From: Polyangia bacterium
Lineage (GTDB): Bacteria; Myxococcota_A; Polyangia; Nannocystales; Nannocystaceae
Reading direction: 5' to 3'
Assembly (NCBI GenBank): GCA_030429545.1
Contig: JAUIFF010000001.1
Span: 211,599-275,598 of the forward strand
Length of the DNA stretch: 64,000 nucleotides
Shown here piece by piece: positions 1 through 64,000 of this stretch. The notes under the pieces are model-generated. The model made no database searches, was not told the DNA's origin, and saw only the letters and a program-made list of their open reading frames with translations. Made by a program: the position numbers and the translations under genes. How positions within the stretch are numbered: the stretch's first letter is position 1; each line of letters begins with the position of its first letter.

Positions 1-966
1 TGCACCAAACTCGTCGACCAACAGGCCGAGGTATGTGTGAAGCTCGTCGACAAGCCCGTGGTCGACCAATAGTGAAAACAGCACATGGCTGACGGGTGTG
101 ATGTAGACGACAAATCGCGAAGTTGGGTGCGAGGCGTGGAGGTGATGGAGCGCGCGCACGTTTCGCGGATCGAGTTGGTAGTTGCCATAGGCTTCGCGGT
201 AATAGCCCTGGTGTTTGAACTCTTCGGGGAAAACGGCGGGGCCGATGGTTTGTGCCGGGTAGACACGTTGTTCGAGGCATACGTCGTGTAGTTTTCGTAC
301 TCGAACTCGCCGCTTTGTTTGCCGGCGTTGGCGTTTTTCGCGTTTTTTTGCCTGTTTTTCGGAGGGGTAGAGCGAAGCTTTGACCTGGTCCCAACGAAAG
401 TGCTTGCGGGTTTTTGGGTCCTGCCAAAACGCGAGGGTTTCGCGGGTCTGGTCGACCGATAGCGCATCGTAGAGGCCGAGTTGGTAGGTTGGGTTTTTTG
501 CCTTGTCGATGTAGTAACTCGGAGGATTGGGGACGCTCACCCGATGCGTACTCGACCCGTAAAAGTCGAGGGCGACCGCGATGGTTTGGGGTTCGCGGCC
601 GCAGGCCTCGACGAAGTAGTCGACATAGGCGGGAAATTCCACCGGTGCCATGTCGTCGCAGGCGAGATTTAAAAATCGGTTGTCTCCAACATGGATGTCG
701 GCCAGCGCCTTGGTGCGACTACTGCCTAGAAGCACCGCGTTGGCGGTACACAGCGCGGGCTCATCGCGCAGGGCGTCGACCATGATTTGGCGACAGTCGC
801 GTTGGGCTTGCTCGCGTGGGAACAGATCAGGTTGTACCTGCACATGAAAATTGAAGGTAGCGATGACCGCAGCCAACCCTAGGCTGGCGACGATCAGGGT
901 GCCGACAAACAGGGCCGCCCGCCACCGCGGTGGCTCGGGTGCAGGGGTGTTGGGGGGGTCGGTCAC
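1..966 (-). CDS. Hypothetical membrane-anchored protein, partial (runs off the left edge). Possible DltD-like/SGNH-type partner of the adjacent MBOAT acyltransferase.
   Basis: Minus-strand frame is stop-free from ~966 to position 1; I translated it manually and it is not in the ORF track because no stop lies in the window. N-terminal hydrophobic anchor AALFVGTLIVASLGLAAVIATF, a lysine/arginine-rich linker, then a globular part. The partner call rests only on position downstream of the MBOAT gene. Start codon uncertain because the 5' end lies inside a tandem repeat. Confidence 0.35.
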   Translation of the reverse strand, partial: MTDPPNTPAPEPPRWRAALFVGTLIVASLGLAAVIATFNFHVQVQPDLFPREQAQRDCRQIMVDALRDEPALCTANAVLLGSSRTKALADIHVGDNRFLNLACDDMAPVEFPAYVDYFVEACGREPQTIAVALDFYGSSTHRVSVPNPPSYYIDKAKNPTYQLGLYDALSVDQTRETLAFWQDPKTRKHFRWDQVKASLYPSEKQAKKREKRQRRQTKRRVRVRKLHDVCLEQRVYPAQTIGPAVFPEEFKHQGYYREAYGNYQLDPRNVRALHHLHASHPTSRFVVYITPVSHVLFSLLVDHGLVDELHTYLGLLVDEFGA

Positions 967-1335
967 GGGCGGACAGTCTCCTGTCGATAGGGGAGCAGGG
1001 TGCCGACAAACAGGGGTGTCGGTCACGGGCGGACAGTCTCCTGTCGATAGGGGAGCGGGGTGCCGAGAAATAGCCCGGGTGCGGGGGTGTTGGGAGTGTC
1101 GGTCACGGGCGGACAGTCTCCTGTCGATAGGGGAGCAGGGTGCCGACAAACAGGGCCGCCCGCCACCGCGGTGGCTCGGGTGCGGGGGTGTTGTGGGTGT
1201 CGGTCACGGGCGGACAGTCTCCTGTCGATAGGGGAGCGGGGTGCCGAGAAACAGGGCCCGCAACCGCGGTGGCTCGGGTGCGGGGGTGTTGGGGTCGGTC
1301 ACGGGCGGACAGTCTCCTGTCGATAGGGGAGCAGA
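955..1335. repeat. Tandem direct repeat, 5 copies of a ~40-nt core (cggtcacgggcggacagtctcctgtcgataggggagc) with variable 60-100 nt spacing
   Basis: Core copies begin near 961, 1021, 1101, 1201 and 1291. The repeat overlaps the 5' end of the partial minus-strand CDS and, in that frame, encodes repeated ...TPAPEPPRWRAALFVGT... peptides. Confidence 0.8.
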
Positions 1336-1485
1336 CCTCCAGGTGGGGGCACCTGCGCAATGCCCCTGTGATGGTGCAGCCTCCACCGCGCCGGCGTCGG
1401 TGCGACCGTGCGTCTGCGAACACACGGCCCGCGGTCGCCAGGTCAGCTGCACAGTCCGATTTTGATGCATGTACATAGGTTTCGA

Positions 1486-2913
1486 CTAGAATTGAAAGTA
1501 GATGAACTCGCTGACACGGTTGAGGTGCAACAGTGCAAACGCGGCTGCGACGGCAAAGATGAGGCCAAAAGCGATCGGGTGGCGCAGGCCAGGGCCGTGC
1601 CCCGATGGGCCAATGAGTTTGTCGGTCATGGTTTGACTGTTGGGGAGCAGCAGCACGCACAGGAGGCCGGCAGCGAGCCAGCCCCACATCCAGGTGTCTT
1701 CGATCAGGGGAAAGCCGCCTAGGTTGCCGACCAGGGCCAGCGCACCGTGGAGCGTGGTAGCGCGAAAGAAGATCCAGCCGATGATCACAGCAAACAGGGT
1801 GATGGCGATCCCAAGCGGGTCGAACAGCGGGTGCGGCGTGTCGGCCGAGGTCCCCGTCGTGCGTTGCCACAGGGCCCGCGCGGCGTGGTTGATAATCAGG
1901 TAGCTGCCGTGCAGTCCACCCCAAATCAAAAAATTCCAGCCTGCGCCGTGCCACATCCCGCCGAGCAGCATCGTCAGCATGAGGTTGACGTAGCGGCGTG
2001 TGGGGCCGCGCCGGTTCCCTCCTAGTGGGATATACAAGTAGTCGCGTAAAAACCGGCTCAGGGTCATGTGCCAGCGCCGCCAAAACTCGATGATATTTTT
2101 GGACTTGTAGGGGGAGTTGAAGTTGAGCGGTAGCTCGATGCCAAACACCCGGCCGAGACCTATCGCCATGTCGGCGTAGCCTGAAAAGTCGAAGTACAAT
2201 TGAAGTGTATAGGCAAGAGAACCCTGCCACGCCAGCGAGGGTGAGAGCTCTCCTCCCGCGTCTGCCAGGGCAAACGGAGCGTCGACCCAGGTGGCGAGGT
2301 TGTCGGCGATCACGACTTTTTTAAACAGGCCGATCACGATCATCATCGCCCCGCCGGCGAGTTGGGTTGTACGCAGCCGTCGGTTGGCACGAAACTGCGG
2401 GATCACGTCCGCGTGGTGAACAATCGGGCCGGCGATCAGCTGGGGAAAAAACGTGACGAACACACAGTAGGAAAGGAAGTCACGCTCGCCTCCTTTGCCA
2501 CGGTGGGCGTCGACGAGGTAGGCGATTTGCTGAAAGGTAAAAAACGAAATCGCCAGGGGTAGGACGATGGTGTCGACCTGCCACGAGCTGCCGGTGATTG
2601 CCTCGAGGTTGGCCAGCAAAAAGTGGGTGTACTTGTAGTAGACGAGCAGCGCGAGGTTGAGGCCGATGCCGAGTTTGAGCAGGCCTGGGCGCTTGGTCGG
2701 CGCGGCGAGGAGGTTGCCGAGCGTGTAGTTGACCAGTACCGAGCCAAGTAGCAGCGGCAGGTAGCTCAGGTCCCACCACGCGTAAAACCAAAACGAGGCG
2801 AGCGCCAGCAGTCCCAGCGCGAGTTTGCGGGCTCCCCATGCGTTGAGCAGTGTGTAGGCCAGCCACGTAAGCGGCAGGAACACAAACAAGAACTCGAACG
2901 AGTTAAACAGCAT
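1486..2913 (-). CDS. MBOAT-family membrane-bound O-acyltransferase (AlgI/DltB-like)
   Basis: 475-aa polytopic membrane protein with the typical MBOAT N-terminus (MLFNSFEFLFVFLP...) and the conserved His-containing block WRRWHMTLSRFLRDYLYIPLGGNRRG. Confidence 0.9.
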   Translation of the reverse strand: MLFNSFEFLFVFLPLTWLAYTLLNAWGARKLALGLLALASFWFYAWWDLSYLPLLLGSVLVNYTLGNLLAAPTKRPGLLKLGIGLNLALLVYYKYTHFLLANLEAITGSSWQVDTIVLPLAISFFTFQQIAYLVDAHRGKGGERDFLSYCVFVTFFPQLIAGPIVHHADVIPQFRANRRLRTTQLAGGAMMIVIGLFKKVVIADNLATWVDAPFALADAGGELSPSLAWQGSLAYTLQLYFDFSGYADMAIGLGRVFGIELPLNFNSPYKSKNIIEFWRRWHMTLSRFLRDYLYIPLGGNRRGPTRRYVNLMLTMLLGGMWHGAGWNFLIWGGLHGSYLIINHAARALWQRTTGTSADTPHPLFDPLGIAITLFAVIIGWIFFRATTLHGALALVGNLGGFPLIEDTWMWGWLAAGLLCVLLLPNSQTMTDKLIGPSGHGPGLRHPIAFGLIFAVAAAFALLHLNRVSEFIYFQF

Positions 2914-3477
2914 GGGCGAGCCGGCTGGTTATCGACGGGACGTCGCACGCTGTCAAGCACAGGTGAGCACTTGCGCCCTCAGCTCGGCAATACTTGTATT
3001 ATCAAGAGGAAAGGGACTACAGGTTGAACGGGAAAAAAGCTAAACAGAAACAAATCGTTGTACGAGCGCAGACGGGGCGGTTCGGGTTTGGCTGCTCAAT
3101 GTCCCCTGGGGATTGGACGAGCGCTGTACCATCTCGCCCGGCGATCGACTCGCGGGGATCTGCCTACTTGGACTTGTTGGGCACGACTGCTTGCTGCAGT
3201 GCGTTTGGCCGGAATGCTCCCTCCCCGAGGTACTGGCTGGTCAAAGCGGGACAAGCAACCGGCTCCCACTCCCGTGGATTTGCTCGACACGCCGCCGCCT
3301 CACTTGTCGATTTCGACGAGGACGCGCCTCGCAAAACTTGAACTACCACCAGTACAACTGCGTTTCACGAAACGCGTCCTCGACAAACGCTTCTGCGCGA
3401 GACGCCGTGCGAGAAAAACCACGGGTTGCTAGGAGCCGTTTGAGCAACGAATATTATTGTTTATACAAATGATCTTC

Positions 3478-4803
3478 CTAAAGGTTTTCTTGGGGCCGGT
3501 CATACCGAAACGGGTAATGCTCGGGAAACGCTCCGCTGCCGTAGTCAATCGGACCGGTCGCTCGCAGGTTGGGGCGCAGGAGCAGCCTCCTGAGAATCTC
3601 CGGCACGAGAACCCTCGCAATTTGATCGCCGAGACAACGGTGATGACCGTGACCGAGGTGTAGGGCATGTACATGGTAGGGGCGGTCGGCTCGAAACGTC
3701 TCGGGCTCATCAACCAGATGGTGGTCGAACATCGCCGACTGGGTCAGTGCCAATACCGTGGAACCTGCGGGGATAAAAGTCTCGTGGGCTGTGCCCCGGG
3801 CCAACACGTGATCGGTTGCACTTACACGAAATAGATATGGCAAGAAGGGATGGAAACGTAGGGCTTCCCACACATAGCCGCAAAATTCGTCAAAGTCGCC
3901 CCGGTTGGCGACCTCTCGCGCGTTTGCGAAAATTGCCGGTCGTGCCAGCAGTTGTTCGAGGGCATGGGCTGTGACCTTGGCGGAGGTCTCGACGGTGCCG
4001 ATCAGTAGGCCTCCGATGTTTGTCACCAACGCCAGGATGTCAAACCCGAGCTCCGGAGGAAGTTGCATCTTCAACATTCGCGCGACGATGTCATCTGCTG
4101 TCGGGTCGACCTTGAGCTCGGCGCCGCGGCGTTTCAGGAGTGCTCCGAGGGCCGCCCCGAGTTCTTGGTAGGCCACGCGGGAAGCCTGAAACACGGCCTC
4201 GGCATCCGCAAGTTGGTCGAACGGTTGATTAAAAAACGCATCGTACTGGATTGCCCGAGACCATCGCGCCATCGCTTCGACGCCGATCCCTGTGAGGCCA
4301 AAGTAGTCCTCGACCATTCGCAGTGGCACCCAACGGGTGAGCTTGGGTACGAGGTCGATCACACCGTCAGCGGCGTCGAGGGCTTGGTCCGTCAGCGTGC
4401 CGACGAGCGTGCGAAGTTTTGGCAAGTCGTCGCGGTTGAGAACCGCATGCATGATGCCCTTATCGCGCTGGTTGAGCGTGGTCTCGTCAAACGCGAGCAT
4501 GTGGTTGTCCATCTTCGCTTTATTGAGGTCGACGGTGAAAACCGCGGGTAAGCTCAGTACCTCATGGACGTCGTTGCTGTTCGCCACAAGGACGGCCTGG
4601 TCGGTGGTGAGTATCGGCATATGTCGCCGAAGCTCCGCAAAGAACTGCCGTGGCTTGTCTCGCATCAATCGACGAACGAGCGCAAAACGTGAGTCGGGCT
4701 CGGCCTTTGCGACCTGTCGCAGTAGTCTGCGACCCCGACGACCCCGACGACCCATATGACGACGAAAACGACCACTACATTTCATAGTGGAAGTATCCTG
4801 CAA
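3478..4803 (-). CDS. Cytochrome P450 monooxygenase
   Basis: Heme-binding signature LGHGHHRCLG (FxxGxHxCxG), the ETLR-like EALRFHP block and a PxRW-like segment. The true start is probably an internal Met, since the first 40 aa of the ORF are Arg-rich. Confidence 0.85.
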   Translation of the reverse strand: MQDTSTMKCSGRFRRHMGRRGRRGRRLLRQVAKAEPDSRFALVRRLMRDKPRQFFAELRRHMPILTTDQAVLVANSNDVHEVLSLPAVFTVDLNKAKMDNHMLAFDETTLNQRDKGIMHAVLNRDDLPKLRTLVGTLTDQALDAADGVIDLVPKLTRWVPLRMVEDYFGLTGIGVEAMARWSRAIQYDAFFNQPFDQLADAEAVFQASRVAYQELGAALGALLKRRGAELKVDPTADDIVARMLKMQLPPELGFDILALVTNIGGLLIGTVETSAKVTAHALEQLLARPAIFANAREVANRGDFDEFCGYVWEALRFHPFLPYLFRVSATDHVLARGTAHETFIPAGSTVLALTQSAMFDHHLVDEPETFRADRPYHVHALHLGHGHHRCLGDQIARVLVPEILRRLLLRPNLRATGPIDYGSGAFPEHYPFRYDRPQENL

Positions 4804-4939
4804 TTGAAAATACCTTGCAACTACAACGAAATCGAGCCCGCCTGCTCGCAGGTGAACACTTCGGCTCGCGGGCTGCCACTATTTCGCGCGTGCGGTTTGG
4901 CTGGTGCCTGCTGTGAGTGCCGTGTGGACGCGACCTCGA

Positions 4940-6229
4940 CTATGTCTTGGGCAAAGTGTCGTGCAAGACCTCTAAGATCACGCCGGTGCCGGCCGTGCCC
5001 GACCACTGGGGTGGCCCGCCGGTTTCCCGGGCAAAGCCGTCGCAGCCGTCGCGAAAACCGAGAGTCATGCCTTCTTGTAGATACACGTGACGTTTGAGTA
5101 CGACCTCGGCGATGACCTCGGTTCCCGGCATGGCACCGAGGCTGTCGGGGATCATCGTCACGGTGCCGACGGCTGTTGCTGAACCGAGAAACACGAGGAC
5201 CTCGTCGCCGCTAAACATGGGGGTGTGGCGACCACCTTGGTAGGGGTGGAGCAGGTGCAGGCGGGCGCGGAAGCGGTGGCGCAGTTGCCTGGCGTTTTCG
5301 GTGATCAACAGGTCGCCCTTGCGCAGGCGGTTGCGGTTGAAACGTTTGGACAGGCCCTCGAGGACTAGCCCAATGTGTTCGCCAGCACCGGCATCTTCGT
5401 GGCGGACATGAAATGACTCGATGCTGCGGACGGCGACAGGCGCTTCAAACCGCGAGCCGAGCAGGGTCAGGTGTTGCCCACGACTGACAGTTCCGTGGCG
5501 CACGATCCCCTCCACAAGGACTTTTTTGGGCTCACCGAGTGGGTGACGGCGGTGCAGGATATCGAGGGCGACAACTGTCGGCGGGGTCGCGTCGTAGGGG
5601 GTGAGCTGGAGTTCGCGGTCGAGCACATCGATGAGGGTGTTGACCGGTAGTTGCCAGTTGCGATCGCCAGTTAGAGCCTGGCCCGCAGCTCCGCGCAGGA
5701 CGACCATGTCATCGCCGTCGGCCCCGACATCGCTGACGACCTCGCGCAGTTCGGTTTCGATGACATCGAGCAGCTCCGGGTCTTCGGCTATGTCGCACTT
5801 GTTGATGAAGGTGACAAACTGGCGGACACCGGCAGCAGCAGCCAGGCGAATCAGCTCAAATGTTTGGGCACGCGGGCCTACGCTCGCGTCGACGACAATG
5901 ATCGCGCTGTCGACCGAGGCCAGCAAAGTTGCACTCGAGCGGACCCGCTTGCGCCGTCCTGAAACATCAAAGTGGGCGACCCGACGGCTCAGGGTTTCGT
6001 AGCTGAGTTTGGTGGGGAGGACCGTACCCGAGGGATAGGCTTGGTAGTGGGCGACAAATCCGGGGTCGTCGCGGCGGTCGAGTTGTTCGACGGTTTTGGC
6101 CTCGGCGTGGCAGCCCGGCCGTTGGTCAAGCGCCGCTAGCAGGGCGGCAACCAGCGTGGTTTTGCCGTCGCCGTGATGGCCGATGGTGGCGACCGAAAGC
6201 AGCGGTTTTTCACGGGAAGTAGTCGACAT
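4940..6229 (-). CDS. EF-Tu-like translational-GTPase paralog, divergent (catalytic His replaced by Arg)
   Basis: Collinear with EF-Tu over domains 1-3: P-loop GHHGDGKTTL (EF-Tu GHVDHGKTTL), NKCD G4 box, GGRHTPMF (EF-Tu GGRHTPFF). The DCPGH box reads DVSGR and the SALK G5 box reads GAAG. Confidence 0.75.
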   Translation of the reverse strand: MSTTSREKPLLSVATIGHHGDGKTTLVAALLAALDQRPGCHAEAKTVEQLDRRDDPGFVAHYQAYPSGTVLPTKLSYETLSRRVAHFDVSGRRKRVRSSATLLASVDSAIIVVDASVGPRAQTFELIRLAAAAGVRQFVTFINKCDIAEDPELLDVIETELREVVSDVGADGDDMVVLRGAAGQALTGDRNWQLPVNTLIDVLDRELQLTPYDATPPTVVALDILHRRHPLGEPKKVLVEGIVRHGTVSRGQHLTLLGSRFEAPVAVRSIESFHVRHEDAGAGEHIGLVLEGLSKRFNRNRLRKGDLLITENARQLRHRFRARLHLLHPYQGGRHTPMFSGDEVLVFLGSATAVGTVTMIPDSLGAMPGTEVIAEVVLKRHVYLQEGMTLGFRDGCDGFARETGGPPQWSGTAGTGVILEVLHDTLPKT

Positions 6230-6300
6230 CGGCGGGTCCGACTATCGCATGCAATCCCGGTCGTGGGCATGGAAAATCGCCAGGCAATCAGGTGGTCGAT

Positions 6301-6317
6301 GTGCATTGTAAATGCAC
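6301..6317. promoter_or_regulatory. Inverted repeat GTGCATT-gta-AATGCAC upstream of the EF-Tu-like gene; candidate operator
   Basis: Perfect 7-3-7 palindrome in the 250-bp intergenic region ahead of the minus-strand EF-Tu-like/P450 gene pair. Confidence 0.25.
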
Positions 6318-6477
6318 CTGATGTCGGGCGAAAACCGCCCGCGCTGGGCGGGTACTGCCTACGGGCGGGAAAAGTGTGTATGCATCATTTTTGCGAGGTC
6401 ACGGCTTCCTCGCGGTTGTGACGACACAAAAATACCCGTGGTGCACGTGCCCGCGGGTATTGTTGAGCGGGTGGGGG

Positions 6478-7146
6478 TTAGGCAGCCGAGCCAGCCCCAA
6501 TCACCGGCAGATCGTCGGCCACAATGACCTTACACTCAGTCTTTTGCCGGACTTCGTCCACGGTTACGCCCGGGGCGATTTCGGCGAGGAGCAGGCCTTC
6601 GGGGGTGATCCTAAAGTAGCCGAGGTCGGTGGCGACCTCGTGGACGACGGCCTTACCAGTCAGCGGCAGGGTGCACTGCTCGAGTAACTTGGCACCACCT
6701 TTGCGAGTGCAGTGCTCCATTGCCACAATCACGCGTTTGGCCCCGGCGACGAGGTCCATGGCACCGCCCATACCTTTGACCTTTTTGCCGGGGATCATCC
6801 AGTTGGCGAGGTCGCCGTGTTGGCTAACCTGCATGGCCCCGAGGACACATAGATCGAGGTGGCCGCCGCGGATCATGGCAAAGCTGTCGTGCGAGCCAAA
6901 AAACGAGGCTCCCGGCACGGCGGTCACGGTTTGTTTGCCGGCGTTGATAAGGTCGGCGTCGACATCGGCATCGGTGGGGAAGGGGCCAATGCCCAGCAGC
7001 CCGTTTTCGCTGTGGAGAATGACTTCCATGCCTGCGGGGATGTGGTTGGCGACCAGCGTTGGCATGCCGATCCCCAAGTTGACGTAGTAGCCGTCACGCA
7101 GCTCCCGGGCCACGCGCTGGACGATTTGTTCGCGGGTCAGTCCCAT
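6478..7146 (-). CDS. scoB: 3-oxoacid CoA-transferase subunit B
   Basis: 222 aa; conserved blocks [20 protein letters not shown] and GAMQVS, characteristic of the CoA-transferase family I B subunit. Confidence 0.9.
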
Positions 7147-7170
7147 CTCTGTACTCCTTCTTGGCGCGGG

Positions 7171-7866
7171 TTAGGCGTCGCGGGTGGTCCGAAATTCGAT
7201 TGGTTTGTCGTAGTGCTCGCCGCGGATGATCCGCTGGACAAAGATCCCCGAGGTGTGGACGTGGTCGGGGTCGAGCTCGCCGGCTGGCACGAGTTCTTCG
7301 ACCTCGGCGATCGTCACCTTGGCGGCGGTCGCCATCACCTGGTTGAAGTTGTTGGCCGTGCGGCGAAAGATCAGGTTGCCGTGGGTGTCGCCCTTCCAGG
7401 CCTTGATGAAGGCGAAGTCGGCGGGCAGGGGTTTTTCGAGCACGTAAAACCGGCCGTCGATCTCGCGGACTTCCTTGCCCTCGGCCACCGGGGTGCCGTA
7501 GCCGGTCGGGGTGTAAAACCCACCGATACCCGCGCCTGCGGCCCGGATCCGTTCGGCCAGGGTGCCCTGGGGCACGAGCGTTACTTTTAGTTCGCCCGAC
7601 AAAAACAGCCGCTCAAAGGTCTTGTTTTCGCCGACATACGACGAGGTCATGCTACGGACCTGGCCGTTGTCGAGAAGCAGGCCTAGGCCCACACCGTCGA
7701 TACCGCAGTTGTTGGAGATGATGTCGAGGTCTTTGGTGCCCTTGCGGTGGAGCGCCTTGATCAGGTTTTCCGGGTTGCCGCACAGGCCAAAGCCCCCGCT
7801 CATGAGCGTGACACCATCGTTGATGTCGGAGATGGCCGCATCGGCGCTGGGGTAGGTTTTATCCAT
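7171..7866 (-). CDS. scoA: 3-oxoacid CoA-transferase subunit A
   Basis: 231 aa; DGVTLMSGGFGLCGNPENLI A-subunit N-terminus. Lies immediately upstream of subunit B on the same strand. Confidence 0.9.
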   Translation of the reverse strand: MDKTYPSADAAISDINDGVTLMSGGFGLCGNPENLIKALHRKGTKDLDIISNNCGIDGVGLGLLLDNGQVRSMTSSYVGENKTFERLFLSGELKVTLVPQGTLAERIRAAGAGIGGFYTPTGYGTPVAEGKEVREIDGRFYVLEKPLPADFAFIKAWKGDTHGNLIFRRTANNFNQVMATAAKVTIAEVEELVPAGELDPDHVHTSGIFVQRIIRGEHYDKPIEFRTTRDA

Positions 7867-8035
7867 GGCGCCCGGATTGTGACCGGTGGTTGCGAGCGAT
7901 TCAAGCGGCGTCTGCCGGCGACATGGTCGAACCGGCGAAATCCCCCAGCTCGGCCAAGGGAAGGCTCTTGGCGTTATCTGAGAGCGGCGCGCGAGTTGCC
8001 CGTCCCGGTTGCCAGCAATCCGTTAGGATGCGCCG

Positions 8036-8749
8036 GTGACCGTGGCCAAGCAACCGATCGTCATCTCGCCCTCGATCCTCAGTGCCAACTTCTCGCGCCT
8101 CGGCGAAGAAGTGATAGCCCTCGACCGCGGTGGCGCCGAATGGATCCATGTCGATGTCATGGACGGGCACTTTGTCCCAAATCTGACCATCGGTCCGCTT
8201 GTGGTTTCGGCCCTGCGACCGTTGACCAAGCGCGTGCTCGACTGTCACCTGATGATCGAAAAGCCCGAGCGCTATGTCGAGGCGTTTGCCAAGGCGGGTG
8301 CCGATGTGATCACCGTACATGTTGAGGCTTGCCCCCACTTGCATCGCAATCTCCAGCAGATTCGCAACTTGCCACACCACGCGGGGGGGCGCGTACTCGC
8401 CGGGGTGAGTCTCAATCCACACACACCGGTGGCTGCGATCGAAGCCGTGCTCGACCTGTGCGACCTCGTGCTGGTGATGAGTGTGAATCCCGGGTTCGGT
8501 GGTCAAAGTTTCATTGAGTCAGTTCGCCCCAAGATTCGCGAATTGCGACAACAGATCGATGCGCGCGGATTGGCCACGCGCATTGAAGTTGATGGTGGCG
8601 TCAATACCAAGACGATTGCAGCGGTGGCCTCCGACGGCGCGGACACGATTGTGGCTGGCAGTGGGATTTTGAAACATCCCGTGCATGGCAAGAATTATGC
8701 GGGCGCAATTGCGGAACTTCGCGACATGGCGGAGCGGGCACGTCAATAA
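8036..8749 (+). CDS. rpe: Ribulose-phosphate 3-epimerase
   Basis: 237 aa; ISPSILSANF N-terminus, VDVMDGHFVPNLT and VMSVNPGFGGQ motifs. Confidence 0.9.
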   Translation: MTVAKQPIVISPSILSANFSRLGEEVIALDRGGAEWIHVDVMDGHFVPNLTIGPLVVSALRPLTKRVLDCHLMIEKPERYVEAFAKAGADVITVHVEACPHLHRNLQQIRNLPHHAGGRVLAGVSLNPHTPVAAIEAVLDLCDLVLVMSVNPGFGGQSFIESVRPKIRELRQQIDARGLATRIEVDGGVNTKTIAAVASDGADTIVAGSGILKHPVHGKNYAGAIAELRDMAERARQ

Positions 8750-8870
8750 ACATCGTTGTAGTAGTTCGCCGCAGATGTGCGTGTTGGTTGCATAGGCAAG
8801 ATCGAGCCTACAATCAACGCGGCAGGTTTGTGTTGTTGAAACCGCGGGATTTGCGTAGCGTATAGATCAC

Positions 8871-9521
8871 GTGTTGATCGCTTTAGCAGACGGTGCGTTT
8901 TGGCCGTGGTGGCTCGGTGGCCTCGCCTTGGCGAGTGTCGCCATCGGTTTTTTGTTGTTGCTGCGTCGCCAGTTTGGCGTGTCGTCGGGATACACGCGGC
9001 TGGTCTCGGTGCTCGAGAACCCCGAGGAGGAAAAGGCGAGCAAGGCATTTGCCTCGATGGACATGGGGGACCTCGAAGCACTGTTGTTGGCCGCGACTGC
9101 CGAGGCCAGTGGGCGCAGTGTCGATGAGCTTCAGGCCCAGGACGATGCCTCGGATCCGGGGATGTTTGTCGAAGCGCCGCGGGTCGTCGAGCGCGTGTCT
9201 GCATCGGCCTATGCCATGCTGTTTGGCGGTATCTTGATCGGGGCGGCGATTGCTGCGGTCACCCATGGCGAGTTTGCGATTCACACCGGCATGGGCGCTG
9301 ACTACGAAGCACTGTTTGGCGACGGATGGGTTTCGTACCTGCCACTGATCATCGGCGGTATTTGTGTCGGGGCCGGAACCCGGATGGGCGGCGGCTGTAC
9401 CAGCGGACATGGCCTCAGCGGCTGCTCGCGGTTCCAAGTTCCGAGCCTTGTCAATACAACGTTATTTTTTGGGACCGGCGTGGTTGTCTCGCTGTTACTC
9501 GATTGGATGGTAGGGGCATGA
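8871..9521 (+). CDS. YeeE/YedE family sulfur-transport-like membrane protein, N-terminal half
   Basis: Membrane protein with the GGCTSGHG motif typical of YeeE/YedE (DUF395). Confidence 0.75.
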   Translation: MLIALADGAFWPWWLGGLALASVAIGFLLLLRRQFGVSSGYTRLVSVLENPEEEKASKAFASMDMGDLEALLLAATAEASGRSVDELQAQDDASDPGMFVEAPRVVERVSASAYAMLFGGILIGAAIAAVTHGEFAIHTGMGADYEALFGDGWVSYLPLIIGGICVGAGTRMGGGCTSGHGLSGCSRFQVPSLVNTTLFFGTGVVVSLLLDWMVGA

Positions 9522-9940
9522 ACGGGAAGGGCACACACCTCAAGTTCGCCGGGCTCGGGATCCTCCTCGGTTACTCGCTGTCACGGATCGGTTTTGCCGA
9601 CTACGGTGAAGTCCACCGGATGTTTACGTTCGCGGACACGCGCCTGTTTTTCACTTTCTGCGCGGCGGTTGTCGCCTCGGCACTCGGTTTCTTCGTGTTT
9701 CGCCGGATGACCGAGGGGTGGGGCAAAAAGCGGTTTCATCCGGGGATTATTCCCGGCGGCGCCATTTTTGGACTCGGGTGGGCGCTGTCGGGCGCATGCC
9801 CGGCAATCGTGTTGGTACAACTAGGCGAAGGCAAGATACTCGCGCTCACCACACTGCTTGCCATCATGCTCGGCAACTGGTTATACGGTCGGATACACCG
9901 GCGATTTTTCCGATGGGAGACAGGTTCCTGTGGGATCTGA
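9518..9940 (+). CDS. YeeE/YedE family membrane protein, second half
   Basis: Membrane protein with a GWALSGACP motif. Its ATG overlaps the preceding stop (ATGA), consistent with a split two-gene YeeE/YedE arrangement. Confidence 0.7.
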   Translation: MNGKGTHLKFAGLGILLGYSLSRIGFADYGEVHRMFTFADTRLFFTFCAAVVASALGFFVFRRMTEGWGKKRFHPGIIPGGAIFGLGWALSGACPAIVLVQLGEGKILALTTLLAIMLGNWLYGRIHRRFFRWETGSCGI

Positions 9941-10216
9941 GCTCCACTTTTTACGAAGGGCCAAGCCCGTGGCGAAGTCAAATACCTGTCCCAACAAGGA
10001 AAGCTGCCAGTTGTTTCCCCTCTTTCGCCTGCGCTCGAGCCTGCAGTACTGGATGGAGGTCTACTGCGACGCGGATTACCGCCGGTGCGTGCGTTACCAA
10101 CGGGCCTGCGAAGGCAGCATGCCGCCGCCGAATATCTTGCCCAACGGCAAGGATATCCACAAGCTGACGCGTTAGGCGACCTTGCTGCCCCAGTCGGTGC
10201 TGGGGCGTCGACCTAC

Positions 10217-11251
10217 TCACTCGCCAATCGTAATTGTCCGACGAATCTCATCGGTCTTAAACCCCAGCGCCATTGGCCGCGTAACCCCCGGCAATACGGC
10301 GACATCGTAGAGCTCCTTCACCAGCCCCTCAAACCGCAACCAGTGGACCACATCCCCCGTCCGCAGGTCGACGATTTGCAGGCCGCACCGCGCCGTAGCT
10401 TGCTTTTCGGCCAGGCGCTCACCGAGTTCTAAGTCGCCAAAGGTCCGATCGCGGCGCAGCCCGGACACGCCGATCAATGCATAGTCACCGACAAACGTAA
10501 GCCCGCGGGCAAAGCCCGGCAAAAACGTCACGCGCTCGAAGTTGCCGTTGTTGTCGATAAAACCCAAGTGCCCAGAACCGGCTTCTAGCAGCCACAGGCG
10601 GCCGTTGTGATAGCGCGGGGAGTGGGGCATCGACAGCCCCGCGGCCAGTACGTCGCCGCTTGGGACCGAAAGTACGACCCCTCCTCCGCGCCGAAAATCT
10701 CGCCAGCCGTCTGCCACATCGCTGCGGCTCACGGCTGTCACGGCGGCTGGCTTGCCGTCTTTCATGGCCATGCCGTTGAGGTGGCAGCGATCCTCGGCCG
10801 CGAGCCGGCTGATAAACGGAGGTTGCCACACCGGGACAAAGCTGTGGGTTTCGCTGGTGGTCGCCAGGCAGCTAAAAAGTGTATTGACAAATATCAGGCG
10901 GCCGTCGCTGTCGAGGCCGATGTCATGGACATCGAGGTCGCCGGTGATGTAGCTCAGCCGCGGCACGTATAGGCGGTCGTAACCCTGGTGCACACGACCG
11001 CTGGGCAGCGCATTTTCAAAGCGCCAAAGTTGGTAAAGCGAGCTCATCCACAGGGTTTGGTCGGTCGCACACAGGCCCATGCAGCGGTTAAACGTGCGCT
11101 CAAATACCGACAACCGGCCGTCGGGTTGCAGCCCGAGCAGGAACAACTTGCCTGCCTGATAGGTCGTACATGCGAGGCTGAGGTTGTGCTCAGCCATCCA
11201 CGAGGGGAGTTGGCGCGAACCGGTGATCGTCAGCGGGGCAGCGGCGGACAC
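10217..11251 (-). CDS. Conserved hypothetical beta-propeller-like protein (TIGR03032/DUF4915-like, tentative)
   Basis: 344 aa with repeated DG/GRL blades (DSDGRLIFVNT, HNGRLWLLEAGSGHLGFIDNNGN). The family assignment is from memory. Confidence 0.45.
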   Translation of the reverse strand: MSAAAPLTITGSRQLPSWMAEHNLSLACTTYQAGKLFLLGLQPDGRLSVFERTFNRCMGLCATDQTLWMSSLYQLWRFENALPSGRVHQGYDRLYVPRLSYITGDLDVHDIGLDSDGRLIFVNTLFSCLATTSETHSFVPVWQPPFISRLAAEDRCHLNGMAMKDGKPAAVTAVSRSDVADGWRDFRRGGGVVLSVPSGDVLAAGLSMPHSPRYHNGRLWLLEAGSGHLGFIDNNGNFERVTFLPGFARGLTFVGDYALIGVSGLRRDRTFGDLELGERLAEKQATARCGLQIVDLRTGDVVHWLRFEGLVKELYDVAVLPGVTRPMALGFKTDEIRRTITIGE

Positions 11252-11310
11252 CGGGGGAGGGTAACGTGAAAATTCGGGCTTGTGCGAATGGATGGGCTAC
11301 CGTAGGTCCG

Positions 11311-12246
11311 ATGCCCCGCGCACAACGCCCGAGTTTGACAGCAGTCAAGGTCGCTCGCGTCCTTGTCCATCTCGGTCACCGCCGAGCCTACGCCCCGCTG
11401 TTACCCGCAGGCGCTGCTGAGCGGACCCAGCAGTTGTTGTTGCAAGCCGGACTGCTGAAACCGTGGATGGTCCGGTGGATGCAACGGCCCGCCTACAACC
11501 GGGCGCTCGAGCAGATCGGCGACTGGTTTAGCCCCGGTCAGGCCGTGCGGATCGGGCTGCGCAAGCGGTTGATCGACGATGAAGTCCGGGACGCTCTCAA
11601 CCGGGGCGCGACTCAGGTATTGGTGGTTGGGGCCGGGTTTGACACGCTGTGTTCCCGGCTTGCTGGCGAATATCCGGCTTGCCGGTTTGTCGAGATTGAC
11701 CACCCGGCAACCCATGGCGTGAAGCGAAACGCGATGCAAGCACTCGGATGGGTCCGCCCAAACCTCGAGTTACTCGGTGTCGACCTTTCACAGGTCGCGC
11801 TGTCCGAAGCCCTGTTGCGCCACATCCCTGCGTGGGACCGGAGTCGACAAACTGTGGTCGTCGCCGAGGGATTATTGATGTACTTACATAGACATCATGT
11901 CGCGCGTTTTTTTGGGGAGGTTCACACACTCACCCGGGCCGGCTCGCTCGTCGTGTTTTCCTATCTCAAAAGTGATGCGAACGGCCGGCCCTACACCGGG
12001 CGTGTTGGCTGGTTGACGCGTGCGTCACTGGCCTTGATGGGTGAGGGTTTACACTGGTCCGTCGCCTCGACCGAGGCATTGGCAACATTTGTGGAAACAT
12101 CCGGGTTTGCCCTCGAGTCCGAACCGGCCCGGTTTGACCTGGGCGTACGCTACCTCGTACCAGCTGGGATCGAGCAGGCTGGCGCGGCACCGTTTGAGTT
12201 TTTGGCGGTTGCCCGGCACAGGACCGAGTCATCACGGCCGATCTAG
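11311..12246 (+). CDS. Class I SAM-dependent methyltransferase (leucine carboxyl methyltransferase / TIGR00027-like)
   Basis: SAM-binding VVVGAGFDT block and a family-typical N-terminus (SLTAVKVARV...). Start placed at an internal ATG because the longer ORF would nearly abut the divergent upstream gene. Confidence 0.75.
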   Translation: MPRAQRPSLTAVKVARVLVHLGHRRAYAPLLPAGAAERTQQLLLQAGLLKPWMVRWMQRPAYNRALEQIGDWFSPGQAVRIGLRKRLIDDEVRDALNRGATQVLVVGAGFDTLCSRLAGEYPACRFVEIDHPATHGVKRNAMQALGWVRPNLELLGVDLSQVALSEALLRHIPAWDRSRQTVVVAEGLLMYLHRHHVARFFGEVHTLTRAGSLVVFSYLKSDANGRPYTGRVGWLTRASLALMGEGLHWSVASTEALATFVETSGFALESEPARFDLGVRYLVPAGIEQAGAAPFEFLAVARHRTESSRPI

Positions 12247-13007
12247 CGCCGGACCCGAATACACTTTGTCCAGCCATTGGGGCCCCGGCTGCAGGCTGAA
12301 TCGACACAGCAAATATCGACGCATACGTTTCCATTGCATGTACATCCACTGTCGAGCCTCGCGCCGTCGGTACAGGCGTTGCTCGGTTTTTTGGCCTCGG
12401 TGGTCACCGGTTCAGCGATCGGATCGATTTGCAGCAACTCGTAGCGCTTGCCCGGCTCTTTTTTGAATGGGTCGACAAGTGCACCCGAGCGCCGTAGCCC
12501 GGCGCTGCGCAGTTTGAGTGTGTAGGTCACCCCCTCGGTCCAGCGAAACCCGCGGGTTTTCGTGGGTGGCATCTCTGGGCAACTCACGCCCACGTAGAGT
12601 TCTGAGTCGTCCAAATGCCCGGTGATGACCTCCTCGACCTCAAACTTCATGACCAGCTTGATGTGGAGGACACCGCAGTGGGGAACCGAGTGCCCCCGGT
12701 CGACAAGGCGCGCTCGCACGCTAAAGGTTGGGCCGGTGGTTTGTTTGGGTCCGAACAGGTCCCCGGCCAGCTGCGTCGTTTCGCTTGCATCTACATCAGT
12801 TGCATCGCCAACTGTCGTTGTCGGGCTCGAGTCGGATAACCCGGCTGTGGTTGATGAGGTGGGCTCGTCCCCAGTATCAGACGATGGCGCGGGTTCGGTT
12901 ATGTTGCCAGCCGGCGGGATATCGGGAGCTGGGTTCGACGATGGCGGGGTAGCAGGGGAGCAGGCGAGGGCGCCCACCACAAATCCGGCGATAAGCTTTG
13001 GGGACAT
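12243..13007 (-). CDS. Hypothetical lipoprotein with Ser/Thr/Pro-rich linker and Cys-rich C-terminus
   Basis: Start placed at MSPKLIAGFVVGALACSP (lipobox ALAC). The longer ORF overlaps the neighbouring gene. C-terminal CTCNGNVCVDICCVDSAC. Confidence 0.55.
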   Translation of the reverse strand: MSPKLIAGFVVGALACSPATPPSSNPAPDIPPAGNITEPAPSSDTGDEPTSSTTAGLSDSSPTTTVGDATDVDASETTQLAGDLFGPKQTTGPTFSVRARLVDRGHSVPHCGVLHIKLVMKFEVEEVITGHLDDSELYVGVSCPEMPPTKTRGFRWTEGVTYTLKLRSAGLRRSGALVDPFKKEPGKRYELLQIDPIAEPVTTEAKKPSNACTDGARLDSGCTCNGNVCVDICCVDSACSRGPNGWTKCIRVRR

Positions 13008-13087
13008 GCTGTCGAGCAGGCCTCGCCTCACGATGTTGAGGGTACACCCTCCCAACCGCTGATTGCGTGGGGTCGCTTGAGGCAAAG

Positions 13088-13942
13088 TTATCGACGCCAC
13101 GGCCGTGGCAGCAGCCGCGGTGTCGACTGCTGGTAGTCGGCGTACTCGGGGTACTTGCCCAGCGAGATCGATTCGGTGAATGCTGTCGACCCCTGAAACA
13201 GCGCGGTGAGGAGCACCGGGCCGAGCAGCGACAGGTTTTGCCAACCCGCCCCGGCGGCGACCGAGAACAGAAAAAAGCTCCACCAAATCGAAATCTCGCA
13301 GACAAAGTTGGGATGGCGAACAATGCCGAACAGCCCGGTTGTGCAAAACTGCGGACCGCTTTCGCCACGTTGTTTTCGCGCCGCCTTTTGCCGATGAAAC
13401 CGCCACTGTTGTTCGTCGGCGACCGTCTCGCCCACCAAGAACAACACAAACAAGACCGTGGCGATGGTGTCCAGTGGGCCCCACGGCGTGGCCTGCCCGA
13501 GCCACGCGTAGTAGGCCGGCGCCGCGATCAAAAACAGCAGCACATTTTGAAACGCGGCGATGAACACCAGGTTAAACAGGCGAAATTGCCAGGGCGACAT
13601 GCGTTGGCGCAGCACAGCCCAGCGATAATCCTCGCCACCGCTGGCGTAGCCACCCTTGCGGGCAAAGTTGTAGGTCAGGCGACCGCCCCAAAGCGCAGCT
13701 AGGAGCGCCATCGTCAGCAGTCGGGGATCGGTAAAACCTGTCTGGGCGGCAAACCAGGTGACATAGGCCGGTGGTAGCAACGACCACAGGCGATCGACCC
13801 ACGAGTGCTCGCCGGTAACCTCGGCGACGATCCAACAAAAGGCTGCGGCGACACAGACCCCGGCGATGGCAACTTCGAGCGGAGACACGGCGGATCTATA
13901 AACCATTTTCCGCGGGTGCGTCAGCGCTCCAGGCCCGGTCAT
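13088..13942 (-). CDS. DUF1295 family membrane protein (steroid 5-alpha-reductase/ICMT-like fold)
   Basis: Polytopic membrane protein with the GLFGIVRHPNF motif characteristic of DUF1295. Start ambiguous; an alternative Met lies at 13906. Confidence 0.7.
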   Translation of the reverse strand: MTGPGALTHPRKMVYRSAVSPLEVAIAGVCVAAAFCWIVAEVTGEHSWVDRLWSLLPPAYVTWFAAQTGFTDPRLLTMALLAALWGGRLTYNFARKGGYASGGEDYRWAVLRQRMSPWQFRLFNLVFIAAFQNVLLFLIAAPAYYAWLGQATPWGPLDTIATVLFVLFLVGETVADEQQWRFHRQKAARKQRGESGPQFCTTGLFGIVRHPNFVCEISIWWSFFLFSVAAGAGWQNLSLLGPVLLTALFQGSTAFTESISLGKYPEYADYQQSTPRLLPRPWRR

Positions 13943-13943
13943 C

Positions 13944-14525
13944 GTGTCTTCGCAAAAACTACCCGGCCCGGATCTTGCTTTGGTGACGGGTATGCACCAC
14001 ACCCAACCCTACCGGTTTGCGACCCGACTCCCCGATACACCGGTTGTTTGCCCCTATTGTCGGCGGGCGTTTGCGATCGAGTTGCCAAACCGCGATGTCA
14101 GCCTGACAACCTGTCCACACGGTGCGTGCCAAGCTGTCGCCCTGATCTGCCAGCGCTGGGCTGCCGGGGGAGCGCGTCAGGGTTGTCTTGCGACCTCGCT
14201 CGCCACGTTTACCCGCGACTTCGGGCCCCGGTGTCCACGGCTCGACGGTTGGATGGTGTTCTTTGGCATGTTCCTCGGTGCGCCGCTGTTTTTTAGCTGG
14301 CGCGCATTTTCTTTGCATAGTCAAGATCCATGCCTGCCGTTTTTGTTGGTGGCGTTCGTGCCAGCCCTGCTCCTCGGAACCATAGGCCTAGGCGCTGTTG
14401 CCTTGGATACGCGTGAACTGTGGAAAAACCGGCGTAGGGTTCGACGGGCGAGGGCCTGCGGATTTGCCCGGGCAAAGTGGGTGGCGAGCAGCGTCGAGCT
14501 CCCCGAGTCCACACCGGTGGCGTGA
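13944..14525 (+). CDS. Hypothetical Cys-rich membrane protein
   Basis: 193-aa ORF with CPYC...CPHGAC (zinc-ribbon-like) followed by two hydrophobic segments. No family recognised. Confidence 0.35.
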   Translation: MSSQKLPGPDLALVTGMHHTQPYRFATRLPDTPVVCPYCRRAFAIELPNRDVSLTTCPHGACQAVALICQRWAAGGARQGCLATSLATFTRDFGPRCPRLDGWMVFFGMFLGAPLFFSWRAFSLHSQDPCLPFLLVAFVPALLLGTIGLGAVALDTRELWKNRRRVRRARACGFARAKWVASSVELPESTPVA

Positions 14526-14694
14526 GTACGAACCCCACTTTGGGTCGCTAACCCCCGTGGTCTGTGCAAGCTTATGCACCTACATGCAATTGGCGCGGCT
14601 TCGCGGTTGATGTGCCGAACTGCCTAGTCTGCGAACCAACTCAGCCCAAGTCCGCTAGTCGTGAATGTGCTACGCTCGCGCGCAGCCCAACCGT

Positions 14695-15279
14695 ATGCCC
14701 GCCTCACGCAAGAACATCGTCTCCTGTTTTCTGTTTGCCTGGTTTTGTGCAGCGACAATCGGCCCGATTGGCGACCACTACCACGTGGCGACCGGCGTGA
14801 CCGAGTACTTTACCGACTTTGGCCCGATCTGGTTTGGCAACAGCCCGTTGTGGTTTGTGCTGCTGGTGACAGGTTTGATGGCTCCACTGGCGGTTTTTCA
14901 GGGGCTACTTGGGGTATCAAAACGGCGCGCCGCAGACGTCGTGGTGTTCTCCTCGCCGGTGGTCGTGTTGGCGGCCTACCTGCTGACTAGTTTTTACCCG
15001 TGGCGCGAGGGAGGGTCGCTTGAGGCCATCATGGTCGTGATTGCGGTGGTGACCTATCGTGCACTCGACCGCACCCGGTTTGGTCTTGTTGTCGGTGCTG
15101 TTGTGGCGATTGGCGCCTCGATGTTTGAATGGATGCTTGTACAAGCACACGTTTTTCGCTACCTGCCGGAGTCCGATGAGATGTTCGGGGTAGCGCCCTG
15201 GCTTTTGCCGCTGTACTTCACCGCTTCGGTCGCTGTGGGGGCCGTCGGTCGGCGGTGGCTCGGTGGCCGTGATGCGTAG
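14695..15279 (+). CDS. Hypothetical integral membrane protein
   Basis: ORF with 5-6 hydrophobic helices; no recognisable family. Confidence 0.45.
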   Translation: MPASRKNIVSCFLFAWFCAATIGPIGDHYHVATGVTEYFTDFGPIWFGNSPLWFVLLVTGLMAPLAVFQGLLGVSKRRAADVVVFSSPVVVLAAYLLTSFYPWREGGSLEAIMVVIAVVTYRALDRTRFGLVVGAVVAIGASMFEWMLVQAHVFRYLPESDEMFGVAPWLLPLYFTASVAVGAVGRRWLGGRDA

Positions 15280-15284
15280 CCTGT

Positions 15285-15659
15285 TTAGGCAGCATCCCAC
15301 AAGCCGTAGATCGCCGGGATCGCGACAATGACAAACAGCAGCCACTGGGGCATGGCAGACGTCGGTTGTCGTTTCCACACGATAAGCAACAAGCCCCAGC
15401 CGGCAAACCCGAGGATCAACGCGGTGACCAACACCGCAACATCGTAGCCGCCGGGCGAAAGCGCGGCGTAAAGGAAACCGGCTGCGCAGGCACCAAGCGT
15501 CAGTGTCACCACGTGCCAACAGTAATAATTGGTCAGCTTTGCGACCTCGTCCATGTTGGCTGCTAGCAGCGGGCGGGCAACCGTCGGACCTCCGAGAAAG
15601 GTGTGGATCGCCCAAACCAAAGCGGTGAGGACCGAGGCAAGCAAAAACCCGATGTTCAT
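15285..15659 (-). CDS. Hypothetical small membrane protein
   Basis: Start placed at MNIGFLLASVL to avoid overlap with the upstream gene; 3-4 transmembrane helices. Confidence 0.4.
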   Translation of the reverse strand: MNIGFLLASVLTALVWAIHTFLGGPTVARPLLAANMDEVAKLTNYYCWHVVTLTLGACAAGFLYAALSPGGYDVAVLVTALILGFAGWGLLLIVWKRQPTSAMPQWLLFVIVAIPAIYGLWDAA

Positions 15660-15669
15660 CAAGCCGACT

Positions 15670-17328
15670 CTACCGCACCCAAATCGCATAGGTGCCGGTA
15701 TTTTGCTGTGCAGTACTGCCCATGTCGCCACATTCGGCGGTAAAGCCAACACTCCAACCATCGGGCCCGTAGGAGGTCCCAAACGCGACCGAGACGATCG
15801 AGTCTCCCTGGGTCAGGTTGTTGGGGTTATTGAGGAAGTCGGTGTAACAAAAGCCGAACTGCGCGCCCGCACTGTTGCCCTCTGAATAGTCGCAAAGGTA
15901 GTGGCCACTGTTGTGGGTGTCGGGCTCATTGTCATGCCAAATGGTCGCCTGCGAGAATGAGTTGGACGTGTCGTCCACCGTATAGGACGTCCCATTGACC
16001 GTGCTTCCGTGGAGCGCGTCGGATCCATTTTGTGATGCATATGCATTTACCTGGGCAAAGTTCTCCCATGCAATATCACTGTTGGCGAGTGCACAGGTCA
16101 TGCGAATATCGTCCCAGGCCCCGCTGAGTTGGGCCATATCAACCGCTCCCTGGTGCCCTAGCAAGGTCAGGCCCGCGGTTTCGGCGGTGATGTTGTTGTC
16201 AATAATGTCGTAGGTCCAGTTTTCGGTGGTCCAGGTATTGTGGCCAAACAGGTTGATAAACTGGCTTTCGTTGAGGCCATTGGGGCTACCACCCATATCG
16301 AACACGTGGAAGACAAGGGTCCAGCCGCCGCCGTCGGTTTCCATGTCGCAGGTGAAGGGGAGTGGGTCTAGGCCGCCTTCGCCATCGATGTCGAGCGGGT
16401 AGTCGCCTGAGGGCAGTTGCGGGTCTAGGTCGAGTAGCTCCGCACAGGTGCGTGTGATGGTACAAGTATCTCCGGCACAGATGCCCTCGGCGCAGTCATC
16501 ATCGCTGGCACACGCCCCTCCCAAATCACAGGCTTCACAGCTACCGCCACAGTCGAGGTCGGATTCGTCGCCGCTTAGCAGGCCATCATCACAGGCCGGG
16601 GCAGCACAGACTTCGGTACAGGTGTCGGTATTGTCGGCGTTGCCATCGTCACAGCTCTCAACACCTTCTTGGACAAAGCCGTCGCCACAGGCCGCGGCGG
16701 CACACGTATCGAGGCAGGCGTCGGTATTGTCGGTGTTGCCATCGTCGCAGGCTTCACCCTCTTGGACCACGCCATCGCCACATGAGGCGAGCGCACAGGC
16801 ATTCGTACAGGCGTCGTCGTCGACATCGTTGCCATCGTCGCAACCTTCACCCGGTCCGACGTGTCCGTCTCCGCATGTTGCAGCGAGGCATGTGTCGATG
16901 CAGGCATCGGAGTTGTCGTCGTTGGCGTCGTCGCACTCTTCGACGCCCGCTTGCACGAACCCGTCGCCACATTGCGCAGCCACGCACCCTTCGACGCATG
17001 CGTCCTCATTGTTGTCGTTGCCGTCGTCGCATGCCTCACCGTCATCGAGATTGCCATCACCGCACACGGGGGGCGCCTCGGTAGTCGCCTCGGTCGGGTC
17101 ATCGGTCGGATCGTCGGTGGTTTCGCTGTCGCTGTTGCTGTCGCTCCCAGGGCCAGCTGTGTCGTCGGTGGTACTTGTGGTCGGTGCTTCGGTCGTCCCG
17201 GGATCGGTGGTTTCTTCACCCGTTGTTGAGCCGGTTTCGCTGTCACTCGAGGTTTCCTCCCCACCTCCGCAGGCCCCGGCCCAGATGAGGATGGTGGACA
17301 ACAACAGTTCTCGAGTTGGCAGGTGCAT
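15670..17328 (-). CDS. Secreted lipoprotein with Myxococcus-type cysteine-rich repeats and a C-terminal fibrinogen-like domain
   Basis: Signal/lipobox [10 protein letters not shown] and an acidic Thr-rich linker. Seven or more CGDGxxDxGExCDDGNxxNxDxC repeats (TIGR02232-type). Then [15 protein letters not shown] and a globular domain typical of fibrinogen C-terminal domains. Confidence 0.8.
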
Positions 17329-17440
17329 GCCGCGAGTGTGCAGAGCTCGGCCCGAGCTGTAAATGGATATGTCCCATTGGACATGTTAAATGTCCGACAC
17401 GTCGGGTCGGATACGCAGGCCCGCAGGCCGCTACGATGTG

Positions 17441-17722
17441 GTTGTCGTCGTCGCCTGGCAAACTTGCGTGCTGCAACGACGGTTTGATAGGGTCGTGTTG
17501 CTTCGCACCAAAGTGTATAGGCATCTAGTATGAAAGCGCGTTGGCTTGGCCCCGTCCTACTCGCCGAACACCGGAATCAGCTGTCGTCGTCGCTCGGCAA
17601 ACTTGCGCGCTGCAACGGCGGTAAAACACGGTCGTGCTGCTTCGCGCCAAAGTGAAGGCATCTAGTATGAAGGCGCGTTGGCTTGGCCCCGGCCTACTCG
17701 CCGAACACCCGAATCAGCTCGA
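17441..17722. repeat. Tandem duplication of a ~140-bp unit in the intergenic region upstream of the cysteine-rich-repeat lipoprotein gene
   Basis: Two ~85%-identical copies (tcgtcgtcgc..ggcaaacttgcg.gctgcaacg...catctagtatgaa.gcgcgttggcttggcccc...). Each carries a short ORF starting MKARWLGP. Confidence 0.7.
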
Positions 17723-17871
17723 GACCCTGCGGTGTTTTTCGCAGCAAACACGAGAAATTTGCCCCAGGACATCAACTTCATCGGGTGCAGCGTTGGTCGA
17801 CACGTCGGTTGCTCAGATATAGCGCAGATTTTCGATTTCGGGTGATTGGCCTGCTCACGTGTTCGCTGGCG

Positions 17872-19599
17872 TCATTGCTTGACCACGAGGACAACAAGCA
17901 CCAAGAAACCCTTTTGCTCGCCGCTGGCAATCGGGGCGATGCCAATACCCACGGTGTCTCCGAGGTCTTCGCGCCACAGGTCGAGGGTTTGGAGGCTGTC
18001 AAACCGCCCGCCGATGACCATGTGCTGGCTGACTTCGCGGTACTTGATGGTGGGCAACTTGCTCTCGAACGTTTTTGTTGCTTCTGCAAGTTTTCCGGCG
18101 GCCCGACCCTCGGCCAAAATCTGGGCGAGGGTATCGGCCTCGTCGAGCCAGGTCGCGGGCGCAACCCCGGCCTGCTTTCGCAACCCGTCGACCTGCTGTC
18201 GCAGCGCCTTGACCGGGTCTTTGGGGATATCCGCTCCCGGGGCGAGGTAGTAGTTTTGGGTGACATAAAGCGGCCGCGGGGCATCGGCTACCGGTGAGAT
18301 CGGGTCGCCAATGACCACGCCAATTCCCACGTGGCTGATATCGTCGGCGACAATGTTGACCCGGTGGCCAGGGCTGCGCATCAACCCTTCGTGGATCCCA
18401 CGTGGACCTGTTCCAAGGGCAATGTTTTCGCGGATCACCGGGTAGCTCAAACCCGCGGCTTCAAATCGATTGTCGACCTCTCCGGTACTGGGTGAGCGAT
18501 GCCCAACAAATCCGGTCGCAAACATGTCGCGGCTGTGGGCCCTGGCAACCTCGGCAACCCTGGCGTCCCACTGCAACGGCGCAAGCCCACGTTGTGCCCG
18601 GGTAGCGTTGATGTACTCGAGGCCAGCCCGCTCTAGGTCGGCCACCGAAACCCCGGGCGAGACCCGTTCGATCACCATGTCAATCGAGTCGGGGAGGGGT
18701 TCACTGCAGTACACTGGAAAGTTGGCGACGACCTCCGGCCCGGTTTTGCCGTCACCAAACACTTCGATTTGGTAACGGCCTTTACGCGCACACAGGACCT
18801 GGGCCGCAAACGCCTCGCCGGTCCCCTGGGTTGGAATCGATGTCCATACACCTTTTGGATCGATCACATCGATCCGCGGCTGTGTCCGCCCGCCGAGCAG
18901 CGAACCTCGAACGTTGACCGTATCGCCGCGTTGGTGGCTGACATCGATAGGGTCGAGCTTGATCCCGTCGAGCGCCATCAGACCGACGAGCAGGGTGCTG
19001 CCGTCTGGGCGCCGGGCCGCGCCAGCGCCGATCTGCGACCACTCGGCGTCGTAGACCCGCATCGCCTCTTTGATGAGTGTGGCCACGCCATCGGCACAGG
19101 CTCCAGCCCGTTCGTCTGCGACACAGTCGCCGGCTCCGGCCGGAATCTCGAGCGACACGACCTTGGGCGAGGGGCCTGTGAGGCCGGCCCACGAAAGTAA
19201 CCCCTCGACCAACGAGGCGGGGATTGTTAAGCGGTCGGGGGCGTGGGCGGCCAACACCCGGGCGGCCCTAGACAGGCGAGGATCGTGGCGGCCCCCCTTG
19301 CGCGAAAGCTTTTTGACGATGGTTTGCTCGACCGCCAGGAGCTCGTAGTCTGAGCTCCCGTCGGGGGCATAGACGGACGCATGCACTCCCGGCAGGGCGA
19401 TGGTGGTCTCACTGACTTCGATACCCTTGACCGGCCTCGGTGCGCGAACTTTTGCCGAAGGGCCCTTGCCCGTGGGACCGCAGCTGCCCAGGATAAGTGC
19501 TGATACAACAGTAACGAGGCCAAGCCTTGGGACCCGGCGCGTGTGCACGTTCGGTTGGTGCCGGTCGGCTTTCTTGTTGTGCGGCGTAGGGTGTTTCAT
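17872..19599 (-). CDS. CAP-domain (SCP/PR-1-like) lipoprotein
   Basis: Start placed at MKHPTPHNK..., with lipobox LILGSCG. C-terminal third carries CAP-superfamily blocks (GHRSPSTGEVDNRFEAAGLSY...ENIALG, HRVNIV). Confidence 0.7.
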   Translation of the reverse strand: MKHPTPHNKKADRHQPNVHTRRVPRLGLVTVVSALILGSCGPTGKGPSAKVRAPRPVKGIEVSETTIALPGVHASVYAPDGSSDYELLAVEQTIVKKLSRKGGRHDPRLSRAARVLAAHAPDRLTIPASLVEGLLSWAGLTGPSPKVVSLEIPAGAGDCVADERAGACADGVATLIKEAMRVYDAEWSQIGAGAARRPDGSTLLVGLMALDGIKLDPIDVSHQRGDTVNVRGSLLGGRTQPRIDVIDPKGVWTSIPTQGTGEAFAAQVLCARKGRYQIEVFGDGKTGPEVVANFPVYCSEPLPDSIDMVIERVSPGVSVADLERAGLEYINATRAQRGLAPLQWDARVAEVARAHSRDMFATGFVGHRSPSTGEVDNRFEAAGLSYPVIRENIALGTGPRGIHEGLMRSPGHRVNIVADDISHVGIGVVIGDPISPVADAPRPLYVTQNYYLAPGADIPKDPVKALRQQVDGLRKQAGVAPATWLDEADTLAQILAEGRAAGKLAEATKTFESKLPTIKYREVSQHMVIGGRFDSLQTLDLWREDLGDTVGIGIAPIASGEQKGFLVLVVLVVKQ

Positions 19600-20783
19600 G
19601 GCATCAACTCCAGGGTCGCCGCATGTTCCCAGGCATGAAAGTCGGGCTTGCGTGTGGGCGTGAGGGCAAGCCCCTTGGTGCCGCGCCGTCCGGGCCGATC
19701 GAGGCGAAAAATATTGGCCCGGAGTGTGGTCCCCGCCTGTGGTGGGCACGTGATTGTTGTGTGTTCACATATTTCAGACCAGGCGATAGCAACCTCGGCC
19801 GACCATCCGCGGTCCCGATCGACCGGGCCGTCGAGGGTTCCGTCGACCTGTACGGCCGTTTGCCAGCTCGAGTCCCAGGCCTCGTCGCCCTTGCGGTAGC
19901 GGGGAAAGGCCGCATCAAACGTCACGCCCCGGGCAGAAATTTGATATTCGAGGTAGTTGTTGCCCGAGTTGTCACCGGCGATAAACACCTCAAAAACATC
20001 TTGTTTATACAACGGGTCGTCGTGCTGGCGATACTCGCTAAAAATGTCGATGTCGGGAATATCGCCAGCGAAGTAGAGGTGTTGGTCATCCCAAGCGGTC
20101 CAGACTCGGGTCGGCGTGTCGGGGTCGGGCTCGCCGTCTAGGCTCGTCACCAGCTGATGCCCGGGGGCCTGCCACGCGGCTTCGTCGAGCACCCCGTCGA
20201 TATTGGGTGATTGTGCAAGTTTTTTGACGGCGAGGTGGGTTGGCACCGCGGCGACCGGCACCTGGGCCAACAGTGCCCGACCGTCGTCGGTCCGTGGACC
20301 GGCAAGCGCGGGGTCGTTGTCGCAGCGGACCTCAATGACAGCGAGGGGCGGGTGCCAAGGAGCTGGCAACTCGACTTCTACGCTGTCAGCCAGCGAAACC
20401 CAGCGCGCACGTGGATCCTCCGGAGGTGGCGCCTCGTCGCCGCGCGGAACGATTTGCCGAGCGGAGGTCCGGGGGGGGCGTAGCCCTAGCTGGCAGTGCC
20501 CGGTGTCGCCGGTGGTGCTCAGCGAAACCGCAACGACCTGACCAGGTTGCAAAGGGGTGGGGGAGGCGACCCGTATGGCATCGATCGTCATTGCACTGGC
20601 AAAACGGATCGTACCCGAGAACGATCCGGCGTGCTCGGGATTTACCGGCGTCAATGTGCGGGTTGGCTCCGGTGGAGATTGTGCGCGTTCACGTGCGGTT
20701 CGCGGATCGCCGCAGCCGGCGACTGCCGCGAGTAGCACGAGTTTTATGTATGCGCATCGAAGTCTGGGGGCTGCAGTTCGCAC
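19596..20783 (-). CDS. Secreted protein with CBM9-like carbohydrate-binding domain (putative lipoprotein)
   Basis: Probable GTG start giving MRTAAPRLRCAYIKLVLLAAVAGCG. Central DGVLDEAAWQ...WTAWDDQHLYFAG block as in family-9-like carbohydrate-binding modules. Its stop abuts the start of the CAP gene. Confidence 0.55.
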   Translation of the reverse strand: MRTAAPRLRCAYIKLVLLAAVAGCGDPRTARERAQSPPEPTRTLTPVNPEHAGSFSGTIRFASAMTIDAIRVASPTPLQPGQVVAVSLSTTGDTGHCQLGLRPPRTSARQIVPRGDEAPPPEDPRARWVSLADSVEVELPAPWHPPLAVIEVRCDNDPALAGPRTDDGRALLAQVPVAAVPTHLAVKKLAQSPNIDGVLDEAAWQAPGHQLVTSLDGEPDPDTPTRVWTAWDDQHLYFAGDIPDIDIFSEYRQHDDPLYKQDVFEVFIAGDNSGNNYLEYQISARGVTFDAAFPRYRKGDEAWDSSWQTAVQVDGTLDGPVDRDRGWSAEVAIAWSEICEHTTITCPPQAGTTLRANIFRLDRPGRRGTKGLALTPTRKPDFHAWEHAATLELMP

Positions 20784-20847
20784 CCCGTTGCGATTTGAGC
20801 AAGCCAATTTTTTGAGCGGGCCGCAGCAGACCGTGCCTCCGCCGCTG

Positions 20848-21561
20848 CTAAAACCGAAACCCGAGGCCATGTCGCGGAGGTGGCAGACGGCCGGCTGTCG
20901 CCCGCGCATCGAGGTCGTCTTCGGAGTTGGAGGTGGCGGCCTTGATCGCAATCCCGGTGATTGCGGCCGCCGAGGCTACGATTGCGCCCAGCGTGACCCA
21001 AAAATACCATTTGCGATGGATCTTGACCGGCTCGGGCGGGGGCGGTGTGTCGTCGACGACCGGCGCTGGTTTGGGGGCCAAGGCCGCGAGTTTTGCCGCC
21101 CGTTGTTTGTCGAACTCGGCGCGATGGGTCGACGCAGGCTCATCCGAAACAGTTCCCCGAGACATGTCCTCGAGGTCGGATATTGTCGCCTCGATCTCCG
21201 TGCGCTCGGGCGAGTTTGGCGGGAGGTCGGCGAGTACTTGCTGCCAGGCTGCGAGCGCACAGGCGTAGTCTCCGGCCTGCTCACAGACCCGGGCACGGGC
21301 GCGGGTGTTCTCGGGGTCTTCGCCCTCCTGCGCAGCTGTCAGCTCGCGGGCGGTGCTCAAATCACCTTCGGCGAGGGCATCGTCGACGGTTTGCTCGGCC
21401 GCCGGTTGCTGGGGTGCGGGCTTGGGTCCTTCAACCGCGCGGTGTGCCAGCGCTGATTGGGGGACCATTGCGACCACAAGCGCCACGCAGACGAGTGGTC
21501 GCCACCAGCCGACGCGGGGACGTTGACGGTCAGTCATAGGTGCTGCGCGATGCCGCTTCAT
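20848..21561 (-). CDS. Hypothetical secreted/membrane-anchored protein
   Basis: Signal-like N-terminus (WWRPLVCVALVVAMVPQSALA), Ala/Glu-rich helical middle and a C-terminal TM helix (KWYFWVTLGAIVASAAAITGIAI). Confidence 0.4.
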   Translation of the reverse strand: MKRHRAAPMTDRQRPRVGWWRPLVCVALVVAMVPQSALAHRAVEGPKPAPQQPAAEQTVDDALAEGDLSTARELTAAQEGEDPENTRARARVCEQAGDYACALAAWQQVLADLPPNSPERTEIEATISDLEDMSRGTVSDEPASTHRAEFDKQRAAKLAALAPKPAPVVDDTPPPPEPVKIHRKWYFWVTLGAIVASAAAITGIAIKAATSNSEDDLDARATAGRLPPPRHGLGFRF

Positions 21562-21583
21562 GAAGTCTGCGGAGCATACCAGC

Positions 21584-23542
21584 TCAGTCGCCAAAGTGGC
21601 GCTCGAGCAGGCGACGCGCAACTTCCATAAAGTCGCCACCGGTGATCAGGCCCACGAGTTTGCCCTCGGACAGCACCGGCAGGCTGCTGGTGCGGTGCTT
21701 CCGCATCAGGGCAATCGCTTCGAGCGTGGGTGTAGATGGTTGCACGACCGCCGGTGGATCGCTCATGACGTCCTCGACCAACAGCGGGTCCTCGTTTTCG
21801 CGACGCGTCCCCTTGGCGATCACGTTGAGCAGTTCGCGGTGCGAGATGATGCCCTTAAACACACCGTCCTTGTCTTCGACCGGGATGTGACGGATGTGTT
21901 CCCAGGTCATGAGGTTGACGGCGAGGTCGACGATGTCGTCCGGCCGCACGGTCAACAGGTCGGTGGTCATAAACTGGCGAACCGTCCGAAAGCTCTCCCG
22001 CCAGTCGCGGGAGTCCTCGTCGGGGAGGCTGGCCAGGTCCCACTCGTGGACTGGTGCGCCGGTTAGTTGATTCTGCAACATTGCCGAGGCGACGGCGCGG
22101 CAACGGAGATCACGCGTGGTATCGGTTTCTCGCAGGGAGGCCAGCGAGCTCAGGACCCAGCGTGAGCCGGTGCGTTGAGCCCGTACACGCGACTCGATCA
22201 CCTCGAGGTAGGTGTCGCTGTCCTTTTGGTTGATACCCGCGATTTTTAGACCCTCGCGCGCCTGTGGCAGCAGGTCGTTGAGGATGAGGTCGGCGGCGGT
22301 CCAGGTTTTGCCGCCGAGCCACGTGAACTGGGCCTGCAAGCCGTGGCGCGCGGCTGCAAAGAAGTTGCCCTTGGCGTCGTCAAAGGCCATCTCCTCGTGA
22401 ATTCGCGGGTGCTCGTCGGCGTAGGTTGCCATCAGGCCAAAGAAGAATGCCGCGTTGGCGATCTCGTCGCGGATGCTGGGGCCCGCCGGGAGCACCCGGT
22501 TTTCGATGCGAAGGTGTGGCTTGCCGTCTGAGATCCCATAACAGGCACGGTTCCACCGGTAGATGGTGCCGGCGTGCAGGCGCAGGGCCGAAAGCTTGGG
22601 GACATCGCCGCGCTCGAGCACCGACATTGGATCTTCGTCGCGGGTACCTGCGATCAACAGCCGAAACCGGGCGATGTCTTCGCGGAAAATTTCGAGAACA
22701 GACTCGCTGACCCAGCGATCGCCAAAGTGGACGCGCGGGCGATGGCCGCGGACGTGCTCGGCAAACGAGCGGGTGTCGAGCGAGCGCTGAAACAACGCGA
22801 CCCGGGTCTCTTGCCACAGGCGTTGGCCGAGCAGCACCGGCGAGTTGACGGCGGCGGCCAGTACCGGCGCAGTGACGGCCTGGGCGAGGTTGTAGAGCTT
22901 GGCAAACTCTTCGGGGCGCACCTGAAAGTGGATTTGAAAGCTGGTGTTGCAGGCCTCGAGCATGACGTTGTCATGCTCCATCTCCAGCTCATCGACCCCC
23001 TTGATCACCACGTGAAACGCCCCGCGCCGGAGGTTACACATGATGCGGTTGAGCTCGTGGTAACGTGGCTTTGGGGTCATGTTGCTGATGGCGAGGTCCT
23101 CCTTCGACAGGGTTGGGAGGGTGCCGCACAGCAACACATTGGCGCCGAATTTACGGGCGCCTTCGCGGGTTCGTTCGACGCAGTAGCTCAGCTCCTCTTC
23201 CATCTCGCGTAGGCAGTGCTCACCAAACACCCGCGGCTCGAGGTTGGCCTCGAGGTTAAACCGGGCCAGCTCGGTGGTGAGAAACGGCTCGTTGAGTGTC
23301 TCTAAAATCTCGGTTGCCAGCGGGGCCGGGCCCATGCCGCTGTCGACCAAAAACATTTCCTGCTCGGCGCCGATCCGGCGGATGCCCGCCTCAAAGCGAT
23401 CGTGCTCGAGCATGAATTCTAGGGCCCGCATGTCGGCGAGCAACGCCCGCATAAACTCGGTCAGCCGGCGCTTGTCATTTTGCTTGGGGATATTGACTTC
23501 ACCCATAGCTGCGAAACTATCTCGAATCATCACACCCGTCAC
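21584..23542 (-). CDS. Glutamate-cysteine ligase family 2 (GCS2/YbdK-like carboxylate-amine ligase) fused to tandem CBS domains
   Basis: 652 aa; the N-terminal ~450 aa match the GCS2 fold, and the C-terminal ~130 aa are two CBS-like repeats. Confidence 0.75.
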   Translation of the reverse strand: MTGVMIRDSFAAMGEVNIPKQNDKRRLTEFMRALLADMRALEFMLEHDRFEAGIRRIGAEQEMFLVDSGMGPAPLATEILETLNEPFLTTELARFNLEANLEPRVFGEHCLREMEEELSYCVERTREGARKFGANVLLCGTLPTLSKEDLAISNMTPKPRYHELNRIMCNLRRGAFHVVIKGVDELEMEHDNVMLEACNTSFQIHFQVRPEEFAKLYNLAQAVTAPVLAAAVNSPVLLGQRLWQETRVALFQRSLDTRSFAEHVRGHRPRVHFGDRWVSESVLEIFREDIARFRLLIAGTRDEDPMSVLERGDVPKLSALRLHAGTIYRWNRACYGISDGKPHLRIENRVLPAGPSIRDEIANAAFFFGLMATYADEHPRIHEEMAFDDAKGNFFAAARHGLQAQFTWLGGKTWTAADLILNDLLPQAREGLKIAGINQKDSDTYLEVIESRVRAQRTGSRWVLSSLASLRETDTTRDLRCRAVASAMLQNQLTGAPVHEWDLASLPDEDSRDWRESFRTVRQFMTTDLLTVRPDDIVDLAVNLMTWEHIRHIPVEDKDGVFKGIISHRELLNVIAKGTRRENEDPLLVEDVMSDPPAVVQPSTPTLEAIALMRKHRTSSLPVLSEGKLVGLITGGDFMEVARRLLERHFGD

Positions 23543-23585
23543 CCGAGGTGCCCGCTTTCTCAGTCCGTTGTGAGCTGAACAAAAG

Positions 23586-24404
23586 TTGAGTAAATCGTGG
23601 GCCGCGGAGTGCTATACGCCGGGCGTGACAGCGGACAAGGTGCGCAGCAAAGGCCTCAAAAAGATCGATGAACTCGCGGCGATTCTCGAGAAGTCGGGTG
23701 GCGACGCCCAGCGTCTCGAAGTTCTCAAGCGCACGCAAAAGTTCAAGCGTTCGTGGGTCGACTTAGCCGAGGTGCTGGCCAAGGTACGGAAGTCGGGGGC
23801 CTACAAGCGCTGGGGTTTTAACGACTTCTACGCCTATGCAAGTGAGGAGCTCGCGCTTAAAAAACCGACCGTCGACAAGCTCGTTCTCAGCTACAGCACC
23901 CTGCGAAGCCATGCCCCTGAGGTCCTCAAATGGGACGGCGTAGCCAAGGTGATCCCGAGTTACGAAGCCGTCAACTACTACTCACAGGTGTTGCCGCCGG
24001 GTGACGACGAAGAGACGCAACAATTACCGAGGCAGCGGCGAAAAGTTGAACTGGTGCCGCCAGCCCCGGATGTCCTGGCCGAGATGAAGACCGCCGTGTT
24101 CGACGAGGGTAAGCCGGTGACCGAGTTGCGCAAGCGGTTTGACAAGGTGCTGTACCCCAAGCCCAAGGGCGCAGAAAAACTCGAGGTCATCAAAAAAGCG
24201 AACAACGCCGCCCGGCGGCTCGCGGAGTTGTTGCCGGATATCGACGGGCTCTCGGACAAGCTCGCGCGCAACCTCGAGCGCGAACTCGGAGCGCTGCGCA
24301 ACGAGCTCAATGAACTTGCCGCCCCGCTTGAGGAAAAACTTGGTCGTACAAGTAAAAAGGCGCGGCCCAAGGCGCCCAAGCTGCGAGCGGTCAATCCCCA
24401 GTAG
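23586..24404 (+). CDS. Hypothetical protein
   Basis: 272-aa charged, helical ORF; no family recognised. Confidence 0.45.
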   Translation: MSKSWAAECYTPGVTADKVRSKGLKKIDELAAILEKSGGDAQRLEVLKRTQKFKRSWVDLAEVLAKVRKSGAYKRWGFNDFYAYASEELALKKPTVDKLVLSYSTLRSHAPEVLKWDGVAKVIPSYEAVNYYSQVLPPGDDEETQQLPRQRRKVELVPPAPDVLAEMKTAVFDEGKPVTELRKRFDKVLYPKPKGAEKLEVIKKANNAARRLAELLPDIDGLSDKLARNLERELGALRNELNELAAPLEEKLGRTSKKARPKAPKLRAVNPQ

Positions 24405-24505
24405 CGGCAGCGATGTCCGACCGTAGGCGCCAGCGCGCCGACATGTGACCGGAATCTCAAGAAATCACGCGGAGTCACGCCGGTCCGGGTGGCGGATTTC
24501 GAGGT

Positions 24506-25261
24506 TTGGGTCAGGTTGTCGCCATGACCTTTCGACCTCGCTTCTCCAAAACCCGTTCGCTGGCCGTTATTTCGCTCGCCACCGTCGTGGCAGGCATAAC
24601 CCACCTGAGCTCCGGTAAGTTGCTCGCGCGAAATCGTGTGGAGGAGCCCAAGTATACGGTCGTCGCCAAACACACGGCTGCGGACTTCGACTATGAAGTA
24701 CGTGCATATGCACCTCAAGTCGTGGCACAAACGGTCGTCAAGGCTAAAACCCGTCGCGCCGCGAGCAATGCCGGGTTTCGGATTTTGGCCAAGTACATCT
24801 TTGGCGGCAACCACCAACGCTCTGAGATCGCAATGACGGCCCCGGTTCAGGTCAACCAGGGGCAAAACATCGAGATGACGACGCCTGTACAAGTCGCCGG
24901 CAAGGGGCAGTCGATCGAAATGACGGCTCCGGTCGGGCAAACCGAAACCGCAGATGGATGGGTCATCACGTTCACCATGCCGAGCGAGTGGACGCTCGAA
25001 AGCTTGCCGGTGCCCAATGACGCCCGTGTCGAGCTGCGCGAGGTGCCCGAACGGCAGGTTGCCGTGCGCTCGTTTTCTGGCGCACCCGGGCCCAAAACCG
25101 TGCAGACGCGGATGGACGAGTTTGTCGCCGAACTCACAGCTCGAGGCTTTCGCGTGCGGGAGGGGGTTGAGCCGGTGTACGCCCGCTACGACCCTCCATG
25201 GACCCCCTGGTTTTTGCGTCGCAACGAGATCCATGTCGAGCTCGCCGCGGTCCCCGGGTGA
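24506..25261 (+). CDS. SOUL/HBP heme-binding-family protein
   Basis: N-terminal signal/anchor, then EPKYTVVAKHTAADFDYEVRAYAP...FRILAKYIFGGN, matching the SOUL family. The 442-aa antisense ORF over this region is a high-GC artefact. Confidence 0.7.
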   Translation: MGQVVAMTFRPRFSKTRSLAVISLATVVAGITHLSSGKLLARNRVEEPKYTVVAKHTAADFDYEVRAYAPQVVAQTVVKAKTRRAASNAGFRILAKYIFGGNHQRSEIAMTAPVQVNQGQNIEMTTPVQVAGKGQSIEMTAPVGQTETADGWVITFTMPSEWTLESLPVPNDARVELREVPERQVAVRSFSGAPGPKTVQTRMDEFVAELTARGFRVREGVEPVYARYDPPWTPWFLRRNEIHVELAAVPG

Positions 25262-25315
25262 CCGGTTGCAGGTGGCTAAATTCGCCGTCGCCAGTTCGTA
25301 TGGCAAGATAGCCGG

Positions 25316-26716
25316 GTGGAGCCCGAGCCCAGCCTCGAAAAGCCGTCGGCCTCGATGGCAGAGCTGCCGCTACGCGTGGCTCGGACCGCACTCACGGGTT
25401 TACAGCCCGAAGAAGTGAGCCGGGCCCGCGCCTATCTTTTTCCCGACATTCCCCAGCACGGCGTCAGTCGGGGGCGAAAAATTTGGTTGTTGGTCGCCTA
25501 CACCCTGCGCCGGTGGTTACAGGTCGACCGGGCCACGAGCCTGGCTTCAACGCTATCCCTGCAAACCCTACTCTCGGTCGTGCCCGTCGCCGGGTTGTTG
25601 CTCACCGGTGTCGGCCTGCTCGGGCGCGAGAGCGGGGGAAAGTTGCTGCAGCAAATAGCGATCGTACTGATCCCCGAAACCGACCGGGCAGCACGGATCG
25701 CCGATGCGGTGTTTGACCTCGCCAACAACATCACCGTGGAACGGCTCGGGCTCTCGGGGTTTTTGAGTGCGCTGATCGTCGCCTCGTTGTTGTTTTTGAC
25801 CCTCGAGAAGACCACCAACCGGATTTGGGGGGTCACGCGCAAGCGCAGTCCAATCAACAAATTCACAATGTTTTGGACGCTGGCAACCCTCGCGCCATTG
25901 ATTATTATCTATAGTTTGGCGCAGCCGGTGTTCTCAGAAATATCGGAACAGTCATTTATCCCCACACCGATTTTGACAACCGCGGTCGGGCTTGTGTTGC
26001 TCAATCGGTTTATGCCGAACAACGCGGTTAAATGGCCTGCGGCGCTGTGTGGCGGGGTATTGTCAGCACTTTTGTTTGAAGTTGGGAAGTGGGGTTTTGG
26101 CGGCTATCTCGCGGTCGTTTCCCACTACGAAAGTGTCTACGGTTCGCTGTCGGTGCTGCCGGTCTTTACCCTGTGGACATACGTCTCGTGGATGCTCGTA
26201 CTCCTCGGGGTTGAAGTGTCATTTGTGTTGCAACACCTCGACGTCGTCGAAAAAGAGGGGTTTGTCAATCCGAGCCTGCGCCGGGACCTGTTGCGCCCAG
26301 CCCCGACCGGGCGAATGGCCCTGCGCTTGATGCTGGCGATTTGCGACCACTACGATCTGCGCAACACCGGGCTGACGATCGCCGAACTCGAAGACCGCTA
26401 CCAACTCGGGATCGAGCAGACCAACGCCATCATCCAACGTCTAGGCGAGGCGGGGTTTGTGCTCGAGATGGCGGCGGAGGAGTCTTGCTATGTCCCGGGC
26501 CGTCCGCTCGACCAGATTTTGGTGCGCGACATCCTGGTGCTGTTCGACGCTCCCGACTTGGCGAGAGTTCGCCGCGACGACACCCTGGCGAAGTTGTTTC
26601 ACAAACTCGACTCCGACCAGGAGCGGGTGTTCGGCCGGTTGACCTACCAGCAGTTGATCGAGCAGTCCCGGAGTCGGCGTTCGTCGACCCGGGCCCGCGA
26701 TATCGAACACTCCTAG
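25316..26716 (+). CDS. YihY/BrkB family membrane protein with C-terminal cytoplasmic extension
   Basis: 6-TM core with YihY-like blocks (SLQTLLSVVPVAGLL, YGSLSVLPVFTLW) plus a ~140-aa soluble tail. Confidence 0.7.
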   Translation: MEPEPSLEKPSASMAELPLRVARTALTGLQPEEVSRARAYLFPDIPQHGVSRGRKIWLLVAYTLRRWLQVDRATSLASTLSLQTLLSVVPVAGLLLTGVGLLGRESGGKLLQQIAIVLIPETDRAARIADAVFDLANNITVERLGLSGFLSALIVASLLFLTLEKTTNRIWGVTRKRSPINKFTMFWTLATLAPLIIIYSLAQPVFSEISEQSFIPTPILTTAVGLVLLNRFMPNNAVKWPAALCGGVLSALLFEVGKWGFGGYLAVVSHYESVYGSLSVLPVFTLWTYVSWMLVLLGVEVSFVLQHLDVVEKEGFVNPSLRRDLLRPAPTGRMALRLMLAICDHYDLRNTGLTIAELEDRYQLGIEQTNAIIQRLGEAGFVLEMAAEESCYVPGRPLDQILVRDILVLFDAPDLARVRRDDTLAKLFHKLDSDQERVFGRLTYQQLIEQSRSRRSSTRARDIEHS

Positions 26717-26860
26717 CGAACGGGTGGTGCGATCCGCATTGGCGACTTGGTGAGGATGCAACTTAAACGTTGTACGTACTTGCTTTTTTGGCCGCAAAAG
26801 TTTCGCAGACAAGCTGGTTTTTCGTTGACGACATGTGTGAGAGGCGCCTACCGTCCCGGT

Positions 26861-28066
26861 ATGCCTTACGGTTCCTTGGGTCGGTGCACATGTCTCGGAT
26901 TGTTGATTGCGCTTGCATCGGGTTGTGGCGATGGCGGCGGGCGTGAGGACGAGTCTGCCTCGAATGCCAGCTTACCCACAGGCATCACAACGCTGACGAC
27001 GGCCGGACCGGGCGGCAGCGAGTCGGATGCAGATACATCGAATGCGAGTGAGGCAGGCAGTGACTCGGCGAGTGAGACCGGCGACACCACGACGTCGGGC
27101 TCTGAGTCCGAGTCTGACGCGAGTACGAGCCCGTTTACGACCAGCGACAGTGATACCAGCACCAGCGATAGCGATAGCGATCCGTCGACCTCGACCACGG
27201 GGTTTGGTTGCGGCGATGGGGGCGAGTACGGCTGCGACAAGGTCGACTTTTTGTTTGTCATCGACAACTCGGGCTCGATGGGCGACAACCAAGACAACCT
27301 GATCGCCAGCTTTCCCGGGTTTATTTCGACGATTCAAAACACCCTGCCCGACAACGATTACCACATCATGGTGGTCGATACCGATGCCGGCAAGGGGGTT
27401 GAGCTACAGCTGTGTATCAACCAGTGTATGAACAACCCCGGGCTGCAGACCTGTTTCCCGTTTGGCTACCCGTGCAATCCGCTGCCCGATGAGTGCGACG
27501 AAACGCTCGGCGCTGGGGTGGTGTACCCAATCGGTGGTGATGCAACAAATGAGTATTGCAATCTCTTTGGCGGAAACCGCTACATCCTCCACGACGATCC
27601 GAACATCGCCGATTCGTTTGCCTGTGTTGCCAAGGTTGGCGACGACGGTGATGGCAGCGAGCGCCCGGCCGAGGCCATGGTGAGTGCCCTGAGTTTCCAG
27701 CAAAACCAGCCCGGTGCCTGCAACGAAGGGTTTTTGCGGGACGATGCCCTGTTGGTGATCACGATTATCACCGACGAGCCTGATACCAACTCCCAGGGGA
27801 TTCCCGCCGGTTGGGCGGCAAACGTGATCGCCGCGAAAAAGGGCGACCAATCCCGCGTGGTGGTGTTGGGCCTGTTTACCGACCCTGAACAGCCAAACCC
27901 CGTGTGCAGCATGGAGCACGCCCCGGCGCCGCAGTTGCGGGAATTTGCCCAGTCGTTTAGCAACAACATTATCGCCAGTGTGTGCGAGCCCAACTACGCC
28001 AGCTTCTTTGGCCAGGCAGTCAGCCTGATCGACAACGCCTGTTGCGAGTTTGAGCCGCCGCAGTAG
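26861..28066 (+). CDS. von Willebrand factor A domain lipoprotein
   Basis: Start at MPYGSLGRCTCLGLLIALASGCG (lipobox). Acidic Ser/Thr/Asp linker, then the MIDAS motif DFLFVIDNSGSM and a vWA-like fold. Confidence 0.7.
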   Translation: MPYGSLGRCTCLGLLIALASGCGDGGGREDESASNASLPTGITTLTTAGPGGSESDADTSNASEAGSDSASETGDTTTSGSESESDASTSPFTTSDSDTSTSDSDSDPSTSTTGFGCGDGGEYGCDKVDFLFVIDNSGSMGDNQDNLIASFPGFISTIQNTLPDNDYHIMVVDTDAGKGVELQLCINQCMNNPGLQTCFPFGYPCNPLPDECDETLGAGVVYPIGGDATNEYCNLFGGNRYILHDDPNIADSFACVAKVGDDGDGSERPAEAMVSALSFQQNQPGACNEGFLRDDALLVITIITDEPDTNSQGIPAGWAANVIAAKKGDQSRVVVLGLFTDPEQPNPVCSMEHAPAPQLREFAQSFSNNIIASVCEPNYASFFGQAVSLIDNACCEFEPPQ

Positions 28067-28069
28067 CGA

Positions 28070-30754
28070 CTACAGCGGGTGCTCAGTTTCCCACTCGGCA
28101 AGCGCCGACATCATGTTCTTGGCCGCAGGGTCGTTGGCCAACAGCGCACGAGCCTGGGCAATGATTGTATAAGCATGCTGTTTGCGGCCCTCTGCCCAGT
28201 GGACGTCGGCCAGGCGCAGCAGGGTGGAGGCGATGTAGCGCTCTTGGACCTCGAGTTCACGTTGCCGCGCAGCAAGGTTTTCCAATCGCGTGGCCGTGCC
28301 CTCGAGCGTGCCAAAGTGGATGTCGAGTTGCGAGCGTGTGCCCTCGAGCTTGGCGTAAAACCGGATATTGTCAGCAGCCATGTGCGGCTGCGGGAGGGCT
28401 GCGAGGCCCTTCATAATCTCTTCGAGAGCTGCCACGTGGTTGTCCTCGCGGATAAACAACCGTGCGATCTGAACCTGGGCATCGGCGATAAACGGGCCAT
28501 GCTCCGCAGCTCCGAGCTGTACGCGTAGCTCGATCTCACGGGTGTAGGCACCCCGGGCAGCGGGGTAGTTTTGTTGGCGGGCGTAGATCGAGCCCAGGTT
28601 GCGGTAGCCCATCGCCAGGATCGGCTGGATACTCGCCAGTGAAATCCGCTCCCAAATGGCAACCGCCTCGGTTTGTGCCGCGAGGGCGGTACCGAGGTCC
28701 TGGGCCTCACGCGCGACGATCGCGAGATTGTTGAGAGCCCCCGCAAGCTCCGGGTGGTCCGCCCCCACGAGCATGCGTTTTTGGGCGACCACAGACTGTG
28801 CATAGTCAACAGCTTTTTGAAAGTTCTTGTCGGCCATCTCCAAAATCGCGAGGTTGCCGACCGCCCGGGTTACAAGTGGGTGCTCGGCCGGATAGATCGA
28901 TTTCAGAAGCGCGTAGGATTGCTCGAGTGGGCCCCTGGCAAGGTTTGTTTGCCGCGTGCGTTCGAGCGCAAACCCGAGGTTGAGGAGGTGGCGGGCACGC
29001 AGTTCGCCGGGCGGGTCGTCGTAGCCGAGCCGCTTAATGAGTGCATCTGCATCTTTTAGCTCAGGAAACACCCGGTCATAGGACGACGCTCGGGCGGCAT
29101 TTACCCGGGTCAGGGCCAGCCGAGCCTCGAGCGCAAGGAGGTCGCGGCCACTGGCCATCGCGCCGTAGTAGACCTCATCCAAAATCTCGGTGGTCGCCTC
29201 GTATTGCTTGGTTTTCCCTAAAATTCGGCCGCGTGTCAGGCTGGCTTGGAGTTTGAGGTAGGGGTCGCCGAGAGCTTGAATTTCCTGATCGGTTTGATCC
29301 AAGACCTCGAGTGCACGCTCGAGTTTCGACGCCTGCCACAGCGCTTGGACCTCGGCCATCGACCCGCGCAGGCGAATGACCTCGGCCGCAAGTTCGGGGT
29401 CGTCCGGGACTTCGGCAGCGGCAGAGGCACGGCGCGGGTCGAGGCATGTGTCGGGCGGGACGAGCAGGGCCACCGCATTTGTTGCATGTTCAATCGTTTT
29501 GGTGTCTGGCTGGCGCAACACATCGATCGTGGCCGCAAACTCCCTGCGGCGTTGCTCGAGGCAGGCCACCCGGGCAAGTCGTGCGGCGTTCAGCGAGTCG
29601 GCCGCGAGTTCCGAGCAACTTTGCTGGTACATGTTTTCCCACGACACCCCGTACTGGGCGAGCTGGCGGACCACATGGTCCGTGGTCGCGCCGGAATACA
29701 CGGTACCCGAAGCCCGCAGCGCCTGTTCGAGTTGCTGTTTGACCTCGGGGTTCCAGATGGTCGCCAGCGGTGCCTGTTTATCCGGACAGATGTTGGGTTC
29801 AGTCGAGCTCGTCAGGGTTGTGCCAAGGCCGACTGCACCGGTCAAAACCGCGGCCAAGGTCAAAACCCGCCGTGCCCGTCGCCACGGGGAACCACGCTCG
29901 AGTTGGCGCAGGAGTTCGTCCATGGATGGCCAGCGATGTTCAGGAGCAATCGACAGGCCCCGGGCAATCGCCTTGGTGAGCCATCGGGGTCGTGAGCGAC
30001 CCTCCGAAAATCCCCGGTGTTGACCCTCCAACACATTGGCAGCGAGTACCGCAAACGTATCCCCGGCAAAGGGTCGTTGATGATACAACATCTCGTAGAG
30101 GACGATGCAAAACGCAAACTGGTCGGTGCGGGCATCGGCCGCCAATCCCGAAAATTGCTCGGGAGCCATATATGCCGGCGTACCCATGACCGCACCCGTG
30201 GTCGTCAAATCGAGTGGCTGTGCGCCCGGTTGCTCGCGGTCTGCAGCTTCGCGGTAGGCTACCAAGCCGAAGTCGAGGACCCGCGGCCGGCCATCTTCTC
30301 CCACGAGTACGTTGTCGGGCTTAAAGTCGCGGTGGACAAGGGACTGGGCATGGGCGGCAGCGAGGCCACGCCCGACCTCAATCATCATCCCGAGCCGGCG
30401 TAGCAACGGAGCCCCGCGGTGTTCGACCAACCACGATGTCAGGGTTTGGCCACGGACAAACTCCATGGCCATAAACACCTTGCCGCCGTGGTGGCCGACG
30501 TCGTGGACCGCAACAATATTTGGATGTGCAACTTTTGCGAGGGCCTGGGCCTCGCGCAGCAACCGTTCGCCCGCCAGTGGGTCATGTTGTTGTGGGTGCA
30601 ACAATTTGAGGGCAATACGGCGGTCGAGCTCCGGGTCGTAGGCGGCATAGACCGCCCCCATCGCACCGGCACCGATCTTCTCAATCACCACATAGCGGCC
30701 GATCCGACGCGGCACCGGCCCGGACGGTTGCAGGGGCACCTCCCGCGAGATCAT
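28070..30754 (-). CDS. Ser/Thr protein kinase with C-terminal TPR repeats
   Basis: Canonical Hanks kinase (IGAGAMGAVY, IALKLL, HRDFKPDNVL, DFGLV, YMAPEQ), a TM segment, then ~500 aa of TPR-like repeats. Confidence 0.85.
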   Translation of the reverse strand: MISREVPLQPSGPVPRRIGRYVVIEKIGAGAMGAVYAAYDPELDRRIALKLLHPQQHDPLAGERLLREAQALAKVAHPNIVAVHDVGHHGGKVFMAMEFVRGQTLTSWLVEHRGAPLLRRLGMMIEVGRGLAAAHAQSLVHRDFKPDNVLVGEDGRPRVLDFGLVAYREAADREQPGAQPLDLTTTGAVMGTPAYMAPEQFSGLAADARTDQFAFCIVLYEMLYHQRPFAGDTFAVLAANVLEGQHRGFSEGRSRPRWLTKAIARGLSIAPEHRWPSMDELLRQLERGSPWRRARRVLTLAAVLTGAVGLGTTLTSSTEPNICPDKQAPLATIWNPEVKQQLEQALRASGTVYSGATTDHVVRQLAQYGVSWENMYQQSCSELAADSLNAARLARVACLEQRRREFAATIDVLRQPDTKTIEHATNAVALLVPPDTCLDPRRASAAAEVPDDPELAAEVIRLRGSMAEVQALWQASKLERALEVLDQTDQEIQALGDPYLKLQASLTRGRILGKTKQYEATTEILDEVYYGAMASGRDLLALEARLALTRVNAARASSYDRVFPELKDADALIKRLGYDDPPGELRARHLLNLGFALERTRQTNLARGPLEQSYALLKSIYPAEHPLVTRAVGNLAILEMADKNFQKAVDYAQSVVAQKRMLVGADHPELAGALNNLAIVAREAQDLGTALAAQTEAVAIWERISLASIQPILAMGYRNLGSIYARQQNYPAARGAYTREIELRVQLGAAEHGPFIADAQVQIARLFIREDNHVAALEEIMKGLAALPQPHMAADNIRFYAKLEGTRSQLDIHFGTLEGTATRLENLAARQRELEVQERYIASTLLRLADVHWAEGRKQHAYTIIAQARALLANDPAAKNMMSALAEWETEHPL

Positions 30755-30979
30755 GGTGTCGGCGAGTGAGGCTTGCCGGGGGGAGGGAGCGGCAACATAG
30801 GCCGTTGCCTCGAGCCCACAAACCGCGAGGTTTTGATCGTTGTCCGTGCTACCTGTTGGCAAAGACACCAGCACAAGCAGTGTATCAGCCGTAATTTGGC
30901 ACAGGTCCGAAGTGACATGCACCCGAGCGCTGGTCGAGTTGTCAGCGCTCGCAAACGGACGATCGCGAGCACGGCATTG

Positions 30980-31777
30980 CTAGCGCCTATGTGTCGATTC
31001 AAATAACTTGTCGGCCGAGTCGGTCACGAACCCTGAAAACAGCTCGCCAGCGACGTGGTGACGCTCGGCAAACTCGTAGTAGCAACCGGGAATGACAAGC
31101 TCACCATCGGCAAACTGCGTTGTCACGGGGGCCGCCAGGGTCGAGGCCTGTTGCAGACCAACCGCCGCGTCGCCCTTGATGAGCTCTCCTCCGCTGCGGT
31201 TGAGCTCAAACCCGTGGCTGACCAGAAGTTGACAAAGTTCGCCGAGGTTTGCGAGCGAACGCAGGGCGTTGACGGACACCGTAAAGTGGTTGGCCCGAAA
31301 CCCAAACGCAGCCATCCACCCGGCGTACTCACTTTCACCAGCGAGGGCTCGGTAGGCGGCGCAGGTGAGCGGTTGCCACAGCCGACCGGTACTCAGCAAT
31401 TTCGTTGTGCCAACAACATCTGTGGGGATCTGCCCCACGAGGTTTGCAATGGTTGTGCGCGCACCTTGTGAGAGCTCGGCGAGTAGTAACTCGCTGATAA
31501 ACACTTTGGGCAACCCGGGCCGCGGTGGTTCGTAGTGATGGGCCCGCAGTCGTTTGCGGACAAACCGGTACGTTCCCGCCTGGCGATAGCCCCGGTCGAG
31601 AAATGGCTTGGCAAGCACTTCGAGGCCAAACGGCCCGGCAAAGCTCCGCAGCGCGATGTGGTCGTTGACGACGGTGTCGCCGCGTTGTCGCAACAGTCGA
31701 TGAATCGCCTCGGCTTGAGGGTTGAGTGCGGTGTAGTCGCACCACAGTTCGTCAAACACGCGGTCGAGGTCAGCCAT
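30980..31777 (-). CDS. DUF1338 family protein (2-oxoadipate dioxygenase/decarboxylase HglS-like)
   Basis: VNDHIALRS and CYYEFAERH blocks characteristic of DUF1338. Start set at MADLDRVF. Confidence 0.65.
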   Translation of the reverse strand: MADLDRVFDELWCDYTALNPQAEAIHRLLRQRGDTVVNDHIALRSFAGPFGLEVLAKPFLDRGYRQAGTYRFVRKRLRAHHYEPPRPGLPKVFISELLLAELSQGARTTIANLVGQIPTDVVGTTKLLSTGRLWQPLTCAAYRALAGESEYAGWMAAFGFRANHFTVSVNALRSLANLGELCQLLVSHGFELNRSGGELIKGDAAVGLQQASTLAAPVTTQFADGELVIPGCYYEFAERHHVAGELFSGFVTDSADKLFESTHRR

Positions 31778-31950
31778 GGGGGAGGGGTATCGCGGATCGC
31801 GTGGGGAGCCAACCAGAGGTCGCGGGGTGCGGCCTGCAGACCGCACCTACAACACAGCCAAGTTCGCCGAACGATGGATGTTTTCGCCGGATAGTGAGAT
31901 ACTCGAGGTCGCGCATCGGCCGTTTTCGGTGACGATGTCGAGGAGTCCCT

Positions 31951-33948
31951 ATGAAAACCCCTCAATTGCCCTTCGAGTTTTCGGCTTTCAAATTTTCGGC
32001 TTGCAAGTTTTTACCCACTGCACTGCTCGCGGTTTGTGTCGGGTGCGGCACGCCAACCACGTCGACCGGTAGCGAAACCGATTCCGATAGCGAGACCACC
32101 ACCGGTGACATGACCGAGACCGATGGCGAGACTGGGAGCGACAGCGATACCGGGCTGCCCGAGCCGTCCGAGCTCGACGGTTTCAACCGCTTTGTCCTGC
32201 GGGTCGACGACACGCCCCCGCCCCCGCTGACATTGGTGATGGACCACCAGGACGCCATCGACTTTTTTGGTGCCCAGGCCAAGGACCTCAAGCTCGTCGA
32301 TATCGACCCCACGCCGATGCTAGAAAATGCCCTGTTGGCCATCCAGGGTGCCTGTGGCGACAAGTGGACGCTCGACAACAAAAACCCAAATCACAACTGT
32401 CAGGTTACCGATTTGGGCAAGACGTTTGGTGCCAACTGGCAACACACACCTGAGTACTCGATGGTGCGCTTGCTGTCGATGACGCCGTCCAATGCCGATA
32501 TGCGGGGGACGGCGTTTGAAAAACTCGAAGACGTGATGAACTCCGACCTGATCGTCGAGGACTTTGCCTGGGCGCTCACCCAGATCCTCGAGATCGAGCG
32601 GACCGACCCGCTGCTGCCAATGGGAGCACTGGTGGCCGCGGTCAAAGACACGCTGTTGCAGCACCCCGCTGTCAACGAAGACGGGACGCTTGGGGTCACC
32701 CTCGATGATGCCCTAAAAGACATGCGCCCGTTGGCGGCCAAGTTCGGTCCGGTCGAAGATCACCCGGGGATTTTGTTGCCCGACGACGTCGACAACCCCA
32801 ATGGATTTGAGACCAAAAGCGATGCTATCGACCACCAAAAATTCCAGATGAAGGTCGTCGCCGGCAGTAACCTGCGGTTTGTCGACGGCGTCGACTTGTC
32901 CGGTGGCGGCGGCGATATGTTTTTGCTGCGCGACGATGCCGAGAACGTCTTAGAGCTCAAGTTCACCGGGGCCCACGAGGCCAACCTCGAGATTTCTGGG
33001 ATCAACGACCCGCCGACCATGGATATGCGGATGCGGATCAACGAGTTTATCGGCGACGCCGAACCGTGTCTCGATCCGGTCGAGGGCTGCCAAACCAACC
33101 AACCGAGCGAAGTCTACGAAGGCGCACCCGAGACCAACGTGTGGCGGTTGCCGCTGTGGTCGATGGAACGTTTGGTCGGGCAGTCGGGCTACCGCGCGTA
33201 CAAAGACGATCCCGAGGATTTCTCCAAGGATATCTCCAAGGACATCTGCCTGTTTATGGGCCAAAACAACTGCTACATCCGCCTCAAGTTGGGTGCCGAT
33301 GGTGCGCCCGAGGGGTGGATGAAGATGGAGCTCGACAACCTCTTCAACGAGGAGGAGTTTCCCGAGCCGCAGTTCTTCTGGGAGATGTTTGTCGACATCG
33401 CGGAAATCTCATTTCACGACGTCGACCCCGACACCCCGGGCCAGGAAGTCGAAGAGGGGGCGACCCCGACGTTTGCCCTCACCAAACTCAACATCGGGCT
33501 CACAGCCGACGACCTGATCGCCCAGATCCGGCAGTCACTCGAAGACCAAGAGGACGTGATGAGTGACCTGATTTTGGGTCGCTACTGGAAAAACAACCAC
33601 GCCCTCGACTTCTATTACCGGCGGGCCGACGACGGCAACCTCTACCTGTTTTTCGCCAACAACGAGGACCTGCGCCCCGACCCGCAAAACCCCAACGCCC
33701 CGCTAGAGCCCGCCTACCAAAACCCGGGCTTCTTCTCGTGTGTCGAGGTCAACGAGGGGTGCAAAGAGTCTCGCCTCAACATTTCTGGGGTCAGCGATAC
33801 GACCCACGAAAAACTCGCACTCAAGCGTGGCTGGAACAATCTGTATATGCAAGATGATCTCAACGGCATCTACGAGGTTCGCATCTATGTGCCGGAAAAC
33901 CGCGATGCCACCAAAATCTGGGCCTACGTTCGTTCGGCCGGCGCCTAA
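31951..33948 (+). CDS. Uncharacterised lipoprotein, paralog 1 of a tandem three-gene family
   Basis: Lipobox LLAVCVGCG and acidic Thr/Asp linker. Shares FFWEMFVDIAE, DFYYRR, YQNPGFF and HEKLALKRGWNNLYMQDD blocks with the next two genes. Confidence 0.7.
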   Translation: MKTPQLPFEFSAFKFSACKFLPTALLAVCVGCGTPTTSTGSETDSDSETTTGDMTETDGETGSDSDTGLPEPSELDGFNRFVLRVDDTPPPPLTLVMDHQDAIDFFGAQAKDLKLVDIDPTPMLENALLAIQGACGDKWTLDNKNPNHNCQVTDLGKTFGANWQHTPEYSMVRLLSMTPSNADMRGTAFEKLEDVMNSDLIVEDFAWALTQILEIERTDPLLPMGALVAAVKDTLLQHPAVNEDGTLGVTLDDALKDMRPLAAKFGPVEDHPGILLPDDVDNPNGFETKSDAIDHQKFQMKVVAGSNLRFVDGVDLSGGGGDMFLLRDDAENVLELKFTGAHEANLEISGINDPPTMDMRMRINEFIGDAEPCLDPVEGCQTNQPSEVYEGAPETNVWRLPLWSMERLVGQSGYRAYKDDPEDFSKDISKDICLFMGQNNCYIRLKLGADGAPEGWMKMELDNLFNEEEFPEPQFFWEMFVDIAEISFHDVDPDTPGQEVEEGATPTFALTKLNIGLTADDLIAQIRQSLEDQEDVMSDLILGRYWKNNHALDFYYRRADDGNLYLFFANNEDLRPDPQNPNAPLEPAYQNPGFFSCVEVNEGCKESRLNISGVSDTTHEKLALKRGWNNLYMQDDLNGIYEVRIYVPENRDATKIWAYVRSAGA

Positions 33949-33967
33949 GTTTCGGAGCAACACATCC

Positions 33968-35764
33968 ATGACAAATCGATTTGGCAAACTCCGCCCCCTC
34001 GGTCTCGCACTCAGCTGTGCTGCCCTCGGCCTGTGCTTGAGTTCATGTGTTCAAGAGGTCACCCTCGAAGAAAAACCCGATCCCACCGAAGTGGCGGTTG
34101 GCGAAGTCCGCACGGTCGAGATGCGCCACTGGCGGTTCGACGTCAAAAAATTCGAGATGACACTCGACCTAGAGGCGCTCAAGGGCATGCCCGAAAAGGT
34201 CCTGCGCGAGACCTGGATGGTCGACCTCGACGTTCGCCCGCTGATCATCAACTCGCTCGACAAGTTGCTCAACATGAATCCGGAGGAGGTCGATGGCCTG
34301 CCGGATGCCGAGTACAACATGTACCACCTGCTGACGATGACGGCCGATTCGGCCGATCTACGTGGGACCAGCCTGGAGGCGCTGCTCGAGATCGGCGAAG
34401 GCGTGGGCCTGGCCCCAAGCCGGGTACTCGCCGACTTGGTGGAAGTTGATGAGGACGAGCCGATTATTCCGCTCGAGATGATTGCCGATGCGGTGATCGA
34501 AAACCTCATTCAAACCCATCCGAGTGCCCAGTTTCGACGTGGCCCGGTGACCGATGAGCACCCCGACGGGCTCTACCCGGTGACGCCTGGAACCTTGCCC
34601 GTGAGCATGTGGGACGTGGTGACCGACTTTGCCGAGCTACCGATTCAGTTTGGCCCGGCAAATGTGGCGACCGAATACGGCTACCACCCGGGGTTCATTG
34701 CAGATACATCGGGTCTCAAGGCCACCACCGACGACTTCCAGATGGCGGTCCAGGTGGACCTCAACGCGTTTTCGTTTGAGGCCCTCGACCTGTCGACGAC
34801 CTCGATCGGCGCGGTCAACAGTACCGCCAGCCAGATCCGCGATGTCTTTGACTTCAACAACCCCGACTGGCTCAAGCTCGAAGGTCTCAAACAGGACCTG
34901 GTGATCGACGAGCTGACGATGTCGATTTTTGAGAGCCCAACATTTATTTCGGGGGGCACCTCAAAAGAGCCCGCACCACTTGGTAACTCGGCTGTTTGGG
35001 AACGGGCTCCATGGGAGTTTGAGCGACTGTTGGCCGATGTTGCAGTGCTGCGGGCCAGCGGCGTCTCCGAGCACTGTTCGGTGTACCAACCCGAGGGCAC
35101 CCTCGAAGAGCCATTTGATGCCGTCCAAGCCTGTTTTGGTGCCGATGCCTGGGTTTCAATTGCGGTCGATCAAAAGGTTGAACTCGACCAGCCGCCACCA
35201 CCCCCATCTTACTTTTGGGACATGTTGTTAGAAATCGCGCAATCGCTACTCCACAATGGTGGAATCGCCGAAGGAGCGGGGAGCGTGGCCCTGACCTTGC
35301 GGGATATCCCGACGGGCGTAGACACGGAGGAATTGGTCAACGAAATCAAGGGTAACATCATGACAAATCCCGAGGCGATGGCGGATTTTGCCGCCCTCCT
35401 CAACGACAGTCATATCGGCGACCCTGACTTCTACTACTATGTCCCACGGGTCGAGAACTCGGATGACATTAAGGGTGACTACCTCTACTTCATTACCCCG
35501 CGGGACCTCCGTACCGACGATAACGGTTTTGCGGTGCGACCCTACGGTTATCAAAACCCGGGCTTTTTCTCCGATCGCGCGCTCTTGCAAAAGGTTTCGA
35601 GCAAGGACCTCAATGTCGATGGCGACGTCGTTCACGAGAAGGTCAAAATCTCACCCGGAGATGTCTTGTACATGCAAGATGATGCGGCGCGCGTGTTCAA
35701 GCTCTCGGTCAACGAAAAACCGAGCAAGTACAAAATCTCGATCGACATCGAGCGCGTCGAATAG
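33968..35764 (+). CDS. Uncharacterised lipoprotein, paralog 2
   Basis: Lipobox LCLSSC. Blocks PPPPPSYFWDMLLEIAQ, DPDFYYY, YQNPGFF, HEKVKISPGDVLYMQDD. Confidence 0.7.
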   Translation: MTNRFGKLRPLGLALSCAALGLCLSSCVQEVTLEEKPDPTEVAVGEVRTVEMRHWRFDVKKFEMTLDLEALKGMPEKVLRETWMVDLDVRPLIINSLDKLLNMNPEEVDGLPDAEYNMYHLLTMTADSADLRGTSLEALLEIGEGVGLAPSRVLADLVEVDEDEPIIPLEMIADAVIENLIQTHPSAQFRRGPVTDEHPDGLYPVTPGTLPVSMWDVVTDFAELPIQFGPANVATEYGYHPGFIADTSGLKATTDDFQMAVQVDLNAFSFEALDLSTTSIGAVNSTASQIRDVFDFNNPDWLKLEGLKQDLVIDELTMSIFESPTFISGGTSKEPAPLGNSAVWERAPWEFERLLADVAVLRASGVSEHCSVYQPEGTLEEPFDAVQACFGADAWVSIAVDQKVELDQPPPPPSYFWDMLLEIAQSLLHNGGIAEGAGSVALTLRDIPTGVDTEELVNEIKGNIMTNPEAMADFAALLNDSHIGDPDFYYYVPRVENSDDIKGDYLYFITPRDLRTDDNGFAVRPYGYQNPGFFSDRALLQKVSSKDLNVDGDVVHEKVKISPGDVLYMQDDAARVFKLSVNEKPSKYKISIDIERVE

Positions 35765-35781
35765 ACAGGAGTTTACCTAAC

Positions 35782-37596
35782 ATGACCGCCCCCCGCAGTT
35801 ACTGGCCTGGTGTTCGCGCGGTAGCTGCCGCTTGTTTGGTTGCTGCTACAAGTTCATCTTGTATCGTCAAAGAAGTCACCTACGAGCCGCCGCCAGAGCA
35901 GGCCGAGATGGCGCCGGGGGAGACCCGCAGTGTCGTGCTGCTGTACAGCCGGTTCGATGTCGAAGACTTTGAACAGGTCATGACCATCGACGACCTCAGC
36001 CGGCTTCCGCTGACGACGCTCGAGAAGGTCTGGCTCCTCGACTACGACCCGTCGCTGCTGATGAATGCAGTGCTCGACGACCTCAAAAACCTGTCGCCGT
36101 CGGAGGCCGACGAACTGTCGGTGCCGGCCCAAAACATGCGCAAGCTGTTGAAGATGACCCCGGACACCGCCGACCTCACGGGGACCAACTTGGAGGAGGC
36201 CATCGCCCTCGCGCAGGCGGTCAACATTCCGCCCGGGCGGGTGCTCGCCGACCTGTTGGCGAAGGGCGTGACCGAAGAAGTCCTAACCTCCGATGTGGCC
36301 ACACAGGTGATTCGCCAGTCGCTAATCGCCAGTCACCCCAACGGCCAAACCCGCCGTGGGGCCGTGACTGCAGACCATCCCGACGGGATCTACGACGTGA
36401 CCCCAGGGACGATTCCGGTGACGCTCGCCGATGTCGTGACCGAGTTTCGAGCCCTGCCCGAACGCTTTGGGCCAATGCCGCTCGACCCCGAAGACCCCAA
36501 CAGCCTCGTTCATCCCGGGTTTATCACCGACGCCAGCGGGATTCCGTGGGAGACGACGATGACGGTCAAGGCCAACATCAATGCGTTGCCCTACGAGGGC
36601 GTTGACCCGACCTATTCGCGGATGGAGTACGTCAACAGCGTGCCCTCGCAGATCGATACGATGTTCGACTTCAGCGACCCCGAGTGGATGAAGGTCGAAG
36701 GCCTAGGCGGCACCATCGTGATCGATACGATCACCATGGGGATCATCGAAAACGACAGCTTCATTCCCGGTGGAATTTCGCAAGATCCCGTAGGGCAGGG
36801 TGACTCGCCAGTGTGGGAGCTGCCACCATGGGAGTTCGAACAAATGATCGCCGAGATGGCGAAAGTCAAGACCGACGACATCCCGGCCCATTGCGACGAA
36901 TACAAGTTTGGTACCGGGACCGTGGCGTTTCGTGCCTGCATCAGCCAAAGCGCAGAGGATGAGCCCGCGCCCGAGGTGCCGTGGGGATGGACCGAGCTCA
37001 GGTCGTTTGGCGATATCGGCGACCCGCCACCACCGGCCTATTTGTGGGACGTGTTGCTCGAGGTCGTGCAAGTCCGGCTGCACGACGGTGGTTTGGCCGA
37101 GGGCCAAGCTGACGTTGAGTTCACATTAAAAAACGTCGAGATCGATGTCGACGAGGCCGAAGAAAAGAAGCTGGTCGACGAGATCAAAGCCAACTTCCAA
37201 GAAGACCCAGGAGCATTTGTCGAGGTCGCCAAAACCCTAGTCGACAGCGCCACCGGAGATCCGGATTTTTACTACTACCGGCCCGACCTCGATAACTCCG
37301 TCGACATCCAGGGGGACTACCTCTACTTCGTCGAGCCAGCCGATCTGCGAGTCGACGACGAGGGAGAGCTCGTGCGCCCCTACGCCTACGAAAAGCCCGG
37401 GTTTTTCCGCGACGAAGGTCTCAACGACAAGGTCTCCTCAACCATGGAGATCGATGGCGACACCACCCGCGAGAAAGTTAAGATTCAGCCGGGTGATGTG
37501 TTGTTCATACAAGATGATCGCGGCGTCCGATTCCGGATCAATGTTGGCGAGAAGCCGAGTAAGTTTAGAGTTGCACTAGACATCACTCGCCTTTAA
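35782..37596 (+). CDS. Uncharacterised lipoprotein, paralog 3
   Basis: Lipobox ATSSSC. Blocks PPPPAYLWDVLLEVVQ, DPDFYYY, EKPGFF, REKVKIQPGDVLFIQDD. Closely collinear with paralog 2. Confidence 0.7.
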   Translation: MTAPRSYWPGVRAVAAACLVAATSSSCIVKEVTYEPPPEQAEMAPGETRSVVLLYSRFDVEDFEQVMTIDDLSRLPLTTLEKVWLLDYDPSLLMNAVLDDLKNLSPSEADELSVPAQNMRKLLKMTPDTADLTGTNLEEAIALAQAVNIPPGRVLADLLAKGVTEEVLTSDVATQVIRQSLIASHPNGQTRRGAVTADHPDGIYDVTPGTIPVTLADVVTEFRALPERFGPMPLDPEDPNSLVHPGFITDASGIPWETTMTVKANINALPYEGVDPTYSRMEYVNSVPSQIDTMFDFSDPEWMKVEGLGGTIVIDTITMGIIENDSFIPGGISQDPVGQGDSPVWELPPWEFEQMIAEMAKVKTDDIPAHCDEYKFGTGTVAFRACISQSAEDEPAPEVPWGWTELRSFGDIGDPPPPAYLWDVLLEVVQVRLHDGGLAEGQADVEFTLKNVEIDVDEAEEKKLVDEIKANFQEDPGAFVEVAKTLVDSATGDPDFYYYRPDLDNSVDIQGDYLYFVEPADLRVDDEGELVRPYAYEKPGFFRDEGLNDKVSSTMEIDGDTTREKVKIQPGDVLFIQDDRGVRFRINVGEKPSKFRVALDITRL

Positions 37597-37604
37597 CAGC
37601 CTTC

Positions 37605-38110
37605 GGGGGGCGCGCGGGCCTTTTTGGCCGTGAGAGCGGTCGGGAGAGGCTTGCGGTAGGTCGACTACAGCGTCGCCTCGCACGACTCGCTTCACGGCCA
37701 AAAATTCTCCGCGAATCGTGGTGTGGGGCAGGGTTTTGGTTCTGGGAAGCGCGCGGGCGTTTTGGGGAGCGCGGGCAGAGAGACGGTCGGGAGAGGCTTG
37801 CGGTAGGTCGACTACAGCGTCGCCTCGCACGACTCGCTTCACGGCCAAAAATTCTCCGCGACTCGTGGTGTGGGGCAGGGTTTTGGTTCTGGGAAGCGCG
37901 CGGGCGTTTTGGGGAGCGCGGGGGGCAGAGAGAGCGGTCGGGAGAGGCTTGCGGTAGGTCGACTACCGCGTCGCCTCGTGCGACTCGCTTCACGGCCAAA
38001 AATTCTCCGCGACTCGTGGTGTGGGGCGGGGTTTTGGTTCTGGGAAGCGCGCGGGCGTTTTGGCTGTGAGAGCGGTCGGGAGAGGAGGCCGGCTTGAGTC
38101 GTCCGGGACT
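37605..38110. repeat. Tandem array, ~3.5 copies of a ~135-bp intergenic repeat (family also present at 38900-39575)
   Basis: Unit ...gagcggtcgggagaggcttgcggtaggtcgactacagcgtcgcctcgcacgactcgcttcacggccaaaaattctccgcgaatcgtggtgtggggcagggttttggttctgggaagcgcgcgggcgttttgg. Contains an imperfect hairpin CACGACTCGC-(20 nt)-GCGAATCGTG. Confidence 0.8.
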
Positions 38111-38191
38111 CTTCGGTAAGAACCCAGGCTGTGGGTGCCACCGTCGCTATCGGCGGCATCCGTGCATCGCCGGACCAAGGAGTTCACCCCC

Positions 38192-38773
38192 ATGCAGAAA
38201 CTGGTCTACTACGTCGCAACTACGGCGGACGGCTATATCGCTGGACCGAATGGCCAGATCGACTTCTTTCCCTTCGACGGCGACCACCTCCGCGGTCTGT
38301 ACCAGGACTATCCCGAGACATTTCCTGTGCACGCCCGCGAGGCGCTCGGCTTCGTCTTCGACAACCCCAAGCGCTTCCGCACCGTCGTGATGGGGCGCCG
38401 CACCTACCAGCCTGCACTAGATATCGGGGTGACTGACCCGTACGCTCCTCTGGAGACGATTGTGTTCTCGAGAACCCTGCCCGCAGGTGTGAACGGAGCA
38501 GTCAAGATCACCGACGAGGATCCGATATGCCTCGTCCGGGCGCTCAAGCAGCGCAACGACGGAGCAATCTGGCTGTGCGGTGGTGCGCAACTGGCGGGCG
38601 AGCTTGCGGGGGAGATCGACGAGCTGATCTTGAAGGTCAATCCCGTTGTCGTAGGGGACGGAGTCCCCGCGATTACCGGAGCATTCCGTCCGCGAGCGCT
38701 TCGTTTGAAAAGGCAACGAGTGTTCGACAGTGGGGTGATTGTTCTCTACTACGACATCGTGCGGGATGAGTAG
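38192..38773 (+). CDS. Dihydrofolate-reductase-family protein (RibD C-terminal domain-like)
   Basis: 193 aa; LVYYVATTADGYIAGPNG...VMGRRTY...LWLCGGAQLAGELA, typical of the bacterial DHFR-like/RibD_C family. Confidence 0.7.
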   Translation: MQKLVYYVATTADGYIAGPNGQIDFFPFDGDHLRGLYQDYPETFPVHAREALGFVFDNPKRFRTVVMGRRTYQPALDIGVTDPYAPLETIVFSRTLPAGVNGAVKITDEDPICLVRALKQRNDGAIWLCGGAQLAGELAGEIDELILKVNPVVVGDGVPAITGAFRPRALRLKRQRVFDSGVIVLYYDIVRDE

Positions 38774-38899
38774 ATGGGTTCCCGCAAAATGGGGTGCGCA
38801 AGAGTCGGATCGTCGGCCCAGACAAGGGGGCGGCCTTCGAGTTGGTAGAAAGCATCGGCAGCTGACTTGTGGCCGATCGCCCTGAGCTGCCGAGATGCA

Positions 38900-39575
38900 T
38901 TCTCGGTAGAGTTAACTTCGCTCTCAAATCAGTTTCAGCAGCGAGTTCGGTCGGGAGAGGCTCGCACAAGGTCGACGACAGCTTCGCCACAACCGGCTTC
39001 ACGCGAGTCGTAGAGGCTTGGTTTTGGTTGGGCGCGGGGGCAGTCGGTCGGGAGAGGCTCGACGACAGCTTCGCCTCACAACCAGCTTCACGCGAGTCGT
39101 AGTGTGAGGCTTGGTCTTGGTTGTGGTGGCAGCGAGTTCGGTCGGGGGAGGCTCGACGACAGCTTCGCCTGTCACGACTCGCTTCACGGCCAAAACATGT
39201 TCGTGAATCGTGGTGTGAGGCTTGGTCTTCGTTCTGGCGCCGTGAGGGACCTGTTTGGTCGTGAGAGTCGGGAGGGACTGGTGGCAGTGAGAGCGGTCGG
39301 TAGGCCGACGATCGCTTCGCCTGTCACGCGACTCGCTTCACGGCCGAAAATCTTCGTGGATCGTGGGGCGCGGGGCCGCCAGTGTGTCGGTGGTCGACTA
39401 TACGACTCGCGTTACGGCCGGAAATCCGCGAAACGCGGTGTGGGGTTGGTCTGGGCACTGGCGGGTGTACGAGTTCGCCTGGGCAGGCGGGTGTGGGGTC
39501 AGAGCGGTCGCGGGAGAGGCTCGCAGTCGGTTGACGACGACTTCGCCTCTCACGACCGAGAAGTCGCTACGACAC
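38900..39575. repeat. Second block of the same intergenic repeat family, ~5 degenerate copies
   Basis: Recurring ...ggtcgggagaggctcgacgacagcttcgcct..cacgactcgcttcacggccaaaa..tt.gtg.atcgtggtgtg.gg.ttggt.t.g... units, related to the 37605-38110 block. Together they flank the DHFR-like gene. Confidence 0.75.
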
Positions 39576-39765
39576 GACGTCCAAGGCTTCGGCTACTTGC
39601 CTCGACTGTGTCGTTGGCCTTGCAAGCTTCGGTGGCCGACTGTGGTTCACAGACCACGGTCTTCGCTTGTATATAAACGGGCCTGTTTTGCACAACAGGT
39701 GACAAACCGGCGGGTTGCGGCCTACACTGCCCGCTGCTGCGCCCGAGCCGAAAGCACCTTCAACT

Positions 39766-41262
39766 ATGCCGACTTCTCGCTCCCCGAATCTGCGCTCACG
39801 TTTTTTGCTCAGCACACTCGCCTGTGCCGGATTGTGTTTGACGCCCTCTGTTGTTCACGCGTCCGGCCTCGATGCCCCGGTGCTTGGTGGTGCGCAGTCG
39901 GGCCCGAACGCCCGTGACGCTGCCGGTGTGTTTTACAACCCCGGTCAGCTCGGGTTTATGAAGCGTGGCGAAGTCTATTTCGGCGGTGCGTTGTTGGTGG
40001 GTGACATTCGCTACACGCGTAATCGGACGGGGCGCTACCAGTACTCAGAGCTGCATAACTTCTCGCACAACGACGGCAGCCCGATTTCCGACGAGTACAT
40101 CGACGCCAGCAAGACCGGGCAGTCCGACGGGGTTAAGACCAATCCGTTTGGCGCGGTGCCGAGTATGTTTATCGCGGTGCCTGTCCTCAAGGATAGACTT
40201 GTGCTCGGTGGTGGTGTCTACGTGCCGAATGCGGCCATCCTCAACCTTCCGTCCGACGGTGCCCAGCGGTGGCAGGTGCAGCAGGCGATGATCCTGATCA
40301 CCAACGTCACGGCCTCGCTCGGTGTGCGGATCAACGACTACATCTCGGTCGGTGGTGGTATCTCCTACGTGCTGGGGTTTGCCGAACTTTCCAAGGTTCA
40401 GGATTTTGGTGCTGTTCCGTTACTTGCAGATGCACTTTCTGAGCCGCCGATCAGCCAGGCCAACGACCTCGGCGACGATGCTCCCCCCGAGGTGCGCGAG
40501 CTCGACTCGCTGTCACGACCGCTTTCACTCAAGCGTGCCTTCTCCCATGGCGTGACGTTTAACGTGGGTATTGCCGCCCGTCCGACCAAAAAGTTTGGGC
40601 TCAACCTGACCTACCAACACAGCTCAGCGATGAAGTTTAAAGGCGACTTCTCGCTGCTGATGGACGACCCGTTTTTTACCGAGAAGCTCGCTGGCGTCGA
40701 GCTACCCGAGGGCAATATCTCGTTTAAACCGCTGATTCAGGGCGACGCGGTTTTGCGGTTTAAAACCCCCAAACGGATCACCCTGGGGATGTCGTATGAC
40801 ATCAACAACAAGTACCGGATCGACGGTTTTGTTGCATATTCACTGTACCGCGAGCTCAAGGCGTTTGATGTCGAGGTCAGCTCGCCCGACCTAGCCCAGC
40901 CCGCCCTCGGCATTGGTGAGTCGACATCCCTGGCGCTGGTCCGCAACTGGAAAGACACCGTCTGGGTCGAGATGAGTGGCCGTTTCCGCCTCACCGATCG
41001 CCTGCTTGGTTCGGCGACACTCGGCTATCAGTCGCCAGCTTCGCCCGATAGCACCATCGACATGGCCTCACCCGACGGCCACCGTCCGCTCGGTGGTATG
41101 GGGCTTGCCTTCGACGTCAACGAGAAGTGGCGACTTCAGGGCGATGCTCGGTTTCAGGGGATCATCCCGCGGACCGTGACCGAGTCAGACTACGACTTGG
41201 GTAATGGTACGTACAAGTTGTTTATCGCGACCTTTGGTCTGCACGCCCAGGCCCGGTTCTAG
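39766..41262 (+). CDS. Outer-membrane transport protein, OMPP1/FadL/TodX family
   Basis: Signal peptide; N-terminal SGLDAPVLGGAQSGPNARDAAGVFYNPGQLG block typical of FadL-like proteins; beta-barrel-like alternating pattern; C-terminal aromatic residue (...AQARF). Confidence 0.7.
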   Translation: MPTSRSPNLRSRFLLSTLACAGLCLTPSVVHASGLDAPVLGGAQSGPNARDAAGVFYNPGQLGFMKRGEVYFGGALLVGDIRYTRNRTGRYQYSELHNFSHNDGSPISDEYIDASKTGQSDGVKTNPFGAVPSMFIAVPVLKDRLVLGGGVYVPNAAILNLPSDGAQRWQVQQAMILITNVTASLGVRINDYISVGGGISYVLGFAELSKVQDFGAVPLLADALSEPPISQANDLGDDAPPEVRELDSLSRPLSLKRAFSHGVTFNVGIAARPTKKFGLNLTYQHSSAMKFKGDFSLLMDDPFFTEKLAGVELPEGNISFKPLIQGDAVLRFKTPKRITLGMSYDINNKYRIDGFVAYSLYRELKAFDVEVSSPDLAQPALGIGESTSLALVRNWKDTVWVEMSGRFRLTDRLLGSATLGYQSPASPDSTIDMASPDGHRPLGGMGLAFDVNEKWRLQGDARFQGIIPRTVTESDYDLGNGTYKLFIATFGLHAQARF

Positions 41263-41280
41263 TTTCCTGGTTGAGCGCCG

Positions 41281-41682
41281 ATGGAGCACCGCGGATCATG
41301 TTTGTGCGGACAGGTGACGTACACCGTCACCGGTGCATTTGAGCACTTTATGTTTTGCCACTGCACGCGCTGCCAAAAGGGCAGCGGCAGTGTCCATGGG
41401 GCGAACCTGTTTGCCCCGGGTGCACACCTCGAGTGGACTGGTGAGGGGGAGGTGCGCACCTATCAGGTTCCCAACACGCGCCACTCCCGGAGCTTTTGCG
41501 TGCGCTGTGGCTCCGCGGTGCCGACGTTGGCGATGGCTGGCAAGCTTGTGGTCGTGCCCGCGGGTTCACTCGACACTCGCCTCGATAAAGCCCCAGATGC
41601 CCACATTTTTTGCGGTGACCAGGCGAGCTGGGAGGGGTTGCTTACCGACTTGCCGCGGTTTGATACCCTGCCAAAGATGTAG
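41281..41682 (+). CDS. GFA-family protein (glutathione-dependent formaldehyde-activating enzyme / CENP-V-like Zn-binding domain)
   Basis: 133 aa; GSCLCGQVTY...CHCTRCQK...CVRCGS cysteine pattern of the GFA domain. Confidence 0.8.
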   Translation: MEHRGSCLCGQVTYTVTGAFEHFMFCHCTRCQKGSGSVHGANLFAPGAHLEWTGEGEVRTYQVPNTRHSRSFCVRCGSAVPTLAMAGKLVVVPAGSLDTRLDKAPDAHIFCGDQASWEGLLTDLPRFDTLPKM

Positions 41683-41699
41683 CTACATTAACCTGTGCG

Positions 41700-42095
41700 G
41701 GGTGGCGAGCAGCCCGTGGGTTTAACCCACGCAGTTGCCGAGCCGGACGATGTTGGTCCTTGCGAGTTTTTTCGACGAAACCGACAAAAACCTGTCCAGA
41801 GCGGCTAGCAGCTGTGGTTTTTGTCGTGGCACCCACGCAGTTGCCGAGCCGATGTTGGTCCAAAAATGTAGCTACATTTAACTCGTCCGGAGCAGCTGGC
41901 AGTTTGGGGTTTTTGTCGTGGCACCCCCACGCAGTTGCCGAGCCGGCTGATGTTGGTCCTAGCGAGTTTTGCCAACGAACCCGACAAAAACCGCAGTCCA
42001 GAGTAGCTAGTAAGCCTGTAGATTTTATTGTTGCACCCGAGCTAGTGGTCCTGGCGAGTTTTGCCGACTAACCCGACAAAAACCGCAGCTTGAGG
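41700..42095. repeat. Intergenic tandem repeat, ~4 degenerate copies of a ~95-bp unit with palindromic TGTAGCTACA motifs
   Basis: Units share cacgcagttgccgagccgg.tgatgttggtcct.gcgagtttt.c.a.gaa.ccgacaaaaacc... The palindrome atgtagctacatt sits at ~41683 and ~41868. Confidence 0.75.
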
Positions 42096-43363
42096 TAGTA
42101 CAGGGCGAAGGCCGCCAGGCAGGCGATACTCACCCAGCTGTAGGCTTGCATGCCGCGGCCGGGACGGGCGGCCTCGGGGACCTCGCTGCCGAGGATGGCC
42201 CGGTGGTTCATCCACGCGAGGATTGGCGCAGTCAAAAACGAAAGCACGGTGGCGAGGTCAACCATGCCCTTGAGGTTTTTGATGAACTGGCCAAGGACAA
42301 GCAACGAGCCGACCCCGAGGATGACGAGTGCTCCCCAGTAGCTCTTGCTCGACTTGTGCTGGTCGCCAGCTTCGGGTTGCTCGGGGCTTTGGAAACGGGC
42401 GACGAGGCCACTGAGGGCCCGGGGAAATCCGTCGATCACGGTCAGGACGGTCGAGCACATCACGGTGAGGGCACAAAAGCCAATGACGGGGCGGCTCCAC
42501 TCGCCGAGGTTTTGTGTGTAGAGGTCGATGACCTGGTTGGCAAATCCGCCGGCCGTCGTTGCCAGCTGCTGGCCGCTGCCGAACATCACACCTGCCCCTA
42601 AGAGCACGTAACACAGGGCGAGCAGGGCGGTGCCGATGTAGCCGATGTTGAAGTCGACAAGGACTTCTCGAACACTTGGCCGGTGGCCGGTGCTGTCGCG
42701 GCGGGCGAGTGTCCAAAGTGAGTGCCACACCGCGATGTCGAGCGCAGTCGGCATCCACCCGACCAAAGCCGCGGCAAAGAAGACGGTCTTCGGGTCCCAG
42801 TCGCTGGCGCCGAGGATCCACGGTGAGCTCCAGTCGATCTGCCCAAGTGCCAGTGTGGTCGCCGCCAGGGTGGCGATTGTCAGCGTGACGACGATTACCT
42901 TGATCACGCGGTCGAGCAGGCGAAACTGACCCATCCCGTTGATCCCTGCGCCGAGCACGGTGATGACCAGGGCATACATCATGAGTGAGAGCCCGTTGCC
43001 AAACAGCGCGAGGGCCAAACCCGCGGTGACGATCGTGACCGCCGCCTGGACCGCGAACATGGTGCCGACCGTGAGGACGCCGTAGAGAATCAACGCCCAC
43101 TTACCCTGGCGGCGGTAGGCTTCGAGCAGGCTTGTGCCGGTCGCGGCCGCGTAGCGCGGGCCGAAGTTAAACCCTGGGTACTTGAGGACGTTGGCCACAA
43201 CCACCAAGCCCAGCATCGCCAGCCCGTACATGGCACCTGCGCGCGTCGACTGGACGAGGTGGGAAACGCCGACAGCTGTGCCCGCAAATAAAAACCCCGG
43301 TCCGAGTGCCTTGAGCAGGTTGGGGCGTGGGGACGCGGTCGACGGAGAGGTCATAACCGGCAT
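42068..43363 (-). CDS. NRAMP-family divalent metal cation transporter (MntH-like)
   Basis: 431-aa, 11-TM protein with NRAMP blocks (GPGFLFAGTAVGVSHLVQST, MPTALDIAVWHS). Confidence 0.85.
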   Translation of the reverse strand: MPVMTSPSTASPRPNLLKALGPGFLFAGTAVGVSHLVQSTRAGAMYGLAMLGLVVVANVLKYPGFNFGPRYAAATGTSLLEAYRRQGKWALILYGVLTVGTMFAVQAAVTIVTAGLALALFGNGLSLMMYALVITVLGAGINGMGQFRLLDRVIKVIVVTLTIATLAATTLALGQIDWSSPWILGASDWDPKTVFFAAALVGWMPTALDIAVWHSLWTLARRDSTGHRPSVREVLVDFNIGYIGTALLALCYVLLGAGVMFGSGQQLATTAGGFANQVIDLYTQNLGEWSRPVIGFCALTVMCSTVLTVIDGFPRALSGLVARFQSPEQPEAGDQHKSSKSYWGALVILGVGSLLVLGQFIKNLKGMVDLATVLSFLTAPILAWMNHRAILGSEVPEAARPGRGMQAYSWVSIACLAAFALYYLKLRFLSG

Positions 43364-43496
43364 GACACTACCGCATCCAGCGACGTTTTAGCTGCACAGA
43401 TGCAACTGCACCGACCTTTGCTCGGCATATCGGGCCTGTTTAGATTTTGCCAACTTGACACGTGTTCACGGCCCGCCGTAACGTCGCCATAGATCG

Positions 43497-45359
<1,863 letters not shown>

Positions 45360-45372
45360 CCACTGGGGCGGG

Positions 45373-46437
45373 CTAGTTCGGCGGCGCCGATTGGGCTCCG
45401 GCTGTATCCGGAATATGGCTGGGAGCCGGCAAGAAGTCGGTCGAAAACGCGGCACTCGGATCGACCGATTTGGCTTCGAGCATGCCGGCCTCAACTAGTT
45501 GGTCATACAACGAAGACCAGCGCTCGAGTGTCATGGCCCCGGTCCCGAGTTTGGGCGCATCGCCGCCGGTGACAAGCGGGGTCAGGGCCGAGGCCCCGTA
45601 GTCGAGGACATCGATGGCCATCTCAGGGTTGAGCTGATGAATCTTCTTGTGGGTTGGTGCCGGGTCGGCGAGGTAGTGCTCCCAGCCGCGGACACTTGCA
45701 CGCACCATCTTGGCCACAGTCTCGCGATTGTCTTTGATCATGGCCTCTGAGGTAATCAACAAGCTGGCGTAGGGGTTGAAGCCGAGTTCCGAAACCATCA
45801 GGCAGCGGACCTTGGCACCCTTTGCCCGGGCGACAAACGGCTCGCTAAACACATAGGCCTGTTGGGCCATTTTGGTATCGACCAAAAATGCTGCGAGGTT
45901 GCCGGAGTAGGGGACAACCTTCACGCCCGTGAGTGGGGCGCGTCGCCGGAGAATTTGCGAAAACGGCTCCTTGGCGCCCATAGCTAGGGTCATGTCGGTG
46001 AGGTCACCAAGTTGCTCGACCCCGCTTTGCTCATGCACGAGGATACACCGCGGGCTTTCCTGGACAGGTGCCATCACAGCCACGAGCGGAGCCTGTTGAC
46101 CGCGGGCGAGCAAAACTTCGGCGGCTTCGGAGATACCAAAAGCGACGCGCCCGGTGGCAACCTGGGGCCCAACGGGGGCATCGGGACGACCGGGGATGAT
46201 CTCGACGTCGAGCCCTTCCTTGGCGTAGTAGCCATGGACGGCCGCGGCATAAAACCCACCGTGTTCAGCCTCGGGAAACCAGTTGAGCACCAACTTGACG
46301 GTCGACGATTTCGCCGTTTGTCCGCCGGCGTTCTCGGCCGACTTCTGGCAACCTGCGGACACAGCAAAAGTGCAGATACATGCAATCCCGAGAGCAGCTA
46401 CGAGCTTGCGATTGTTGTCCCGATTGGGTTGGCGCAC
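45373..46437 (-). CDS. NMT1/SsuA/TauA-like ABC-transporter substrate-binding lipoprotein
   Basis: Lipobox AVSAGC; LVLNWFPEAEHGGFYAA block typical of the NMT1/THI5 (nitrate/sulfonate/bicarbonate) substrate-binding family. Confidence 0.7.
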   Translation of the reverse strand: MRQPNRDNNRKLVAALGIACICTFAVSAGCQKSAENAGGQTAKSSTVKLVLNWFPEAEHGGFYAAAVHGYYAKEGLDVEIIPGRPDAPVGPQVATGRVAFGISEAAEVLLARGQQAPLVAVMAPVQESPRCILVHEQSGVEQLGDLTDMTLAMGAKEPFSQILRRRAPLTGVKVVPYSGNLAAFLVDTKMAQQAYVFSEPFVARAKGAKVRCLMVSELGFNPYASLLITSEAMIKDNRETVAKMVRASVRGWEHYLADPAPTHKKIHQLNPEMAIDVLDYGASALTPLVTGGDAPKLGTGAMTLERWSSLYDQLVEAGMLEAKSVDPSAAFSTDFLPAPSHIPDTAGAQSAPPN

Positions 46438-46458
46438 GGGGACGGTCTAACAGGCCGT

Positions 46459-47712
46459 CTAGGTCTCTCCAAGTAAAAAGACGGCGACGACTGTGAGGAG
46501 GAGCAACCCGACCAGGAGCAGCAGGCGCAACAGGTGGGAATTGGCGGACTCCTCCGGTCCTGAGTCTTCGTCGGGCAAAAACTGGAGGGTACTGGTGACC
46601 TCGGGATAGGGGTCGGTGGCCGGGTGTGGCGTGGGCAAGCGAGCGCCCGGGAGCATGTGCCGGCGTGTCGTCAACCTCCGGTAGGAGCGCCGCGAAGTCG
46701 AGCCTGCACTGTCTGACGAAAATATCGAGCCCTTGGTCAGGCTGTCCTCGGCGGCCCGAAGTTCCTGCGGGGAGTTGCCCGCGAGTTGGGTCGCCGACAG
46801 CAGCGCGCGTTCACTGGCGATCAGGGCCTCCGTCAGGGCGCGGGTGGTTTGGAAGCGTAGTTGCGGGTCCTTGTGTAGGGCCCGCAGCACAAGTGCCTCG
46901 AGTGGGGCAGGGATTCCGGCCGCGGGGGCGGCGTCTGAAAACGGAGGTGGTTGTTTGGTCAGGTGGCCGGCAACAATCTCGACCTCGTGTGAGCCCAAAA
47001 ACGGCAGGCGACCCGTGAGCATCTGGTACATCACCACGCCTAGGGCGTAGACATCGCTACGGGAGTCGGGTGGGTGCCCCTGGCAAAGCTCGGGCGCACG
47101 GTAGTGGGGATCGCTATTGTCTGTCCCCGAGGTCATGTGCGAAGACGACGAATTGGCGAGCACAAGCTTGGTGTCGTGCGACGTGCCAGTGAGCCCGAAG
47201 TTGACGATCTTGACAAGGTCGCGCGGGCCGTCTGTATCTACAACAATACAGTTGCGCGCGGTCAGGTTGCGGTGGATCAGTCCGTGCCGGTGAGCTGCGT
47301 GCAGGCCCCGGCAGATTTGCAGTGCCAGCCGGGTGGCGCGGACCCACGGCAATGGTCGCGAAGATTGCTGCAGCAACAACTCCAACGATGTGCCCTCGAT
47401 CCACTCTCCGACGAGGTAGTAGGAGCCATCCTCGGTTTGACCCCAGCCATGGACGGTTGCGATGTGTTCATGGGCGAGCATGGTCGCCTTGTTGGCAACG
47501 CCGGCCAAGCGCTGGGCAAATGCCTCATCCCCGCGTTGCGACTCGAACACTCGCAATGCGAAGGTTTCCCGATCGGGTGCACGTGTTGCCTCGTAGACAT
47601 CACTGAGATTGTCCTGGTCGATCCGCGGACCCAACGTCAGCGACGAGCCGACGACCTGGCCTGTGCGGGGCCCGGAGGTCTCATTGATTTGCGAGATAGC
47701 TTGCATGACCAA
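46459..47712 (-). CDS. Ser/Thr kinase-like protein, predicted pseudokinase, with C-terminal TM anchor
   Basis: Hanks-type fold with degenerate catalytic positions: HRNLTARN instead of HRDLKPxN, NFG instead of DFG, ALRV instead of VAIK, and a degenerate Gly loop. The APE box is retained. Confidence 0.65.
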   Translation of the reverse strand: MVMQAISQINETSGPRTGQVVGSSLTLGPRIDQDNLSDVYEATRAPDRETFALRVFESQRGDEAFAQRLAGVANKATMLAHEHIATVHGWGQTEDGSYYLVGEWIEGTSLELLLQQSSRPLPWVRATRLALQICRGLHAAHRHGLIHRNLTARNCIVVDTDGPRDLVKIVNFGLTGTSHDTKLVLANSSSSHMTSGTDNSDPHYRAPELCQGHPPDSRSDVYALGVVMYQMLTGRLPFLGSHEVEIVAGHLTKQPPPFSDAAPAAGIPAPLEALVLRALHKDPQLRFQTTRALTEALIASERALLSATQLAGNSPQELRAAEDSLTKGSIFSSDSAGSTSRRSYRRLTTRRHMLPGARLPTPHPATDPYPEVTSTLQFLPDEDSGPEESANSHLLRLLLLVGLLLLTVVAVFLLGET

Positions 47713-48072
47713 CGACGCTTCACCACGTATCCACAGTTTTGAGCCAGAATTCTAGCACCCAAACACTAGATTTGCTGGCAAACGACGTTCGTTTGTGAAA
47801 ATGGGTGATGCCCTGTCGGTTTCTCTCGGAGGTAGTGGCAGACGGTTAAGTTCCATTGCGCAAACTTTGCTGACACTGTTGTGGATTGATCGAAGGTTCA
47901 CTTCTCCGTTTGTATAGACTTTATGTGGCAACTGTGGTCAGCGTTTGCTGAGTACGCTTTCGCGCACATGTGCAACTCCCGCAGGTCAATGATCTCGAGC
48001 GGATCAAGCACGCCCCAAGGGGCTAAACAACCCTTGCGCTCGCGGCGGCCAGCGGCGTAGAAACAAGTCCTC

Positions 48073-51000
48073 GTGAAGCTTGTTCGTCGCGCCACCCTGA
48101 GCCACAAAGTCGGATCGACCGAAAAGGTCTACGAAGTCGAACTGTGTCGGGTCGCCAGCGGCAAGTTTCTCGTCAACTTCCGGTACGGGCACAAGGGCAG
48201 TGTCCTCAAGGAAGGGACCAAAACCCATCGCTCTGTCGCAGAAGCCAAGGCTCGCTCCATTTTTGCTCGACTCGTCGACGACAAAAAACGCAAGGGCTAT
48301 GTCGAGGCTGGGCAACCCCAACGGGTGGCGAAGAAGTCGAACAAAGGGTCGGGGTCGGCATTGCCGGCTTCGCCCGGGGATCGGATCAAGGGGATCATCG
48401 CCCGGGTCGAGAACCAAAATACGACGTCGTGGGCACTGTCCCGCGCGGTTTGGCGGGCTGGCGAGCTCAAGCTCAAAGAGGCCGTGCCCCACATGGTCAA
48501 GCTCGTTGGCTCGGGCTCATGGATGCTCCAGTACTGCTTAGCCTGGGCACTTGGTCGATGCGGTGACGCGACAACCTTTGAAGCCTTGCTGCGCACCCAG
48601 GGCAACGAGGTCGCGCTACTCAAGTGCGATAGTTGCCACAAGAAAAATCGGATTCCGTGGTCACGGTTTCCCACCTACGCTGCCAGCTGTGGCCATTGTG
48701 GGCAAAAGCTTCGCCGTGTCGATCGGCCGTTGAGCCTGGCGGCCGACTCGATTCAGGTGTTGTTTCCGGCGGCCTCCAAACATCCCGCAGTTGCGAGGAT
48801 GGCACTCGAAGCCGTGCGCGCCTGGGGTGGCGAGGCGGCCGAAAGTGTAGCTACATCGGTTTACGATTCGCTCCCGGGAGTCTTTCAACAGGCGCTCGAC
48901 AAAGAAGACGAAGACGCGTTTGCAGCTGCCCTCGAAGCCGAGTTGGCAGCACCCGGGCGTGATACCTGGACCATTTTAGAGCGGATCTACATGCTCGAGG
49001 ACCCGTGCATTCGCCCGGGCCTCCTCAAAGCACTGCGTACCCTCGACCTCAAACCCGGGGCGTTTCGGGCGATGCGACACATCTTTAAGCTCGCCGAAGG
49101 TCGGGGCGACGGCGAGGTGTTTGGTCTGCTCGCCTACCGGTTTGAGCGCGCGCGCGGGAACTTCCGCAACTCCCGTGTCTATACAAGTGTCCATGGGCGG
49201 TGGACCCGTGCCAGCACCGAGTTGGCCAAGGACGATTCGCGCCTGTGCTTTTCCAACACCACCCGCGAGTACATGCGCCGTCGCACCTGGCGGACGGTCC
49301 AGCGCTTGGGTGAGCTCGGCGAGGCCGAACAGTACGTGCGGATGGCGGTTGGTGTGTTGCTACCATTTACCGACACCGACGGCGGCAACGTCCGAAGCCG
49401 TCGCAGATACAACTACCGCACGCGGGGTTACACGACCGACTACTGGGATAAATTTTGCCAGTACGAGGCGTTTAACCGAGTCCTGTTTGACAACAGCCAT
49501 CGCTACGAGCGGCAGCATCGGGCCAAGTTGTGGCGTTGCACCGGCGGGTTTACGCCCGGTGATGCACTCCCGCAAAACCGCGAAGAGGCGTTTGCCGAGC
49601 TTTGGGACAAGGTCCCGGTCGGGCTGCTGCACTTGCTAGCCGAGAGCCGTTGCGAGCAGGTGCACGACTTTGCTTCGCGGGCGTTGCGGGCCAACAAAAA
49701 ATTCTGCGAGGGTCTCGATGTCGAAACCCTCACCATGTTGTTGGGTCGCGGGTACAAGCGCACGGTCCGGCTCGCGTTTGAGTTGGCAGTCGAGCGTTAC
49801 GACCCGCGCAACCCCGACATCGACTTGGTCGCAGCCATGGTCAACTGTTCGGTTGAGGAGGCACGGCTGCAAGCCCAGCGCTGGATCCATCAGGACCGTC
49901 AGCGGTTTTTGCAAGACCGTGGCCTCGTCGCCGACATGATCCTCTCGCAGCAACAGGACACCCGCAAGTTCACCGAGCGGTTGTTGGCGTCGGCCTCGCT
50001 CGATCCACTCGCCGCCGAGGCCTTGATCGCCACCGTGATTTCACGGCTGTTGGTCCTGTCGCCCGGCTTCAACGAGAACACGGCATTGGCCAAGGATGCC
50101 GGCGAGTTGTTGCTCAAGGTGTTTGCTCGGCCGCTGCGCTCGATCGGTTTGGGTGTTGTCGAGGACCTCGCCAAGCACAAGCTGGTGGCGCTGCAGCAGT
50201 TTGCCGCGCAAATCCTCGTGGCCCACGACACGCGCCCCCGCGACCTCCCCGAGGACTTGCTGGCGGCGGTCATGAACTCGATTCACCCAGACGTCCGCGG
50301 AATTGGCATCCGCCTGTTCGGTGAGTTGCCCGACCGCGAGTTGCTCGACCGCAAGGCCCTGATCCTCGCATTGGTGACCTCGAGGCAAGAAGATGTCCGT
50401 GAGGCCATCCGCCCGGTCATTCAACGGTTGGTCGGGACCTACCGCGAGTTTGCCGATGAGCTCTCGTCGCTTTTGCTCGCCAGCCTGCTGCGCAAGGAGT
50501 CCCACAAGGGGCTGCACAACTACCTCCTGCGGCTGTTTAAAGACGAGCTGTTGCCCTCGCTTCGGCACGTTCGTAAGCCGTTGGTGTTGCGACTTTTAAG
50601 GGCCCCATCGTCGGCTGCCCAGGAACTCGGTGGCTTGCTGCTCGCCCGCAACATCGACCCAGCCGAACTCACTGTGCGCGAGGTTGTACGGTTGGCCAGC
50701 CACGAGATTCGTTCGGTCCGCGAGGCCGCGTGGAAGTTTTACACCGACAACCCCGAGCGGATCCGTGACGAAATCGAAGAGGGGATCCGCCTGCTCGACG
50801 CCACCTGGGACGACTCGCGTGCATTTGCATTTGAGTGGTTTGGCACTGTGCTCGACAAGCACGACTTCGACCCGGATATTCTCGTGTCGATTTGCGATAG
50901 CGTGCGCGAAGATGTCCAGCAGTTTGGGCGCCGGTTGGTCACCCGCTACTTTACCGAACAAGACGGTCACGAGTACCTGTTGCGACTGTCGGAGCATCCG

Positions 51001-51378
51001 TCGTCGGAGCTGCAGATTTTTGCCAGCAACTACCTCGAAGACCACGCCAGCGGCTCGCTCGAGCGCTTGCGTGAGCTCGAGCCGTACTTTTGTAGTGTGC
51101 TGTCTCGGGTCAACCGCGGACGTGTGGCCAAAGCCCGTGTATTTGCATTTTTAGCTGCCGAAGCGCGCAAGTCCGACGAGGCGGCGGCGATGATTTCCAA
51201 GCTACTCACCCGGCAGTCGCTGACCATGGCGATCGGCGATCGGGCCAACTGCATCACCGGGATGTTGGAGCTCCATCACGAGCATCCTGACTTTGACATC
51301 CCGCTGCGGGTGGTGGCGGTGGAGCAGCGCACGGGCAAGTTCAGCAACTCAGCAGGGGAGGGGCAGCGTGGAGTTTAA
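48073..51378 (+). CDS. Large WGR-domain protein with extended alpha-helical (HEAT/ARM-like) repeat region; candidate retron accessory protein
   Basis: 1101 aa; N-terminal WGR-like domain (KVYEVELCRVASGKFLVNFRYGHKGS) followed by ~950 aa of predominantly alpha-helical repeats. Probable GTG start. Confidence 0.7.
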   Translation: MKLVRRATLSHKVGSTEKVYEVELCRVASGKFLVNFRYGHKGSVLKEGTKTHRSVAEAKARSIFARLVDDKKRKGYVEAGQPQRVAKKSNKGSGSALPASPGDRIKGIIARVENQNTTSWALSRAVWRAGELKLKEAVPHMVKLVGSGSWMLQYCLAWALGRCGDATTFEALLRTQGNEVALLKCDSCHKKNRIPWSRFPTYAASCGHCGQKLRRVDRPLSLAADSIQVLFPAASKHPAVARMALEAVRAWGGEAAESVATSVYDSLPGVFQQALDKEDEDAFAAALEAELAAPGRDTWTILERIYMLEDPCIRPGLLKALRTLDLKPGAFRAMRHIFKLAEGRGDGEVFGLLAYRFERARGNFRNSRVYTSVHGRWTRASTELAKDDSRLCFSNTTREYMRRRTWRTVQRLGELGEAEQYVRMAVGVLLPFTDTDGGNVRSRRRYNYRTRGYTTDYWDKFCQYEAFNRVLFDNSHRYERQHRAKLWRCTGGFTPGDALPQNREEAFAELWDKVPVGLLHLLAESRCEQVHDFASRALRANKKFCEGLDVETLTMLLGRGYKRTVRLAFELAVERYDPRNPDIDLVAAMVNCSVEEARLQAQRWIHQDRQRFLQDRGLVADMILSQQQDTRKFTERLLASASLDPLAAEALIATVISRLLVLSPGFNENTALAKDAGELLLKVFARPLRSIGLGVVEDLAKHKLVALQQFAAQILVAHDTRPRDLPEDLLAAVMNSIHPDVRGIGIRLFGELPDRELLDRKALILALVTSRQEDVREAIRPVIQRLVGTYREFADELSSLLLASLLRKESHKGLHNYLLRLFKDELLPSLRHVRKPLVLRLLRAPSSAAQELGGLLLARNIDPAELTVREVVRLASHEIRSVREAAWKFYTDNPERIRDEIEEGIRLLDATWDDSRAFAFEWFGTVLDKHDFDPDILVSICDSVREDVQQFGRRLVTRYFTEQDGHEYLLRLSEHPSSELQIFASNYLEDHASGSLERLRELEPYFCSVLSRVNRGRVAKARVFAFLAAEARKSDEAAAMISKLLTRQSLTMAIGDRANCITGMLELHHEHPDFDIPLRVVAVEQRTGKFSNSAGEGQRGV

Positions 51379-52999
51379 CTACCGCTACGCCGGTTCGACC
51401 GCGGTCGACTCGGGCGCCCGTTCGACGGACATGTCGTTTGCCCCCGATACCCATCGGGAGCCGACCTACTTCACGGGAGAGTTGCATAAGCAACTAGAGT
51501 TCCGAGAGGCGATTTCTGCCCTCCACGACGTTGTGGTTTCGGACCTGCGGTTCAAGCCCAAGGACAAAACGGCCTACAAAGAGTGGCTCGCCACCCAGGA
51601 GCAGGTCGACTGGCAACAGGTCGCCCAAAACCGCAGCCAGGTGCAGGCCGAAATCACGAGCACGCAACGCGAACTCAACGACCTGCAAACCCGCTTTCGC
51701 AACCGGATGTCGAGCTTTTACAAGGCCCGGCAAAAGTACTTCGACTACCTCTACAAAAAAGACCGCGACGCCTGGTTTGTTTTAGACCCGGTGATCACCG
51801 TCCACCCAGACCAGGTCTTTTTTGAGTGCTTTAGCCAGGACGAGTCGAGCTACGGCCGCCTAGGCTGCAACTACGAGGTGTTCAAGAACATCGGCGAGTT
51901 CGCCTGCGGGACCACCAACATCGACTACAGCGACGCGCTGTACAACGAGTTCCAAAAGATCCGTCGCTACAAAACCACCACGTTTCAGATCGACCCCGGT
52001 GGGTTTGATGTCGAAACCACCGGCGAAGACGGCTACCGCGAATGCAAGATCGACCTGCCCGACAGTTGGGTCCGCGGGTTTTTGCAAGTCAGCTCGGCCA
52101 TGACGCTGCCGGCAGTCCGCTTCGATTTGGAGCCGATGGACATTCACAACTTGTGCTTTGTCCTGCGTCGCAACCGCGAGCGTCACGGGCCACGCAGCAT
52201 GCGTTACAAGCTCAACCCCGGGCATCCCGTGCGGGTGGTGTTTGAGCCGTGGAATATCGAGGTTGTCTGCCCGCGTTCGATCTACAAGGGCGACTCCCAG
52301 CAGGAAATCCGCGTGTGGGGCCGTCGGCGGATCCACATCTTGGAGCGCCTGATCCCGGTCGCAAAAAAGTTTACAGTACATCTTTTAGGCCGTGGACTGC
52401 CCTCGTTTTACGTCGCCGATCTAGGCGATATGAACTTCACCCTCGGGCTTTCCGGATGGACCGCCAACGACTGGTCCAAGGCCGGCAACTTCGACCTGAT
52501 GGCCCCTCGGGCTAAGGTCGACACCCTCACCAAACGCCGTGTGTTTGACGCTCTCAAGCAAAACTGGCGCGAGACCCCGCAGAGCTTGGCCAGTCGGCTC
52601 AACCTCGACCGCAAACTCGTGTTGGGTGCGCTCGGTGCGTATACCCAGGCAGGACGTGCGATCTACGACCTCGACCAAGAAGTCTATCGCGTCCGCGAAC
52701 TCAGCCGCGACCCGCTGCCGATGGACAAACTGCGGTTTGCCAACGAACGCGAGCAACAGGCCAACCAGATCTGCGATCGTGGGCAGGTCAACGTCACGAG
52801 TGCCGACACGCGCATGAACGGAACCGTGACGGTGCGCGGACGCGTGTTGCGGTTCACCCCCGAACTTGTGATCGATCGCGACGAGCGGATGATCGACGCC
52901 CGCTGTAGTTGCAACTTTTTCTTTCAAAACAAGCTGCACAAGGGTCCGTGTGAACATATACTGGCCCTACGCATCGCCCACCGAAAGTCGCAAAAGTAG
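51368..52999 (+). CDS. SWIM zinc-finger protein; candidate retron accessory protein
   Basis: C-terminal CSCNFFFQNKLHKGPCEH matches the SWIM CxCx(n)CxH signature. The putative GTG start overlaps the upstream stop (GTGGAGTTTAA); an alternative ATG lies at ~51431. Confidence 0.65.
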   Translation: MEFNYRYAGSTAVDSGARSTDMSFAPDTHREPTYFTGELHKQLEFREAISALHDVVVSDLRFKPKDKTAYKEWLATQEQVDWQQVAQNRSQVQAEITSTQRELNDLQTRFRNRMSSFYKARQKYFDYLYKKDRDAWFVLDPVITVHPDQVFFECFSQDESSYGRLGCNYEVFKNIGEFACGTTNIDYSDALYNEFQKIRRYKTTTFQIDPGGFDVETTGEDGYRECKIDLPDSWVRGFLQVSSAMTLPAVRFDLEPMDIHNLCFVLRRNRERHGPRSMRYKLNPGHPVRVVFEPWNIEVVCPRSIYKGDSQQEIRVWGRRRIHILERLIPVAKKFTVHLLGRGLPSFYVADLGDMNFTLGLSGWTANDWSKAGNFDLMAPRAKVDTLTKRRVFDALKQNWRETPQSLASRLNLDRKLVLGALGAYTQAGRAIYDLDQEVYRVRELSRDPLPMDKLRFANEREQQANQICDRGQVNVTSADTRMNGTVTVRGRVLRFTPELVIDRDERMIDARCSCNFFFQNKLHKGPCEHILALRIAHRKSQK

Positions 53000-53047
53000 G
53001 GCGGCTTCAGGATTTACACCGGAGGAAGATCCAAGCATTTCAAGTTT

Positions 53048-53286
53048 TGTCATGACAGTGGCGGGGTAGGACCAGCCTTGCAGGAACGGGCGGCGGATCG
53101 CCGTCCATGCGATTTGCTCAATCATGCATCACTGGTTCGCTCTTTACTGTGCGGTACATCGGGGTAGCGGGACCATTCCAGTTCGGCTCCCGAGAAGCGA
53201 ATGTGTCCCGCTACCCCAAGTACCGCTGGAGTTGAGCGACCCAGTACTGAGAGCCTTCGAAGGCCCGACTCGCCACTGTCGTGACA
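53048..53286 (+). ncRNA. Candidate retron non-coding RNA (msr-msd) between the SWIM gene and the RT gene
   Basis: Bounded by a 14-bp inverted repeat (TGTCATGACAGTGG at ~53048-53061; CCACTGTCGTGACA at ~53273-53286, one G-U pair) followed by a G-run. It contains a small GC stem (GGGCGGC-ggatc-GCCGTCC) and a long hairpin GCGGTAC-atc-GGGGTAGCGGGAC...GTCCCGCTACCCC-aa-GTACCGC (~53151-53227). Confidence 0.5.
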
Positions 53287-53329
53287 CCTTTTTCCCGCTC
53301 GCATCCTGCGAGCACCTGTCCGGTTAGCC

Positions 53330-54886
53330 ATGTCTCAGCCCCGTACCCGCCAAGAGCTCTACGAACGGATCCGCGAATCCTCCAAAGATGAAGTCATCTT
53401 GGAGGAAATGATCCGCCTCGGGTTTTGGCCGTCCGGTGGCACCCTGCCCAACGACCCGGCCGACGAGATTCGCCGCCGCGGACAGCTGCAAAAAAAGCTC
53501 AACGACCTGCGGGCCCGTGTTCAGCGGATGTACAACGAGCGTCAGCTACTGGCCGATGCTCGCAAAAAACGCATGGCCGATGCCCGGCGGCGGCGGGTAG
53601 AGACCAAACAAAGGCGCGAGCAGGTACGGGCCGAGAAAGCCGCGGCTTGGGCCGAGCGCAAGAAACGTGAGCTGCTGTATTTGGGCGAAGAGGTTTCGGG
53701 TGCCCTGCAACATCGGTTGGCCAATCGCGACAAGCTCGCCGCCAACAAACTGCCGGTGTTTACCAGCCCCGAGGCACTCGCCAGCGCGATGCGTATACAA
53801 CTAAGCGAGCTGCGATTTTTAGCCTACGATCGCCAAGTTGCCAGGAGCCATCACTACCGCCGCTTTGAAGTGCCCAAAAAGACAGGTGGTGTCCGGCGGA
53901 TTTCAGCCCCGATGCCGCGGCTGAAGGCTGCGCAAACCTGGATTTTAAACCACATCCTCAAGCAAGTCCCGGTCCACGAAGCTGCCCACGGTTTTCGTCA
54001 CCACCGGAGTATCGCCTCCAATGCCCGACCACACTTGGGTGCGGACATTGTCATCAACATGGACTTGGAGGACTTCTTTCCCACGGTCACGTACCCCCGG
54101 GTAAAGGGCCTGTTCGTCTCACTCGGCTACAGCGAGTCGGTTGCGACCGTCCTGACACTGCTGTGCAGTGAGCCCGACGTCGAAGAGGTTGAACTCGACG
54201 GCAACCGCTACTTTGTCGCAGTCGGTCCTCGCCGTCTGCCCCAAGGGTCACCTGCAAGTCCCGCCCTCACCAACGTATTGTGTCGCAACCTCGACAAGCG
54301 ACTGGCCGGGTTGGCCGAGTCGATGGGCTTTACCTACACCCGCTACGCCGACGACCTGACGTTTTCTGGCGGTCGTGATGTGTCGCGGACCAGCTTGGTC
54401 GGGCGCCTGATTCGCGCAGTCGAAGACATCGTCGACCACGAGGGGTTCAAGGTGCATCCCAAAAAGACACGAGTGATGCGGCGGACAAAGAAGCTCGAGG
54501 TCACCGGTGTGACCGTCAACGACAAGCTCGGTGTCGATCGCAAAACCCTGCGTCGGTTTCGGGCCACGCTCTACCAAATCGAAAAAGACGGGCCCCAGGG
54601 CAAGCACTGGAATCACAGCGCCAATGTCTTGAGCTCGATGAACGGCTACGCAAACTTTGTGGCGATGATCGACCCCGAAAAGGGCCGAGAACTTCAGCGA
54701 CGCACACGAGCGTTGTTGGTCAAATATGGGCAAAAGCCAGTGGCTCCCCCCCCGCAGGCCGCAGCGCCCAAGGCGAGCCAGCCTCCTCCGCCCCCGCCCG
54801 CGGCGGCACCCAGCCCGTCAACGAGTCAGCCCGAGCCTGAGCCCGAGCCCAAGAAGAAAAAGAAGAAGCGCTGGAAGCTTTGGTAG
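53330..54886 (+). CDS. Reverse transcriptase, retron-type
   Basis: RT motifs IVINMDLEDFFPTV, LPQGSPASPALTN and YTRYADDLTF (YADD). Retron-associated NAxxH (SNARPH) and VTG (LEVTGVTVN) motifs. Unusual ~170-aa charged coiled-coil N-terminal extension and a Pro/Lys-rich C-terminus. Confidence 0.8.
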   Translation: MSQPRTRQELYERIRESSKDEVILEEMIRLGFWPSGGTLPNDPADEIRRRGQLQKKLNDLRARVQRMYNERQLLADARKKRMADARRRRVETKQRREQVRAEKAAAWAERKKRELLYLGEEVSGALQHRLANRDKLAANKLPVFTSPEALASAMRIQLSELRFLAYDRQVARSHHYRRFEVPKKTGGVRRISAPMPRLKAAQTWILNHILKQVPVHEAAHGFRHHRSIASNARPHLGADIVINMDLEDFFPTVTYPRVKGLFVSLGYSESVATVLTLLCSEPDVEEVELDGNRYFVAVGPRRLPQGSPASPALTNVLCRNLDKRLAGLAESMGFTYTRYADDLTFSGGRDVSRTSLVGRLIRAVEDIVDHEGFKVHPKKTRVMRRTKKLEVTGVTVNDKLGVDRKTLRRFRATLYQIEKDGPQGKHWNHSANVLSSMNGYANFVAMIDPEKGRELQRRTRALLVKYGQKPVAPPPQAAAPKASQPPPPPPAAAPSPSTSQPEPEPEPKKKKKKRWKLW

Positions 54887-55145
54887 TGCATTCGGCCCAA
54901 GCAGCAACGCTAGCCAGCTCGGCATTATCGCGGCGAACGAGCCGGAGAAGCCCTAGAAACTTAGTGCGTCCGGCCCCAAGTTGCTTAACTCGTTATCGCG
55001 GGCCGAGCCGGAGCCGGAGAAGAAGCTTTAGAAACTTTAGGTAGTGCGTCCGGCCCCAACTAACTCGTAATCGCCGGCGCCGAAGAAGATGCGCTAGAAC
55101 TTTGGTAGTGCGTCCGGCCCAGGGAGCGAGCCGGAGCCGAGGAAG
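54850..55145. repeat. Four degenerate ~70-bp direct repeats beginning at the 3' end of the RT gene
   Basis: Recurring gagccggag(aag)aagcgct.gaa.ctttggtagtgcgtccggcccca... units. The first copy includes the RT stop codon. Confidence 0.7.
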
Positions 55146-55372
55146 AAGCGCTGCAGTGGGTATCCGCAGTCACGCACCAACACGAATGGATCGTCCCCCA
55201 ATGGCACCGGGTCGCCTTCGATTTTGACCTCGGCTGTGACGACCCCGTTTCGAGACCCCCGAGGGCGACCGGTTTTTTGGCCGACAGAGCCAACCGTTTG
55301 GGCGTTGTCGCCAACTAAAAAAATATAATTGCCACCGATCGATCATCGCGGGCTCGTTACTTCACCCGTGTC

Positions 55373-58300
55373 ATGAGACCGAACCCCCGATGCTCCTGGT
55401 TGGCTGTAGTTCCACTTATCGCCCTTTCGCTTGCCTGTTGTTCACCTGCCTCAGACCTGCACTCACCGGTCACAGCAGCCGAGCCCATTGTCCAGCCCCG
55501 GGCGTTTTCGCTGCAGTTCGACACGGCCTCAGCTAGGTCTCAGCAGGCGCCGGCGTACCAGCTAACCACCAGTGATGGCACCGGACTTCGGCTCGTTTCG
55601 CTCAACGCTCGGGTCGCTATCGAAGACCCGTTGGCGCTGACCGAGTTGCACTTTGTGTTTGAAAATCCGCAGCCACGAACAATCGAAGGGCGGTTTGAAC
55701 TCGAGATGCCCAAGGGCGCCGCGATTTCGCGGTTTGCCATGAAGATCAACGACAGCTGGCAAGAGGGTGAAGTTGTTGAGCGTCAGCGGGCGCGTCGGGT
55801 GTTTGAGGACTTCTTGCACCGTCGCCAGGACCCGGCGCTGTTGGAGCACGACGCAGGCAACCGGTTTCGTGCGCGGGTGTTTCCGATTCCGGCAAATGGG
55901 CGCAAGGAGCTCATCGTGACCTATTCGCAGGAGTTGGGAACTGCGCCCGACCTCTACCGCTTGCCGCTTGTCGGCCTCCCGCAGCTCGATGAGTTGCAGG
56001 TGACCCTGGTGCAGGCGACGCGGGGCACATCGAACAAAAGTGTGTATACAAATGAAACAGCGATTGTGCATGCACCTACGGTCGGGGCGAGCAACTCGAT
56101 CCGCCGGCGTGCTTTTACGCCAACAGCCGATGTCGTGATCCACGAGCAGACTGGCGCACGCGAGCTCGGGATACGCCGCGGCGCGATGGCCATGGCTCGC
56201 GTCGAGCTGACCGCGGCGCCAGGAAAGACCTTCGAGGCTGCTCCCGTAGAGAGGGTGGTGGTGCTACTCGACACCAGCGCCTCGCAGACGCTCCGGCTCG
56301 CCGACACGCTCGCGCGTTTGCAGCAGCTTGTTGACCACTTGCAAAACAAGCGTCCGTTCGAGCTCCATGTACTTGCATTTGACCAGGAAGTTGTCGACAT
56401 CTATTCGGGGCCGAGTGGCGGGTTTGGTCTCGAGCAGCATCAGCGGGTGTTGCAGCGAGGTGCGTTTGGAGCGACGGACCTGGCCAAGGCGATGCAGACC
56501 GTGCGTGCCCGTAACCTCGAAGGCGCGCGGATTATCGTCGTTTCCGATGGGGTAGCGACTGCCGGTGTGGACGCGCCAGGTCGCCTCGGGGAGGTTGCTG
56601 CTGAGCTGCGGGCAGCCGGTGCGCACCGAGTTGATGCCATGGTGCCAGGTTCCAATAGCGATCGGGCAACCCTACGGGCGCTCACCGTGCCGACCAAGCC
56701 CGAAGGGGCCAGCGCCCGTGCCGGGATGACGCTCGACGCCCAATGGCCGACTGCGAAAGTTGCAAACTCCTTGCAGGCACAAGCTTTTACCAACGTTGCT
56801 ATTGATGTTCCAGGGAGTCGCTGGCTGTGGCCCCGAAGCCTAGATGGCGCACAGCCAGGCGATACGGTTACGATCTACGCCGAGATGGCCAACGCCAAAA
56901 ACATGCATGTGCATTTTCAGGGGGCAGCGCTCGCAGACAAGCAAATCAACCTGGCCTCGACACCCGGGCCGCTGCTCGAGCGCGCGTGGTTTGGCGCGCG
57001 AGTTGAGCACCTACTCGCCCAGTACGGTCACCTGCGAGACCGCGACCACCACGAGCAACGCCAGGCGCTCAAGCAGCATATCGTTGAGCTTTCCACCCAC
57101 TATCGCGTACTCACTCCGTTTACGGCCCTGCTGGTGCTCGAGTCCGAGTGGGACTACGAGCGCTATGGGATTGAGCGCCAAGCCCTAACCGACATCTTGA
57201 GTGTGGGGCCAAACGGTGTGGATGTGCTTGCTCGTACAAACACTTCTACCGCGGGCAGTTCACGAAGGTCGCAGGAGCCCACCCTTTCTGATGCATGGGA
57301 CAGCCCGGTGACCGAGCGCTTAGCTGGGCAAGACACCGATGGCGACGGCATTGCCGACAGCCACGACAGTTGCCCGAGTGCACCCGAGGCGCTCAATGGT
57401 TTCGAGGACGAAGACGGTTGCCCCGATGCAATCCCGATGCAAGTTGCCAGGTTTACCGGAACGATCAGGGGCATCCACTTCCCGCAAAACTCGGCCAAGA
57501 TCCAAAAGAAGTCTGCACCGGTACTCGACCGTGCGGCATCTGTACTCCAGGAATTCCCCGGGATTGTCGTCGAGGTTTCGGGGCATGCAAGCGCGGGAGA
57601 GCGGCAACCCGACAAGCTGGCAAAACGCCGGGCACAGGCGGTTGCCCGCTACCTGCGTGCCCACGGGATCGACAGCAAACAGGTTGTGGTGCGGGGTGCG
57701 GGGGTCAGCGAGCCGATCGACACCAACGAAACCAAAAAGGGTCGAGCGAACAACCGTAGGATCGAGTTTTCGTTGCGTTCGGGCGAATGGGTGCGCCGCA
57801 ACAATGCGGTGACACAGACCTGGGCACCAGCCCACTCAGGTAAGTACCAGGCGTTTCGCACATTGCTTGCACAGGAGCCCAACAAGTCACTTGTGCATGC
57901 AAAAACATGGCAAGCGAGCGAGCCCGGAAATGTAATTGCCCTGATCGCGCTCGCCGAGGCCCTCGAAGCTTCGGGGCAAACTGGCGAGGCGGCACGGGCC
58001 TACGGCTCGATCATCGATCTTTACCCGTCGCGTGCAGATTTGCGGCGACACGCCGGCCAGCGACTCGAGTCACTCGGCGTCGCAGGCCTAGAACTCGCGG
58101 CCGATACCTACAAAAAAGCGGTTGCCCAACGCCCAGACCATCCTTCGAGCCACAGGCTATATGCCTATACACTAGTACGTCTCGGTCGCCTCGAGGAGGC
58201 GTTTGAGGCGATCGTCGAGGGGCACAAACAGGAATATCCGCAGGGACGGTTTCGCGGGGTCAAACGCATCTTGAGCGAAGATATCGGATTGATCGCAGCC

Positions 58301-58771
58301 GCCTGGGCGAAGGCCGAACCCACGCGGCGAGCAGAGATCGAAACAAGGGCCCATCAGTGGGGACAGGCCCTGGCGAGTGAGCCCTCACTACGGTTTGTGC
58401 TGAGTTGGGAGACCGATGCCAACGACGTCGACTTCCATATCCGTGACGGCGCAGGCGGCCACGCGAGTTTCCGCCAACCCGCGCTTGAATCAGGCGGGGA
58501 GCTCTATGCCGACGTCACCACCGGCTACGGCCCCGAGTGCTTTGCCATCGATGGCGAGGCCACGGCGTTTCCGTACACACTCAACGCCCACTATTACCGC
58601 AAGGGCCCCATGGGCTTTGGTATGGGAACGGTGCAGGTACAAGCATATGATGGCAAGGGCAACCTCAGGTTTGCCGACCATCCATTTGTGATCATGAACG
58701 ACAACGCGGCGGTCGACCTGGGAACGATCGCCGAGCCGTTGTTTGAGGATGACACCACGGGCCGAAAGTGA
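55373..58771 (+). CDS. Large multidomain lipoprotein: VIT domain + vWA domain + thrombospondin-type-3 repeats/OmpA-like domain + TPR-like region
   Basis: Lipobox LSLACCS; VIT-like block (FENPQPRTIEGRFELEMPKGAAISRFAM); MIDAS VVLLDTSASQ; DTDGDGIADSHDSCP...EDEDGCPD calcium-binding repeats; OmpA-like ending NRRIEF. Confidence 0.75.
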   Translation: MRPNPRCSWLAVVPLIALSLACCSPASDLHSPVTAAEPIVQPRAFSLQFDTASARSQQAPAYQLTTSDGTGLRLVSLNARVAIEDPLALTELHFVFENPQPRTIEGRFELEMPKGAAISRFAMKINDSWQEGEVVERQRARRVFEDFLHRRQDPALLEHDAGNRFRARVFPIPANGRKELIVTYSQELGTAPDLYRLPLVGLPQLDELQVTLVQATRGTSNKSVYTNETAIVHAPTVGASNSIRRRAFTPTADVVIHEQTGARELGIRRGAMAMARVELTAAPGKTFEAAPVERVVVLLDTSASQTLRLADTLARLQQLVDHLQNKRPFELHVLAFDQEVVDIYSGPSGGFGLEQHQRVLQRGAFGATDLAKAMQTVRARNLEGARIIVVSDGVATAGVDAPGRLGEVAAELRAAGAHRVDAMVPGSNSDRATLRALTVPTKPEGASARAGMTLDAQWPTAKVANSLQAQAFTNVAIDVPGSRWLWPRSLDGAQPGDTVTIYAEMANAKNMHVHFQGAALADKQINLASTPGPLLERAWFGARVEHLLAQYGHLRDRDHHEQRQALKQHIVELSTHYRVLTPFTALLVLESEWDYERYGIERQALTDILSVGPNGVDVLARTNTSTAGSSRRSQEPTLSDAWDSPVTERLAGQDTDGDGIADSHDSCPSAPEALNGFEDEDGCPDAIPMQVARFTGTIRGIHFPQNSAKIQKKSAPVLDRAASVLQEFPGIVVEVSGHASAGERQPDKLAKRRAQAVARYLRAHGIDSKQVVVRGAGVSEPIDTNETKKGRANNRRIEFSLRSGEWVRRNNAVTQTWAPAHSGKYQAFRTLLAQEPNKSLVHAKTWQASEPGNVIALIALAEALEASGQTGEAARAYGSIIDLYPSRADLRRHAGQRLESLGVAGLELAADTYKKAVAQRPDHPSSHRLYAYTLVRLGRLEEAFEAIVEGHKQEYPQGRFRGVKRILSEDIGLIAAAWAKAEPTRRAEIETRAHQWGQALASEPSLRFVLSWETDANDVDFHIRDGAGGHASFRQPALESGGELYADVTTGYGPECFAIDGEATAFPYTLNAHYYRKGPMGFGMGTVQVQAYDGKGNLRFADHPFVIMNDNAAVDLGTIAEPLFEDDTTGRK

Positions 58772-58774
58772 ATA

Positions 58775-59730
58775 TTTCCTGCACGAAGAGTGAGGCAGGC
58801 TTCGATGGCGATTGGTCGCGCGAACATATTCCTGCACGAGGAGTGAGGCAGGCTTCGATTGAGATGGGTCGAGCGAGCATACTTTCAGCACGAAGAGTGA
58901 GGCAGGCAGGCTTCGATGGAACAACACGGGTCCTGCCGCGTACCCCACTTCGAGCCTCCGGGAGCACGGCAGTTGTGACGCATGTCTATGCAAGTGGTTT
59001 GGCGGGGCGCCGGCGATAGGGTGGAGCAGGACGTCGGTGCGGCCTCCGTTCGAAGTCGGGGACCCCCCGCGTCACCCGTTCGTCGGAGTTCGACGGTAGC
59101 CCGCATCTCGGGCAACCGTGAAACGGTGATGGCACCGCCTTGTTGACCCGCGTCAGGTTTCGGGTAGGCGCCGCTTGATGACCACGTTACTCGTTCGTTG
59201 GACCTTGGTGATGGCACTAACTGAGCGATGGAGACTGGTCGAGCGAGCATATTTTCAGCACGAAGAGTGAGGCAGGCAGGCTTCGATGGAACACCACGGG
59301 TCCTGCCGCGTACCCCACTTCGACCCTCCGGGAGCACGGCAGTTGTGACGCATGTCTATGCAAGTGGTTTGGCGGGCGTCGGTGAAACGGTGATGGCACC
59401 GCCTTGTTGACCCGCGTCAGGTTTCGGGTAGGCACCGCTTGATGACCACGTTACTCGTTCGTTGGACCTTGGTGATGGCACTGACTGAGCGATGGAGACT
59501 GGTCGAGCGAGCATATTTTCAGCACGAAGAGTGAGGCAGGCTTCGATGGAACACCACGGGTCCTGCCGCGTACCCCACTTCGAGCCTCCGGGAGCACGGC
59601 AGTTGTGACGCATGTCTATGCAAGTGGTTTGGCGGGGCGCCGGCGATAGGGCGGAGCAGGACGTCGGTGCGGCCTCCGGTCGAAGTCGGGGACCCCCCGC
59701 GTCACCCGTTCGTCGGACTTCGGATCCATT
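58775..59730. repeat. Compound tandem-repeat array (~950 bp) built from three sub-units; not CRISPR
   Basis: Unit A (~140 bp, ...ggtcgagcgagcatattttcagcacgaagagtgaggcagg...ggcagttgtgacgcatgtctatgcaagtggtttggcggg) occurs 3 times plus two truncated copies. Units B (gcgccggcgataggg...cgttcgtcgga) and C (gtgaaacggtgatggcaccgcc...gagcgatggagact) occur twice each, in order a'a'ABCACAB. Confidence 0.8.
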
Positions 59731-60130
59731 GCGTCTCGATTTCGTGATAGGCGGCGCGTAGGCGGTTCAGTACTCCAGCCCGGAACCACTGCCCGACGTC
59801 CGTACTTGATCGGAAGTTGAGGGGTTGGTGAAGAAAGCCGACGAGGTCTTCGAGTAACTGGTAAACAGCCCAGACCTGCTGTCGCTCGACGTTCAGTTTC
59901 GGCGCGGTGGTTGGTGCCTGACTTGGAGCCCCAAGCTCGCCATCTGGCTGGACGGGAAACCACTTGTGGCCGATGTTGTAGTAGGCGGCGTGGAGGCGCT
60001 TGTACATTCCTGCCGCCACCCACCTGTCGAGGCCTTCCGCCGTATGATCGTTCTTCGGGGTGGAAAAGAAGGCAACGAGTTCCGCGAACAACCGCGAAAC
60101 GGTTGTGACATCTCGTTGCTCGACGTCCAT
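59702..60130 (-). CDS. Hypothetical small protein with internal duplication
   Basis: 142 aa, two ~60-aa halves sharing ...GQWFRAGVLNRLRAAYHEIETQWI... and ...DRWVAAGMYKRLHAAYYNIGHKWF.... Its 3' end abuts the repeat array. Weak coding support. Confidence 0.35.
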   Translation of the reverse strand: MDVEQRDVTTVSRLFAELVAFFSTPKNDHTAEGLDRWVAAGMYKRLHAAYYNIGHKWFPVQPDGELGAPSQAPTTAPKLNVERQQVWAVYQLLEDLVGFLHQPLNFRSSTDVGQWFRAGVLNRLRAAYHEIETQWIRSPTNG

Positions 60131-60136
60131 GCTGGC

Positions 60137-61297
60137 CTACGAAACTACCGGCAGTGAACCTGGCAGTGAACCCGGCTTTGGCCCGCCCTTGAGTGCCAGC
60201 TGCCCGCAGGCGGCATCGATGTCGTCACCCCTCGGTGTACGTACAAATGCCCGGAGTCCGAGTTTGCGGCACAGATCGGTAAAGCGTTTGACCCGGGTTT
60301 TCGACGGGCGCTTAAACGGTGCCTGCGGGTGGGGGTTGAACGGGATGACGTTGATCTGGCAGCGCATCTTGGCGACCAACTGGTGCAGGCGGCGGGCATC
60401 GTCGTCGCTGTCGTTGACGCCGGCGAGTAGGACGTACTCAAAGGTGACCCAGCGGCGGCGGTGCAGCGGAACTTCGGCTACGGTTTTGAGCAGCGTGGCG
60501 ATGTTCCAGCGGGTGTTGATCGGCATCACCACGTCGCGGACCTTGTCGGTTGTGGCGTTGAGGCTGATGGCGAGGCCTACTTCGTTGCCGAGACCTTCGC
60601 GGCCAAACCGGGCGATCGCAGGGACGAGGCCCGCAGAGGAAATCGTGATCCGGCGCCCGGCAAAGTCGGCGCCCATGTCATCGGTGAGGACTTCGACTGC
60701 GCGCTTGACCTGGTTGTAGTTGTGCAGAGGTTCGCCCATCCCCATAAACACCAGGTTTTGCACGCGCTCGGGCCATTTTTGCCCGGTTTTCTCGGCCTCG
60801 GCTGCGAGTAGGTCCTGGGCTTGGTAGACCTGATCGACAATTTCCCAGGTGGCGAGGTTACGCGAAAATCCGAGGGTTTGGGTAGCACAAAAGGCGCAGG
60901 TGAGGGCGCAGCCGACCTGCGAGGAAATGCACTGGGTGTACCCGCGGTCGTCGTTGGGGATCAGCACACTTTCGAGGGCAAAACCCTCGGCCGTGAGCAG
61001 GCGAAACTTGCGGGTGCCGTCTTTGGCCCGGTGAACCTGGTCGACGGTGAGGTGCCCCAAACTTGTTGCTTGTGCAAGCTTTTCGCGATCGCTGGCCTTG
61101 ATGTTGGTCATGGCCTGCAGGTCGCGGGCGCGATGTTTGTGTAGCCAACTAAAAATTTGGTCGCCGCGAAACCGGGGCATACCGAGTTTGCGCGTGAGGA
61201 AGGCCGAAAGCTCGGTCCGACTCATTTCGCGCAAATCGATGGCCCCACCGCGGTGCAGTGGAGCCTTCGGGCCGCGGATCGCGACGACTTGGGACAT
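60137..61297 (-). CDS. rlmN: 23S rRNA (adenine2503-C2)-methyltransferase RlmN, radical SAM
   Basis: Radical-SAM cluster GCALTCAFCAT, an MGMGEPL block and a conserved C-terminal Cys. An alternative start lies 24 codons in. Confidence 0.85.
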   Translation of the reverse strand: MSQVVAIRGPKAPLHRGGAIDLREMSRTELSAFLTRKLGMPRFRGDQIFSWLHKHRARDLQAMTNIKASDREKLAQATSLGHLTVDQVHRAKDGTRKFRLLTAEGFALESVLIPNDDRGYTQCISSQVGCALTCAFCATQTLGFSRNLATWEIVDQVYQAQDLLAAEAEKTGQKWPERVQNLVFMGMGEPLHNYNQVKRAVEVLTDDMGADFAGRRITISSAGLVPAIARFGREGLGNEVGLAISLNATTDKVRDVVMPINTRWNIATLLKTVAEVPLHRRRWVTFEYVLLAGVNDSDDDARRLHQLVAKMRCQINVIPFNPHPQAPFKRPSKTRVKRFTDLCRKLGLRAFVRTPRGDDIDAACGQLALKGGPKPGSLPGSLPVVS

Positions 61298-61315
61298 CGG
61301 CTGGCTACCTGGTTG

Positions 61316-61738
61316 TTAGCCGAGGTCGGCGAGCTCAAGGCCGCTAAAGAAGAAGCCGAGCTCGTAGGCGGCGGTTTCGGGGGCGTCGGAGCCGTGGGTG
61401 GCGTTGCGCTCGATGCTGGTGCCGAACTGTCCACGCAGGGTGTCTTTGGGGGCTTCGCTTGCGTTGGTCGGTCCCATGAGGTCGCGCCAGCGTTTGATCG
61501 CGTTTTCACCTTCGAGGCAAAGGGCAACCACGGGGCCTTCGGTCATAAAGGTGACCAGCGATCCAAAAAACGGGCGCTCGCGGTGGACGGCGTAAAAACC
61601 CTCGGCTTGGGCCTTGGTCAGGCGCAGGCTCTTGAGGGCGACAATGCGAAGGCCGGCCTCTTGGATCTTGGCCAAAATGGCTCCTTGGTGGCCAGCGGCG
61701 ACGGCATCGGGTTTGATGATGGCAAACGTGCGTTGCAT
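61316..61738 (-). CDS. ndk: Nucleoside diphosphate kinase
   Basis: 140 aa; ERTFAIIKPD-type N-terminus (QRTFAIIKPD) and the NATHGSD active-site His block. Confidence 0.9.
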   Translation of the reverse strand: MQRTFAIIKPDAVAAGHQGAILAKIQEAGLRIVALKSLRLTKAQAEGFYAVHRERPFFGSLVTFMTEGPVVALCLEGENAIKRWRDLMGPTNASEAPKDTLRGQFGTSIERNATHGSDAPETAAYELGFFFSGLELADLG

Positions 61739-61856
61739 GATTTCTCGTAGTCGGTGGGTGAAAATGGGTTGCCTGCAGCAGGCAAAATCGGGCGGAAGTT
61801 AACAGACGGCGGTTTGATGGGGTAGGGCTACACCCCGCACACGCGCGCCGATACGC

Positions 61857-62948
61857 ATGTGGATCCCCACGGTCGCGGTTCCCTATACTCCGGCAATGGA
61901 CCCGCAGCCGGACACAGGCCCGTCGGAAGCCCCGCACATTGGCTACCGCACACTCATGACCCTCGCCGCCTTGGTGGTGGTGGTCGCCGGCCTCAGGGCT
62001 TCGGGCCCGCTACTGCTCCCGTTTTTGGTCGCGGTGTTCTTCTCGATTTTGAGTGCGCCGCCGGTGCTGTGGCTCGAGCGAAAAGGCTGGCCGGATTGGT
62101 GTGCGGTGTCGGTGGTGATGCTCGGTGTGTTCGGGTTGTTGACGACCTTCGCCGGGCTGGTCGGCACCTCGCTGCGTGGATTTTCGGCCGCACTGCCGAC
62201 CTATCGCCAACGCCTGAGCGAGCAGACCACCGGGGTGATGGACTACCTCCAAAGCTATGGCGTTGAGTTCAAGTCGAAGGACTTGCTCGGGATGATCGAG
62301 CCCGGCGCGCTCATGGATATGTTTGGTAGTACAATCAATGGTTTGTTGACCGCCCTCGGCAACACCTCATTAGTTGTACTAACAATGGTTTTTATTCTAT
62401 TCGAGGCCGCCGGGTTTCCCCGCAAGTTGGCCAAGGCGGTTGAGAACCCCGATGCCAGCCTCGAAAGTGGCGGGCGGATCATGTTGGAGATCCAGCGCTA
62501 CTTGGCCCTCAAGACGGTCGTCTCGATCGCCACCGGAATCTTGGTGATCATCACAGCCATGCTGCTAGGCGTCGATTTCCCGGTGTTATGGGGAGCCCTG
62601 GCATTTTTGTTTAACTTCATTCCCAACGTCGGCTCGGTACTCGCCGCGATTCCGGCTGTGCTCGTCGCACTCATCCAGTTGGGCCCGGAATCGGCGATTT
62701 ATCTGGGGCTGAGCTACGTGGCGATCAACATGGTCATCGGCAACGCAGTCGAGCCCAAACTCATGGGTGACCAACTCGGGCTGTCGCCGCTGGTGGTGTT
62801 TTTGTCGTTGGTGTTTTGGGGCTGGGTCTGGGGCCCGGTGGGAATGTTGCTATCGGTACCGCTGACGATGGTGGTCAAGATTTTGTTTGAACAAAGCGAT
62901 GATGGTCAGTGGGTCGCGGTGCTGTTGGGTGCGTCGCCGAAGGAGTAG
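61857..62948 (+). CDS. AI-2E family transporter (PerM/YhhT-like)
   Basis: 363-aa, 8-TM protein with family blocks (FLFNFIPNVGSVLAAIP, VFWGWVWGPVGMLLSVPLT). Confidence 0.8.
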   Translation: MWIPTVAVPYTPAMDPQPDTGPSEAPHIGYRTLMTLAALVVVVAGLRASGPLLLPFLVAVFFSILSAPPVLWLERKGWPDWCAVSVVMLGVFGLLTTFAGLVGTSLRGFSAALPTYRQRLSEQTTGVMDYLQSYGVEFKSKDLLGMIEPGALMDMFGSTINGLLTALGNTSLVVLTMVFILFEAAGFPRKLAKAVENPDASLESGGRIMLEIQRYLALKTVVSIATGILVIITAMLLGVDFPVLWGALAFLFNFIPNVGSVLAAIPAVLVALIQLGPESAIYLGLSYVAINMVIGNAVEPKLMGDQLGLSPLVVFLSLVFWGWVWGPVGMLLSVPLTMVVKILFEQSDDGQWVAVLLGASPKE

Positions 62949-63056
62949 TCAAGCTGTTGTTGATACACTCAGTTTGCGGGCCTGGCACGACTTCGCAGCA
63001 TGGCCAGTGCATGGTCAGCACATGGCCAGTCGCACGGGAGCTGCGGCCGTTGCCAT

Positions 63057-64000
63057 TCACCCGCCCACATCTGGCAAGTAGAGCGTAAACCGGCTGCCCT
63101 TGCCATGTACACTCGAGACCTCGATGCGCCCGCCCATCATTGTTGCGTATACACGGCTGATGGCGAGGCCCAAGCCGGTGCCGCCGTAGCGCCTGGAGGC
63201 TGAGTTGTCGCCCTGGTGAAAGGCCTCAAACAGGTTCTCGAGCTGCGACGGGGTCATGCCGATCCCGGTGTCTTCGACCTCAAAGGCGATCCAATGTCGG
63301 TGCCAACGTTCGACCGCAAACACCCGCAAATCGACGCGCCCTTCGTGGGTAAACTTGGCGGCATTGCGCAGCAGGTTGAGCAGAATTTGGCGGATTTTGG
63401 GCATGTCTGCCCGGACCTGGCGGATCCCCTCGACCCGCCTTCGCAGGCGGTTTTTGTTGGCCTCCATCGCCGGGGTGACCATCGCTACAACTTCGTCGAG
63501 GACCTCGGTGAGGGGAAAATGATCGAGGTGCAGTTCCATGCGTCCGGCCTCGATCTTTGATAATGCAAGAATGTCGCTGATGAGGTCGAGCAGGTGTACG
63601 CCGGCTTCCTGGATGTGGCGCAGGTCCTGGATCACATCGTCGTCGAGACCGTTTTCGATGGCGTCGTCCTGCAGCAGTTCGCTGTAGCCGATGATGGCGT
63701 TGAGCGGGGTACGCAGCTCGTGGCTCATATTGGCTAAAAACCGACCCTTTGCCAGGGTTGCCTCTTCGGCCAGTTGTTTGGCCTCGCGAATCCTGGCCTC
63801 GGCGAGTTTGCGGTCGCTGATATCGCTGGCGACACAGACAATGTCAAAACCCCCGCGGGTGGTGTCGCGGACGACTGAACTTGAAAACAGGACCGGGAAG
63901 GTCGAGCCGTTGGCGGCGGCAAAAATCCGCTCGCCGTGGAGGACATCGCGGGTGCGTAGCGATTCGATTTGTTCCTCGGCGGTCACGCCCGGTGGCGGTT
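63057..64000 (-). CDS. Sensor histidine kinase, partial (N-terminus beyond the right edge)
   Basis: PAS-like segment, then H-box [19 protein letters not shown] and HATPase boxes ([22 protein letters not shown]). The ORF is open to the window end. Confidence 0.8.

Follow-up and report, generated by a model that had tools for sequence, protein, structure and literature searches.

EF-Tu and its known paralogues

EF-Tu is among the most conserved and slowest-evolving proteins known, and its actinomycete paralogue actEF-Tu (Streptomyces EF-Tu3) retains the catalytic His and is far closer to EF-Tu than the protein described here. In a 2015 survey of translational GTPases (trGTPases), actEF-Tu was the only EF-Tu-like bacterial subfamily set apart from EF-Tu, and was described as an antibiotic-resistant elongation factor that actinomycetes use under specific conditions (PMC4342817). 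Paralogues with degenerate GTPase centres are known elsewhere. aSelBL, a paralogue of a tRNA-carrying trGTPase, has kept the fold with a degenerate GTPase centre and is suggested to have dropped out of the classical cycle of hydrolysis (PMC3037878), and yeast Ski7 is likewise a trGTPase paralogue with a degenerate GTPase centre (see PMC4933942). A different kind of change is found in the nematode mitochondrial EF-Tu1 and EF-Tu2, in which additions to domain 3 fit EF-Tu to structurally unusual tRNAs (see PMC12221289).

The residues that couple EF-Tu to the ribosome are well defined. His84 and Asp21 (E. coli numbering, used here for all EF-Tu sites) are experimentally required for ribosome-stimulated GTP hydrolysis: mutants with Ala, Gln or Arg in place of His84 (His84Arg in E. 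coli) lose the ribosome-stimulated GTPase and keep the intrinsic rate, and Asp21Ala lowers the rate about 1000-fold (PMC5084732). His84 is described in the same work as conserved across all ribosome-activated trGTPases, and Asp21 as absent only in eIF2-gamma, a trGTPase activated by a protein (PMC5084732).

A strongly diverged EF-Tu paralogue in a myxobacterial genome

The gene studied here occupies positions 4940..6229 of a 64-kb window (the whole stretch of 64,000 nucleotides analysed, from a genome of the Nannocystaceae). It lies on the minus strand, as do all features with coordinates given below, and encodes, from an ATG, 429 amino acids followed by a stop, arranged as a G domain (residues ~1–210), domain 2 (~215–310) and domain 3 (~315–429). 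The original prediction, made from the sequence letters, was of an EF-Tu paralogue complete from end to end at this position. Besides the open reading frame itself, profile and PDB matches bear this out: in a phmmer search against PDB, residues 5–395 aligned with residues 7–380 of EF-Tu (E=2.3e-54), with about 29% identity to solved EF-Tu over the full length. A Pfam scan gave GTP_EFTU at E=2e-23, with domains 2 and 3 below their cutoffs, and the protein has the GTP_EFTU, domain 2 and domain 3 architecture of EF-Tu. The NCBIfam EF-Tu models scored 194.5–196 bits (E ~1e-57), a similarity far above chance.

These scores also bear on which EF-Tu this is. The gene had been proposed not to be the housekeeping tuf, and we agree, because its TIGR00485 score (194.5 bits) is below the cutoff of 522.4, in fact less than half of it, and because it is a single gene, bounded by terminator-like hairpins and not part of a translation operon. 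The PRK12736 model likewise gave 196 bits against a cutoff of 452. No canonical tuf occurs within the 64-kb window, and when GTDB species genomes were scanned for peptide patterns of the EF-Tu-like protein, all matches were canonical EF-Tu genes with some 30% identity. When the main profiles were compared, EF-Tu (196 bits) stood well apart from SelB (70), EF-1alpha (67) and CysN (54), which clearly points to bacterial EF-Tu as the parent. The SelB model TIGR00475 gave 69.5 bits against a cutoff of 242.25, and the C-terminal winged-helix domains of SelB (SECIS binding) are absent, the protein ending after domain 3. For CysN/NodQ (TIGR02034) the score was 53.7 bits against 336.1, and there is no adjacent cysD, the flanking genes being a CoA-transferase and a cytochrome P450.

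The AF2 model is confident over the whole protein (pLDDT 90.5, pTM 0.90) and shows the closed, GTP-type shape of EF-Tu, although this conformation is typical of models of EF-Tu-like sequences and is no evidence of a GTP-locked state. Its best Foldseek matches were EF-Tu structures in the GTP form (1EXM, 1EFT and 1TTT, TM 0.85–0.91).

The GTPase centre retains nucleotide binding motifs and has lost the activation residues

Motifs were read residue by residue from HMMER and MAFFT alignments, and conservation was counted over 28 members of the family characterised below. The P-loop, GHHGDGKT (residues 17–24, 6158..6181; GHVDHGKT in EF-Tu), keeps the GxxxxGKT pattern, with Val20 replaced by His19 and Asp21 by Gly20. 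The NKCD motif for guanine specificity (residues 143–146, 5792..5803) is intact and, like the P-loop and the GGRHTP motif of domain 3, is present as first reported. In switch I, E. coli T61 is the Mg2+ ligand in the GTP state. This region had been called altered, which is true of its surroundings, where Ile60 is Gly and seven residues are inserted upstream, but not of the threonine itself, which both alignments place at T69 (6023..6025) and which is Thr in 23 of the 28 members. All the motifs for nucleotide and Mg2+ (GxxxxGKT, switch-I Thr, DxxG, NKxD) are thus present, and from them we predict that the protein binds GTP. Across the family G18, H19, G23, K24, D80, G83 and C137 are invariant, T25 is Thr or Ser, and D138 is kept in 26/28.

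The switch-II motif, canonically DCPGH, reads DVSGR (residues 88–92, 5954..5968): Asp and Gly are kept and His84 is Arg92 (codon CGG, 5954–5956). The original reading of this site had allowed for an alignment error hiding a retained His; the alignments place Arg92 at position 84. A sequencing error was also ruled out: two metagenome assemblies made independently contain exactly this protein, and DCSGR is the reading in its three closest orthologues. In the family, position 84 is R14/H3/K2/L2/A2 plus others, the three members with His84 being P0021, P0038 and P0049, and V20, D21 and I60 are unconserved. The predicted replacement of the residues for ribosome-dependent catalysis, next to intact nucleotide-binding motifs, is therefore supported and extends beyond His84 to Asp21 (Gly) and the Val20/Ile60 hydrophobic gate (His/Gly). 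His118, which together with His84 accommodates the EF-Ts wedge, has been replaced as well. In the G5 region a change of SALK to GAAG had been proposed; the substitution stands, but the register was one residue off, RGAAGQAL aligning with RGSALKAL, so that E. coli S173-A-L-K176 corresponds to AAGQ (residues 181–184, 5678..5689). Since Ala is the family norm at position 173 (21/28), this change tells little.

What the family has gained at this site is an arginine one residue further on. Arg93, at E. coli position 85, is Arg in 23/28 members, giving a DxPGxR motif in which position 84 is unconstrained. In the SRP-type (SIMIBI) GTPases Ffh and FtsY, the G3 motif reads DTAGR and its Arg is involved in dimer-activated hydrolysis. 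The Arg directly after DxxG in DVSGR or DCSGR resembles this and is a lead only: the two groups share no homology other than the P-loop GTPase fold, and in the family Arg84 is found in half of the members whereas position 85 is the conserved one.

The likeness to aSelBL and Ski7 is that of a trGTPase paralogue that has lost canonical catalytic features and retained the fold. Those proteins differ in parent (SelB or eRF3/Hbs1) and in domain of life, with no homology beyond the superfamily, and in the myxobacterial proteins the nucleotide-binding motifs are well kept, only the activation residues being lost. eIF2-gamma shares the lack of Asp21 (PMC5084732), and with CysN the resemblance is that a role independent of the ribosome is plausible; yet no cysD-like or eIF5-like partner is found near the gene and the HMM scores fall far under cutoff. 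The protein can also be set against EF-Tu itself. With EF-Tu it shares three domains, a closed GTP-type fold, G1, DxxG, NKCD, helix D, GGRHTP and the switch-I Thr; it differs in having substitutions at His84, Asp21, Val20, Ile60 and His118 and in the aminoacyl pocket, two insertions are present (7 residues in switch I and 15 in the T-stem loop) and the gene is fast-evolving. eIF2-gamma and CysN both retain the switch-II His.

RNA-binding surfaces and a domain-3 insertion

Helix D, the docking helix of EF-Tu for L7/L12 and EF-Ts, is conserved in the EF-Tu-like protein, and so is GGRHTP in domain 3 (residues 332–337, 5219..5236). The surfaces that hold aminoacyl-tRNA have fared differently. Using published lists of aminoacyl-pocket (H66, E215, D216, T228, N273) and T-stem (Q329, T338, E378) residues (PMC3239215), we found all five pocket residues replaced (K/D/I/E/H), and L/V/D at the three T-stem specificity positions. 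The original suggestion of GTP and possibly aminoacyl-tRNA as ligands keeps its first part on the strength of the motifs, and its second is weakened because 5/5 pocket and 2/3 T-stem specificity residues are changed. The pocket positions also vary over the 28 members, which argues against a single conserved esterified ligand. Contacts to the RNA backbone are partly kept (K89 as R/K in 24/28, R318 in 26/28, H319 in 18/28, E259 in 21/28, and E378 as Asp in 26/28). Given the conservation of helix D, GGRHTP, E259 and K89, the protein may therefore still bind the ribosome and tRNA.

The family also has an insertion of its own, of about 15 residues, in domain 3 (C396–S410, CDGFARETGGPPQWS, 5000..5044), placed by both alignments, A1 and A2, in the T-stem-contacting loop directly after position 379; Asp394 corresponds to the T-stem contact Glu378. 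The surrounding residues 393–412 (RDGCDGFARETGGPPQWSGT) carry the signature RDGxDG-x(8-30)-W-G/S-G-T, in which D394, G395, G398, W409 and G411 show little or no variation in A1 and A2. The AF2 model is confident over the insertion (pLDDT 84–92) and contains a short helix at 400–403. The protein is also more basic than EF-Tu (pI 6.7 versus 5.3; 6.0–9.8 in the family versus 5.0–5.3 in canonical EF-Tu).

We regard as unlikely, though it is the alternative that fares best, that this is a specialised elongation factor delivering one unusual (aminoacyl-)tRNA to the ribosome, its domain-3 loop fitting an atypical T arm. The insertion falls exactly at the T-stem-contacting loop (contacts per PMC3239215), the conserved GGRHTP, E259, K89 (as R/K) and helix D would suit such a role, and the degenerate GTPase domain of aSelBL is thought to be compatible with binding of tRNA and ribosome (PMC3037878). 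Against it, His84 is general in ribosome-activated trGTPases and His84Arg abolishes ribosome stimulation (PMC5084732), Asp21 and the hydrophobic gate are gone too, the aminoacyl pocket is variable inside the family, and the 64-kb window has no tRNA gene or Rfam match. A carrier deficient in hydrolysis would moreover stall on the ribosome and not deliver. The nematode mitochondrial factors offer a precedent for a domain-3 loop as a change in tRNA recognition, but theirs are C-terminal extensions and not a loop insertion. They are also still ribosome-dependent elongation factors with the catalytic His.

A small and fast-evolving family, found so far in myxobacteria

An exhaustive HMMER search recovered about 35 clusters (at 50% identity) of sequences with both the domain-3 insertion and the conserved Arg after the lost His, and all named members are from myxobacteria. 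A word-indexed protein search with the family alignment added one member only, P0064. In a tree of 86 sequences (neighbour-joining only, without support values), the insertion-bearing sequences formed one clade of 36, apart from canonical EF-Tu. Among four orthologues, all with intact reading frames, dN/dS was 0.18–0.20 (~0.19) with dS >1, and the gene is under purifying selection. At the same time it diverges much faster than its neighbours, with 38% identity between the EF-Tu-like proteins against 63% for the SDR genes next to them. The gene is a real and intact member of a small, fast-evolving family found only in myxobacteria.

In the literature on myxobacterial EF-Tu paralogues or EF-Tu lacking the His, we found no description of an insertion-bearing family, and the only paper found to mention EF-Tu domains in conflict systems deals with proteins of another architecture (PMC7159879). 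The family is a second, very different EF-Tu-like subfamily in bacteria, beside the actEF-Tu of the 2015 survey (PMC4342817). By description, the two are alike as lineage-restricted tuf paralogues.

Genomic neighbourhood

Upstream of the gene are the two subunits of a CoA-transferase (6478..7866; A at 7171–7866, B at 6478–7146), an arrangement conserved in the closest subclade. The stop of subunit B is separated by 248 nt from the ATG of the EF-Tu-like gene and is directly followed by a terminator-like hairpin and then UUUUUGUGU (6422..6469, -21.2 kcal/mol, z = -2.4), which suggests a separate transcript for the EF-Tu-like gene. A weak terminator-like hairpin (4833..4848) lies between its stop and the P450 start; it comes from a consensus scan only, and the number of such sites is not above shuffle expectation.

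Across the contexts compared there was no universally conserved gene neighbour. The recurrent one was a zinc-ribbon SDR gene, on the opposite strand in several distant family members and convergent or adjacent in 6/12 independent contexts (L012, L014, L016, L018, L019 and L021); the 64-kb window, L001, L003, L004, L015 and L020 lack any homologue. As a clue to chemistry it was dropped, as it matches generic SDR models only, its YxxxK region is atypical and the alignment is ambiguous. Other neighbours were seen once each: a T6SS VgrG cluster near the member in L001, an eCIS core protein near that in L019, and in Nannocystis punicea a gene for a PARG-like macrodomain, overlapping the beginning of the EF-Tu-like gene. 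None recurs, and none was retained as a functional link.

These conflict-type genes bear on the idea of a decoy or immunity factor, an EF-Tu look-alike that absorbs toxins, antibiotics or phage proteins that target or need EF-Tu. It would suit the fast divergence relative to neighbours and the patchy distribution (the N. punicea copy has nothing above 48% identity among 5.8 billion proteins). Thr382, which we take to be the target site of the Doc kinase, is kept in 21/28 members. We nevertheless find this improbable. The conflict-type neighbours never recur, the PADLOC-DB defence models gave no match (only a LeoA P-loop match, E=0.008), the overall dN/dS of 0.19 carries no sign of diversifying selection, and the surfaces that would need mimicry (switch I and the pocket) are the least conserved.

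On the other side of the gene is the cytochrome P450 (3478..4803), which had been placed 137 bp downstream on the same strand. The strand was right; the distance is 136 nt to the longest reading frame (TTG at 4803) and 154 nt to the ATG at 4785, the start preferred by gene callers, which gives a protein of 435 aa. Beyond it is an MBOAT (DltB/AlgI-like) membrane O-acyltransferase (1486..2913). With both genes on the same strand, the EF-Tu-like protein could be the accessory of a biosynthetic or envelope cluster, for example bringing aminoacyl-tRNA to a tailoring or acyl-transfer enzyme. An MBOAT gene directly follows the orthologue in L003 and L004, the closest subclade, and the P450 is weakly similar to those associated with cyclodipeptide synthases (CDPS). 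Such a role is very unlikely, though: the MBOAT is absent from L001 and all eight distant contexts, the score for the CDPS-associated P450 family (47.9 bits) is far under the cutoff of 500, terminator-like hairpins stand on either side of the gene, and the neighbouring genes showed no tRNA-dependent enzyme of the CDPS, PEARL or Fem type. The adjacency of the P450 carries no functional weight because the orthologous loci L001, L003 and L004 lack this gene, and with the low CDPS-associated score a functional tie was dropped. A decaying, functionless relic of a tuf duplication, which might be read into the lost catalytic and pocket residues and the high evolutionary rate, is scarcely credible given reading frames intact in all lineages, dN/dS of ~0.19 at dS >1, newly conserved residues (R85 and the RDGxDG...WGGT loop) and a confident whole-protein model.

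A putative GTP switch outside the elongation cycle

We lean towards a functional, strongly diverged EF-Tu paralogue of a myxobacterial subfamily, in which the GTP switch would be uncoupled from ribosomal GTPase activation. The three-domain fold is complete and the residues for guanine nucleotide, Mg2+ and gamma-phosphate sensing are kept, while those for ribosome activation (His84 to Arg, Asp21 to Gly, Val20/Ile60 to His/Gly), His118 and the canonical aminoacyl pocket are gone. The gains are a conserved Arg85, a surface that is more basic, and the loop of 15 residues at the edge of domain 3 where the T stem binds. Such a protein would act as a GTP-binding switch outside the ribosomal elongation cycle, with hydrolysis either slow unaided or triggered by a non-ribosomal partner; with a Ras-like Gly at position 21 there would be steric room for an arginine finger, as in eIF2-gamma, where Asp21 is likewise missing and activation comes from a protein. 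Most speculatively, the GTP form would hold a ligand in the cleft that in EF-Tu accommodates the acceptor and T arm. Our preference would be an RNA, either tRNA or a tRNA-like molecule recognised differently from canonical aminoacyl-tRNA, with a protein partner as the alternative. Three members with His84, the conserved helix D, GGRHTP, E259 and K89, and the lack of a universal neighbour count against the preferred reading.

A more specific version, to which we give little credence, is that the family forms a class of its own among switches derived from EF-Tu, one that captures tRNA or tRNA-like RNA off the ribosome and passes it to a non-ribosomal partner, in most lineages the adjacent zinc-ribbon SDR-like protein, or withholds it. 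Hydrolysis would be set off by an arginine finger, supplied in cis by Arg84/85 or in trans by a partner, and permitted by Gly21. If true, there would be a redox or modification pathway that depends on tRNA, or else translation would be braked in a GTP-gated way in myxobacterial development. More generally, if tRNA is still bound, a myxobacteria-specific tRNA-dependent process or mechanism of translational control is possible.

With both ribosome-activation residues replaced, the nucleotide-binding residues kept, and a lineage-restricted and fast-evolving distribution, the family may be viewed as a natural experiment in which the scaffold of EF-Tu has been put to use away from elongation, much as in aSelBL, Ski7 or CysN. 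It is open to direct study because one member, WP_269041178.1, is encoded in the complete genome of a cultured strain of N. punicea.

Identity of the EF-Tu-like gene

The open reading frame at 4940–6229 (minus strand) begins with ATG and encodes 429 amino acids. It had been predicted to be a full-length EF-Tu paralogue distinct from the housekeeping tuf gene, and both parts of this prediction hold. A phmmer search of all PDB sequences aligned residues 5–395 with residues 7–380 of EF-Tu (E = 2.3e-54, ~29% identity), and Pfam matched the EF-Tu GTP-binding domain and, more weakly, domains 2 and 3. The best NCBIfam models were those of EF-Tu (194.5–196 bits), followed by SelB (69.5), EF-1alpha (66.5) and CysN (53.7), all far under the curated cutoffs (452–522 bits for EF-Tu). 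A confident AlphaFold2 model made from the family alignment (pLDDT 90.5, pTM 0.90) superposes with EF-Tu in the GTP conformation (1EXM, 1EFT and 1TTT; TM 0.85–0.91). These results support an extra, diverged EF-Tu paralogue rather than tuf; no second EF-Tu-like gene was found within the 64-kb window.

Functional residues and possible role

As originally predicted, the G3 motif reads DVSGR in place of the DCPGH of E. coli, and the alignment confirms that His84 has become Arg. The substitution is genuine, since two metagenome assemblies, independent of each other, contain the identical protein, and the three nearest orthologues have DCSGR. The P-loop (GHHGDGKT vs GHVDHGKT in E. coli) and the unchanged G4 (NKCD) and domain 3 (GGRHTP) motifs had also been read correctly. 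The G5 region is indeed altered, but had been placed one residue out of register: it is AAGQ, not GAAG, that aligns with SALK. Similarly, the surroundings of the switch-I Thr are changed, but the Thr itself is kept (T69, E. coli T61).

Functional residues of E. coli EF-Tu were mapped by alignment onto the protein and 27 relatives (E. coli numbering). The nucleotide and Mg2+ ligands (G18, H19, G23, K24, T25, T61, D80, G83, C137, D138) are conserved, and the ribosome- and cycle-coupling residues are not. Position 84 is Arg in 14 of the 28 members, His in three, Lys, Leu or Ala in two each, and varies in the others. Asp21 is replaced by Gly in the study protein (G, R, S, E or A family-wide), the gate residues Val20 and Ile60 by His and Gly, and His118 by Leu throughout its subclade. 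All five aminoacyl-pocket residues (H66, E215, D216, T228, N273) have been replaced, as have Q329 and T338, two of the three residues that confer T-stem specificity; both sets are described as highly conserved among bacteria (PMC3239215). Backbone contacts persist at K89 (as R/K), R318, H319, E259 and E378 (as D), and an Arg at position 85 is newly conserved (23/28 members). Directly after the E378-G379 T-stem contact, the alignments show a ~15-residue insertion, in whose region D394, G395, G398, W409 and G411 (own numbering) are invariant or nearly so. The family is also much less acidic than EF-Tu (pI 6.0–9.8 vs 5.0–5.3).

His84 is conserved across all translational GTPases, and its change to Ala, Gln or Arg abolishes ribosome-stimulated hydrolysis while keeping the intrinsic rate (PMC5084732). 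The Asp21Ala change lowers the rate by about three orders of magnitude; only eIF2-gamma, the sole protein-activated member, lacks Asp21, and any residue but Gly at this point of the P-loop impedes an arginine finger (PMC5084732). The study protein thus carries naturally both the experimentally tested His84Arg change and the loss of Asp21.

Judging from sequence, guanine-nucleotide binding and a GTP-dependent switch are probably retained, and ribosome-triggered hydrolysis, EF-Ts-type exchange and canonical aminoacyl-tRNA recognition have probably been lost. Together with the divergence of the paralogue, this makes us lean towards an EF-Tu-derived GTP switch that would act off the elongation cycle. 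Hydrolysis could then be slow and intrinsic, or set off by a non-ribosomal partner, and the former tRNA cleft might be occupied by a protein or by an RNA that is recognised in a novel manner. That the protein is instead a specialised ribosomal elongation factor appears unlikely, and that it is a decoy for EF-Tu-directed toxins slightly more so. The nearest conceptual precedents are Ski7, a translational GTPase paralogue with a degraded GTPase centre, and eIF2-gamma and CysN, EF-Tu-fold GTPases that are not ribosome-driven. An equally near precedent is aSelBL (PMC3037878), another such paralogue with a degraded centre. Literature searches found no description of the myxobacterial family; actEF-Tu was the only distinct EF-Tu-like subfamily in a 2015 survey (PMC4342817), and the nine bacterial translational GTPase subfamilies of a 2007 survey include nothing resembling the myxobacterial family.

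Genomic context

A terminator-like hairpin upstream of the gene (-21.2 kcal/mol, z -2.4) closes scoA/scoB-like CoA-transferase genes and a weak terminator-like site lies downstream, ahead of a P450 gene; the EF-Tu-like gene probably has its own transcript. The divergent cytochrome P450 (3478–4803, minus strand) has an intact heme-binding Cys motif (HHRCLG), scores far under the cutoffs of all named P450 subfamilies, and forms an insertion that separates the EF-Tu-like gene from an MBOAT gene. An accessory role for the EF-Tu-like protein beside these two neighbours is improbable. Among twelve independent loci compared (eleven, without L021, in the all-against-all flanking-ORF comparison), the P450 is unique to the locus of this genome, which in practice rules out a link with it, and the CoA-transferase, MBOAT and Pfam-less MBOAT partner are common to the closest subclade only.

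The open reading frame at 1–1203 (minus strand), which continues past the left window end, has as homologue the Pfam-less 502-aa protein encoded after MBOAT in the orthologous loci L003 (3503–5011) and L004, and its product is probably a conserved, Pfam-less partner of MBOAT. Tandem repeats (953–1334; periods 60 and 101 nt, 2.0–2.6 copies, 92–94% identical) sit just downstream of the MBOAT gene. The locus of the closest relative (P0002, L001) lacks the MBOAT block; immediately downstream, on the other strand, comes a type VI secretion cluster (L001:4134–13844; VgrG, TssA, VipA/B, TagF, IcmF), in which VgrG is followed by a 323-aa protein with a homologue at L003 5281–6273.

One neighbour alone recurs in deeply separated branches, a gene for a zinc-ribbon SDR-like protein, always on the opposite strand and adjoining or near the EF-Tu-like gene in six of the twelve contexts. 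It is convergent at L014 (2650–4143), L016 (4959–5535), L018 (4163–4984) and L021 (11322–11429), divergent at L012 (7368–9929, with N-terminal LRR repeats) and 3.4 kb away at L019 (14722–17025); the 3' ends of the two genes often overlap by 11–29 nt. The products are orthologous, with variable N-termini, a CxxC-x15-CxxC zinc ribbon and HPHTNMAK at the SDR YxxxK position; the window contains no homologue. Since the hosts are fairly closely related (SDR-like proteins 39–67% identical), the adjacency may reflect inherited gene order and not a functional link. In Nannocystis punicea the start of the EF-Tu-like gene shares 4 nt with a PARG-like macrodomain gene (PF10021, L020:9183–10004) found at no other locus compared, an arrangement suggestive of translational coupling.

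Distribution and evolution

A word-indexed search returned only four clusters (67–100% identity), labelled as Nannocystaceae MAGs. Exhaustive HMMER searching of 1.84 billion representatives revealed a graded series at 27–41% identity, covering the protein to residue ~420, insertion included. The insertion signature, RDGxDG...WGGT, is present in ~35 representatives at 50% identity, which form one clade among 86 divergent EF-Tu-like sequences in a neighbour-joining tree without support values. Named sources are always myxobacterial (Nannocystaceae, Myxococcales, Polyangiales or 'Deltaproteobacteria' MAGs, plus one cultured strain, N. punicea; WP_269041178.1, complete genome CP114040.1). The evidence from sequence is clean, and N. 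punicea provides a cultured host. Among 5.8 billion proteins, no relative of the N. punicea copy exceeds 48% identity, indicating a patchy, fast-evolving family. The EF-Tu-like gene diverges much faster than its neighbours: the homologues P0010 and P0020 share 38% identity, their adjoining SDRs 63%. A decaying relic is nevertheless scarcely credible, and in practice ruled out, because dN/dS among four close orthologues is 0.18–0.20 at dS >1 (0.57 for the closest pair); purifying selection thus acts on the gene, which is not a pseudogene.

The two earliest-branching members of the neighbour-joining tree keep His84, a hint, weak as the evidence of this tree is, that the insertion preceded the His loss. 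Divergent metagenome lineages without the domain-3 insertion (P0037, P0045, P0042, P0053, P0070, P0072) also lack His84 (G3 DCPGLP, DCPGLA, DCPGAP, DCAGSR, DCPGNL), and the catalytic His seems to have been lost from EF-Tu paralogues more than once.

Other features of the window

No tRNA or Rfam family was detected in the 64-kb window, which otherwise resembles an ordinary stretch of myxobacterial chromosome, with TPR-containing Ser/Thr kinases, DUF4215 repeats and a retron-type reverse transcriptase. The latter (53330–54886, plus strand, 518 aa) scores 219 bits to the retron St85 enzyme (cutoff 235) and 223 bits to the Ec67 family, with no msr/msd RNA at the Rfam gathering threshold. At 10217–12246, a TIGR03032/DUF4915 family protein (481.7 bits) is encoded divergently from a leucine carboxyl methyltransferase-like gene.

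Follow-up and report, generated by a model that had tools for sequence, protein, structure and literature searches.

Outer-membrane barrels with known or proposed lipoprotein partners

The main route known to take hydrophobic molecules across Gram-negative outer membranes is the FadL channel, which is generally treated as stand-alone; to our knowledge, the known FadL transporters function without lipoprotein partners. VolA of Vibrio cholerae, a surface lipoprotein, is expressed together with FadL (PMC3656444). Two FadL homologs, BamG and PorV, use their extracellular loops to bind surface lipoproteins, and Bt1785/Bt1786 have been described as paralogs of BamG and BamH (PMC12578637). Among systems with other barrels, SusC/SusD consists of an outer-membrane barrel and dedicated lipoprotein(s) encoded together, and HmuY–HmuR takes up haem in Porphyromonas gingivalis, with PinO, Tfo and BfrB/C as homologs.

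The window, which is the whole stretch of 64,000 nt analysed here, comes from a member of Polyangia and holds the following four genes of interest.

31951-33948, + strand: P1 (paralog 1), predicted A-type lipoprotein, ORF of 665 aa
33968-35764, + strand: P2 (paralog 2), predicted B1-type lipoprotein, 598 aa from ATG 33968
35782-37596, + strand: P3 (paralog 3), predicted B2-type lipoprotein, ORF of 604 aa
39715-41262, + strand: FadL/TodX/OMPP1-family outer-membrane beta-barrel channel (Pfam PF03349)

We tentatively favour the reading that these genes belong to a conserved outer-membrane module of Polyangia, in which a FadL channel and an anciently diverged A/B lipoprotein pair would serve the capture, and perhaps the processing, of hydrophobic substrates. 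Such a module would resemble VolA–FadL in having a lipoprotein gene beside a co-oriented fadL homolog, an arrangement found in 73 of the 79 loci compared and in the distant locus L080, with a gap of 2.1 kb in the window. The proposed function would also be alike: at the outer membrane a lipid is acted on and then passed to FadL. However, VolA is a recognisable lipase encoded by a single gene, whereas P1–P3 have neither a lipase profile nor a GxSxG motif and the Polyangia loci carry a conserved paralog pair.

BamG–BamH, part of the BAM complex in Bacteroidota, and PorV, part of type IX secretion, also combine a FadL-family barrel with surface lipoproteins, a physical association of the kind that gene linkage suggests for our loci. 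BamH is unrelated in sequence to P1–P3, and the Polyangia loci show no link to BamA. BamG has a conserved N-terminal extension through its lateral opening; the Polyangia barrel has no obvious one, as judged by sequence from the roughly 24 residues between its predicted mature N-terminus and the NP motif. SusC/SusD has the overall plan of a barrel with dedicated, jointly encoded lipoproteins in common with these loci but differs in barrel family, lipoprotein fold, expected substrate class (glycan, versus hydrophobic here) and phylum.

The lipoprotein genes and their linkage to FadL

In BLASTP comparisons, P2 and P3 are 44% identical over 592 aa (E 3e-169) and collinear end to end, and P1 shares 24% identity with P2 (E 8e-30) and 23% with P3 (E 1e-20). 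Similarity at this level, far above chance, shows that all three proteins are homologous. Thus, the ORFs, these alignments and the lipoboxes bear out what a first-pass annotation had read from this DNA, namely three homologous lipoprotein genes with the second and third collinear and closer to each other than to the first. The mechanically called ORF of P2 opens at GTG 33740, within P1; a plausible start is ATG 33968 (MTNRFGKLRPLGLALSCAALGLCLSSC...), with the end at 35764. With this start the gaps are 19 nt (P1/P2) and 17 nt (P2/P3); 18-20 nt had been given.

A lipobox follows the signal peptide in all three proteins: LAVCVGC in P1 (C32 or C29), LSSC in P2 (C27) and SSSC in P3 (C27). The lipobox Cys (C27) is invariant across a 72-sequence alignment, a crude lipobox pattern is present in 146/214 family representatives, and the +2 residue after this Cys is almost never Lys in the family. 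By signal peptide and lipobox with an invariant Cys, P1–P3 are predicted to be bacterial lipoproteins, i.e. substrates of Lgt and LspA. In P1, an acidic S/T/D/E tether of ∼43 aa (about residues 33-75) precedes the family domain, which has four probable disulfide pairs (C135/150, C373/380, C433/441 and C597/604). An acidic linker had been ascribed to all three proteins, but in P2 and P3 its place is taken by a short tether rich in Glu and Pro. Likewise, of four sequence blocks described as common to the three, all are exact in P2 only; P3 has two exact (PPPPAYLWDVLLE and DPDFYYY) and two near matches (YEKPGFF and REKVKIQPGDVLFIQDD), and in P1 YQNPGFF alone is exact. Long relatives of the family carry N-terminal bacterial Ig spacer domains. 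We count the invariant lipobox Cys, the rarity of Lys at +2, the paired cysteines, the Ig spacers and the acidic tether of P1 as support for a probable extracytoplasmic placement; as signs of exposure on the cell surface, the Ig stalks and the tether are only suggestive.

The suggested survey of the family's distribution yielded 79 related genomic loci, all in Polyangia, which served as our comparison set. The family comprises about 340 sequence clusters at 50% identity and occurs in, among others, the cellulose-degrading genus Sorangium. In 75/79 loci, an A-type gene (as P1) lies directly upstream of a B-type gene (as P2 and P3), in fixed order and with gaps of tens of nt, an arrangement that marks A and B as an old, obligatory pair. 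In a neighbour-joining (NJ) tree, the two types form separate old clades whose split is older than the Nannocystales–Polyangiales divergence. A second B gene is present in about 18 loci, most of them titled Nannocystis or Nannocystaceae and the rest Polyangia or Myxococcales MAGs, and the B2 clade adjoins the single B gene of Enhygromyxa-type loci. In the window B alone is duplicated, as P2 and P3, and by the tree this duplication is old as well. Hence, the description of the locus as a ‘tandem triplication’ is misleading, as it implies one recent event, whereas tree and synteny point to an ancient A/B pair and an old B duplication. Nor is the family ‘expanded’ in a lineage-specific manner, with only two or three members per locus, in fixed order.

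The product of the FadL gene matches PF03349 with 107.5 bits (cut-off 29.7, E 7e-31), and its closest solved relative is the Pseudomonas aeruginosa FadL homolog 3dwo (E 5e-5). The ORF opens at TTG 39715 and the likely start is ATG 39766; a predicted signal-peptidase site of canonical type (VHA|SGLD) is followed by an N-terminal hatch with a [WY]NP motif. An NPA-type motif of the N-terminal hatch is known from the structural literature on FadL. In 73 sequences, [WY]-N-P is 96-97% conserved and lies about 24-25 residues past the predicted mature N-terminus.

A same-strand FadL homolog was found in 73/79 loci, within about 1.5 kb of the A/B pair in 72, and it either comes next behind the last B gene or immediately precedes the A gene; in the six loci without FadL, contig ends cut the relevant side. 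Gene order depends on lineage (A-B-FadL or FadL-A-B) and the linkage is kept. In the distant relative L080, three family members are followed by a FadL-type (Toluene_X) gene, and stop and start codons overlap. Upon clustering of all ORFs across loci, the family and FadL alone were widespread and no other conserved neighbour emerged. Flanking genes of six loci had unrelated functions by Pfam (ApbA, Ser/Thr kinase, histidine kinase, SpoU, TauE and DUF2891), and no TonB-dependent receptor was among the neighbours scanned with Pfam. In the window, co-transcription of P3 and FadL is doubtful, because the 2.1 kb between them hold tandem repeats and an unrelated ORF. The intergenic repeat region has no Rfam match and the repeat is not in any other locus. 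The linkage to FadL is the key context that the first-pass annotation missed.

Family assignment and fold

Neither Pfam (E ≤ 1) nor NCBIfam placed P1–P3 in a family, and no family recurred when 55 members of the A+B alignment were searched against Pfam at E ≤ 10. A profile search of PDB sequences gave a chance match alone (E 1.1), and Foldseek against the PDB with a full structure model of P2 returned nothing at E ≤ 0.001. These negative searches agree with the earlier statement that no family is recognisable; placement in a well-characterised enzyme family, which would have refuted the first-pass reading, did not emerge from the profile searches either. The N-terminal half, which bears most of the conserved His/Asp/Glu residues, has no likeness to any solved enzyme fold, and neither has the full model. 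On the evidence of the model, the overall fold of the family appears to be unmatched. Literature searches on Sorangium lipoproteins or acetyltransferases, on FadL with HmuY and on FadL in Myxococcota turned up no account of the family.

The model contains one putative HmuY-like beta domain of about 130/598 residues with moderate Z, which is not significant in Foldseek, has no sequence-profile support and was put in the C-terminal half by elimination only. No sequence match to the HmuY family (PF14064) was found for P1–P3 (Pfam, E ≤ 1) or the 55 members (E ≤ 10). Moreover, HmuY is a single domain of about 190 aa, whereas the Polyangia proteins have about 600 aa, of which the other roughly 450 match nothing. 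The partner of HmuY is the TonB-dependent receptor HmuR, in contrast to a FadL-type barrel of 14 strands without TonB dependence here; HmuY is one protein and the Polyangia loci encode two or three paralogs; and the phyla differ (Bacteroidota versus Myxococcota).

NCBI and UniRef label many B-type homologs (Sorangium, Nannocystis and Paraliomyxa) ‘acetyltransferase’, and if the label were right P1–P3 would be acetyltransferases. We give this next to no credence. Searches of 55 members, with a threshold as loose as E ≤ 10, matched none of them to an acetyltransferase or any acyltransferase model, and no structural match to acetyltransferases was found. The So ce56 version of the protein was first deposited as ‘hypothetical protein’, A-type homologs carry the names ‘hypothetical’ or ‘lipoprotein’, and acetyl-CoA should be out of reach of a secreted lipoprotein. 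The label thus looks like a propagated misannotation without support in the sequences. Reading the proteins as lipases was likewise rejected, as P1–P3 match no lipase profile and contain no GxSxG motif.

Candidate roles of the lipoproteins

In comparisons with the closest relative, dN/dS was 0.14 for P1 (against locus L001) and 0.08 for P3, a range of 0.08-0.14 for the lipoprotein genes, and 0.075 for the FadL gene. Across 18 Sorangium species, mean pairwise identity of the lipoproteins is 77-84% and that of the adjacent FadL 86%; conservation is uniform, with no hypervariable region. Purifying selection acts on all these genes; on the lipoprotein genes it is strong, and A and B resemble FadL in its level. 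Between the paralogs dN/dS, which had been proposed as a check, is saturated (dS 1.6-2.0) and says nothing.

These values bear on the earlier suggestion that the proteins are an expanded surface family serving adhesion, predation or kin recognition, here taken as a recent expansion, which would suit the lipoprotein signals, the tandem paralogs and the myxobacterial host. With copy number fixed at two or three in 79 loci, duplications that are old in the tree, low dN/dS and lipoprotein identities near that of the neighbouring FadL, we regard it as very improbable. The family also occurs in cellulose-degrading Sorangium, which is not primarily a predator. The strong variability between strains, or diversifying selection, that marks polymorphic families for kin recognition or adhesion (such as TraA-like ones) is missing by both measures, and membership in them was rejected. 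A quite improbable, but less remote, alternative is that the FadL-like barrel is no transporter in these loci but anchors the lipoproteins, or helps to export them, for display on the surface, as BamG does for BamH or as PorV does, their role being, for example, adhesion, matrix binding or envelope assembly and unrelated to uptake. Some FadL homologs are documented to bind lipoproteins in roles other than transport (PMC12578637), the barrel has a weak NCBIfam match to FilD, which belongs to the FadL family and to a pilus system, and Ig-domain stalks, as in the long relatives, typify displayed surface proteins. However, the barrel retains the conserved NP motif of the hatch and has no obvious long N-terminal extension like the plug in the lateral opening of BamG, no adhesin-type domain was found in P1–P3, and conservation is uniform.

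The conserved polar residues raise a different alternative, which we consider unlikely yet worth weighing: the lipoproteins would be enzymes in the manner of VolA, whose catalytic, probably metal-dependent His/Asp/Glu site cleaves a larger substrate, lipid-containing or otherwise hydrophobic, at the outer membrane, with the product entering via FadL. Among 198 near-full-length representatives of A and B, H184 (100%), D216 (99%), H240-P241-G242 (about 100%), E322 and E352 (97.5% each), H429 (93%), E435 (92%), D487 (99%) and D513 (96.5%) are conserved, as are several Trp residues, and VolA, a surface lysophospholipase, provides a precedent (PMC3656444). Against this, profile searches gave no match to hydrolases, lipases or other enzymes, P1–P3 contain neither GxSxG nor HExxH, the full model and the N-terminal half are unlike any solved enzyme fold, and it would be unusual for a simple hydrolase that two or three paralogs all keep the site.

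In the preferred reading, a capture module around FadL, the lipoproteins, after export and lipidation, would be anchored in the outer membrane, where an A/B(/B') heteromer may assemble at the FadL barrel, either on it or next to it. The lipoproteins would capture a molecule of hydrophobic or amphipathic nature and pass it to the channel for crossing of the outer membrane, possibly after processing at the conserved His/Asp/Glu site. Non-redundant A and B subunits would fit, because the two types co-occur in fixed order, form separate old clades and are under purifying selection similar to that on FadL. We infer the physical complex, its topology (cell surface or periplasmic face), which way transport runs and what the substrate is; gene linkage is no proof of physical interaction between the lipoproteins and FadL. 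Nor do the eight nearly invariant His/Asp/Glu residues favour a passive binder over an enzyme, which they would suit no less well. A bolder version, rather unlikely as it stands, is that the family is a new-fold class of outer-membrane lipoproteins, with A/B(/B') as a multi-subunit cap dedicated to the FadL channel and the His/Asp/Glu site binding a metal or ligand. If true, hemophore-like or SusD-like capture of hydrophobic ligands on a FadL barrel would be described for the first time outside Bacteroidota.

Class-wide linkage of a FadL gene to two apparently non-redundant lipoproteins of unmatched fold points to an accessory machinery for substrate capture or processing. A new ligand-binding or catalytic fold could come to light, as could the lipid-like nutrient or signal that these soil and marine myxobacteria import. 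The analysis also corrects the ‘acetyltransferase’ annotation and defines a family that has no Pfam or NCBIfam model, and the module is testable in culturable Sorangium and Nannocystis.

Three lipoprotein genes in the window

Three adjacent genes (P1, P2 and P3) lie upstream of a channel gene on the same strand of the window:

31951-33948, + strand: P1, ORF, 665 aa
33968-35764, + strand: P2, ORF from ATG 33968, 598 aa
35782-37596, + strand: P3, ORF, 604 aa
39715-41262, + strand: FadL/TodX/OMPP1 outer-membrane channel (PF03349, 107.5 bits, E 7e-31), nearest solved relative the P. aeruginosa FadL homolog 3dwo

As mechanically listed, the P2 ORF opens at a GTG within P1; ATG 33968, with a product opening MTNRFGKLRPLGLALSCAALGLCLSSC, is the credible start, and with it the gaps P1-P2 and P2-P3 are 19 and 17 nt. 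The ORFs, BLAST-level identities and lipobox cysteines confirmed, with small corrections, the three homologous lipoprotein genes of the first-pass annotation. P2 and P3 are indeed collinear (44% identity end to end, E 3e-169), and P1 is more diverged (24% to P2, E 8e-30; 23% to P3, E 1e-20). All three have an N-terminal signal peptide and lipobox cysteine, but the long acidic S/T/D/E tether is found only in P1, where an acidic linker had been ascribed to each. All four quoted motif blocks match exactly in P2; in P3 the match is exact in part, and in P1 most of them have diverged. The eight cysteines of mature P1 fall into four closely spaced pairs, and one pair is present in each of P2 and P3, which fits an oxidising, extracytoplasmic location of these proteins. 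P1 also contains two short in-frame coding repeats, one in the signal-peptide region (31978-32011, 15 nt x 2.3, encoding FSAFKFSACKF) and one in a variable loop (33215-33247, 12 nt x 2.8, encoding DISKDISKDI).

An ancient lipoprotein pair tied to a FadL channel

Scanning one genome per species gave 79 loci, and every taxonomically named one is from Polyangia (Nannocystis, Enhygromyxa, Paraliomyxa, Sorangium, Chondromyces, and Polyangiales or Nannocystales MAGs); the closest, L001, is from an uncultured Nannocystaceae MAG (87% identity). By tblastn with the three paralogs, a P1-type gene (A) lies directly upstream of a P2/P3-type gene (B) in 75 of the 79 loci, and contig ends truncate three of the remaining four. 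Sorangium, Chondromyces, Enhygromyxa and Paraliomyxa have A and B only; about 18 loci, mostly titled Nannocystis or Nannocystaceae and otherwise Polyangia/Myxococcales MAGs, have a second B gene, and in six Polyangiales MAGs (L067, L072, L073, L074, L078, L079) A and B are separated by a third, distinct paralog, C, with ~1 kb of other sequence between A and C. In a neighbour-joining tree, which carries no support values, A, B and C are separate old clades, and the P2 lineage adjoins the single B of Sorangium and Chondromyces while that of P3 adjoins the single B of Enhygromyxa-type loci; thus the B duplication is old too. A and B are therefore an ancient, obligatory lipoprotein pair, present in the window as A/B1/B2 (P1/P2/P3), and the tandem triplication of the first-pass annotation does not stand as a recent event.

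Throughout Polyangia, the pair shows genetic linkage to a channel of the FadL family, and this linkage is strong: 73 of the 79 loci have a FadL homolog on the same strand, within ~1.5 kb in 72 of these, and the six others are broken off by a contig end on the side concerned. FadL directly follows the last B in Sorangium, Chondromyces, Nannocystis and Polyangiales MAGs, with apparent gaps from a slight overlap to ~310 nt (489 nt in L001), and directly precedes A in Enhygromyxa, Paraliomyxa and many Nannocystaceae MAGs. When every ORF of the loci was clustered, no other gene proved widely conserved, and the flanking genes of six loci have unrelated functions. In a distant relative (L080, GCA_024449875.1, 5290-13748), three consecutive family members of 904, 850 and 581 aa precede a Toluene_X/FadL gene, all four with overlapping stop and start codons; the two longer ones carry N-terminal bacterial Ig domains, and the 850-aa protein groups with the C clade. 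Together with the locus survey, this arrangement indicates that the unit consists of FadL and two or more paralogous lipoproteins. Besides the usual A-B-FadL, a further A-type copy lies downstream of FadL in Sorangium sp. So ce1078 (L018, 13781-15514), and in one Nannocystaceae MAG (L055, 7598-10578) FadL appears to abut B, with no A-type gene detected between them.

P3 and FadL are 2.1 kb apart in the window, compared with 489 nt in L001; relative to L001, this genome therefore has an insertion of ~1.6 kb, consisting of two intergenic tandem repeats (37632-38063, 147 nt x 2.9 copies, 96% identity; 38972-39170, 94 nt x 2.2 copies, 85% identity) and a RibD_C-like ORF (38135-38773). The repeats have no Rfam match, and a 28-nt core of the 147-nt repeat is confined to its array within the window and absent from all 81 loci fetched.

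Fold, conserved residues and naming of the lipoproteins

The family had been called unrecognisable, and searches agreed: Pfam and NCBIfam gave no credible match to P1, P2 or P3, no recurring family emerged when all 55 members of the combined A+B alignment were scanned at E<=10, and a profile run against every PDB sequence returned a chance match only. In a 5.8-billion-protein collection, 86 clusters are homologous to P2 and 24 to P1; of these only one (P0086) has a precomputed Pfam domain, an Ig-like one. An HMM searched exhaustively against 1.84 billion cluster representatives found 342 members at E<=1e-3 (203 at E<=1e-30). Many of them are 830-1040 aa long, and in these the family domain is C-terminal and the N-terminus carries Ig domains of bacterial type (Big_7, Glucodextran_B, Big_13). 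Our literature search found no publication describing the family or the FadL-lipoprotein module.

P2 was modelled confidently by AlphaFold2 (72-sequence alignment, pLDDT 91, pTM 0.82). Beyond the lipid anchor the model shows a disordered tether, then a helical region (~68-181), a beta-rich middle (189-320) and a C-terminal half of mixed structure whose last elements are beta strands. Its overall fold has no match, and one domain appears similar to the ligand-binding lipoproteins of the HmuY type.

Solved structures listed for the P2 model (protein, PDB entry, score)
PinO, 6r2h, 8.8
Tfo, 6eu8, 8.7
HmuY, 3h8t, 7.9
BfrB, 8b6a, 7.8
BF2707, 4gbs, 7.5
BfrC, 8b61, 6.2
DUF4466, 4ei0, 6.0

Across 198 near-full-length members of all types, H184, D216, H240-P241-G242, E322, E352, H429, E435, D487 and D513 are 92-100% conserved, as are several tryptophans.

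Selection and a proposed transport role

An adhesion or kin-recognition role had been suggested and is poorly supported: selection is purifying, with dN/dS against L001 of 0.14 (A), 0.09 (B1), 0.08 (B2) and 0.075 (FadL) at dS ~1, and mean pairwise identity among 18 Sorangium species is 77% (A), 84% (B) and 86% (FadL), the reverse of what a diversifying recognition locus would show.

We propose that the lipoproteins form a heteromer working with the FadL barrel; together they would capture a hydrophobic substrate for passage across the outer membrane, and might also process it. HmuY-HmuR, VolA-FadL and BamG-BamH/PorV are precedents for this logic. A rival is that the lipoproteins have a catalytic role, for which the conserved His/Asp/Glu residues would suit a putative metal site. 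The acetyltransferase function given in databases is poorly supported: many B-type members bear that label in NCBI and UniRef, but no model and no fold backs it, the original deposition of the So ce56 protein called it 'hypothetical', and A-type members are named 'hypothetical' or 'lipoprotein'; we treat the name as a propagated misannotation. A further rival to the transport reading is that the barrel may serve display or anchoring. The signal-peptidase site is conserved among the FadL proteins, which also share a [WY]NP motif ~25 residues from the mature N-terminus; this motif corresponds to the hatch NPA motif of FadL structures. No obvious long N-terminal extension was seen in them, unlike non-transporting BamG, which is characterised by one (PMC12578637). 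Transport with dedicated lipoproteins would be a testable function for a module confined to one bacterial class. The module belongs with a known kind, outer-membrane barrels that have dedicated lipoproteins, and combines an uncharacterised lipoprotein fold with a FadL barrel.

Another lipoprotein of the window, at 26747-28066 (+), has a very long acidic S/T/D/E linker (~110 aa), similar to the P1 tether. After the linker comes a DxSxS (MIDAS-like) motif, VIDNSGSM. Pfam gave no match and NCBIfam a weak one, to a MIDAS family adhesin (E 1e-5); this lipoprotein is conserved in L001, L010 and L035 only. Near the module, large Ser/Thr kinases that carry TPR domains occur in the window (28070-30922, -) and in Sorangium So ce56 (L013, 13348-17220), with tblastn matches at variable positions in 31 loci, a recurrence that probably reflects the mere abundance of such kinases in myxobacteria. 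A 431-aa ORF convergent with FadL (42068-43363, -), weakly matching an Nramp-family divalent-metal transporter (NF037982, 49.2 bits, cut-off 50), may or may not be relevant to the module and lies beside FadL in only eight A-B1-B2-type loci (L001, L002, L004, L009, L010, L011, L035, L040).

Follow-up and report, generated by a model that had tools for sequence, protein, structure and literature searches.

Tandem arrays of a conserved hairpin element on both sides of a RibD_C-family gene in a member of the Nannocystaceae

Described repeat systems and the present locus

REPINs are doublets of REP sequences which form hairpins and are mobilised by RAYT transposases. Classic REP and REPIN sequences occur at a density of about one per 5-10 kb, and a conserved GTAG-type tetranucleotide stands beside each REP palindrome. 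Tandem REPIN clusters that include the flanking sequences and reach up to ~700 bp, as well as compensatory changes in REPIN hairpins, have been described (Bertels and Rainey, 2011; PMC3116915). The 64,000-nt stretch of DNA analysed here (the window), from a member of the Nannocystaceae, carries two arrays of an element composed of three parts, a nearly perfect hairpin of ~84 nt, an asymmetric conserved tail (TTCYCCGCGAATCGTGG) and a G-rich tract. The following features make up the locus (coordinates are those of the window):

35782..37596, + strand: gene of a 604-aa protein of no Pfam family, the third of three paralogues preceding FadL in Nannocystaceae
37621..37704, no strand assigned: long hairpin inside unit U1, the only complete one in the window; inverted repeat with 30-nt arms and a 24-nt gap
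37622..37768, + strand: unit U1; hairpin, then conserved tail TTCTCCGCGAATCGTGG, then G-rich tract (nhmmer E = 3e-50; covariance model 143.6 bits)
37769..37919, + strand: unit U2; ~12-nt insertion in the basal 5' arm (alignments, fold; covariance model 112 bits)
37920..38057, + strand: unit U3; 5' arm disrupted as in U2 (alignments; covariance model 121 bits)
38058..38087, + strand: truncated unit U4; 5' arm alone (TTTTGGCTGTGAGAGCGGTCGGGAGAGG), unit homology ends here (repeat finding, alignment)
38088..38191, + strand: unique leader of the RibD_C gene, without unit match; AAGGAG ribosome-binding site 9 nt before the ATG, read from the sequence
38192..38773, + strand: RibD_C / 'dihydrofolate reductase family' gene, 193 aa (Pfam PF01872)
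38855..38893, + strand: unrelated 9-bp stem-loop (TCGGCAGCT / AGCTGCCGA, 21-nt loop), seen in the sequence and in a chance Rfam alignment
38933..39116, + strand: units D1 and D2, 87-94 bp (TRF period 94; nhmmer E = 2e-10 and 1e-9; covariance model 30 and 38 bits)
39117..39385, + strand: units D3 and D4 (nhmmer E = 2e-20 and 4e-12; covariance model 94.7 and 69.6 bits)
39386..39593, + strand: units D5 and D6, the most degenerate (nhmmer E = 6e-7 and 5e-7; covariance model 32 bits for D6)
39699..39728, + strand: candidate sigma-70-like FadL promoter (GTGACA-18-TACACT; promoter scan), downstream of the D array and within a block conserved in the closest relative
39766..41262, + strand: FadL/Toluene_X outer-membrane transporter gene (Pfam PF03349, E = 6.5e-31)

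Like a REPIN, the element has a long imperfect hairpin made of two inverted arms whose pairing is maintained; it is extragenic, lies just 3' of genes and shows compensatory changes in its arms. As in REPIN clusters, near-identical copies are arranged in ordered tandem together with their flanking sequence. Unlike a REPIN, it is not symmetric but carries the conserved tail and the G-rich tract on one side, the scanned window ORFs yielded no RAYT, and further copies were not found in the remaining ~62 kb of the window. Three species conserve the motif GTAG...CTAC, yet as the mini-stem at the apex of the long hairpin, which differs from the REP arrangement. Moreover, the REPIN/RAYT systems in the literature consulted come from Pseudomonas, Enterobacteria and a few other groups, whereas the host here is a myxobacterium; a literature search found no such elements described for myxobacteria.

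The element also shares traits generally known from MITE-like repeats (Correia/NEMIS, ERIC, RUP, BOX), namely a length of ~100-150 nt, terminal inverted repeats folding to a long hairpin, an intergenic position, a presumed co-transcription with the neighbouring genes and restriction to a lineage. In contrast to MITEs, it has no definable target-site duplication and no known parent IS, and tandem amplification is atypical for them. TIR-like arms are present, and GCGCGCGGG is found on both sides in the window and in the closest sister species, where it is indistinguishable from a tandem-unit boundary. Integron attC sites and CALIN arrays likewise have imperfect hairpins whose ends are conserved, whose middle varies and which carry extrahelical bases, and here, too, the repeats adjoin a small gene not found in the assembled part of the locus in a close relative. 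They differ from attC/CALIN in that core sites RYYYAAC/GTTRRRY and an alternation of ORFs and attC sites are missing and that no integrase was found among the scanned ORFs. Finally, a GC-rich stem at the close of a transcription unit, 15-25 nt beyond a stop codon, with the next gene having its own (candidate) promoter, is reminiscent of terminators and 3' stabilising stem-loops; unlike in terminators, an A-run follows and a T-run precedes the stem on both strands, and 84 nt is far longer than usual.

Arrays and hairpin structure

The original prediction had placed tandem copies of a ~135-bp unit before and after a small DHFR-like gene. Tandem copies do flank this gene on both sides, but the unit measures 147-151 bp. 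The upstream array spans 37622-38087 and comprises ~3.2 units, three near-identical ones (U units, mutually 96-99% identical) and the truncated fourth (38058-38087), with start-to-start spacings of 147 and 151 according to repeat finding; TRF reports it as 37632-38063 with a period of 147, 2.9 copies, 96% matches and a score of 795. Downstream of the RibD_C gene, where ~5 degenerate copies had been expected, the copies are degenerate indeed, but their number is six (38933-39593; nhmmer E 2e-20 to 6e-7), five of which are also recovered by the covariance model. In the alignment, D1 and D2 are short variants without ~15 nt (GCCAAAAATTCTCC) and with an altered 3' arm; D3 and D4 are nearly full length, retain the 3' arm CACGACTCGCTTCACGGCCAAAA and have a shorter apex. 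Every unit of both arrays has the same orientation on the + strand, and a 23-mer core of the unit occurs five times in comparison with 0.01 occurrences expected by chance. Other, unrelated locus-specific tandem arrays are located in the window at 900-1334, 17443-17719, 41700-42090 and 58772-59720.

ORFs that had been regarded as spurious are present in the arrays on both strands, and relatives of them were not detectable. A 138-aa ORF on the - strand has no relatives in 5.8 G proteins, and a 190-aa ORF on the + strand, searched against 1.84 G representative proteins, retrieved itself and one low-complexity match (eukaryotic proteoglycan-like). Since no relatives were detectable, the array ORFs are probably not genes. 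A coding role of the arrays was rejected on the basis of the 147/151 period, which is not a constant multiple of three, and of these two ORFs without homologues.

The complete long hairpin in U1 begins 24 nt past the stop codon of the 604-aa gene and is characterised by a T-run/GGCCGTGA base, a bulged G, a bulged T and the apex GTAG-GTCGA-CTAC. Folded as RNA, it reaches -52.3 kcal/mol, with z scores against shuffles of -7.7 on the + strand and -8.3 on the - strand; as DNA it reaches -34 kcal/mol (z -8.6). Across three species and both strands the z scores range from -7.7 to -10.9. In U2, the ~12-nt insertion disrupts the basal 5' arm, so that only the inner part of the hairpin is able to form. 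The imperfect hairpin proposed originally, CACGACTCGC paired with GCGAATCGTG, is not this structure: its letters are present, but the fold is not significant (window z -0.9; z 0.0 for the orthologue from the closest sister species) and its pairing is uncompensated across species; CACGACTCGC is a portion of the 3' arm of the ~84-nt hairpin. The latter combines a conserved base (TTTTGGCCG / CGGCCAAAA) and a conserved apex (GTAG-N4-5-CTACAGC) with a middle stem that is variable yet complementary. There are six further occurrences of TTTTGGCCG in the window, all of them unrelated and mostly in coding contexts. The modelled helix of three complete elements contains no G-U pairs at all, and the extrahelical bases are conserved between the window and its closest relative.

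Several known identities were considered for the units and rejected. Directly after the hairpin come AAAAATTCTCC on the + strand and AAAAAGGCCC on the - strand. As no U-tract follows the stem on either strand, it is not a canonical intrinsic terminator, and any terminator role would be non-canonical. A terminator scan found 4 candidates compared with a shuffled expectation of 2.7 +/- 2.0. The G-rich tail has a G-quadruplex motif where U1 meets U2 and U2 meets U3, as well as in one sister species (L025), but the other (L024) lacks it; the motif is therefore not a conserved feature. No match to Rfam 15 was obtained at gathering thresholds anywhere in the window, only chance-level matches appeared at E <= 10 in 37400-39900, and the tRNA/tmRNA scan found none. 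Inspected by eye, neither the units nor the 41.7-kb array can be read as sigma-54 promoters, the spacing being wrong. The units were also considered as a retron msr-msd ncRNA, a type XIII retron being situated 9-15 kb from them. Such an ncRNA would adjoin its RT gene; however, the RT_XIII gene (53330-54886) has its own strongly structured spacer (52995-53335, z -8.95), and the arrays are ~14 kb away from it, behind unrelated genes on both strands.

Conservation of the element and insertion of the RibD_C gene

The locus was compared with two sister Nannocystaceae assemblies (L024, the closest, and L025) and with an outgroup (L026). In L024, an orthologous element (nhmmer E = 2e-19; covariance model 127 bits) comes directly after the 604-aa gene's stop codon; the gene order around that gene is common to the window, L024 and L026. 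L025 has a homologous element at a non-orthologous site, after the stop codon of FadL (covariance model 103 bits). Its 5' half is tandemly duplicated and its 5' flank differs; the contig is only 1467 nt long and stops before the 3' flank. The element is oriented like the neighbouring genes at both independent sites, i.e. the one shared by L024 and the window and the one in L025. Identity between the window and L024 is 77% within the element and 50-58% at 4-fold degenerate sites of the flanking genes, and between the window and L025 the corresponding values are 66% and 42%. The remaining spacer is unalignable between the window and L024, the blastn alignment resuming at window position 39641.

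The three independent complete elements, although a small sample, show covariation in the long stem: nine of 28 pairs have changed on both sides, as against 3.4 +/- 1.4 in shuffles, none of the 500 shuffles reaching nine. Sliding the partner arm lowers the number of doubly changed pairs to 0-3, a control biased in favour of the structure, since this was derived from the very sequences under test. Examples of compensatory changes are AGCG:CGCT to ACCG:CGGT and GAGGC:GCCTC to GGGGC:GCCCC, and in L025 the entire middle stem has been swapped for GTTTGAGAAGG:CCTTCTCAAAC. The compensatory changes and the conservation above the neutral rate show that selection maintains the pairing. Moreover, the element is older than the split of the source species from L024, it occupies a second kind of site in L025, and it has undergone local tandem duplication in all three species. 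The view that the repeats form a structured family, and not merely a local duplication, is thereby borne out: both sister species have retained the element, its conservation clearly exceeds the neutral rate, its changes include compensatory ones, and in one of these species it occupies a non-orthologous site. It is hence neither unique to this locus nor devoid of structural conservation.

A search for further copies with nhmmer and the covariance model, over ~150 kb in all, yielded none, whether in the rest of the window (~62 kb) or in the stretches examined of L024 (21 kb) and L026 (13 kb). Seeded exact-pattern scans of GTDB representative genomes, JGI metagenomes and IMG/VR gave matches that we regard as chance, because nhmmer similarity was confined to the seed; these collections exclude the source genome, so that their negative result says little about it. 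The scan of window ORFs revealed no RAYT, transposase, integrase or recombinase among those covered.

The gene between the arrays, which had been read as a DHFR-family gene, is predicted to encode a RibD_C family protein (Pfam PF01872, E = 1.7e-10; 41.5 bits, with a cut-off of 24.1), and the names of its homologues agree with that reading, many of the 1527 homologues at E <= 1e-20 being named 'dihydrofolate reductase family protein'. Identity to the nearest other homologues is 71% and 69%; these reside in unrelated contexts with no units alongside. RibD_C was found neither in the assembled part of the syntenic spacer of L024, which holds a 100-N gap (L024:9719-9818, contig CAZUPD010000021.1) that could conceal further units or even a gene, nor in L026, where the spacer comprises 86 bp and contains no element. 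This distribution suggests that RibD_C is probably a lineage-specific insertion into the array. A copy of the 5' arm CGGTCGGGAGAGG stands on either side of the gene, at 38073-38085 and 38948-38960. The GFA gene (41281-41682) is likewise absent from the assembled part of the L024 syntenic locus and is followed by an unrelated repeat family. The unrelated 9-bp stem-loop lies ~80 nt past the stop codon of RibD_C, within the unique segment 38774-38932.

Possible origin and role of the element

With moderate confidence, we propose that the units represent a new lineage-specific structured intergenic element of the Nannocystaceae (~125-150 nt), REP/REPIN/MITE-like and locally amplified, whose hairpin would serve as a 3' stem-loop and whose array would have received RibD_C by insertion. 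The element is situated 15-25 nt past the stop codon of the last gene in a co-directional gene set, and its hairpin might form in single-stranded DNA and/or at the 3' end of the upstream transcript, where it might act as an exonuclease barrier or as terminator-like punctuation before FadL's own promoter. Slippage or unequal recombination between units may have enlarged the arrays, with an older array giving rise to the present degenerate D units and a recent burst to the near-identical U units. RibD_C and its own leader may have entered the array by recombination in the source lineage; as this would be an insertion into a pre-existing array, the arrays would not exist 'for' RibD_C.

The combination of covarying stems with a conserved apex and a single-stranded tail that is likewise conserved is typical of functional RNAs, and the above-neutral conservation and the orientation shared with adjacent genes at both independent sites would also agree with each unit being a functional structured RNA or part of one. 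This might be a small-RNA array, one of the possibilities raised in the original prediction, or a cis-regulatory leader or 3' UTR module for RibD_C or FadL, the hairpin and tail being kept for sequence-specific RNA work. We regard such a role as unlikely, however, because no Rfam family was matched even at E <= 10, promoter- and terminator-like signals per unit do not exceed the shuffled expectation, and the basal stem is lost in U2 and U3. Moreover, the equal stability of the hairpin on both strands and the lack of G-U pairs in the three complete elements give no sign of selection on an RNA strand, and the conserved candidate promoter of FadL is positioned downstream of the arrays, which places them outside the FadL leader. 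The same strand symmetry and exclusive Watson-Crick pairing, along with the conserved apex and base sequences, would suit a palindrome that functions as DNA, either in an architectural role or bound by, for instance, a nucleoid protein, a cruciform-binding protein or a topoisomerase; some E. coli REP/BIME elements contain such bound sites, BIMEs binding IHF and gyrase. This reading appears very unlikely to us, since it explains neither the asymmetry of the tail nor why the element always points the same way relative to genes. A neutral by-product, i.e. a locus-specific tandem duplication of a palindrome-containing spacer with neither family nor function, would be consistent with the lack of copies elsewhere in the ~150 kb searched and with U units that are 96-99% identical and variable between strains; furthermore, the presence of several unrelated locus-specific tandem arrays in the same window suggests that this genome is prone to spacer amplification. 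Yet the element is 66-77% identical across species in comparison with 42-58% at neutral sites, nine base pairs are compensated and the L025 copy follows a different gene. The neutral explanation may therefore apply to the amplification itself, but not to the element, and as an account of the whole locus it is quite unlikely.

The absence of RibD_C and GFA from the assembled L024 syntenic locus, the 5' arm copies that bracket RibD_C, the extrahelical bases conserved in the window and L024, and the attC-like combination of conserved ends and a variable middle might also point to DNA recombination sites, either attC-like or used by a site-specific/single-strand recombinase, with small genes (RibD_C, perhaps GFA) captured into a cassette array. 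We consider this highly improbable, as no RYYYAAC...GTTRRRY pair occurs on either strand in 37500-39800, which speaks against an attC identity, and the units are stacked, three and six in a row, with no intervening ORFs, in contrast to the alternation of ORFs and attC sites. Neither an integrase nor a recombinase was found among the window ORFs scanned, GFA is followed by repeats of another family, and the two nearest RibD_C homologues have no such repeats alongside. The earlier suggestion of recombination substrates that captured the gene is thus retained in one part, since the absence of RibD_C from the assembled L024 spacer and from L026 fits a landing in the array, but not in the other, because no recombinase or attC-type site supports active capture. 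A very long shot is that the hairpin is the recognition site of an undescribed mobilisation/recombination system of the Nannocystaceae, which would be responsible for spreading the element and amplifying it in tandem as well as for capturing small genes like RibD_C into spacers; the conserved base, the GTAG...CTAC apex, the extrahelical bases and the asymmetric tail would then all serve recognition. Such a system would amount to gene capture independent of integrons, or to a RAYT-independent analogue of REPINs in Myxococcota.

The preferred reading, an amplified REP/REPIN/MITE-like element, would add a palindromic repeat family maintained by selection to the Myxococcota, and would count as a new principle only if an enzyme dedicated to mobilisation or capture came to light. 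The spacer has grown from a gap of at most 86 bp, as in the outgroup, to ~2.2 kb and now contains a gene unseen in the relatives examined. It is a small but concrete case of structured repeats that reshape operon boundaries, break short-read assemblies and make room for gene insertion. The covariance model R1 and the three-species alignment provide a probe for counting the family in complete Nannocystaceae genomes. Between strains that are ~99.6% identical, the last U unit (U3) differs at ~15 positions and by an 8-nt deletion, while the RibD_C gene shows few differences and the D array none, and short-read contigs break within the U array.

Repeat arrays on both sides of the RibD_C gene

The 2.2-kb spacer that separates the FadL/Toluene_X gene from the stop codon of a preceding 604-aa gene holds two arrays of one repeat unit, arranged as follows:

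35782-37596, 604-aa gene
37622-37768, + strand, repeat unit U1
37769-37919, + strand, repeat unit U2
37920-38057, + strand, repeat unit U3
38058-38087, + strand, truncated fourth unit, first ~30 nt only
38192-38773, + strand, RibD_C gene (Pfam) with an AAGGAG ribosome-binding site
38933-39593, + strand, six degenerate units (D units) of 87-154 bp
39766-41262, FadL/Toluene_X gene

Tandem Repeats Finder placed the upstream array at 37632-38063 (period 147, 2.9 copies, 96% matches, score 795), and register analysis gave unit spacings of 147 and 151 bp, longer than the ~135 bp originally estimated. Downstream, where about five copies had been counted, a profile of U1-U3 recovered the six D units with E-values of 2e-20 to 6e-7. 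All ten units share one strand, and a core 23-mer occurs 5 times versus 0.01 expected. The original prediction of repeats on both sides of a small DHFR-like gene is therefore real in outline; homologues of the RibD_C gene are named 'dihydrofolate reductase family protein'. The ORFs spanning the arrays on both strands had been called spurious, in agreement with our finding that two of them had no relatives among 5.8 and 1.84 billion proteins. Since the period is no constant multiple of three, the repeat arrays appear to be non-coding. Neither the nhmmer profile nor the covariance model found further copies elsewhere within the 64-kb window. When GTDB representatives, JGI metagenomes and IMG/VR (sets that lack the source genome) were scanned with seeds, chance matches alone were obtained.

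A long hairpin and its conservation in relatives

In U1, TTTTTGGCCGTGAGAGCGGTCGGGAGAGGC (37621-37650) pairs with GCCTCGCACGACTCGCTTCACGGCCAAAAA (37675-37704) around the apex GTAG-GTCGA-CTAC; 3' of the hairpin lie the conserved tail TTCTCCGCGAATCGTGG and then a G-rich tract. Predicted folding is strong as RNA of the + strand (-52.3 kcal/mol, z -7.7), as RNA of the - strand (-49.5 kcal/mol, z -8.3) and as DNA of the + strand (-34 kcal/mol, z -8.6). U1 carries the sole complete hairpin, because an insertion of ~12 nt in U2 and U3 destroys the basal 5' arm. The short hairpin first proposed, CACGACTCGC / GCGAATCGTG, folded no better than shuffled controls (z -0.9 in the window, 0.0 in the orthologue), and its 5' arm is a portion of the 3' arm of the long hairpin. 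Another long hairpin of the same geometry (3312-3387; 26-nt arms, 24 nt between) is located ~90 nt downstream of a P450 gene on the minus strand. Its tail, TTCTGCGCGAGACG, resembles that of the element, its fold z is -3.1 to -3.6, and its covariance-model match is weak (15 bits, E = 0.12); the two hairpins may be very distantly related or alike by coincidence.

Two metagenome-assembled genomes of Nannocystaceae encode proteins that share 89% and 87% identity with the FadL protein of the window. The locus L024 (GCA_964621785.1) is syntenic with 25.3-52.7 kb of the window at ~78-82% nucleotide identity and has 488 bp from the 604-aa gene to FadL. One element there is clearly orthologous (127 bits with the covariance model; nhmmer E = 2e-19) and starts 15 nt past the stop codon of the 604-aa gene. 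Next comes a short direct repeat and, directly 3' of this duplicated segment, a 100-N assembly gap (L024 9719-9818); the repeat array defeated this assembly too. In L025, a 1467-nt contig of GCA_049614025.1, a homologous element (103 bits) occupies a different site, past the FadL stop codon; its 5' half is tandemly duplicated and the contig stops within it. The outgroup locus L026 (FadL identity 60%) has FadL and the three paralogous genes preceding it, and its 86-bp spacer before FadL contains neither the hairpin nor RibD_C. These three tandem paralogues of ~600-690 aa, without a Pfam family, directly precede FadL in three lineages of Nannocystaceae (window 31951-37596; L024 3885-9512; L026 99-5914) and may form an uncharacterised operon with the outer-membrane transporter gene.

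In the alignment of seven units, 9 of the 28 pairs of the helix have changed on both sides, compared with 3.4 +/- 1.4 in shuffles (0 of 500 reached 9) and 0-3 with the 3' partner slid, a count that comes from three independent complete elements and from a helix derived from the very sequences tested. Compensated changes in L024 are AGCG:CGCT to ACCG:CGGT and GAGGC:GCCTC to GGGGC:GCCCC, and the internal loop GGA/GCA has become a paired TGA:TCA. In L025 the entire middle stem is swapped for GTTTGAGAAGG:CCTTCTCAAAC with base and apex sequences unchanged, and in the strain variant L014 the 3' arm GCCTCTCCCGAC is the perfect complement of GTCGGGAGAGGC. Element identity is 77% to L024 and 66% to L025, versus 50-58% and 42%, respectively, at 4-fold sites of the flanking genes, and the remaining spacer is unalignable with L024; by this comparison the element is conserved above the neutral rate, which together with the compensated pairs shows selection on the pairing. 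The data fit an RNA and a DNA role alike, because complete elements contain no G-U pairs and both strands fold equally well.

Array turnover and probable insertion of the RibD_C gene

Every short-read (Logan) contig of this species breaks within the U array, two ending at window 37661 and three (L001, L014, L015) starting inside the last U unit. L001 and L014 represent strains ~99.6% identical to the window; their last U unit differs at ~15 positions, carries an 8-nt deletion and has D-like features, while few differences fall in the RibD_C gene and none in the D array. Because the last U unit varies between strains and the D array is unchanged, the U array would have been amplified recently and homogenised, and the D array would be old. 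The element is locally duplicated in tandem in three of three species, so slippage or unequal exchange may be promoted by the palindrome itself. Three more tandem arrays, each confined to its locus and built of unrelated units, are present at 900-1334 (60/101 bp, 2-5 copies), 17443-17719 (139 bp, 2 copies) and 58772-59720 (53 bp, 2.5 copies, together with longer ones of a few hundred bp); spacer repeats seem unusually abundant in this genome. A DUF4215 protein gene (15670-17328, minus strand) contains a 93-96-bp tandem repeat in its coding sequence (16582-16852).

Unit homology ends at 38087 and restarts at 38933, and the 5' arm motif CGGTCGGGAGAGG brackets RibD_C at 38073-38085 and 38948-38960. 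Neither L026 nor the L024 spacer as assembled contains the gene. Most parsimoniously, a segment of ~845 bp with RibD_C would have been inserted into an existing array in this lineage, with the L024 gap as a loophole. The next-nearest RibD_C homologues (71% and 69% identical) stand in unrelated contexts without the repeats, which argues that the gene does not travel with them. At the start (1-120) of the contig with the 71%-identical homologue is a tandem repeat of a 15-nt, GAAGAAGGCGGGGAC-like motif, unrelated to the unit. Directly after FadL, a GFA-family gene (41281-41682), missing at the syntenic place in L024, is a second lineage-specific small gene beside a locus-specific array: 3' of it an unrelated repeat family (~92-112 bp, 3.5 copies, inverted arms CGACAAAAACC / GGTTTTTGTCG) reaches into the 3' end of an Nramp gene, gene and array together spanning 41281-42090.

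Nature of the element and a neighbouring retron

The element begins 15-25 nt past the stop codon of the last gene of a co-directional set, in the same orientation, at each of the two independent sites, and a sigma-70-like promoter candidate for FadL (39699-39728) lies downstream of the D array, within the block conserved in L024. The evidence best supports a REP/REPIN/MITE-like structured extragenic element that lies at the 3' ends of transcripts and has been amplified in tandem; it might serve there as a stem-loop for stabilisation or termination, or merely be tolerated. The REP/MITE-like family originally suggested is supported in part, as a conserved structured repeat with a hairpin other than the proposed one. 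REPINs are documented to form tandem clusters with flanks and to show compensatory changes in their hairpins (PMC3116915). Our element is asymmetric, dispersed copies were not found within the window, and the window ORFs scanned included no RAYT transposase, so it is not assigned to the REPINs.

An integron attC array would require features that do not occur here: there are no RYYYAAC/GTTRRRY pairs in 37500-39800, ORFs and attC sites do not alternate, and the ORFs scanned include no integrase. The stem is not followed by the U-tract of a canonical intrinsic terminator, and no Rfam family matches. Nor is the element the ncRNA of a type XIII retron close by, that system having its own structured spacer. 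A hairpin-directed mobilisation or gene-capture system, undescribed so far, we regard as very improbable. Literature searches gave nothing on repeats of such kind in myxobacteria. The repeats are real, their structure is conserved, and the element would add to the palindromic extragenic repeats.

The type XIII retron system occupies 48073-54886 of the window:

48073-51378, WGR_XIII
51293-52999, SWIM_XIII
53330-54886, RT_XIII (PADLOC E = 5e-190)

The 340-nt spacer before RT_XIII (52995-53335) has no Rfam match and a very strong fold (z -8.95), with long-range pairing of its flanks and a long internal hairpin, and is probably the msr-msd ncRNA of the retron. At least WGR_XIII and SWIM_XIII are also found in L024.

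Follow-up and report, generated by a model that had tools for sequence, protein, structure and literature searches.

Type XIII retrons were defined by Mestre et al. 2020 (PMC7736814); they include Mx162, Mx65, Sa163 and Ne144, and the WGR domain belongs to their published definition. They are the family of the first myxobacterial retrons, and Retron-Nex2 (Ne144), Retron-Mxa1 (Mx162), Retron-Mxa2 (Mx65) and Retron-Sau1 (Sa163) encode two proteins beside the reverse transcriptase (RT), one of the WGR-HEAT/ARM kind and one whose SWIM finger reads CxCx12CxH. Searches of the accessible literature turned up no functional work on an accessory protein of type XIII. Branched, RNA-linked msDNA has been demonstrated experimentally for Ne144, Mx162, Mx65 and Sa163. 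We analyzed a stretch of 64,000 nucleotides (the window), in which positions 48073-54886 encode a complete retron of type XIII, intact and located on the chromosome of a Nannocystaceae-like myxobacterium. We put the probability of this best explanation at roughly 0.72, a figure that covers the retron identity together with the steps proposed below for the partner proteins, the RT tail and the guard function. The locus is a fresh sequence within an already classified type. It has genes for a WGR + HEAT/ARM protein, a SWIM protein and a retron RT, with an msr-msd ncRNA of 239 nt between the last two (cf. Table 1).

Table 1 Features of the type XIII retron locus and its 3' flank (window coordinates)
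Feature	Position	Strand	Remarks
Gene 1, WGR + HEAT/ARM solenoid protein, 1101 aa	48073..51378	+	Type XIII accessory, Mestre cluster 216-like; PADLOC type XIII model 1134.6 bits
WGR domain, gene 1 residues 1-76	48073..48300	+	
CxxC-x17-CxxC zinc-ribbon-like insert, gene 1 residues 185-209	48625..48699	+	CDSCHKKNRIPWSRFPTYAASCGHCGQ
Gene 2, SWIM protein, 543 aa	51368..52999	+	Type XIII "primary" associated protein, Mestre cluster 114-like; PADLOC SWIM_XIII 810 bits
Predicted two-domain DNA-clamp (PCNA-like) fold, gene 2 residues 140-361	51785..52450	+	
Winged helix-turn-helix domain, gene 2 residues 386-443	52523..52696	+	
C-terminal SWIM zinc-finger module, gene 2 residues 474-543	52787..52996	+	C513-x-C515-x12-C528-x-H530
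Retron ncRNA (msr-msd), 239 nt, a1 to a2	53048..53286	+	
a1 arm of terminal inverted repeat	53048..53065	+	UGUCAUGACAGUGGCGGG; pairs with a2
CCUUGCA block	53076..53082	+	Invariant in 30/30 aligned loci
Conserved msr hairpin	53088..53106	+	GGCGGCGGAUCGCCGUCC
msd region, long composite hairpin	53131..53245	+	Helices 4-7 of the helix map; tip 53186-53198
a2 arm of terminal inverted repeat	53269..53286	+	CUCGCCACUGUCGUGACA
Gene 3, retron reverse transcriptase, 518 aa	53330..54886	+	PADLOC RT_XIII 630.5 bits, next best 315
RT N-terminal extension, residues 1-135	53330..53734	+	Invariant MIRLGFWP
Cationic-aromatic tail KKKKKKRWKLW, RT residues 508-518	54851..54883	+	Extreme C-terminus
Repeat tract, ~3.5 decayed tandem copies	54887..55160	+	Repeat families D1-D5

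The three plus-strand ORFs lie where a preliminary description of this DNA had placed them, and the retron class that it described as combining an RT with ARM-repeat and SWIM partners corresponds to type XIII in the classification of Mestre et al. 2020 (PMC7736814). Each of the three proteins was matched by a PADLOC type XIII model (scores in Table 1); with Pfam alone, the matches to WGR (E = 0.0016), HEAT (4e-6) and SWIM (0.0016) were weak, and that to RVT_1 reached 5.9e-24. The suggested link between the RT and the two genes preceding it was borne out, with both of them accompanying this RT clade in 52 of the 55 loci that offered at least 5.5 kb of upstream sequence, in the order WGR-SWIM-RT in 49 and RT-WGR-SWIM in 3. 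The full order WGR-SWIM-ncRNA-RT is common to loci of Nannocystis, Archangium and Hyalangium. The label "myxobacterial" also proved apt, the nearest named relatives being Nannocystaceae, Polyangia and Myxococcales MAGs and Nannocystis species. Among the features that could not initially be placed in any characterised retron, the WGR domain and the N-terminal extension of the RT turned out to be family traits, but the repeat tract behind the RT is no family feature.

The RT carries every motif quoted for it, namely SNARPH (NAxxH, N231-H235), NMDLEDFFP, QGSPASP, YADD (339-342) and LEVTGVTVN (VTG, 391-393), and its grouping with retron RTs was confirmed by NCBIfam models, which gave 219-223 bits for retrons versus 73 for group II introns and 36 for Drt2. 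Its N-terminal extension is followed by the core (residues 136-471), over which the best solved structure was the Ec86 RT (8.6e-47), and then by a Pro/Ala/Glu-rich linker and the tail. The extension, described at first as ~170 aa long, does exist, but it measures about 125-135 aa relative to the Ec86 RT and ~180 aa up to the start of Pfam RVT_1; it is conserved throughout the clade, with residues 2-489 covered by the PADLOC RT_XIII model. The Nannocystis exedens RT of Retron-Nex2 (msDNA-Ne144; Q8VRM1) belongs to the same clade, is 59% identical, shares the extension and, like the window RT, ends in K-K-x-W-K-L-F/W; identity did not exceed 65% to anything in the species-representative genome set. 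The ncRNA, too, is of the same family as those of type XIII retrons including Retron-Nex2, whereas the lineage-specific zinc-ribbon insert in the WGR-HEAT protein and the decayed copies of the RT 3' end downstream set the window locus apart from these retrons. Retron-Eco1 (Ec86) has an ncRNA built on the same logic, with a terminal a1/a2 duplex and one hairpin each for msr and msd, but its RT lacks the ~125-aa extension, the linker and the tail, and its effector is a nucleoside deoxyribosyltransferase-like protein in place of the WGR-HEAT and SWIM pair.

The non-coding gap ahead of the RT is present but spans 330 nt (53000-53329) rather than the ~280 nt first reported, and the stop of the SWIM gene lies 48 nt before a1, close to the ~50 nt given earlier. 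The ncRNA has a minimum free energy of -135.1 kcal/mol versus -88 ± 4.7 in shuffles (z = -10). A profile of 30 homologous loci (nhmmer) matched 53056-53274 (E = 5e-46) as its sole match in the window, and about 70 loci had a match to it ahead of the RT gene; no Rfam family matched. Conservation of this structure in homologous loci was found across phyla and with strong covariation: 91.3% of cells were paired versus 35-44% in slid controls, double-sided changes numbered 288 versus 58-96 (a value reached in 0 of 500 shuffles), and 37 of the 54 pairs showed compensatory changes. The a1 and a2 arms form 18 bp, including one G-U (score 44 versus 24.4 ± 3.4 in shuffles); among 65 intergenic regions, 57 contained equivalent arms of unrelated sequence, spanning 213-286 nt, and the others had a shorter best repeat. 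The CCUU of the invariant block pairs with AAGG at 53260-53263 and lengthens this stem; helix 1 is 98% paired. Because the branching G of characterised retrons sits at the end of the terminal stem, G53080 is a candidate for this residue. The same position is given in the introduction of Mestre et al. 2020 (PMC7736814). The msr hairpin, with at most 3 mismatches, recurs in 47 of the 65 intergenic regions, from Myxococcota, Acidobacteriota, Planctomycetota, Cyanobacteria, Proteobacteria and Bacteroidota, and 4 of its 8 pairs show compensatory changes; it is a probable RT recognition element. In the distal msd stem such changes affect 21 of the 22 pairs, and the msd region shows one relative to locus L081, a 90%-identical relative. 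The context of the candidate branching residue (CCUU-G-C) is similar to that of the priming G in Ec86 (CCUUA-G-C).

Synthesis of msDNA, as the first step of the proposed mechanism, is nearly certain by homology, with the branching G and the product length as predictions within it. The msr-msd RNA would fold with its ends paired, the a1/a2 stem being lengthened by CCUU/AAGG. The RT would bind this RNA, with the phylum-spanning msr hairpin as the most likely contact, prime on the 2'-OH of a G located where the terminal stem ends (G53080 being the candidate) and copy the msd template from about 53259 back to about 53130. The msDNA so made would be branched and linked to RNA, with a predicted size of roughly 125-135 nt, a length derived from the alignment and the layout of Mx162; by this estimate, the msDNAs of Mx162, Sa163 and Ne144 are longer.

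The SWIM protein was first described at the length of its longest ORF, 568 aa, which starts at TTG 51293 and has to be corrected to 543 aa: homology in about 65 loci begins only at ORF residue 23-28, the GTG at 51368 is backed by a 100% identical database protein of 543 aa (P0121) and by gene calls at locus L083, and a Shine-Dalgarno sequence, AGGGGAGGGG, precedes it. The overlap of the first stop with the second start stands, gene 2 overlapping gene 1 (TAA 51376-51378) by 11 nt. The protein is 67-76% identical to homologs of several phyla; across phyla its conservation (53-76%) is higher than that of the RT and unusually high for a defence gene. The Pfam SWIM domain was matched in 32 of 32 aligned members (best 2e-6), with its Cys and His nearly invariant in distant relatives. 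Residues 140-361 are predicted to fold like a DNA sliding clamp in an AF2 model of moderate confidence (mean pLDDT 61, pTM 0.40, first clamp-like domain below pLDDT 50), and profile comparisons detected no sequence-level or profile-level similarity to clamps. Identity to PCNA, the 9-1-1 checkpoint clamp and the herpesvirus processivity factors (UL42, UL44, BMRF1, PF-8) is just 5-12%; unlike these, the SWIM protein has a long N-terminal helix, a winged helix, a SWIM finger and the invariant acidic residues E153 and D158, and is encoded next to a reverse transcriptase. The clamp-like region includes a nearly invariant WGRRR (residues 317-321) and the "DEDE" residues of Mestre et al. (D140, D148, E153, D186, E225), and the acidic cluster in its first domain is the only candidate catalytic feature.

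The gene 1 product begins with the WGR domain, which a disordered linker (residues 81-95) separates from HEAT repeats; its long alpha-solenoid reaches to about residue 1070 and is interrupted, at about residues 365-490, by an insert that is conserved and contains beta structure. In its fold the WGR domain matches that of PARPs, but, in contrast to PARP1/2/3 and bacterial WGR proteins (PDB 2ra8), gene 1 lacks an ADP-ribosyltransferase domain and joins the WGR to a HEAT/ARM solenoid of ~1000 aa. The zinc-ribbon-like insert sits in a HEAT loop, inside an insertion of ~55 aa, and gave weak Zn_ribbon_Thio2 and GATA matches; it is lineage-specific: of 46 aligned homologs, just 4 have it (window, P0242, P0243 and P0244).

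In the second step, for which we see about even chances, the two co-inherited partners would bind the msDNA-RT particle. They look less like toxins than like a set for sensing DNA ends and duplexes: the SWIM protein would bring a PCNA-like double clamp domain with the basic WGRRR cluster, a winged helix and a SWIM finger, and the 1101-aa protein a HEAT/ARM scaffold that bears a PARP-like WGR domain. This reading fits the relatives in which a BRCT domain is added (P0389) or the WGR domain has moved into the SWIM protein (P0398). The third step, which we favor slightly, is that the tail on its disordered linker keeps the particle at the membrane in this lineage. A basic-W-x-x-[WF] ending occurs in 114 of the 120 closest RT homologs, and among 75 complete RT ORFs we found 39 with a cationic-aromatic tail, 6-8 with an amphipathic basic-hydrophobic and 8 with a transmembrane-like hydrophobic helix, and 22 with none. 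The helices that take the place of the tail in other lineages suggest membrane tethering and make the tail a candidate membrane-targeting peptide, whereas its lack in 22 of the 75 indicates that tethering is not essential to the type XIII RT family. The last step, put forward tentatively and by analogy with characterised retrons, is that the msDNA complex serves as a guard and that its disturbance by phage would turn the partners on. Calling these proteins effectors is an assumption; Pfam and NCBIfam-type domain searches detected no toxin, toxic or enzymatic domain in either, which leaves the abortive-infection analogy without an effector.

Several other explanations were weighed against this one. 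That the RT falls outside the retrons, in one of the group II intron, DGR, Abi or DRT classes, and has no relation to the structure upstream of it has a virtually nil chance: nothing but the generic RVT_1 domain speaks for it, while the bit scores of retron models exceed those of group II or DRT models 3-17 times, the RT contains NAxxH and VTG, its nearest solved structure is the Ec86 RT, the ncRNA has the a1/a2, msr and msd layout, and no intron RNA, maturase/endonuclease domain, template/variable repeat pair or Avd was found. The tail, KKxW(K)L[WF], might be a PIP-box-like peptide docking on the clamp-like SWIM domain and not a membrane anchor. Polymerase tails bind PCNA or UL42, and clamp-binding peptides usually take the form seen at the end of the RT, where a disordered linker leads to a short aromatic motif at the very C-terminus; the predicted clamp-like partner and the retention of the tail among the closest RTs agree with this. 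However, the tail lacks the Q-x-x-[LIM] part of the PIP box, is wholly missing in about 22 of 75 RTs and is replaced by an 18-25-residue hydrophobic or MinD-like amphipathic helix in lineages with intact WGR and SWIM proteins, a pattern at odds with a conserved protein-protein docking motif; we regard docking as very unlikely. It is also unlikely, if less so, that the SWIM protein is a transposase-derived DEDE nuclease, a toxic effector that would cut DNA once released from msDNA, its resemblance to PCNA being a mere product of mediocre modelling. Mutator-type transposases are known to contain SWIM fingers, the signature Dx7Dx4Ex32Dx38E is present, E153 and D158 are unchanged even among relatives of 28-49% identity, and the acidic residues fall exactly where AF2 confidence is lowest. 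Such a nuclease of transposase origin was proposed, with the same parallel to Mutator-type transposases, by Mestre et al. 2020 (PMC7736814).

The same retron could also be domesticated and vertically inherited, serving host DNA metabolism (replication, repair, recombination) instead of anti-phage abortive infection; its clamp-like, WGR and BRCT-type partners would then engage host DNA ends or replisome factors, with msDNA as cofactor or regulator. This is consistent with the moderate correlation of type XIII with host 16S, from which domestication was suggested (Mestre et al. 2020, PMC7736814), and with a neighbourhood of housekeeping and signalling genes (RlmN, a histidine kinase, a Ser/Thr kinase; RlmN is also near in L081) that is not a defence island. 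Moreover, no homologs were found on phages and plasmid matches lay only on non-mobilizable replicons of 0.75-2.8 Mb, the SWIM protein is better conserved across phyla than the RT, the PCNA-like, WGR and BRCT repertoire is that of DNA-damage sensors, and neither partner has a recognizable toxin domain. Against it, all retron types characterised so far are anti-phage systems, PADLOC counts type XIII among defence candidates, the patchy, multi-phylum spread with 45-65% RT identity fits horizontal transfer as well, and some lineages carry 2-3 diversified ncRNA copies, as expected under conflict-driven diversification. We regard a host role as somewhat unlikely; the non-defence neighbourhood, the high SWIM conservation and the tracking of host phylogeny are nevertheless counted as points against the guard-based retron that we prefer.

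The repeat tract behind the RT gene is real but ends at about 55160, slightly beyond the 55145 reported initially. It is absent from L081, and homology with that relative stops exactly at 54886 and restarts at 60192, which puts a synteny breakpoint at the tract; it is a lineage-specific feature, probably without function. Its unit consists of the last ~55 nt of the RT gene plus ~25 nt of 3' flank, with spacings of 82, 75, 66 and 57 nt, and the motif GGTAGTGCGTCCGGCCC occurs 4 times, always within the tract, versus 0.3 occurrences expected.

Strong homology shows the locus to be a type XIII retron, whose reverse transcriptase (RT) and noncoding RNA (ncRNA) are predicted to make msDNA. The three co-oriented open reading frames reported in the preliminary description are present, and all three products were matched by the PADLOC models for this type, with scores of 1134.6 bits for WGR_XIII, 810 bits for SWIM_XIII and 630.5 bits for RT_XIII, so that the initial reading of a retron with ARM-repeat and SWIM partners proved correct. 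The RT_XIII match extended over RT residues 2-489, and the next RT model in PADLOC reached only 315 bits. These scores are decisive for the class. Pfam alone is weak for the partner proteins (WGR, 0.0016; HEAT_2, 4e-6; SWIM, 0.0016; all near or under gathering thresholds) and NCBIfam has no model for either of them. Type XIII is characterized by an RT of clade 10 and an ncRNA structure of its own among three defining traits, by a linked cluster-114 protein with a central acidic DEDE motif, a winged helix and a C-terminal SWIM motif (CxCx12CxH), and by an upstream HEAT/ARM-repeat protein (cluster 216) that in most cases carries a WGR-like domain at its N-terminus; Ne144, Mx162, Mx65 and Sa163 are its experimentally validated members, and msDNA has been demonstrated experimentally for relatives of the same type (Mestre et al. 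2020, PMC7736814, Table 1 therein). The window combines a clade 10 RT, a cluster-114-type SWIM protein and a preceding WGR-like and HEAT/ARM protein. It also carries the general marks of a retron, that is NAxxH, VTG and catalytic YxDD in the RT and, on the same strand, an ncRNA with a1/a2 ends (the arms of its terminal inverted repeat), an msr hairpin and a long msd hairpin.

Features of the retron locus and its upstream neighbors (window coordinates; residues for the SWIM protein layout)
Feature	Position	Strand	Remarks
PAS-HisKA-HATPase sensor kinase	43497-45359	+	further upstream
Ser/Thr protein kinase gene	46459-47712	-	divergent from retron operon, 360 nt upstream
Gene 1, WGR + HEAT/ARM protein	48073-51378	+	1101 aa
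Gene 2, SWIM protein	start GTG 51368	+	543 aa
SWIM protein layout	N-terminal region; long helix 82-135; two clamp-like domains ~140-361; wHTH 386-443; SWIM module 474-543	+	predicted, AF2 model
a1	53048-53065	+	pairs with a2 53269-53286, 18-bp duplex
CCUU	53076-53079	+	paired to AAGG 53260-53263
msr hairpin	53088-53106	+	helix map
msd composite hairpin	53131-53245, tip 53186-53198	+	helix map
Gene 3, retron RT	53330-54886	+	518 aa

The RT contains every motif quoted for it previously, among them SNARPH (NAxxH) at residues 231-235, YADD at 339-342 and VTG at 391-393. It shares 59% identity with the RT of Nannocystis exedens (Q8VRM1, P0040) and 83-90% with proteins from Nannocystaceae MAGs. Retron models fitted it best in PADLOC, NCBIfam and PDB searches, which argues against grouping with nonretron classes: the NCBIfam retron families scored 219-223 bits vs 73 for group II intron RT and 36 for Drt2, and the best match of solved structure was the Ec86 RT (8.6e-47, residues 136-471). 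Compared with the latter, the window RT has about 125 additional amino acids at the N-terminus. This extension, which the preliminary description could not place in any characterized retron, is real, but it is a clade-wide trait that lies inside the RT_XIII model; it is conserved throughout the clade, and its invariant residues in the alignment include MIRLGFWP.

The claim of a structured ncRNA next to the RT is likewise supported, by folding, by the a1/a2 arms and by covariation. The intergenic gap measures 330 nt, and the ncRNA inside it 239 nt (53048-53286), with a folding energy of -135.1 kcal/mol vs -88.3 ± 4.7 in shuffled sequences (z = -10) and an a1/a2 duplex score of 44 vs 24.4 ± 3.4. 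Since the arms were too variable for MAFFT to align them across phyla, they were located locus by locus: the best long-range inverted repeat, of unrelated sequence, spanned 213-286 nt in 57 of 65 intergenic regions and was shorter in the remainder. Conservation was judged with an nhmmer profile and by pair counting. In a cross-phylum alignment of 30 sequences, a freely varying msd tip is enclosed by four blocks that are invariant, namely CCUUGCA, the hairpin GGGCGGYGGAUCGCCGUCC, CACUGG...CCAGU and CGAAGG. RNAalifold predicted 54 pairs, and 37 of these carry compensatory changes; pair counting over 30 loci found 91.3% of cells paired vs 35-44% in slid controls and 288 double-sided changes vs 58-96, and none of 500 shuffles reached the observed covariation score. 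In the msd stem, a compensatory change was seen even against L081, the nearest relative available as a long sequence, whose RT is 90% identical. The profile built from the alignment gave a single match in the window (53056-53274, E 5e-46), and in about 70 loci it matched ahead of the RT. By profile and alignment among these loci, the window ncRNA is a member of a single conserved family that precedes the RT in clade members, Nannocystis, Archangium and Hyalangium among them. An Rfam scan of 46000-57000 at E <= 10 returned only chance-level matches and no retron family.

The likeliest candidate for the branching G, judged by conservation, is G53080, an invariant residue that immediately follows the extended terminal stem. 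In Mx162 some 57 nt lie between the branch G and the 3' end of the RNA, and DNA and RNA overlap by 8 bp; applied to the window, this layout would give an msDNA of roughly 125-135 nt whose template reaches from about 53259 back to some point near 53130. The window carries a single ncRNA copy. Two or three tandem copies precede one RT in L013 (5064-5554), L032 (7530-7980) and L036 (7261-7932), and likewise in L002, L026, L028, L038, L046, L048 and L051; the core is common to the copies, and the msd tip and a1/a2 differ with compensation. Where copies are tandem, one RT may produce several msDNAs. The conserved core with its variable tip, together with these tandem relatives, could be of interest for engineering retron DNA production. 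An antisense 52-aa ORF over the ncRNA in L083 (8425-8583), a Logan contig with the same locus, is probably a gene-caller artefact.

When species-representative genomes were scanned, 590 relatives were confirmed, from which 80 loci were kept, belonging to Myxococcota, Acidobacteriota, Cyanobacteria, Planctomycetota, Bacteroidota, Proteobacteria and Verrucomicrobiota. Linkage was counted in the 55 loci whose upstream flank reached 5.5 kb or more: the order WGR-SWIM-RT, on one strand as in the window, was found in 49, RT-WGR-SWIM in three, and neither partner gene in three. The co-occurrence of the upstream genes with the RT, on which the earlier reading depended, therefore holds (52 of 55 loci), and the SWIM gene lay directly upstream in a further 18 short contigs. 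Two cyanobacterial loci (L014, L015) and one from Planctomycetota (L033) have no WGR-HEAT or SWIM gene within 8 kb on each side; the ncRNA is kept in L033, and no profile match was found in L014 and L015. In the cyanobacterial L019, L020, L023, L035 and L043, the ncRNA follows the SWIM gene, 0.4-2 kb from the RT. SWIM homologs were absent from 50,697 phage records, and those on plasmids occurred only on nonmobilizable replicons of 0.75-2.8 Mb.

The longest ORF of gene 2 begins at TTG 51293. We placed the start at GTG 51368, because homologs from other loci align from ORF residue 23-28 onward, a 543-aa database protein (P0121) is 100% identical to the resulting product, independent gene calls on two Logan contigs with the same locus (L083, L084) agree, and the codon stands in the context AGGGGAGGGG-N4-GTG; the gene then overlaps gene 1, up to its TAA, by 11 nt. 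The protein contains the SWIM motif (C513-x-C515-x12-C528-x-H530), a predicted wHTH and the acidic pattern D140-x7-D148-x4-E153-x32-D186-x38-E225. A profile search of the library found 1526 representative clusters at E <= 0.001, with a common core from about residue 135. Among relatives of 28-49% identity, P141, E153, D158, G181, W234, P294, W295, W317, P345 and R443 are invariant, and WGRRR and the SWIM Cys/His are nearly so; of the five "DEDE" acids, no more than two are kept in all, the invariant acids in distant relatives being E153 and D158. Across phyla, SWIM homologs are 53-76% identical to the window protein, RTs 45-65% and WGR-HEAT proteins 26-56%. The SWIM protein is thus the most conserved of the three components, which is unusual for a presumed defense effector.

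Sequence and profile searches of the PDB retrieved no solved homolog of the SWIM protein, only weak wHTH matches. A monomeric AF2 model built from 32 homologs was of moderate quality (pLDDT 61, pTM 0.40), good for residues 249-361 and 386-543 and poor for 128-247. In this model, residues 140-361 form two domains of tandem beta-alpha-beta-beta-beta x2 topology, as in the clamp fold; no sequence homology of this region to clamps was detected by PDB sequence/profile search or in the Pfam clamp families. The model thus suggests a clamp-like fold in place of the transposase-like nuclease that had been proposed. Among the homologs, P0389 (667 aa) has a C-terminal BRCT domain (E 1.3e-15), and P0398 (661 aa) has a WGR domain (E 3e-18) inserted ahead of the SWIM finger. 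If the model is right, the clamp-like fold and these BRCT and WGR relatives resemble the DNA-damage sensor repertoire of eukaryotes. For the WGR-HEAT protein, PDB sequence/profile searches returned designed HEAT repeats (alphaRep) only. A zinc-ribbon-like CxxC-x17-CxxC insert (residues 185-209; 48625-48699) lies inside an insertion of about 55 aa in a HEAT loop; the window and its three closest relatives have it, and the other aligned homologs do not (4 of 46). The literature searched contained no functional study or solved structure of type XIII partner proteins, no statement linking retrons with PCNA or sliding clamps, and nothing pertinent on the SWIM/WGR/DUF4132 combination. The E. coli yeh genes form a nonretron WGR/SWIM/MoxR-VWA neighborhood.

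The RT ends with a Pro/Ala/Glu-rich linker and KKKKKKRWKLW, and 114 of its 120 closest homologs share a basic-W-x-x-[WF] ending. In a census of 75 complete RT ORFs from the fetched loci, 39 had a cationic-aromatic tail (KPWWDVL and WWNIF variants counted in), 6-8 had amphipathic basic-hydrophobic ends such as GLLGRLRSFFKK and GGLFGRLLKKLFGK, eight, from Vibrio, Photobacterium, Enterovibrio, Yokenella, Methylobacterium and Pleionea, had a hydrophobic helix of at least 18 residues, and 22, mostly cyanobacterial, had no C-terminal tail. Both partner proteins are retained beside the tail-less RTs. A transmembrane-like C-terminal helix of 18-25 residues takes the place of the KKxWWKLW-type tail in L042, L044, L047, L055, L069, L072 and L076. 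Membrane-targeting sequences interchange among cationic-aromatic, amphipathic and transmembrane forms, and because ends of these three kinds swap across lineages, the tail was read as membrane-targeting; it is slightly more likely than not that it acts as a tether that would hold the msDNA-RT particle at the membrane. A PIP-box-like docking motif was demoted as an explanation, as transmembrane or amphipathic helices replace the tail, or it is absent, while the partners stay.

Type XIII includes the first retrons ever described, the oldest known, and the question of their biological role dates from 1984. By analogy, the msDNA-RT particle may be a guard that senses phage, a reading to which we assign a probability of about 0.4; the literature searched held no published phage-defense test of type XIII. 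That the WGR-HEAT protein and the clamp-like/wHTH/SWIM protein would bind this particle, as readers of its duplex, end or junction, has about an even chance. A serious rival to the phage guard is a retron domesticated for a role in DNA metabolism, which would agree with vertical inheritance (Mestre et al., PMC7736814), with a housekeeping gene context, with the unusual conservation of the SWIM protein and with the lack of a toxin domain, none having been detected in the partner proteins by Pfam and NCBIfam searches. The retron neighborhood is not a defense island: it comprises genes for a PAS histidine kinase, an NMT1-like protein, a Ser/Thr kinase, a VIT-VWA-OmpA-TPR lipoprotein, RlmN and an AI-2E transporter.

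It is also conceivable, though rather unlikely, that type XIII works without a conventional toxin, with a PCNA/9-1-1-fold clamp bearing a winged helix and a SWIM finger, a PARP-type WGR on a giant HEAT scaffold and sometimes BRCT as a eukaryote-like damage-sensor set. These proteins would be loaded onto the msDNA hairpin and its branched end, or would read them, while in many lineages the RT would keep the particle at the membrane by its C-terminal tail; the output would be interference with replication and repair, or signalling to them, rather than nuclease, NADase or pore toxicity. The locus itself is ordinary, its type having been classified in 2020, being common in metagenomes and already in PADLOC, and its interest is modest; what deserves pursuit is the set of structural leads on the partner proteins. 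The clamp-like fold, the PARP-like WGR with its BRCT relatives and the alternating RT tails make the role of myxobacterial retrons experimentally addressable.

A promoter scan found three promoter-like sites vs 1.1 expected, and terminators were not in excess. One sigma-70-like site (TGCACA-16-TATACT, 52935-52962), about 85 nt upstream of a1, overlaps conserved SWIM-finger codons and is probably coincidental. Downstream of the RT, the repeat tract that the preliminary description could not place is real (54887-55160), but we read it as a rearrangement by-product rather than a functional element of the retron. In it, the last ~55 nt of the RT gene plus ~25 nt of flank are repeated in tandem as about 3.5 decayed copies, spaced by 82, 75, 66 and 57 nt. 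A dispersed REP-like element was ruled out, as the motif GGTAGTGCGTCCGGCCC does not occur outside the tract and the RT 3' end. The tract is absent from L081, where RlmN is also nearby and where homology breaks off precisely with the RT stop codon and picks up again at RlmN (60192); 54887-60191 is therefore a lineage-specific replacement with the repeat tract at its edge. Sequence comparison thus indicates that the RT 3' end is a synteny breakpoint bearing decayed copies of the same end. The replaced segment holds, besides the tract, the VIT-VWA-OmpA-TPR lipoprotein gene (55373-58771), and L081 has at the same place 8.5 kb of other genes (APH kinase, AraC, hydrolase, SDR and FMO).
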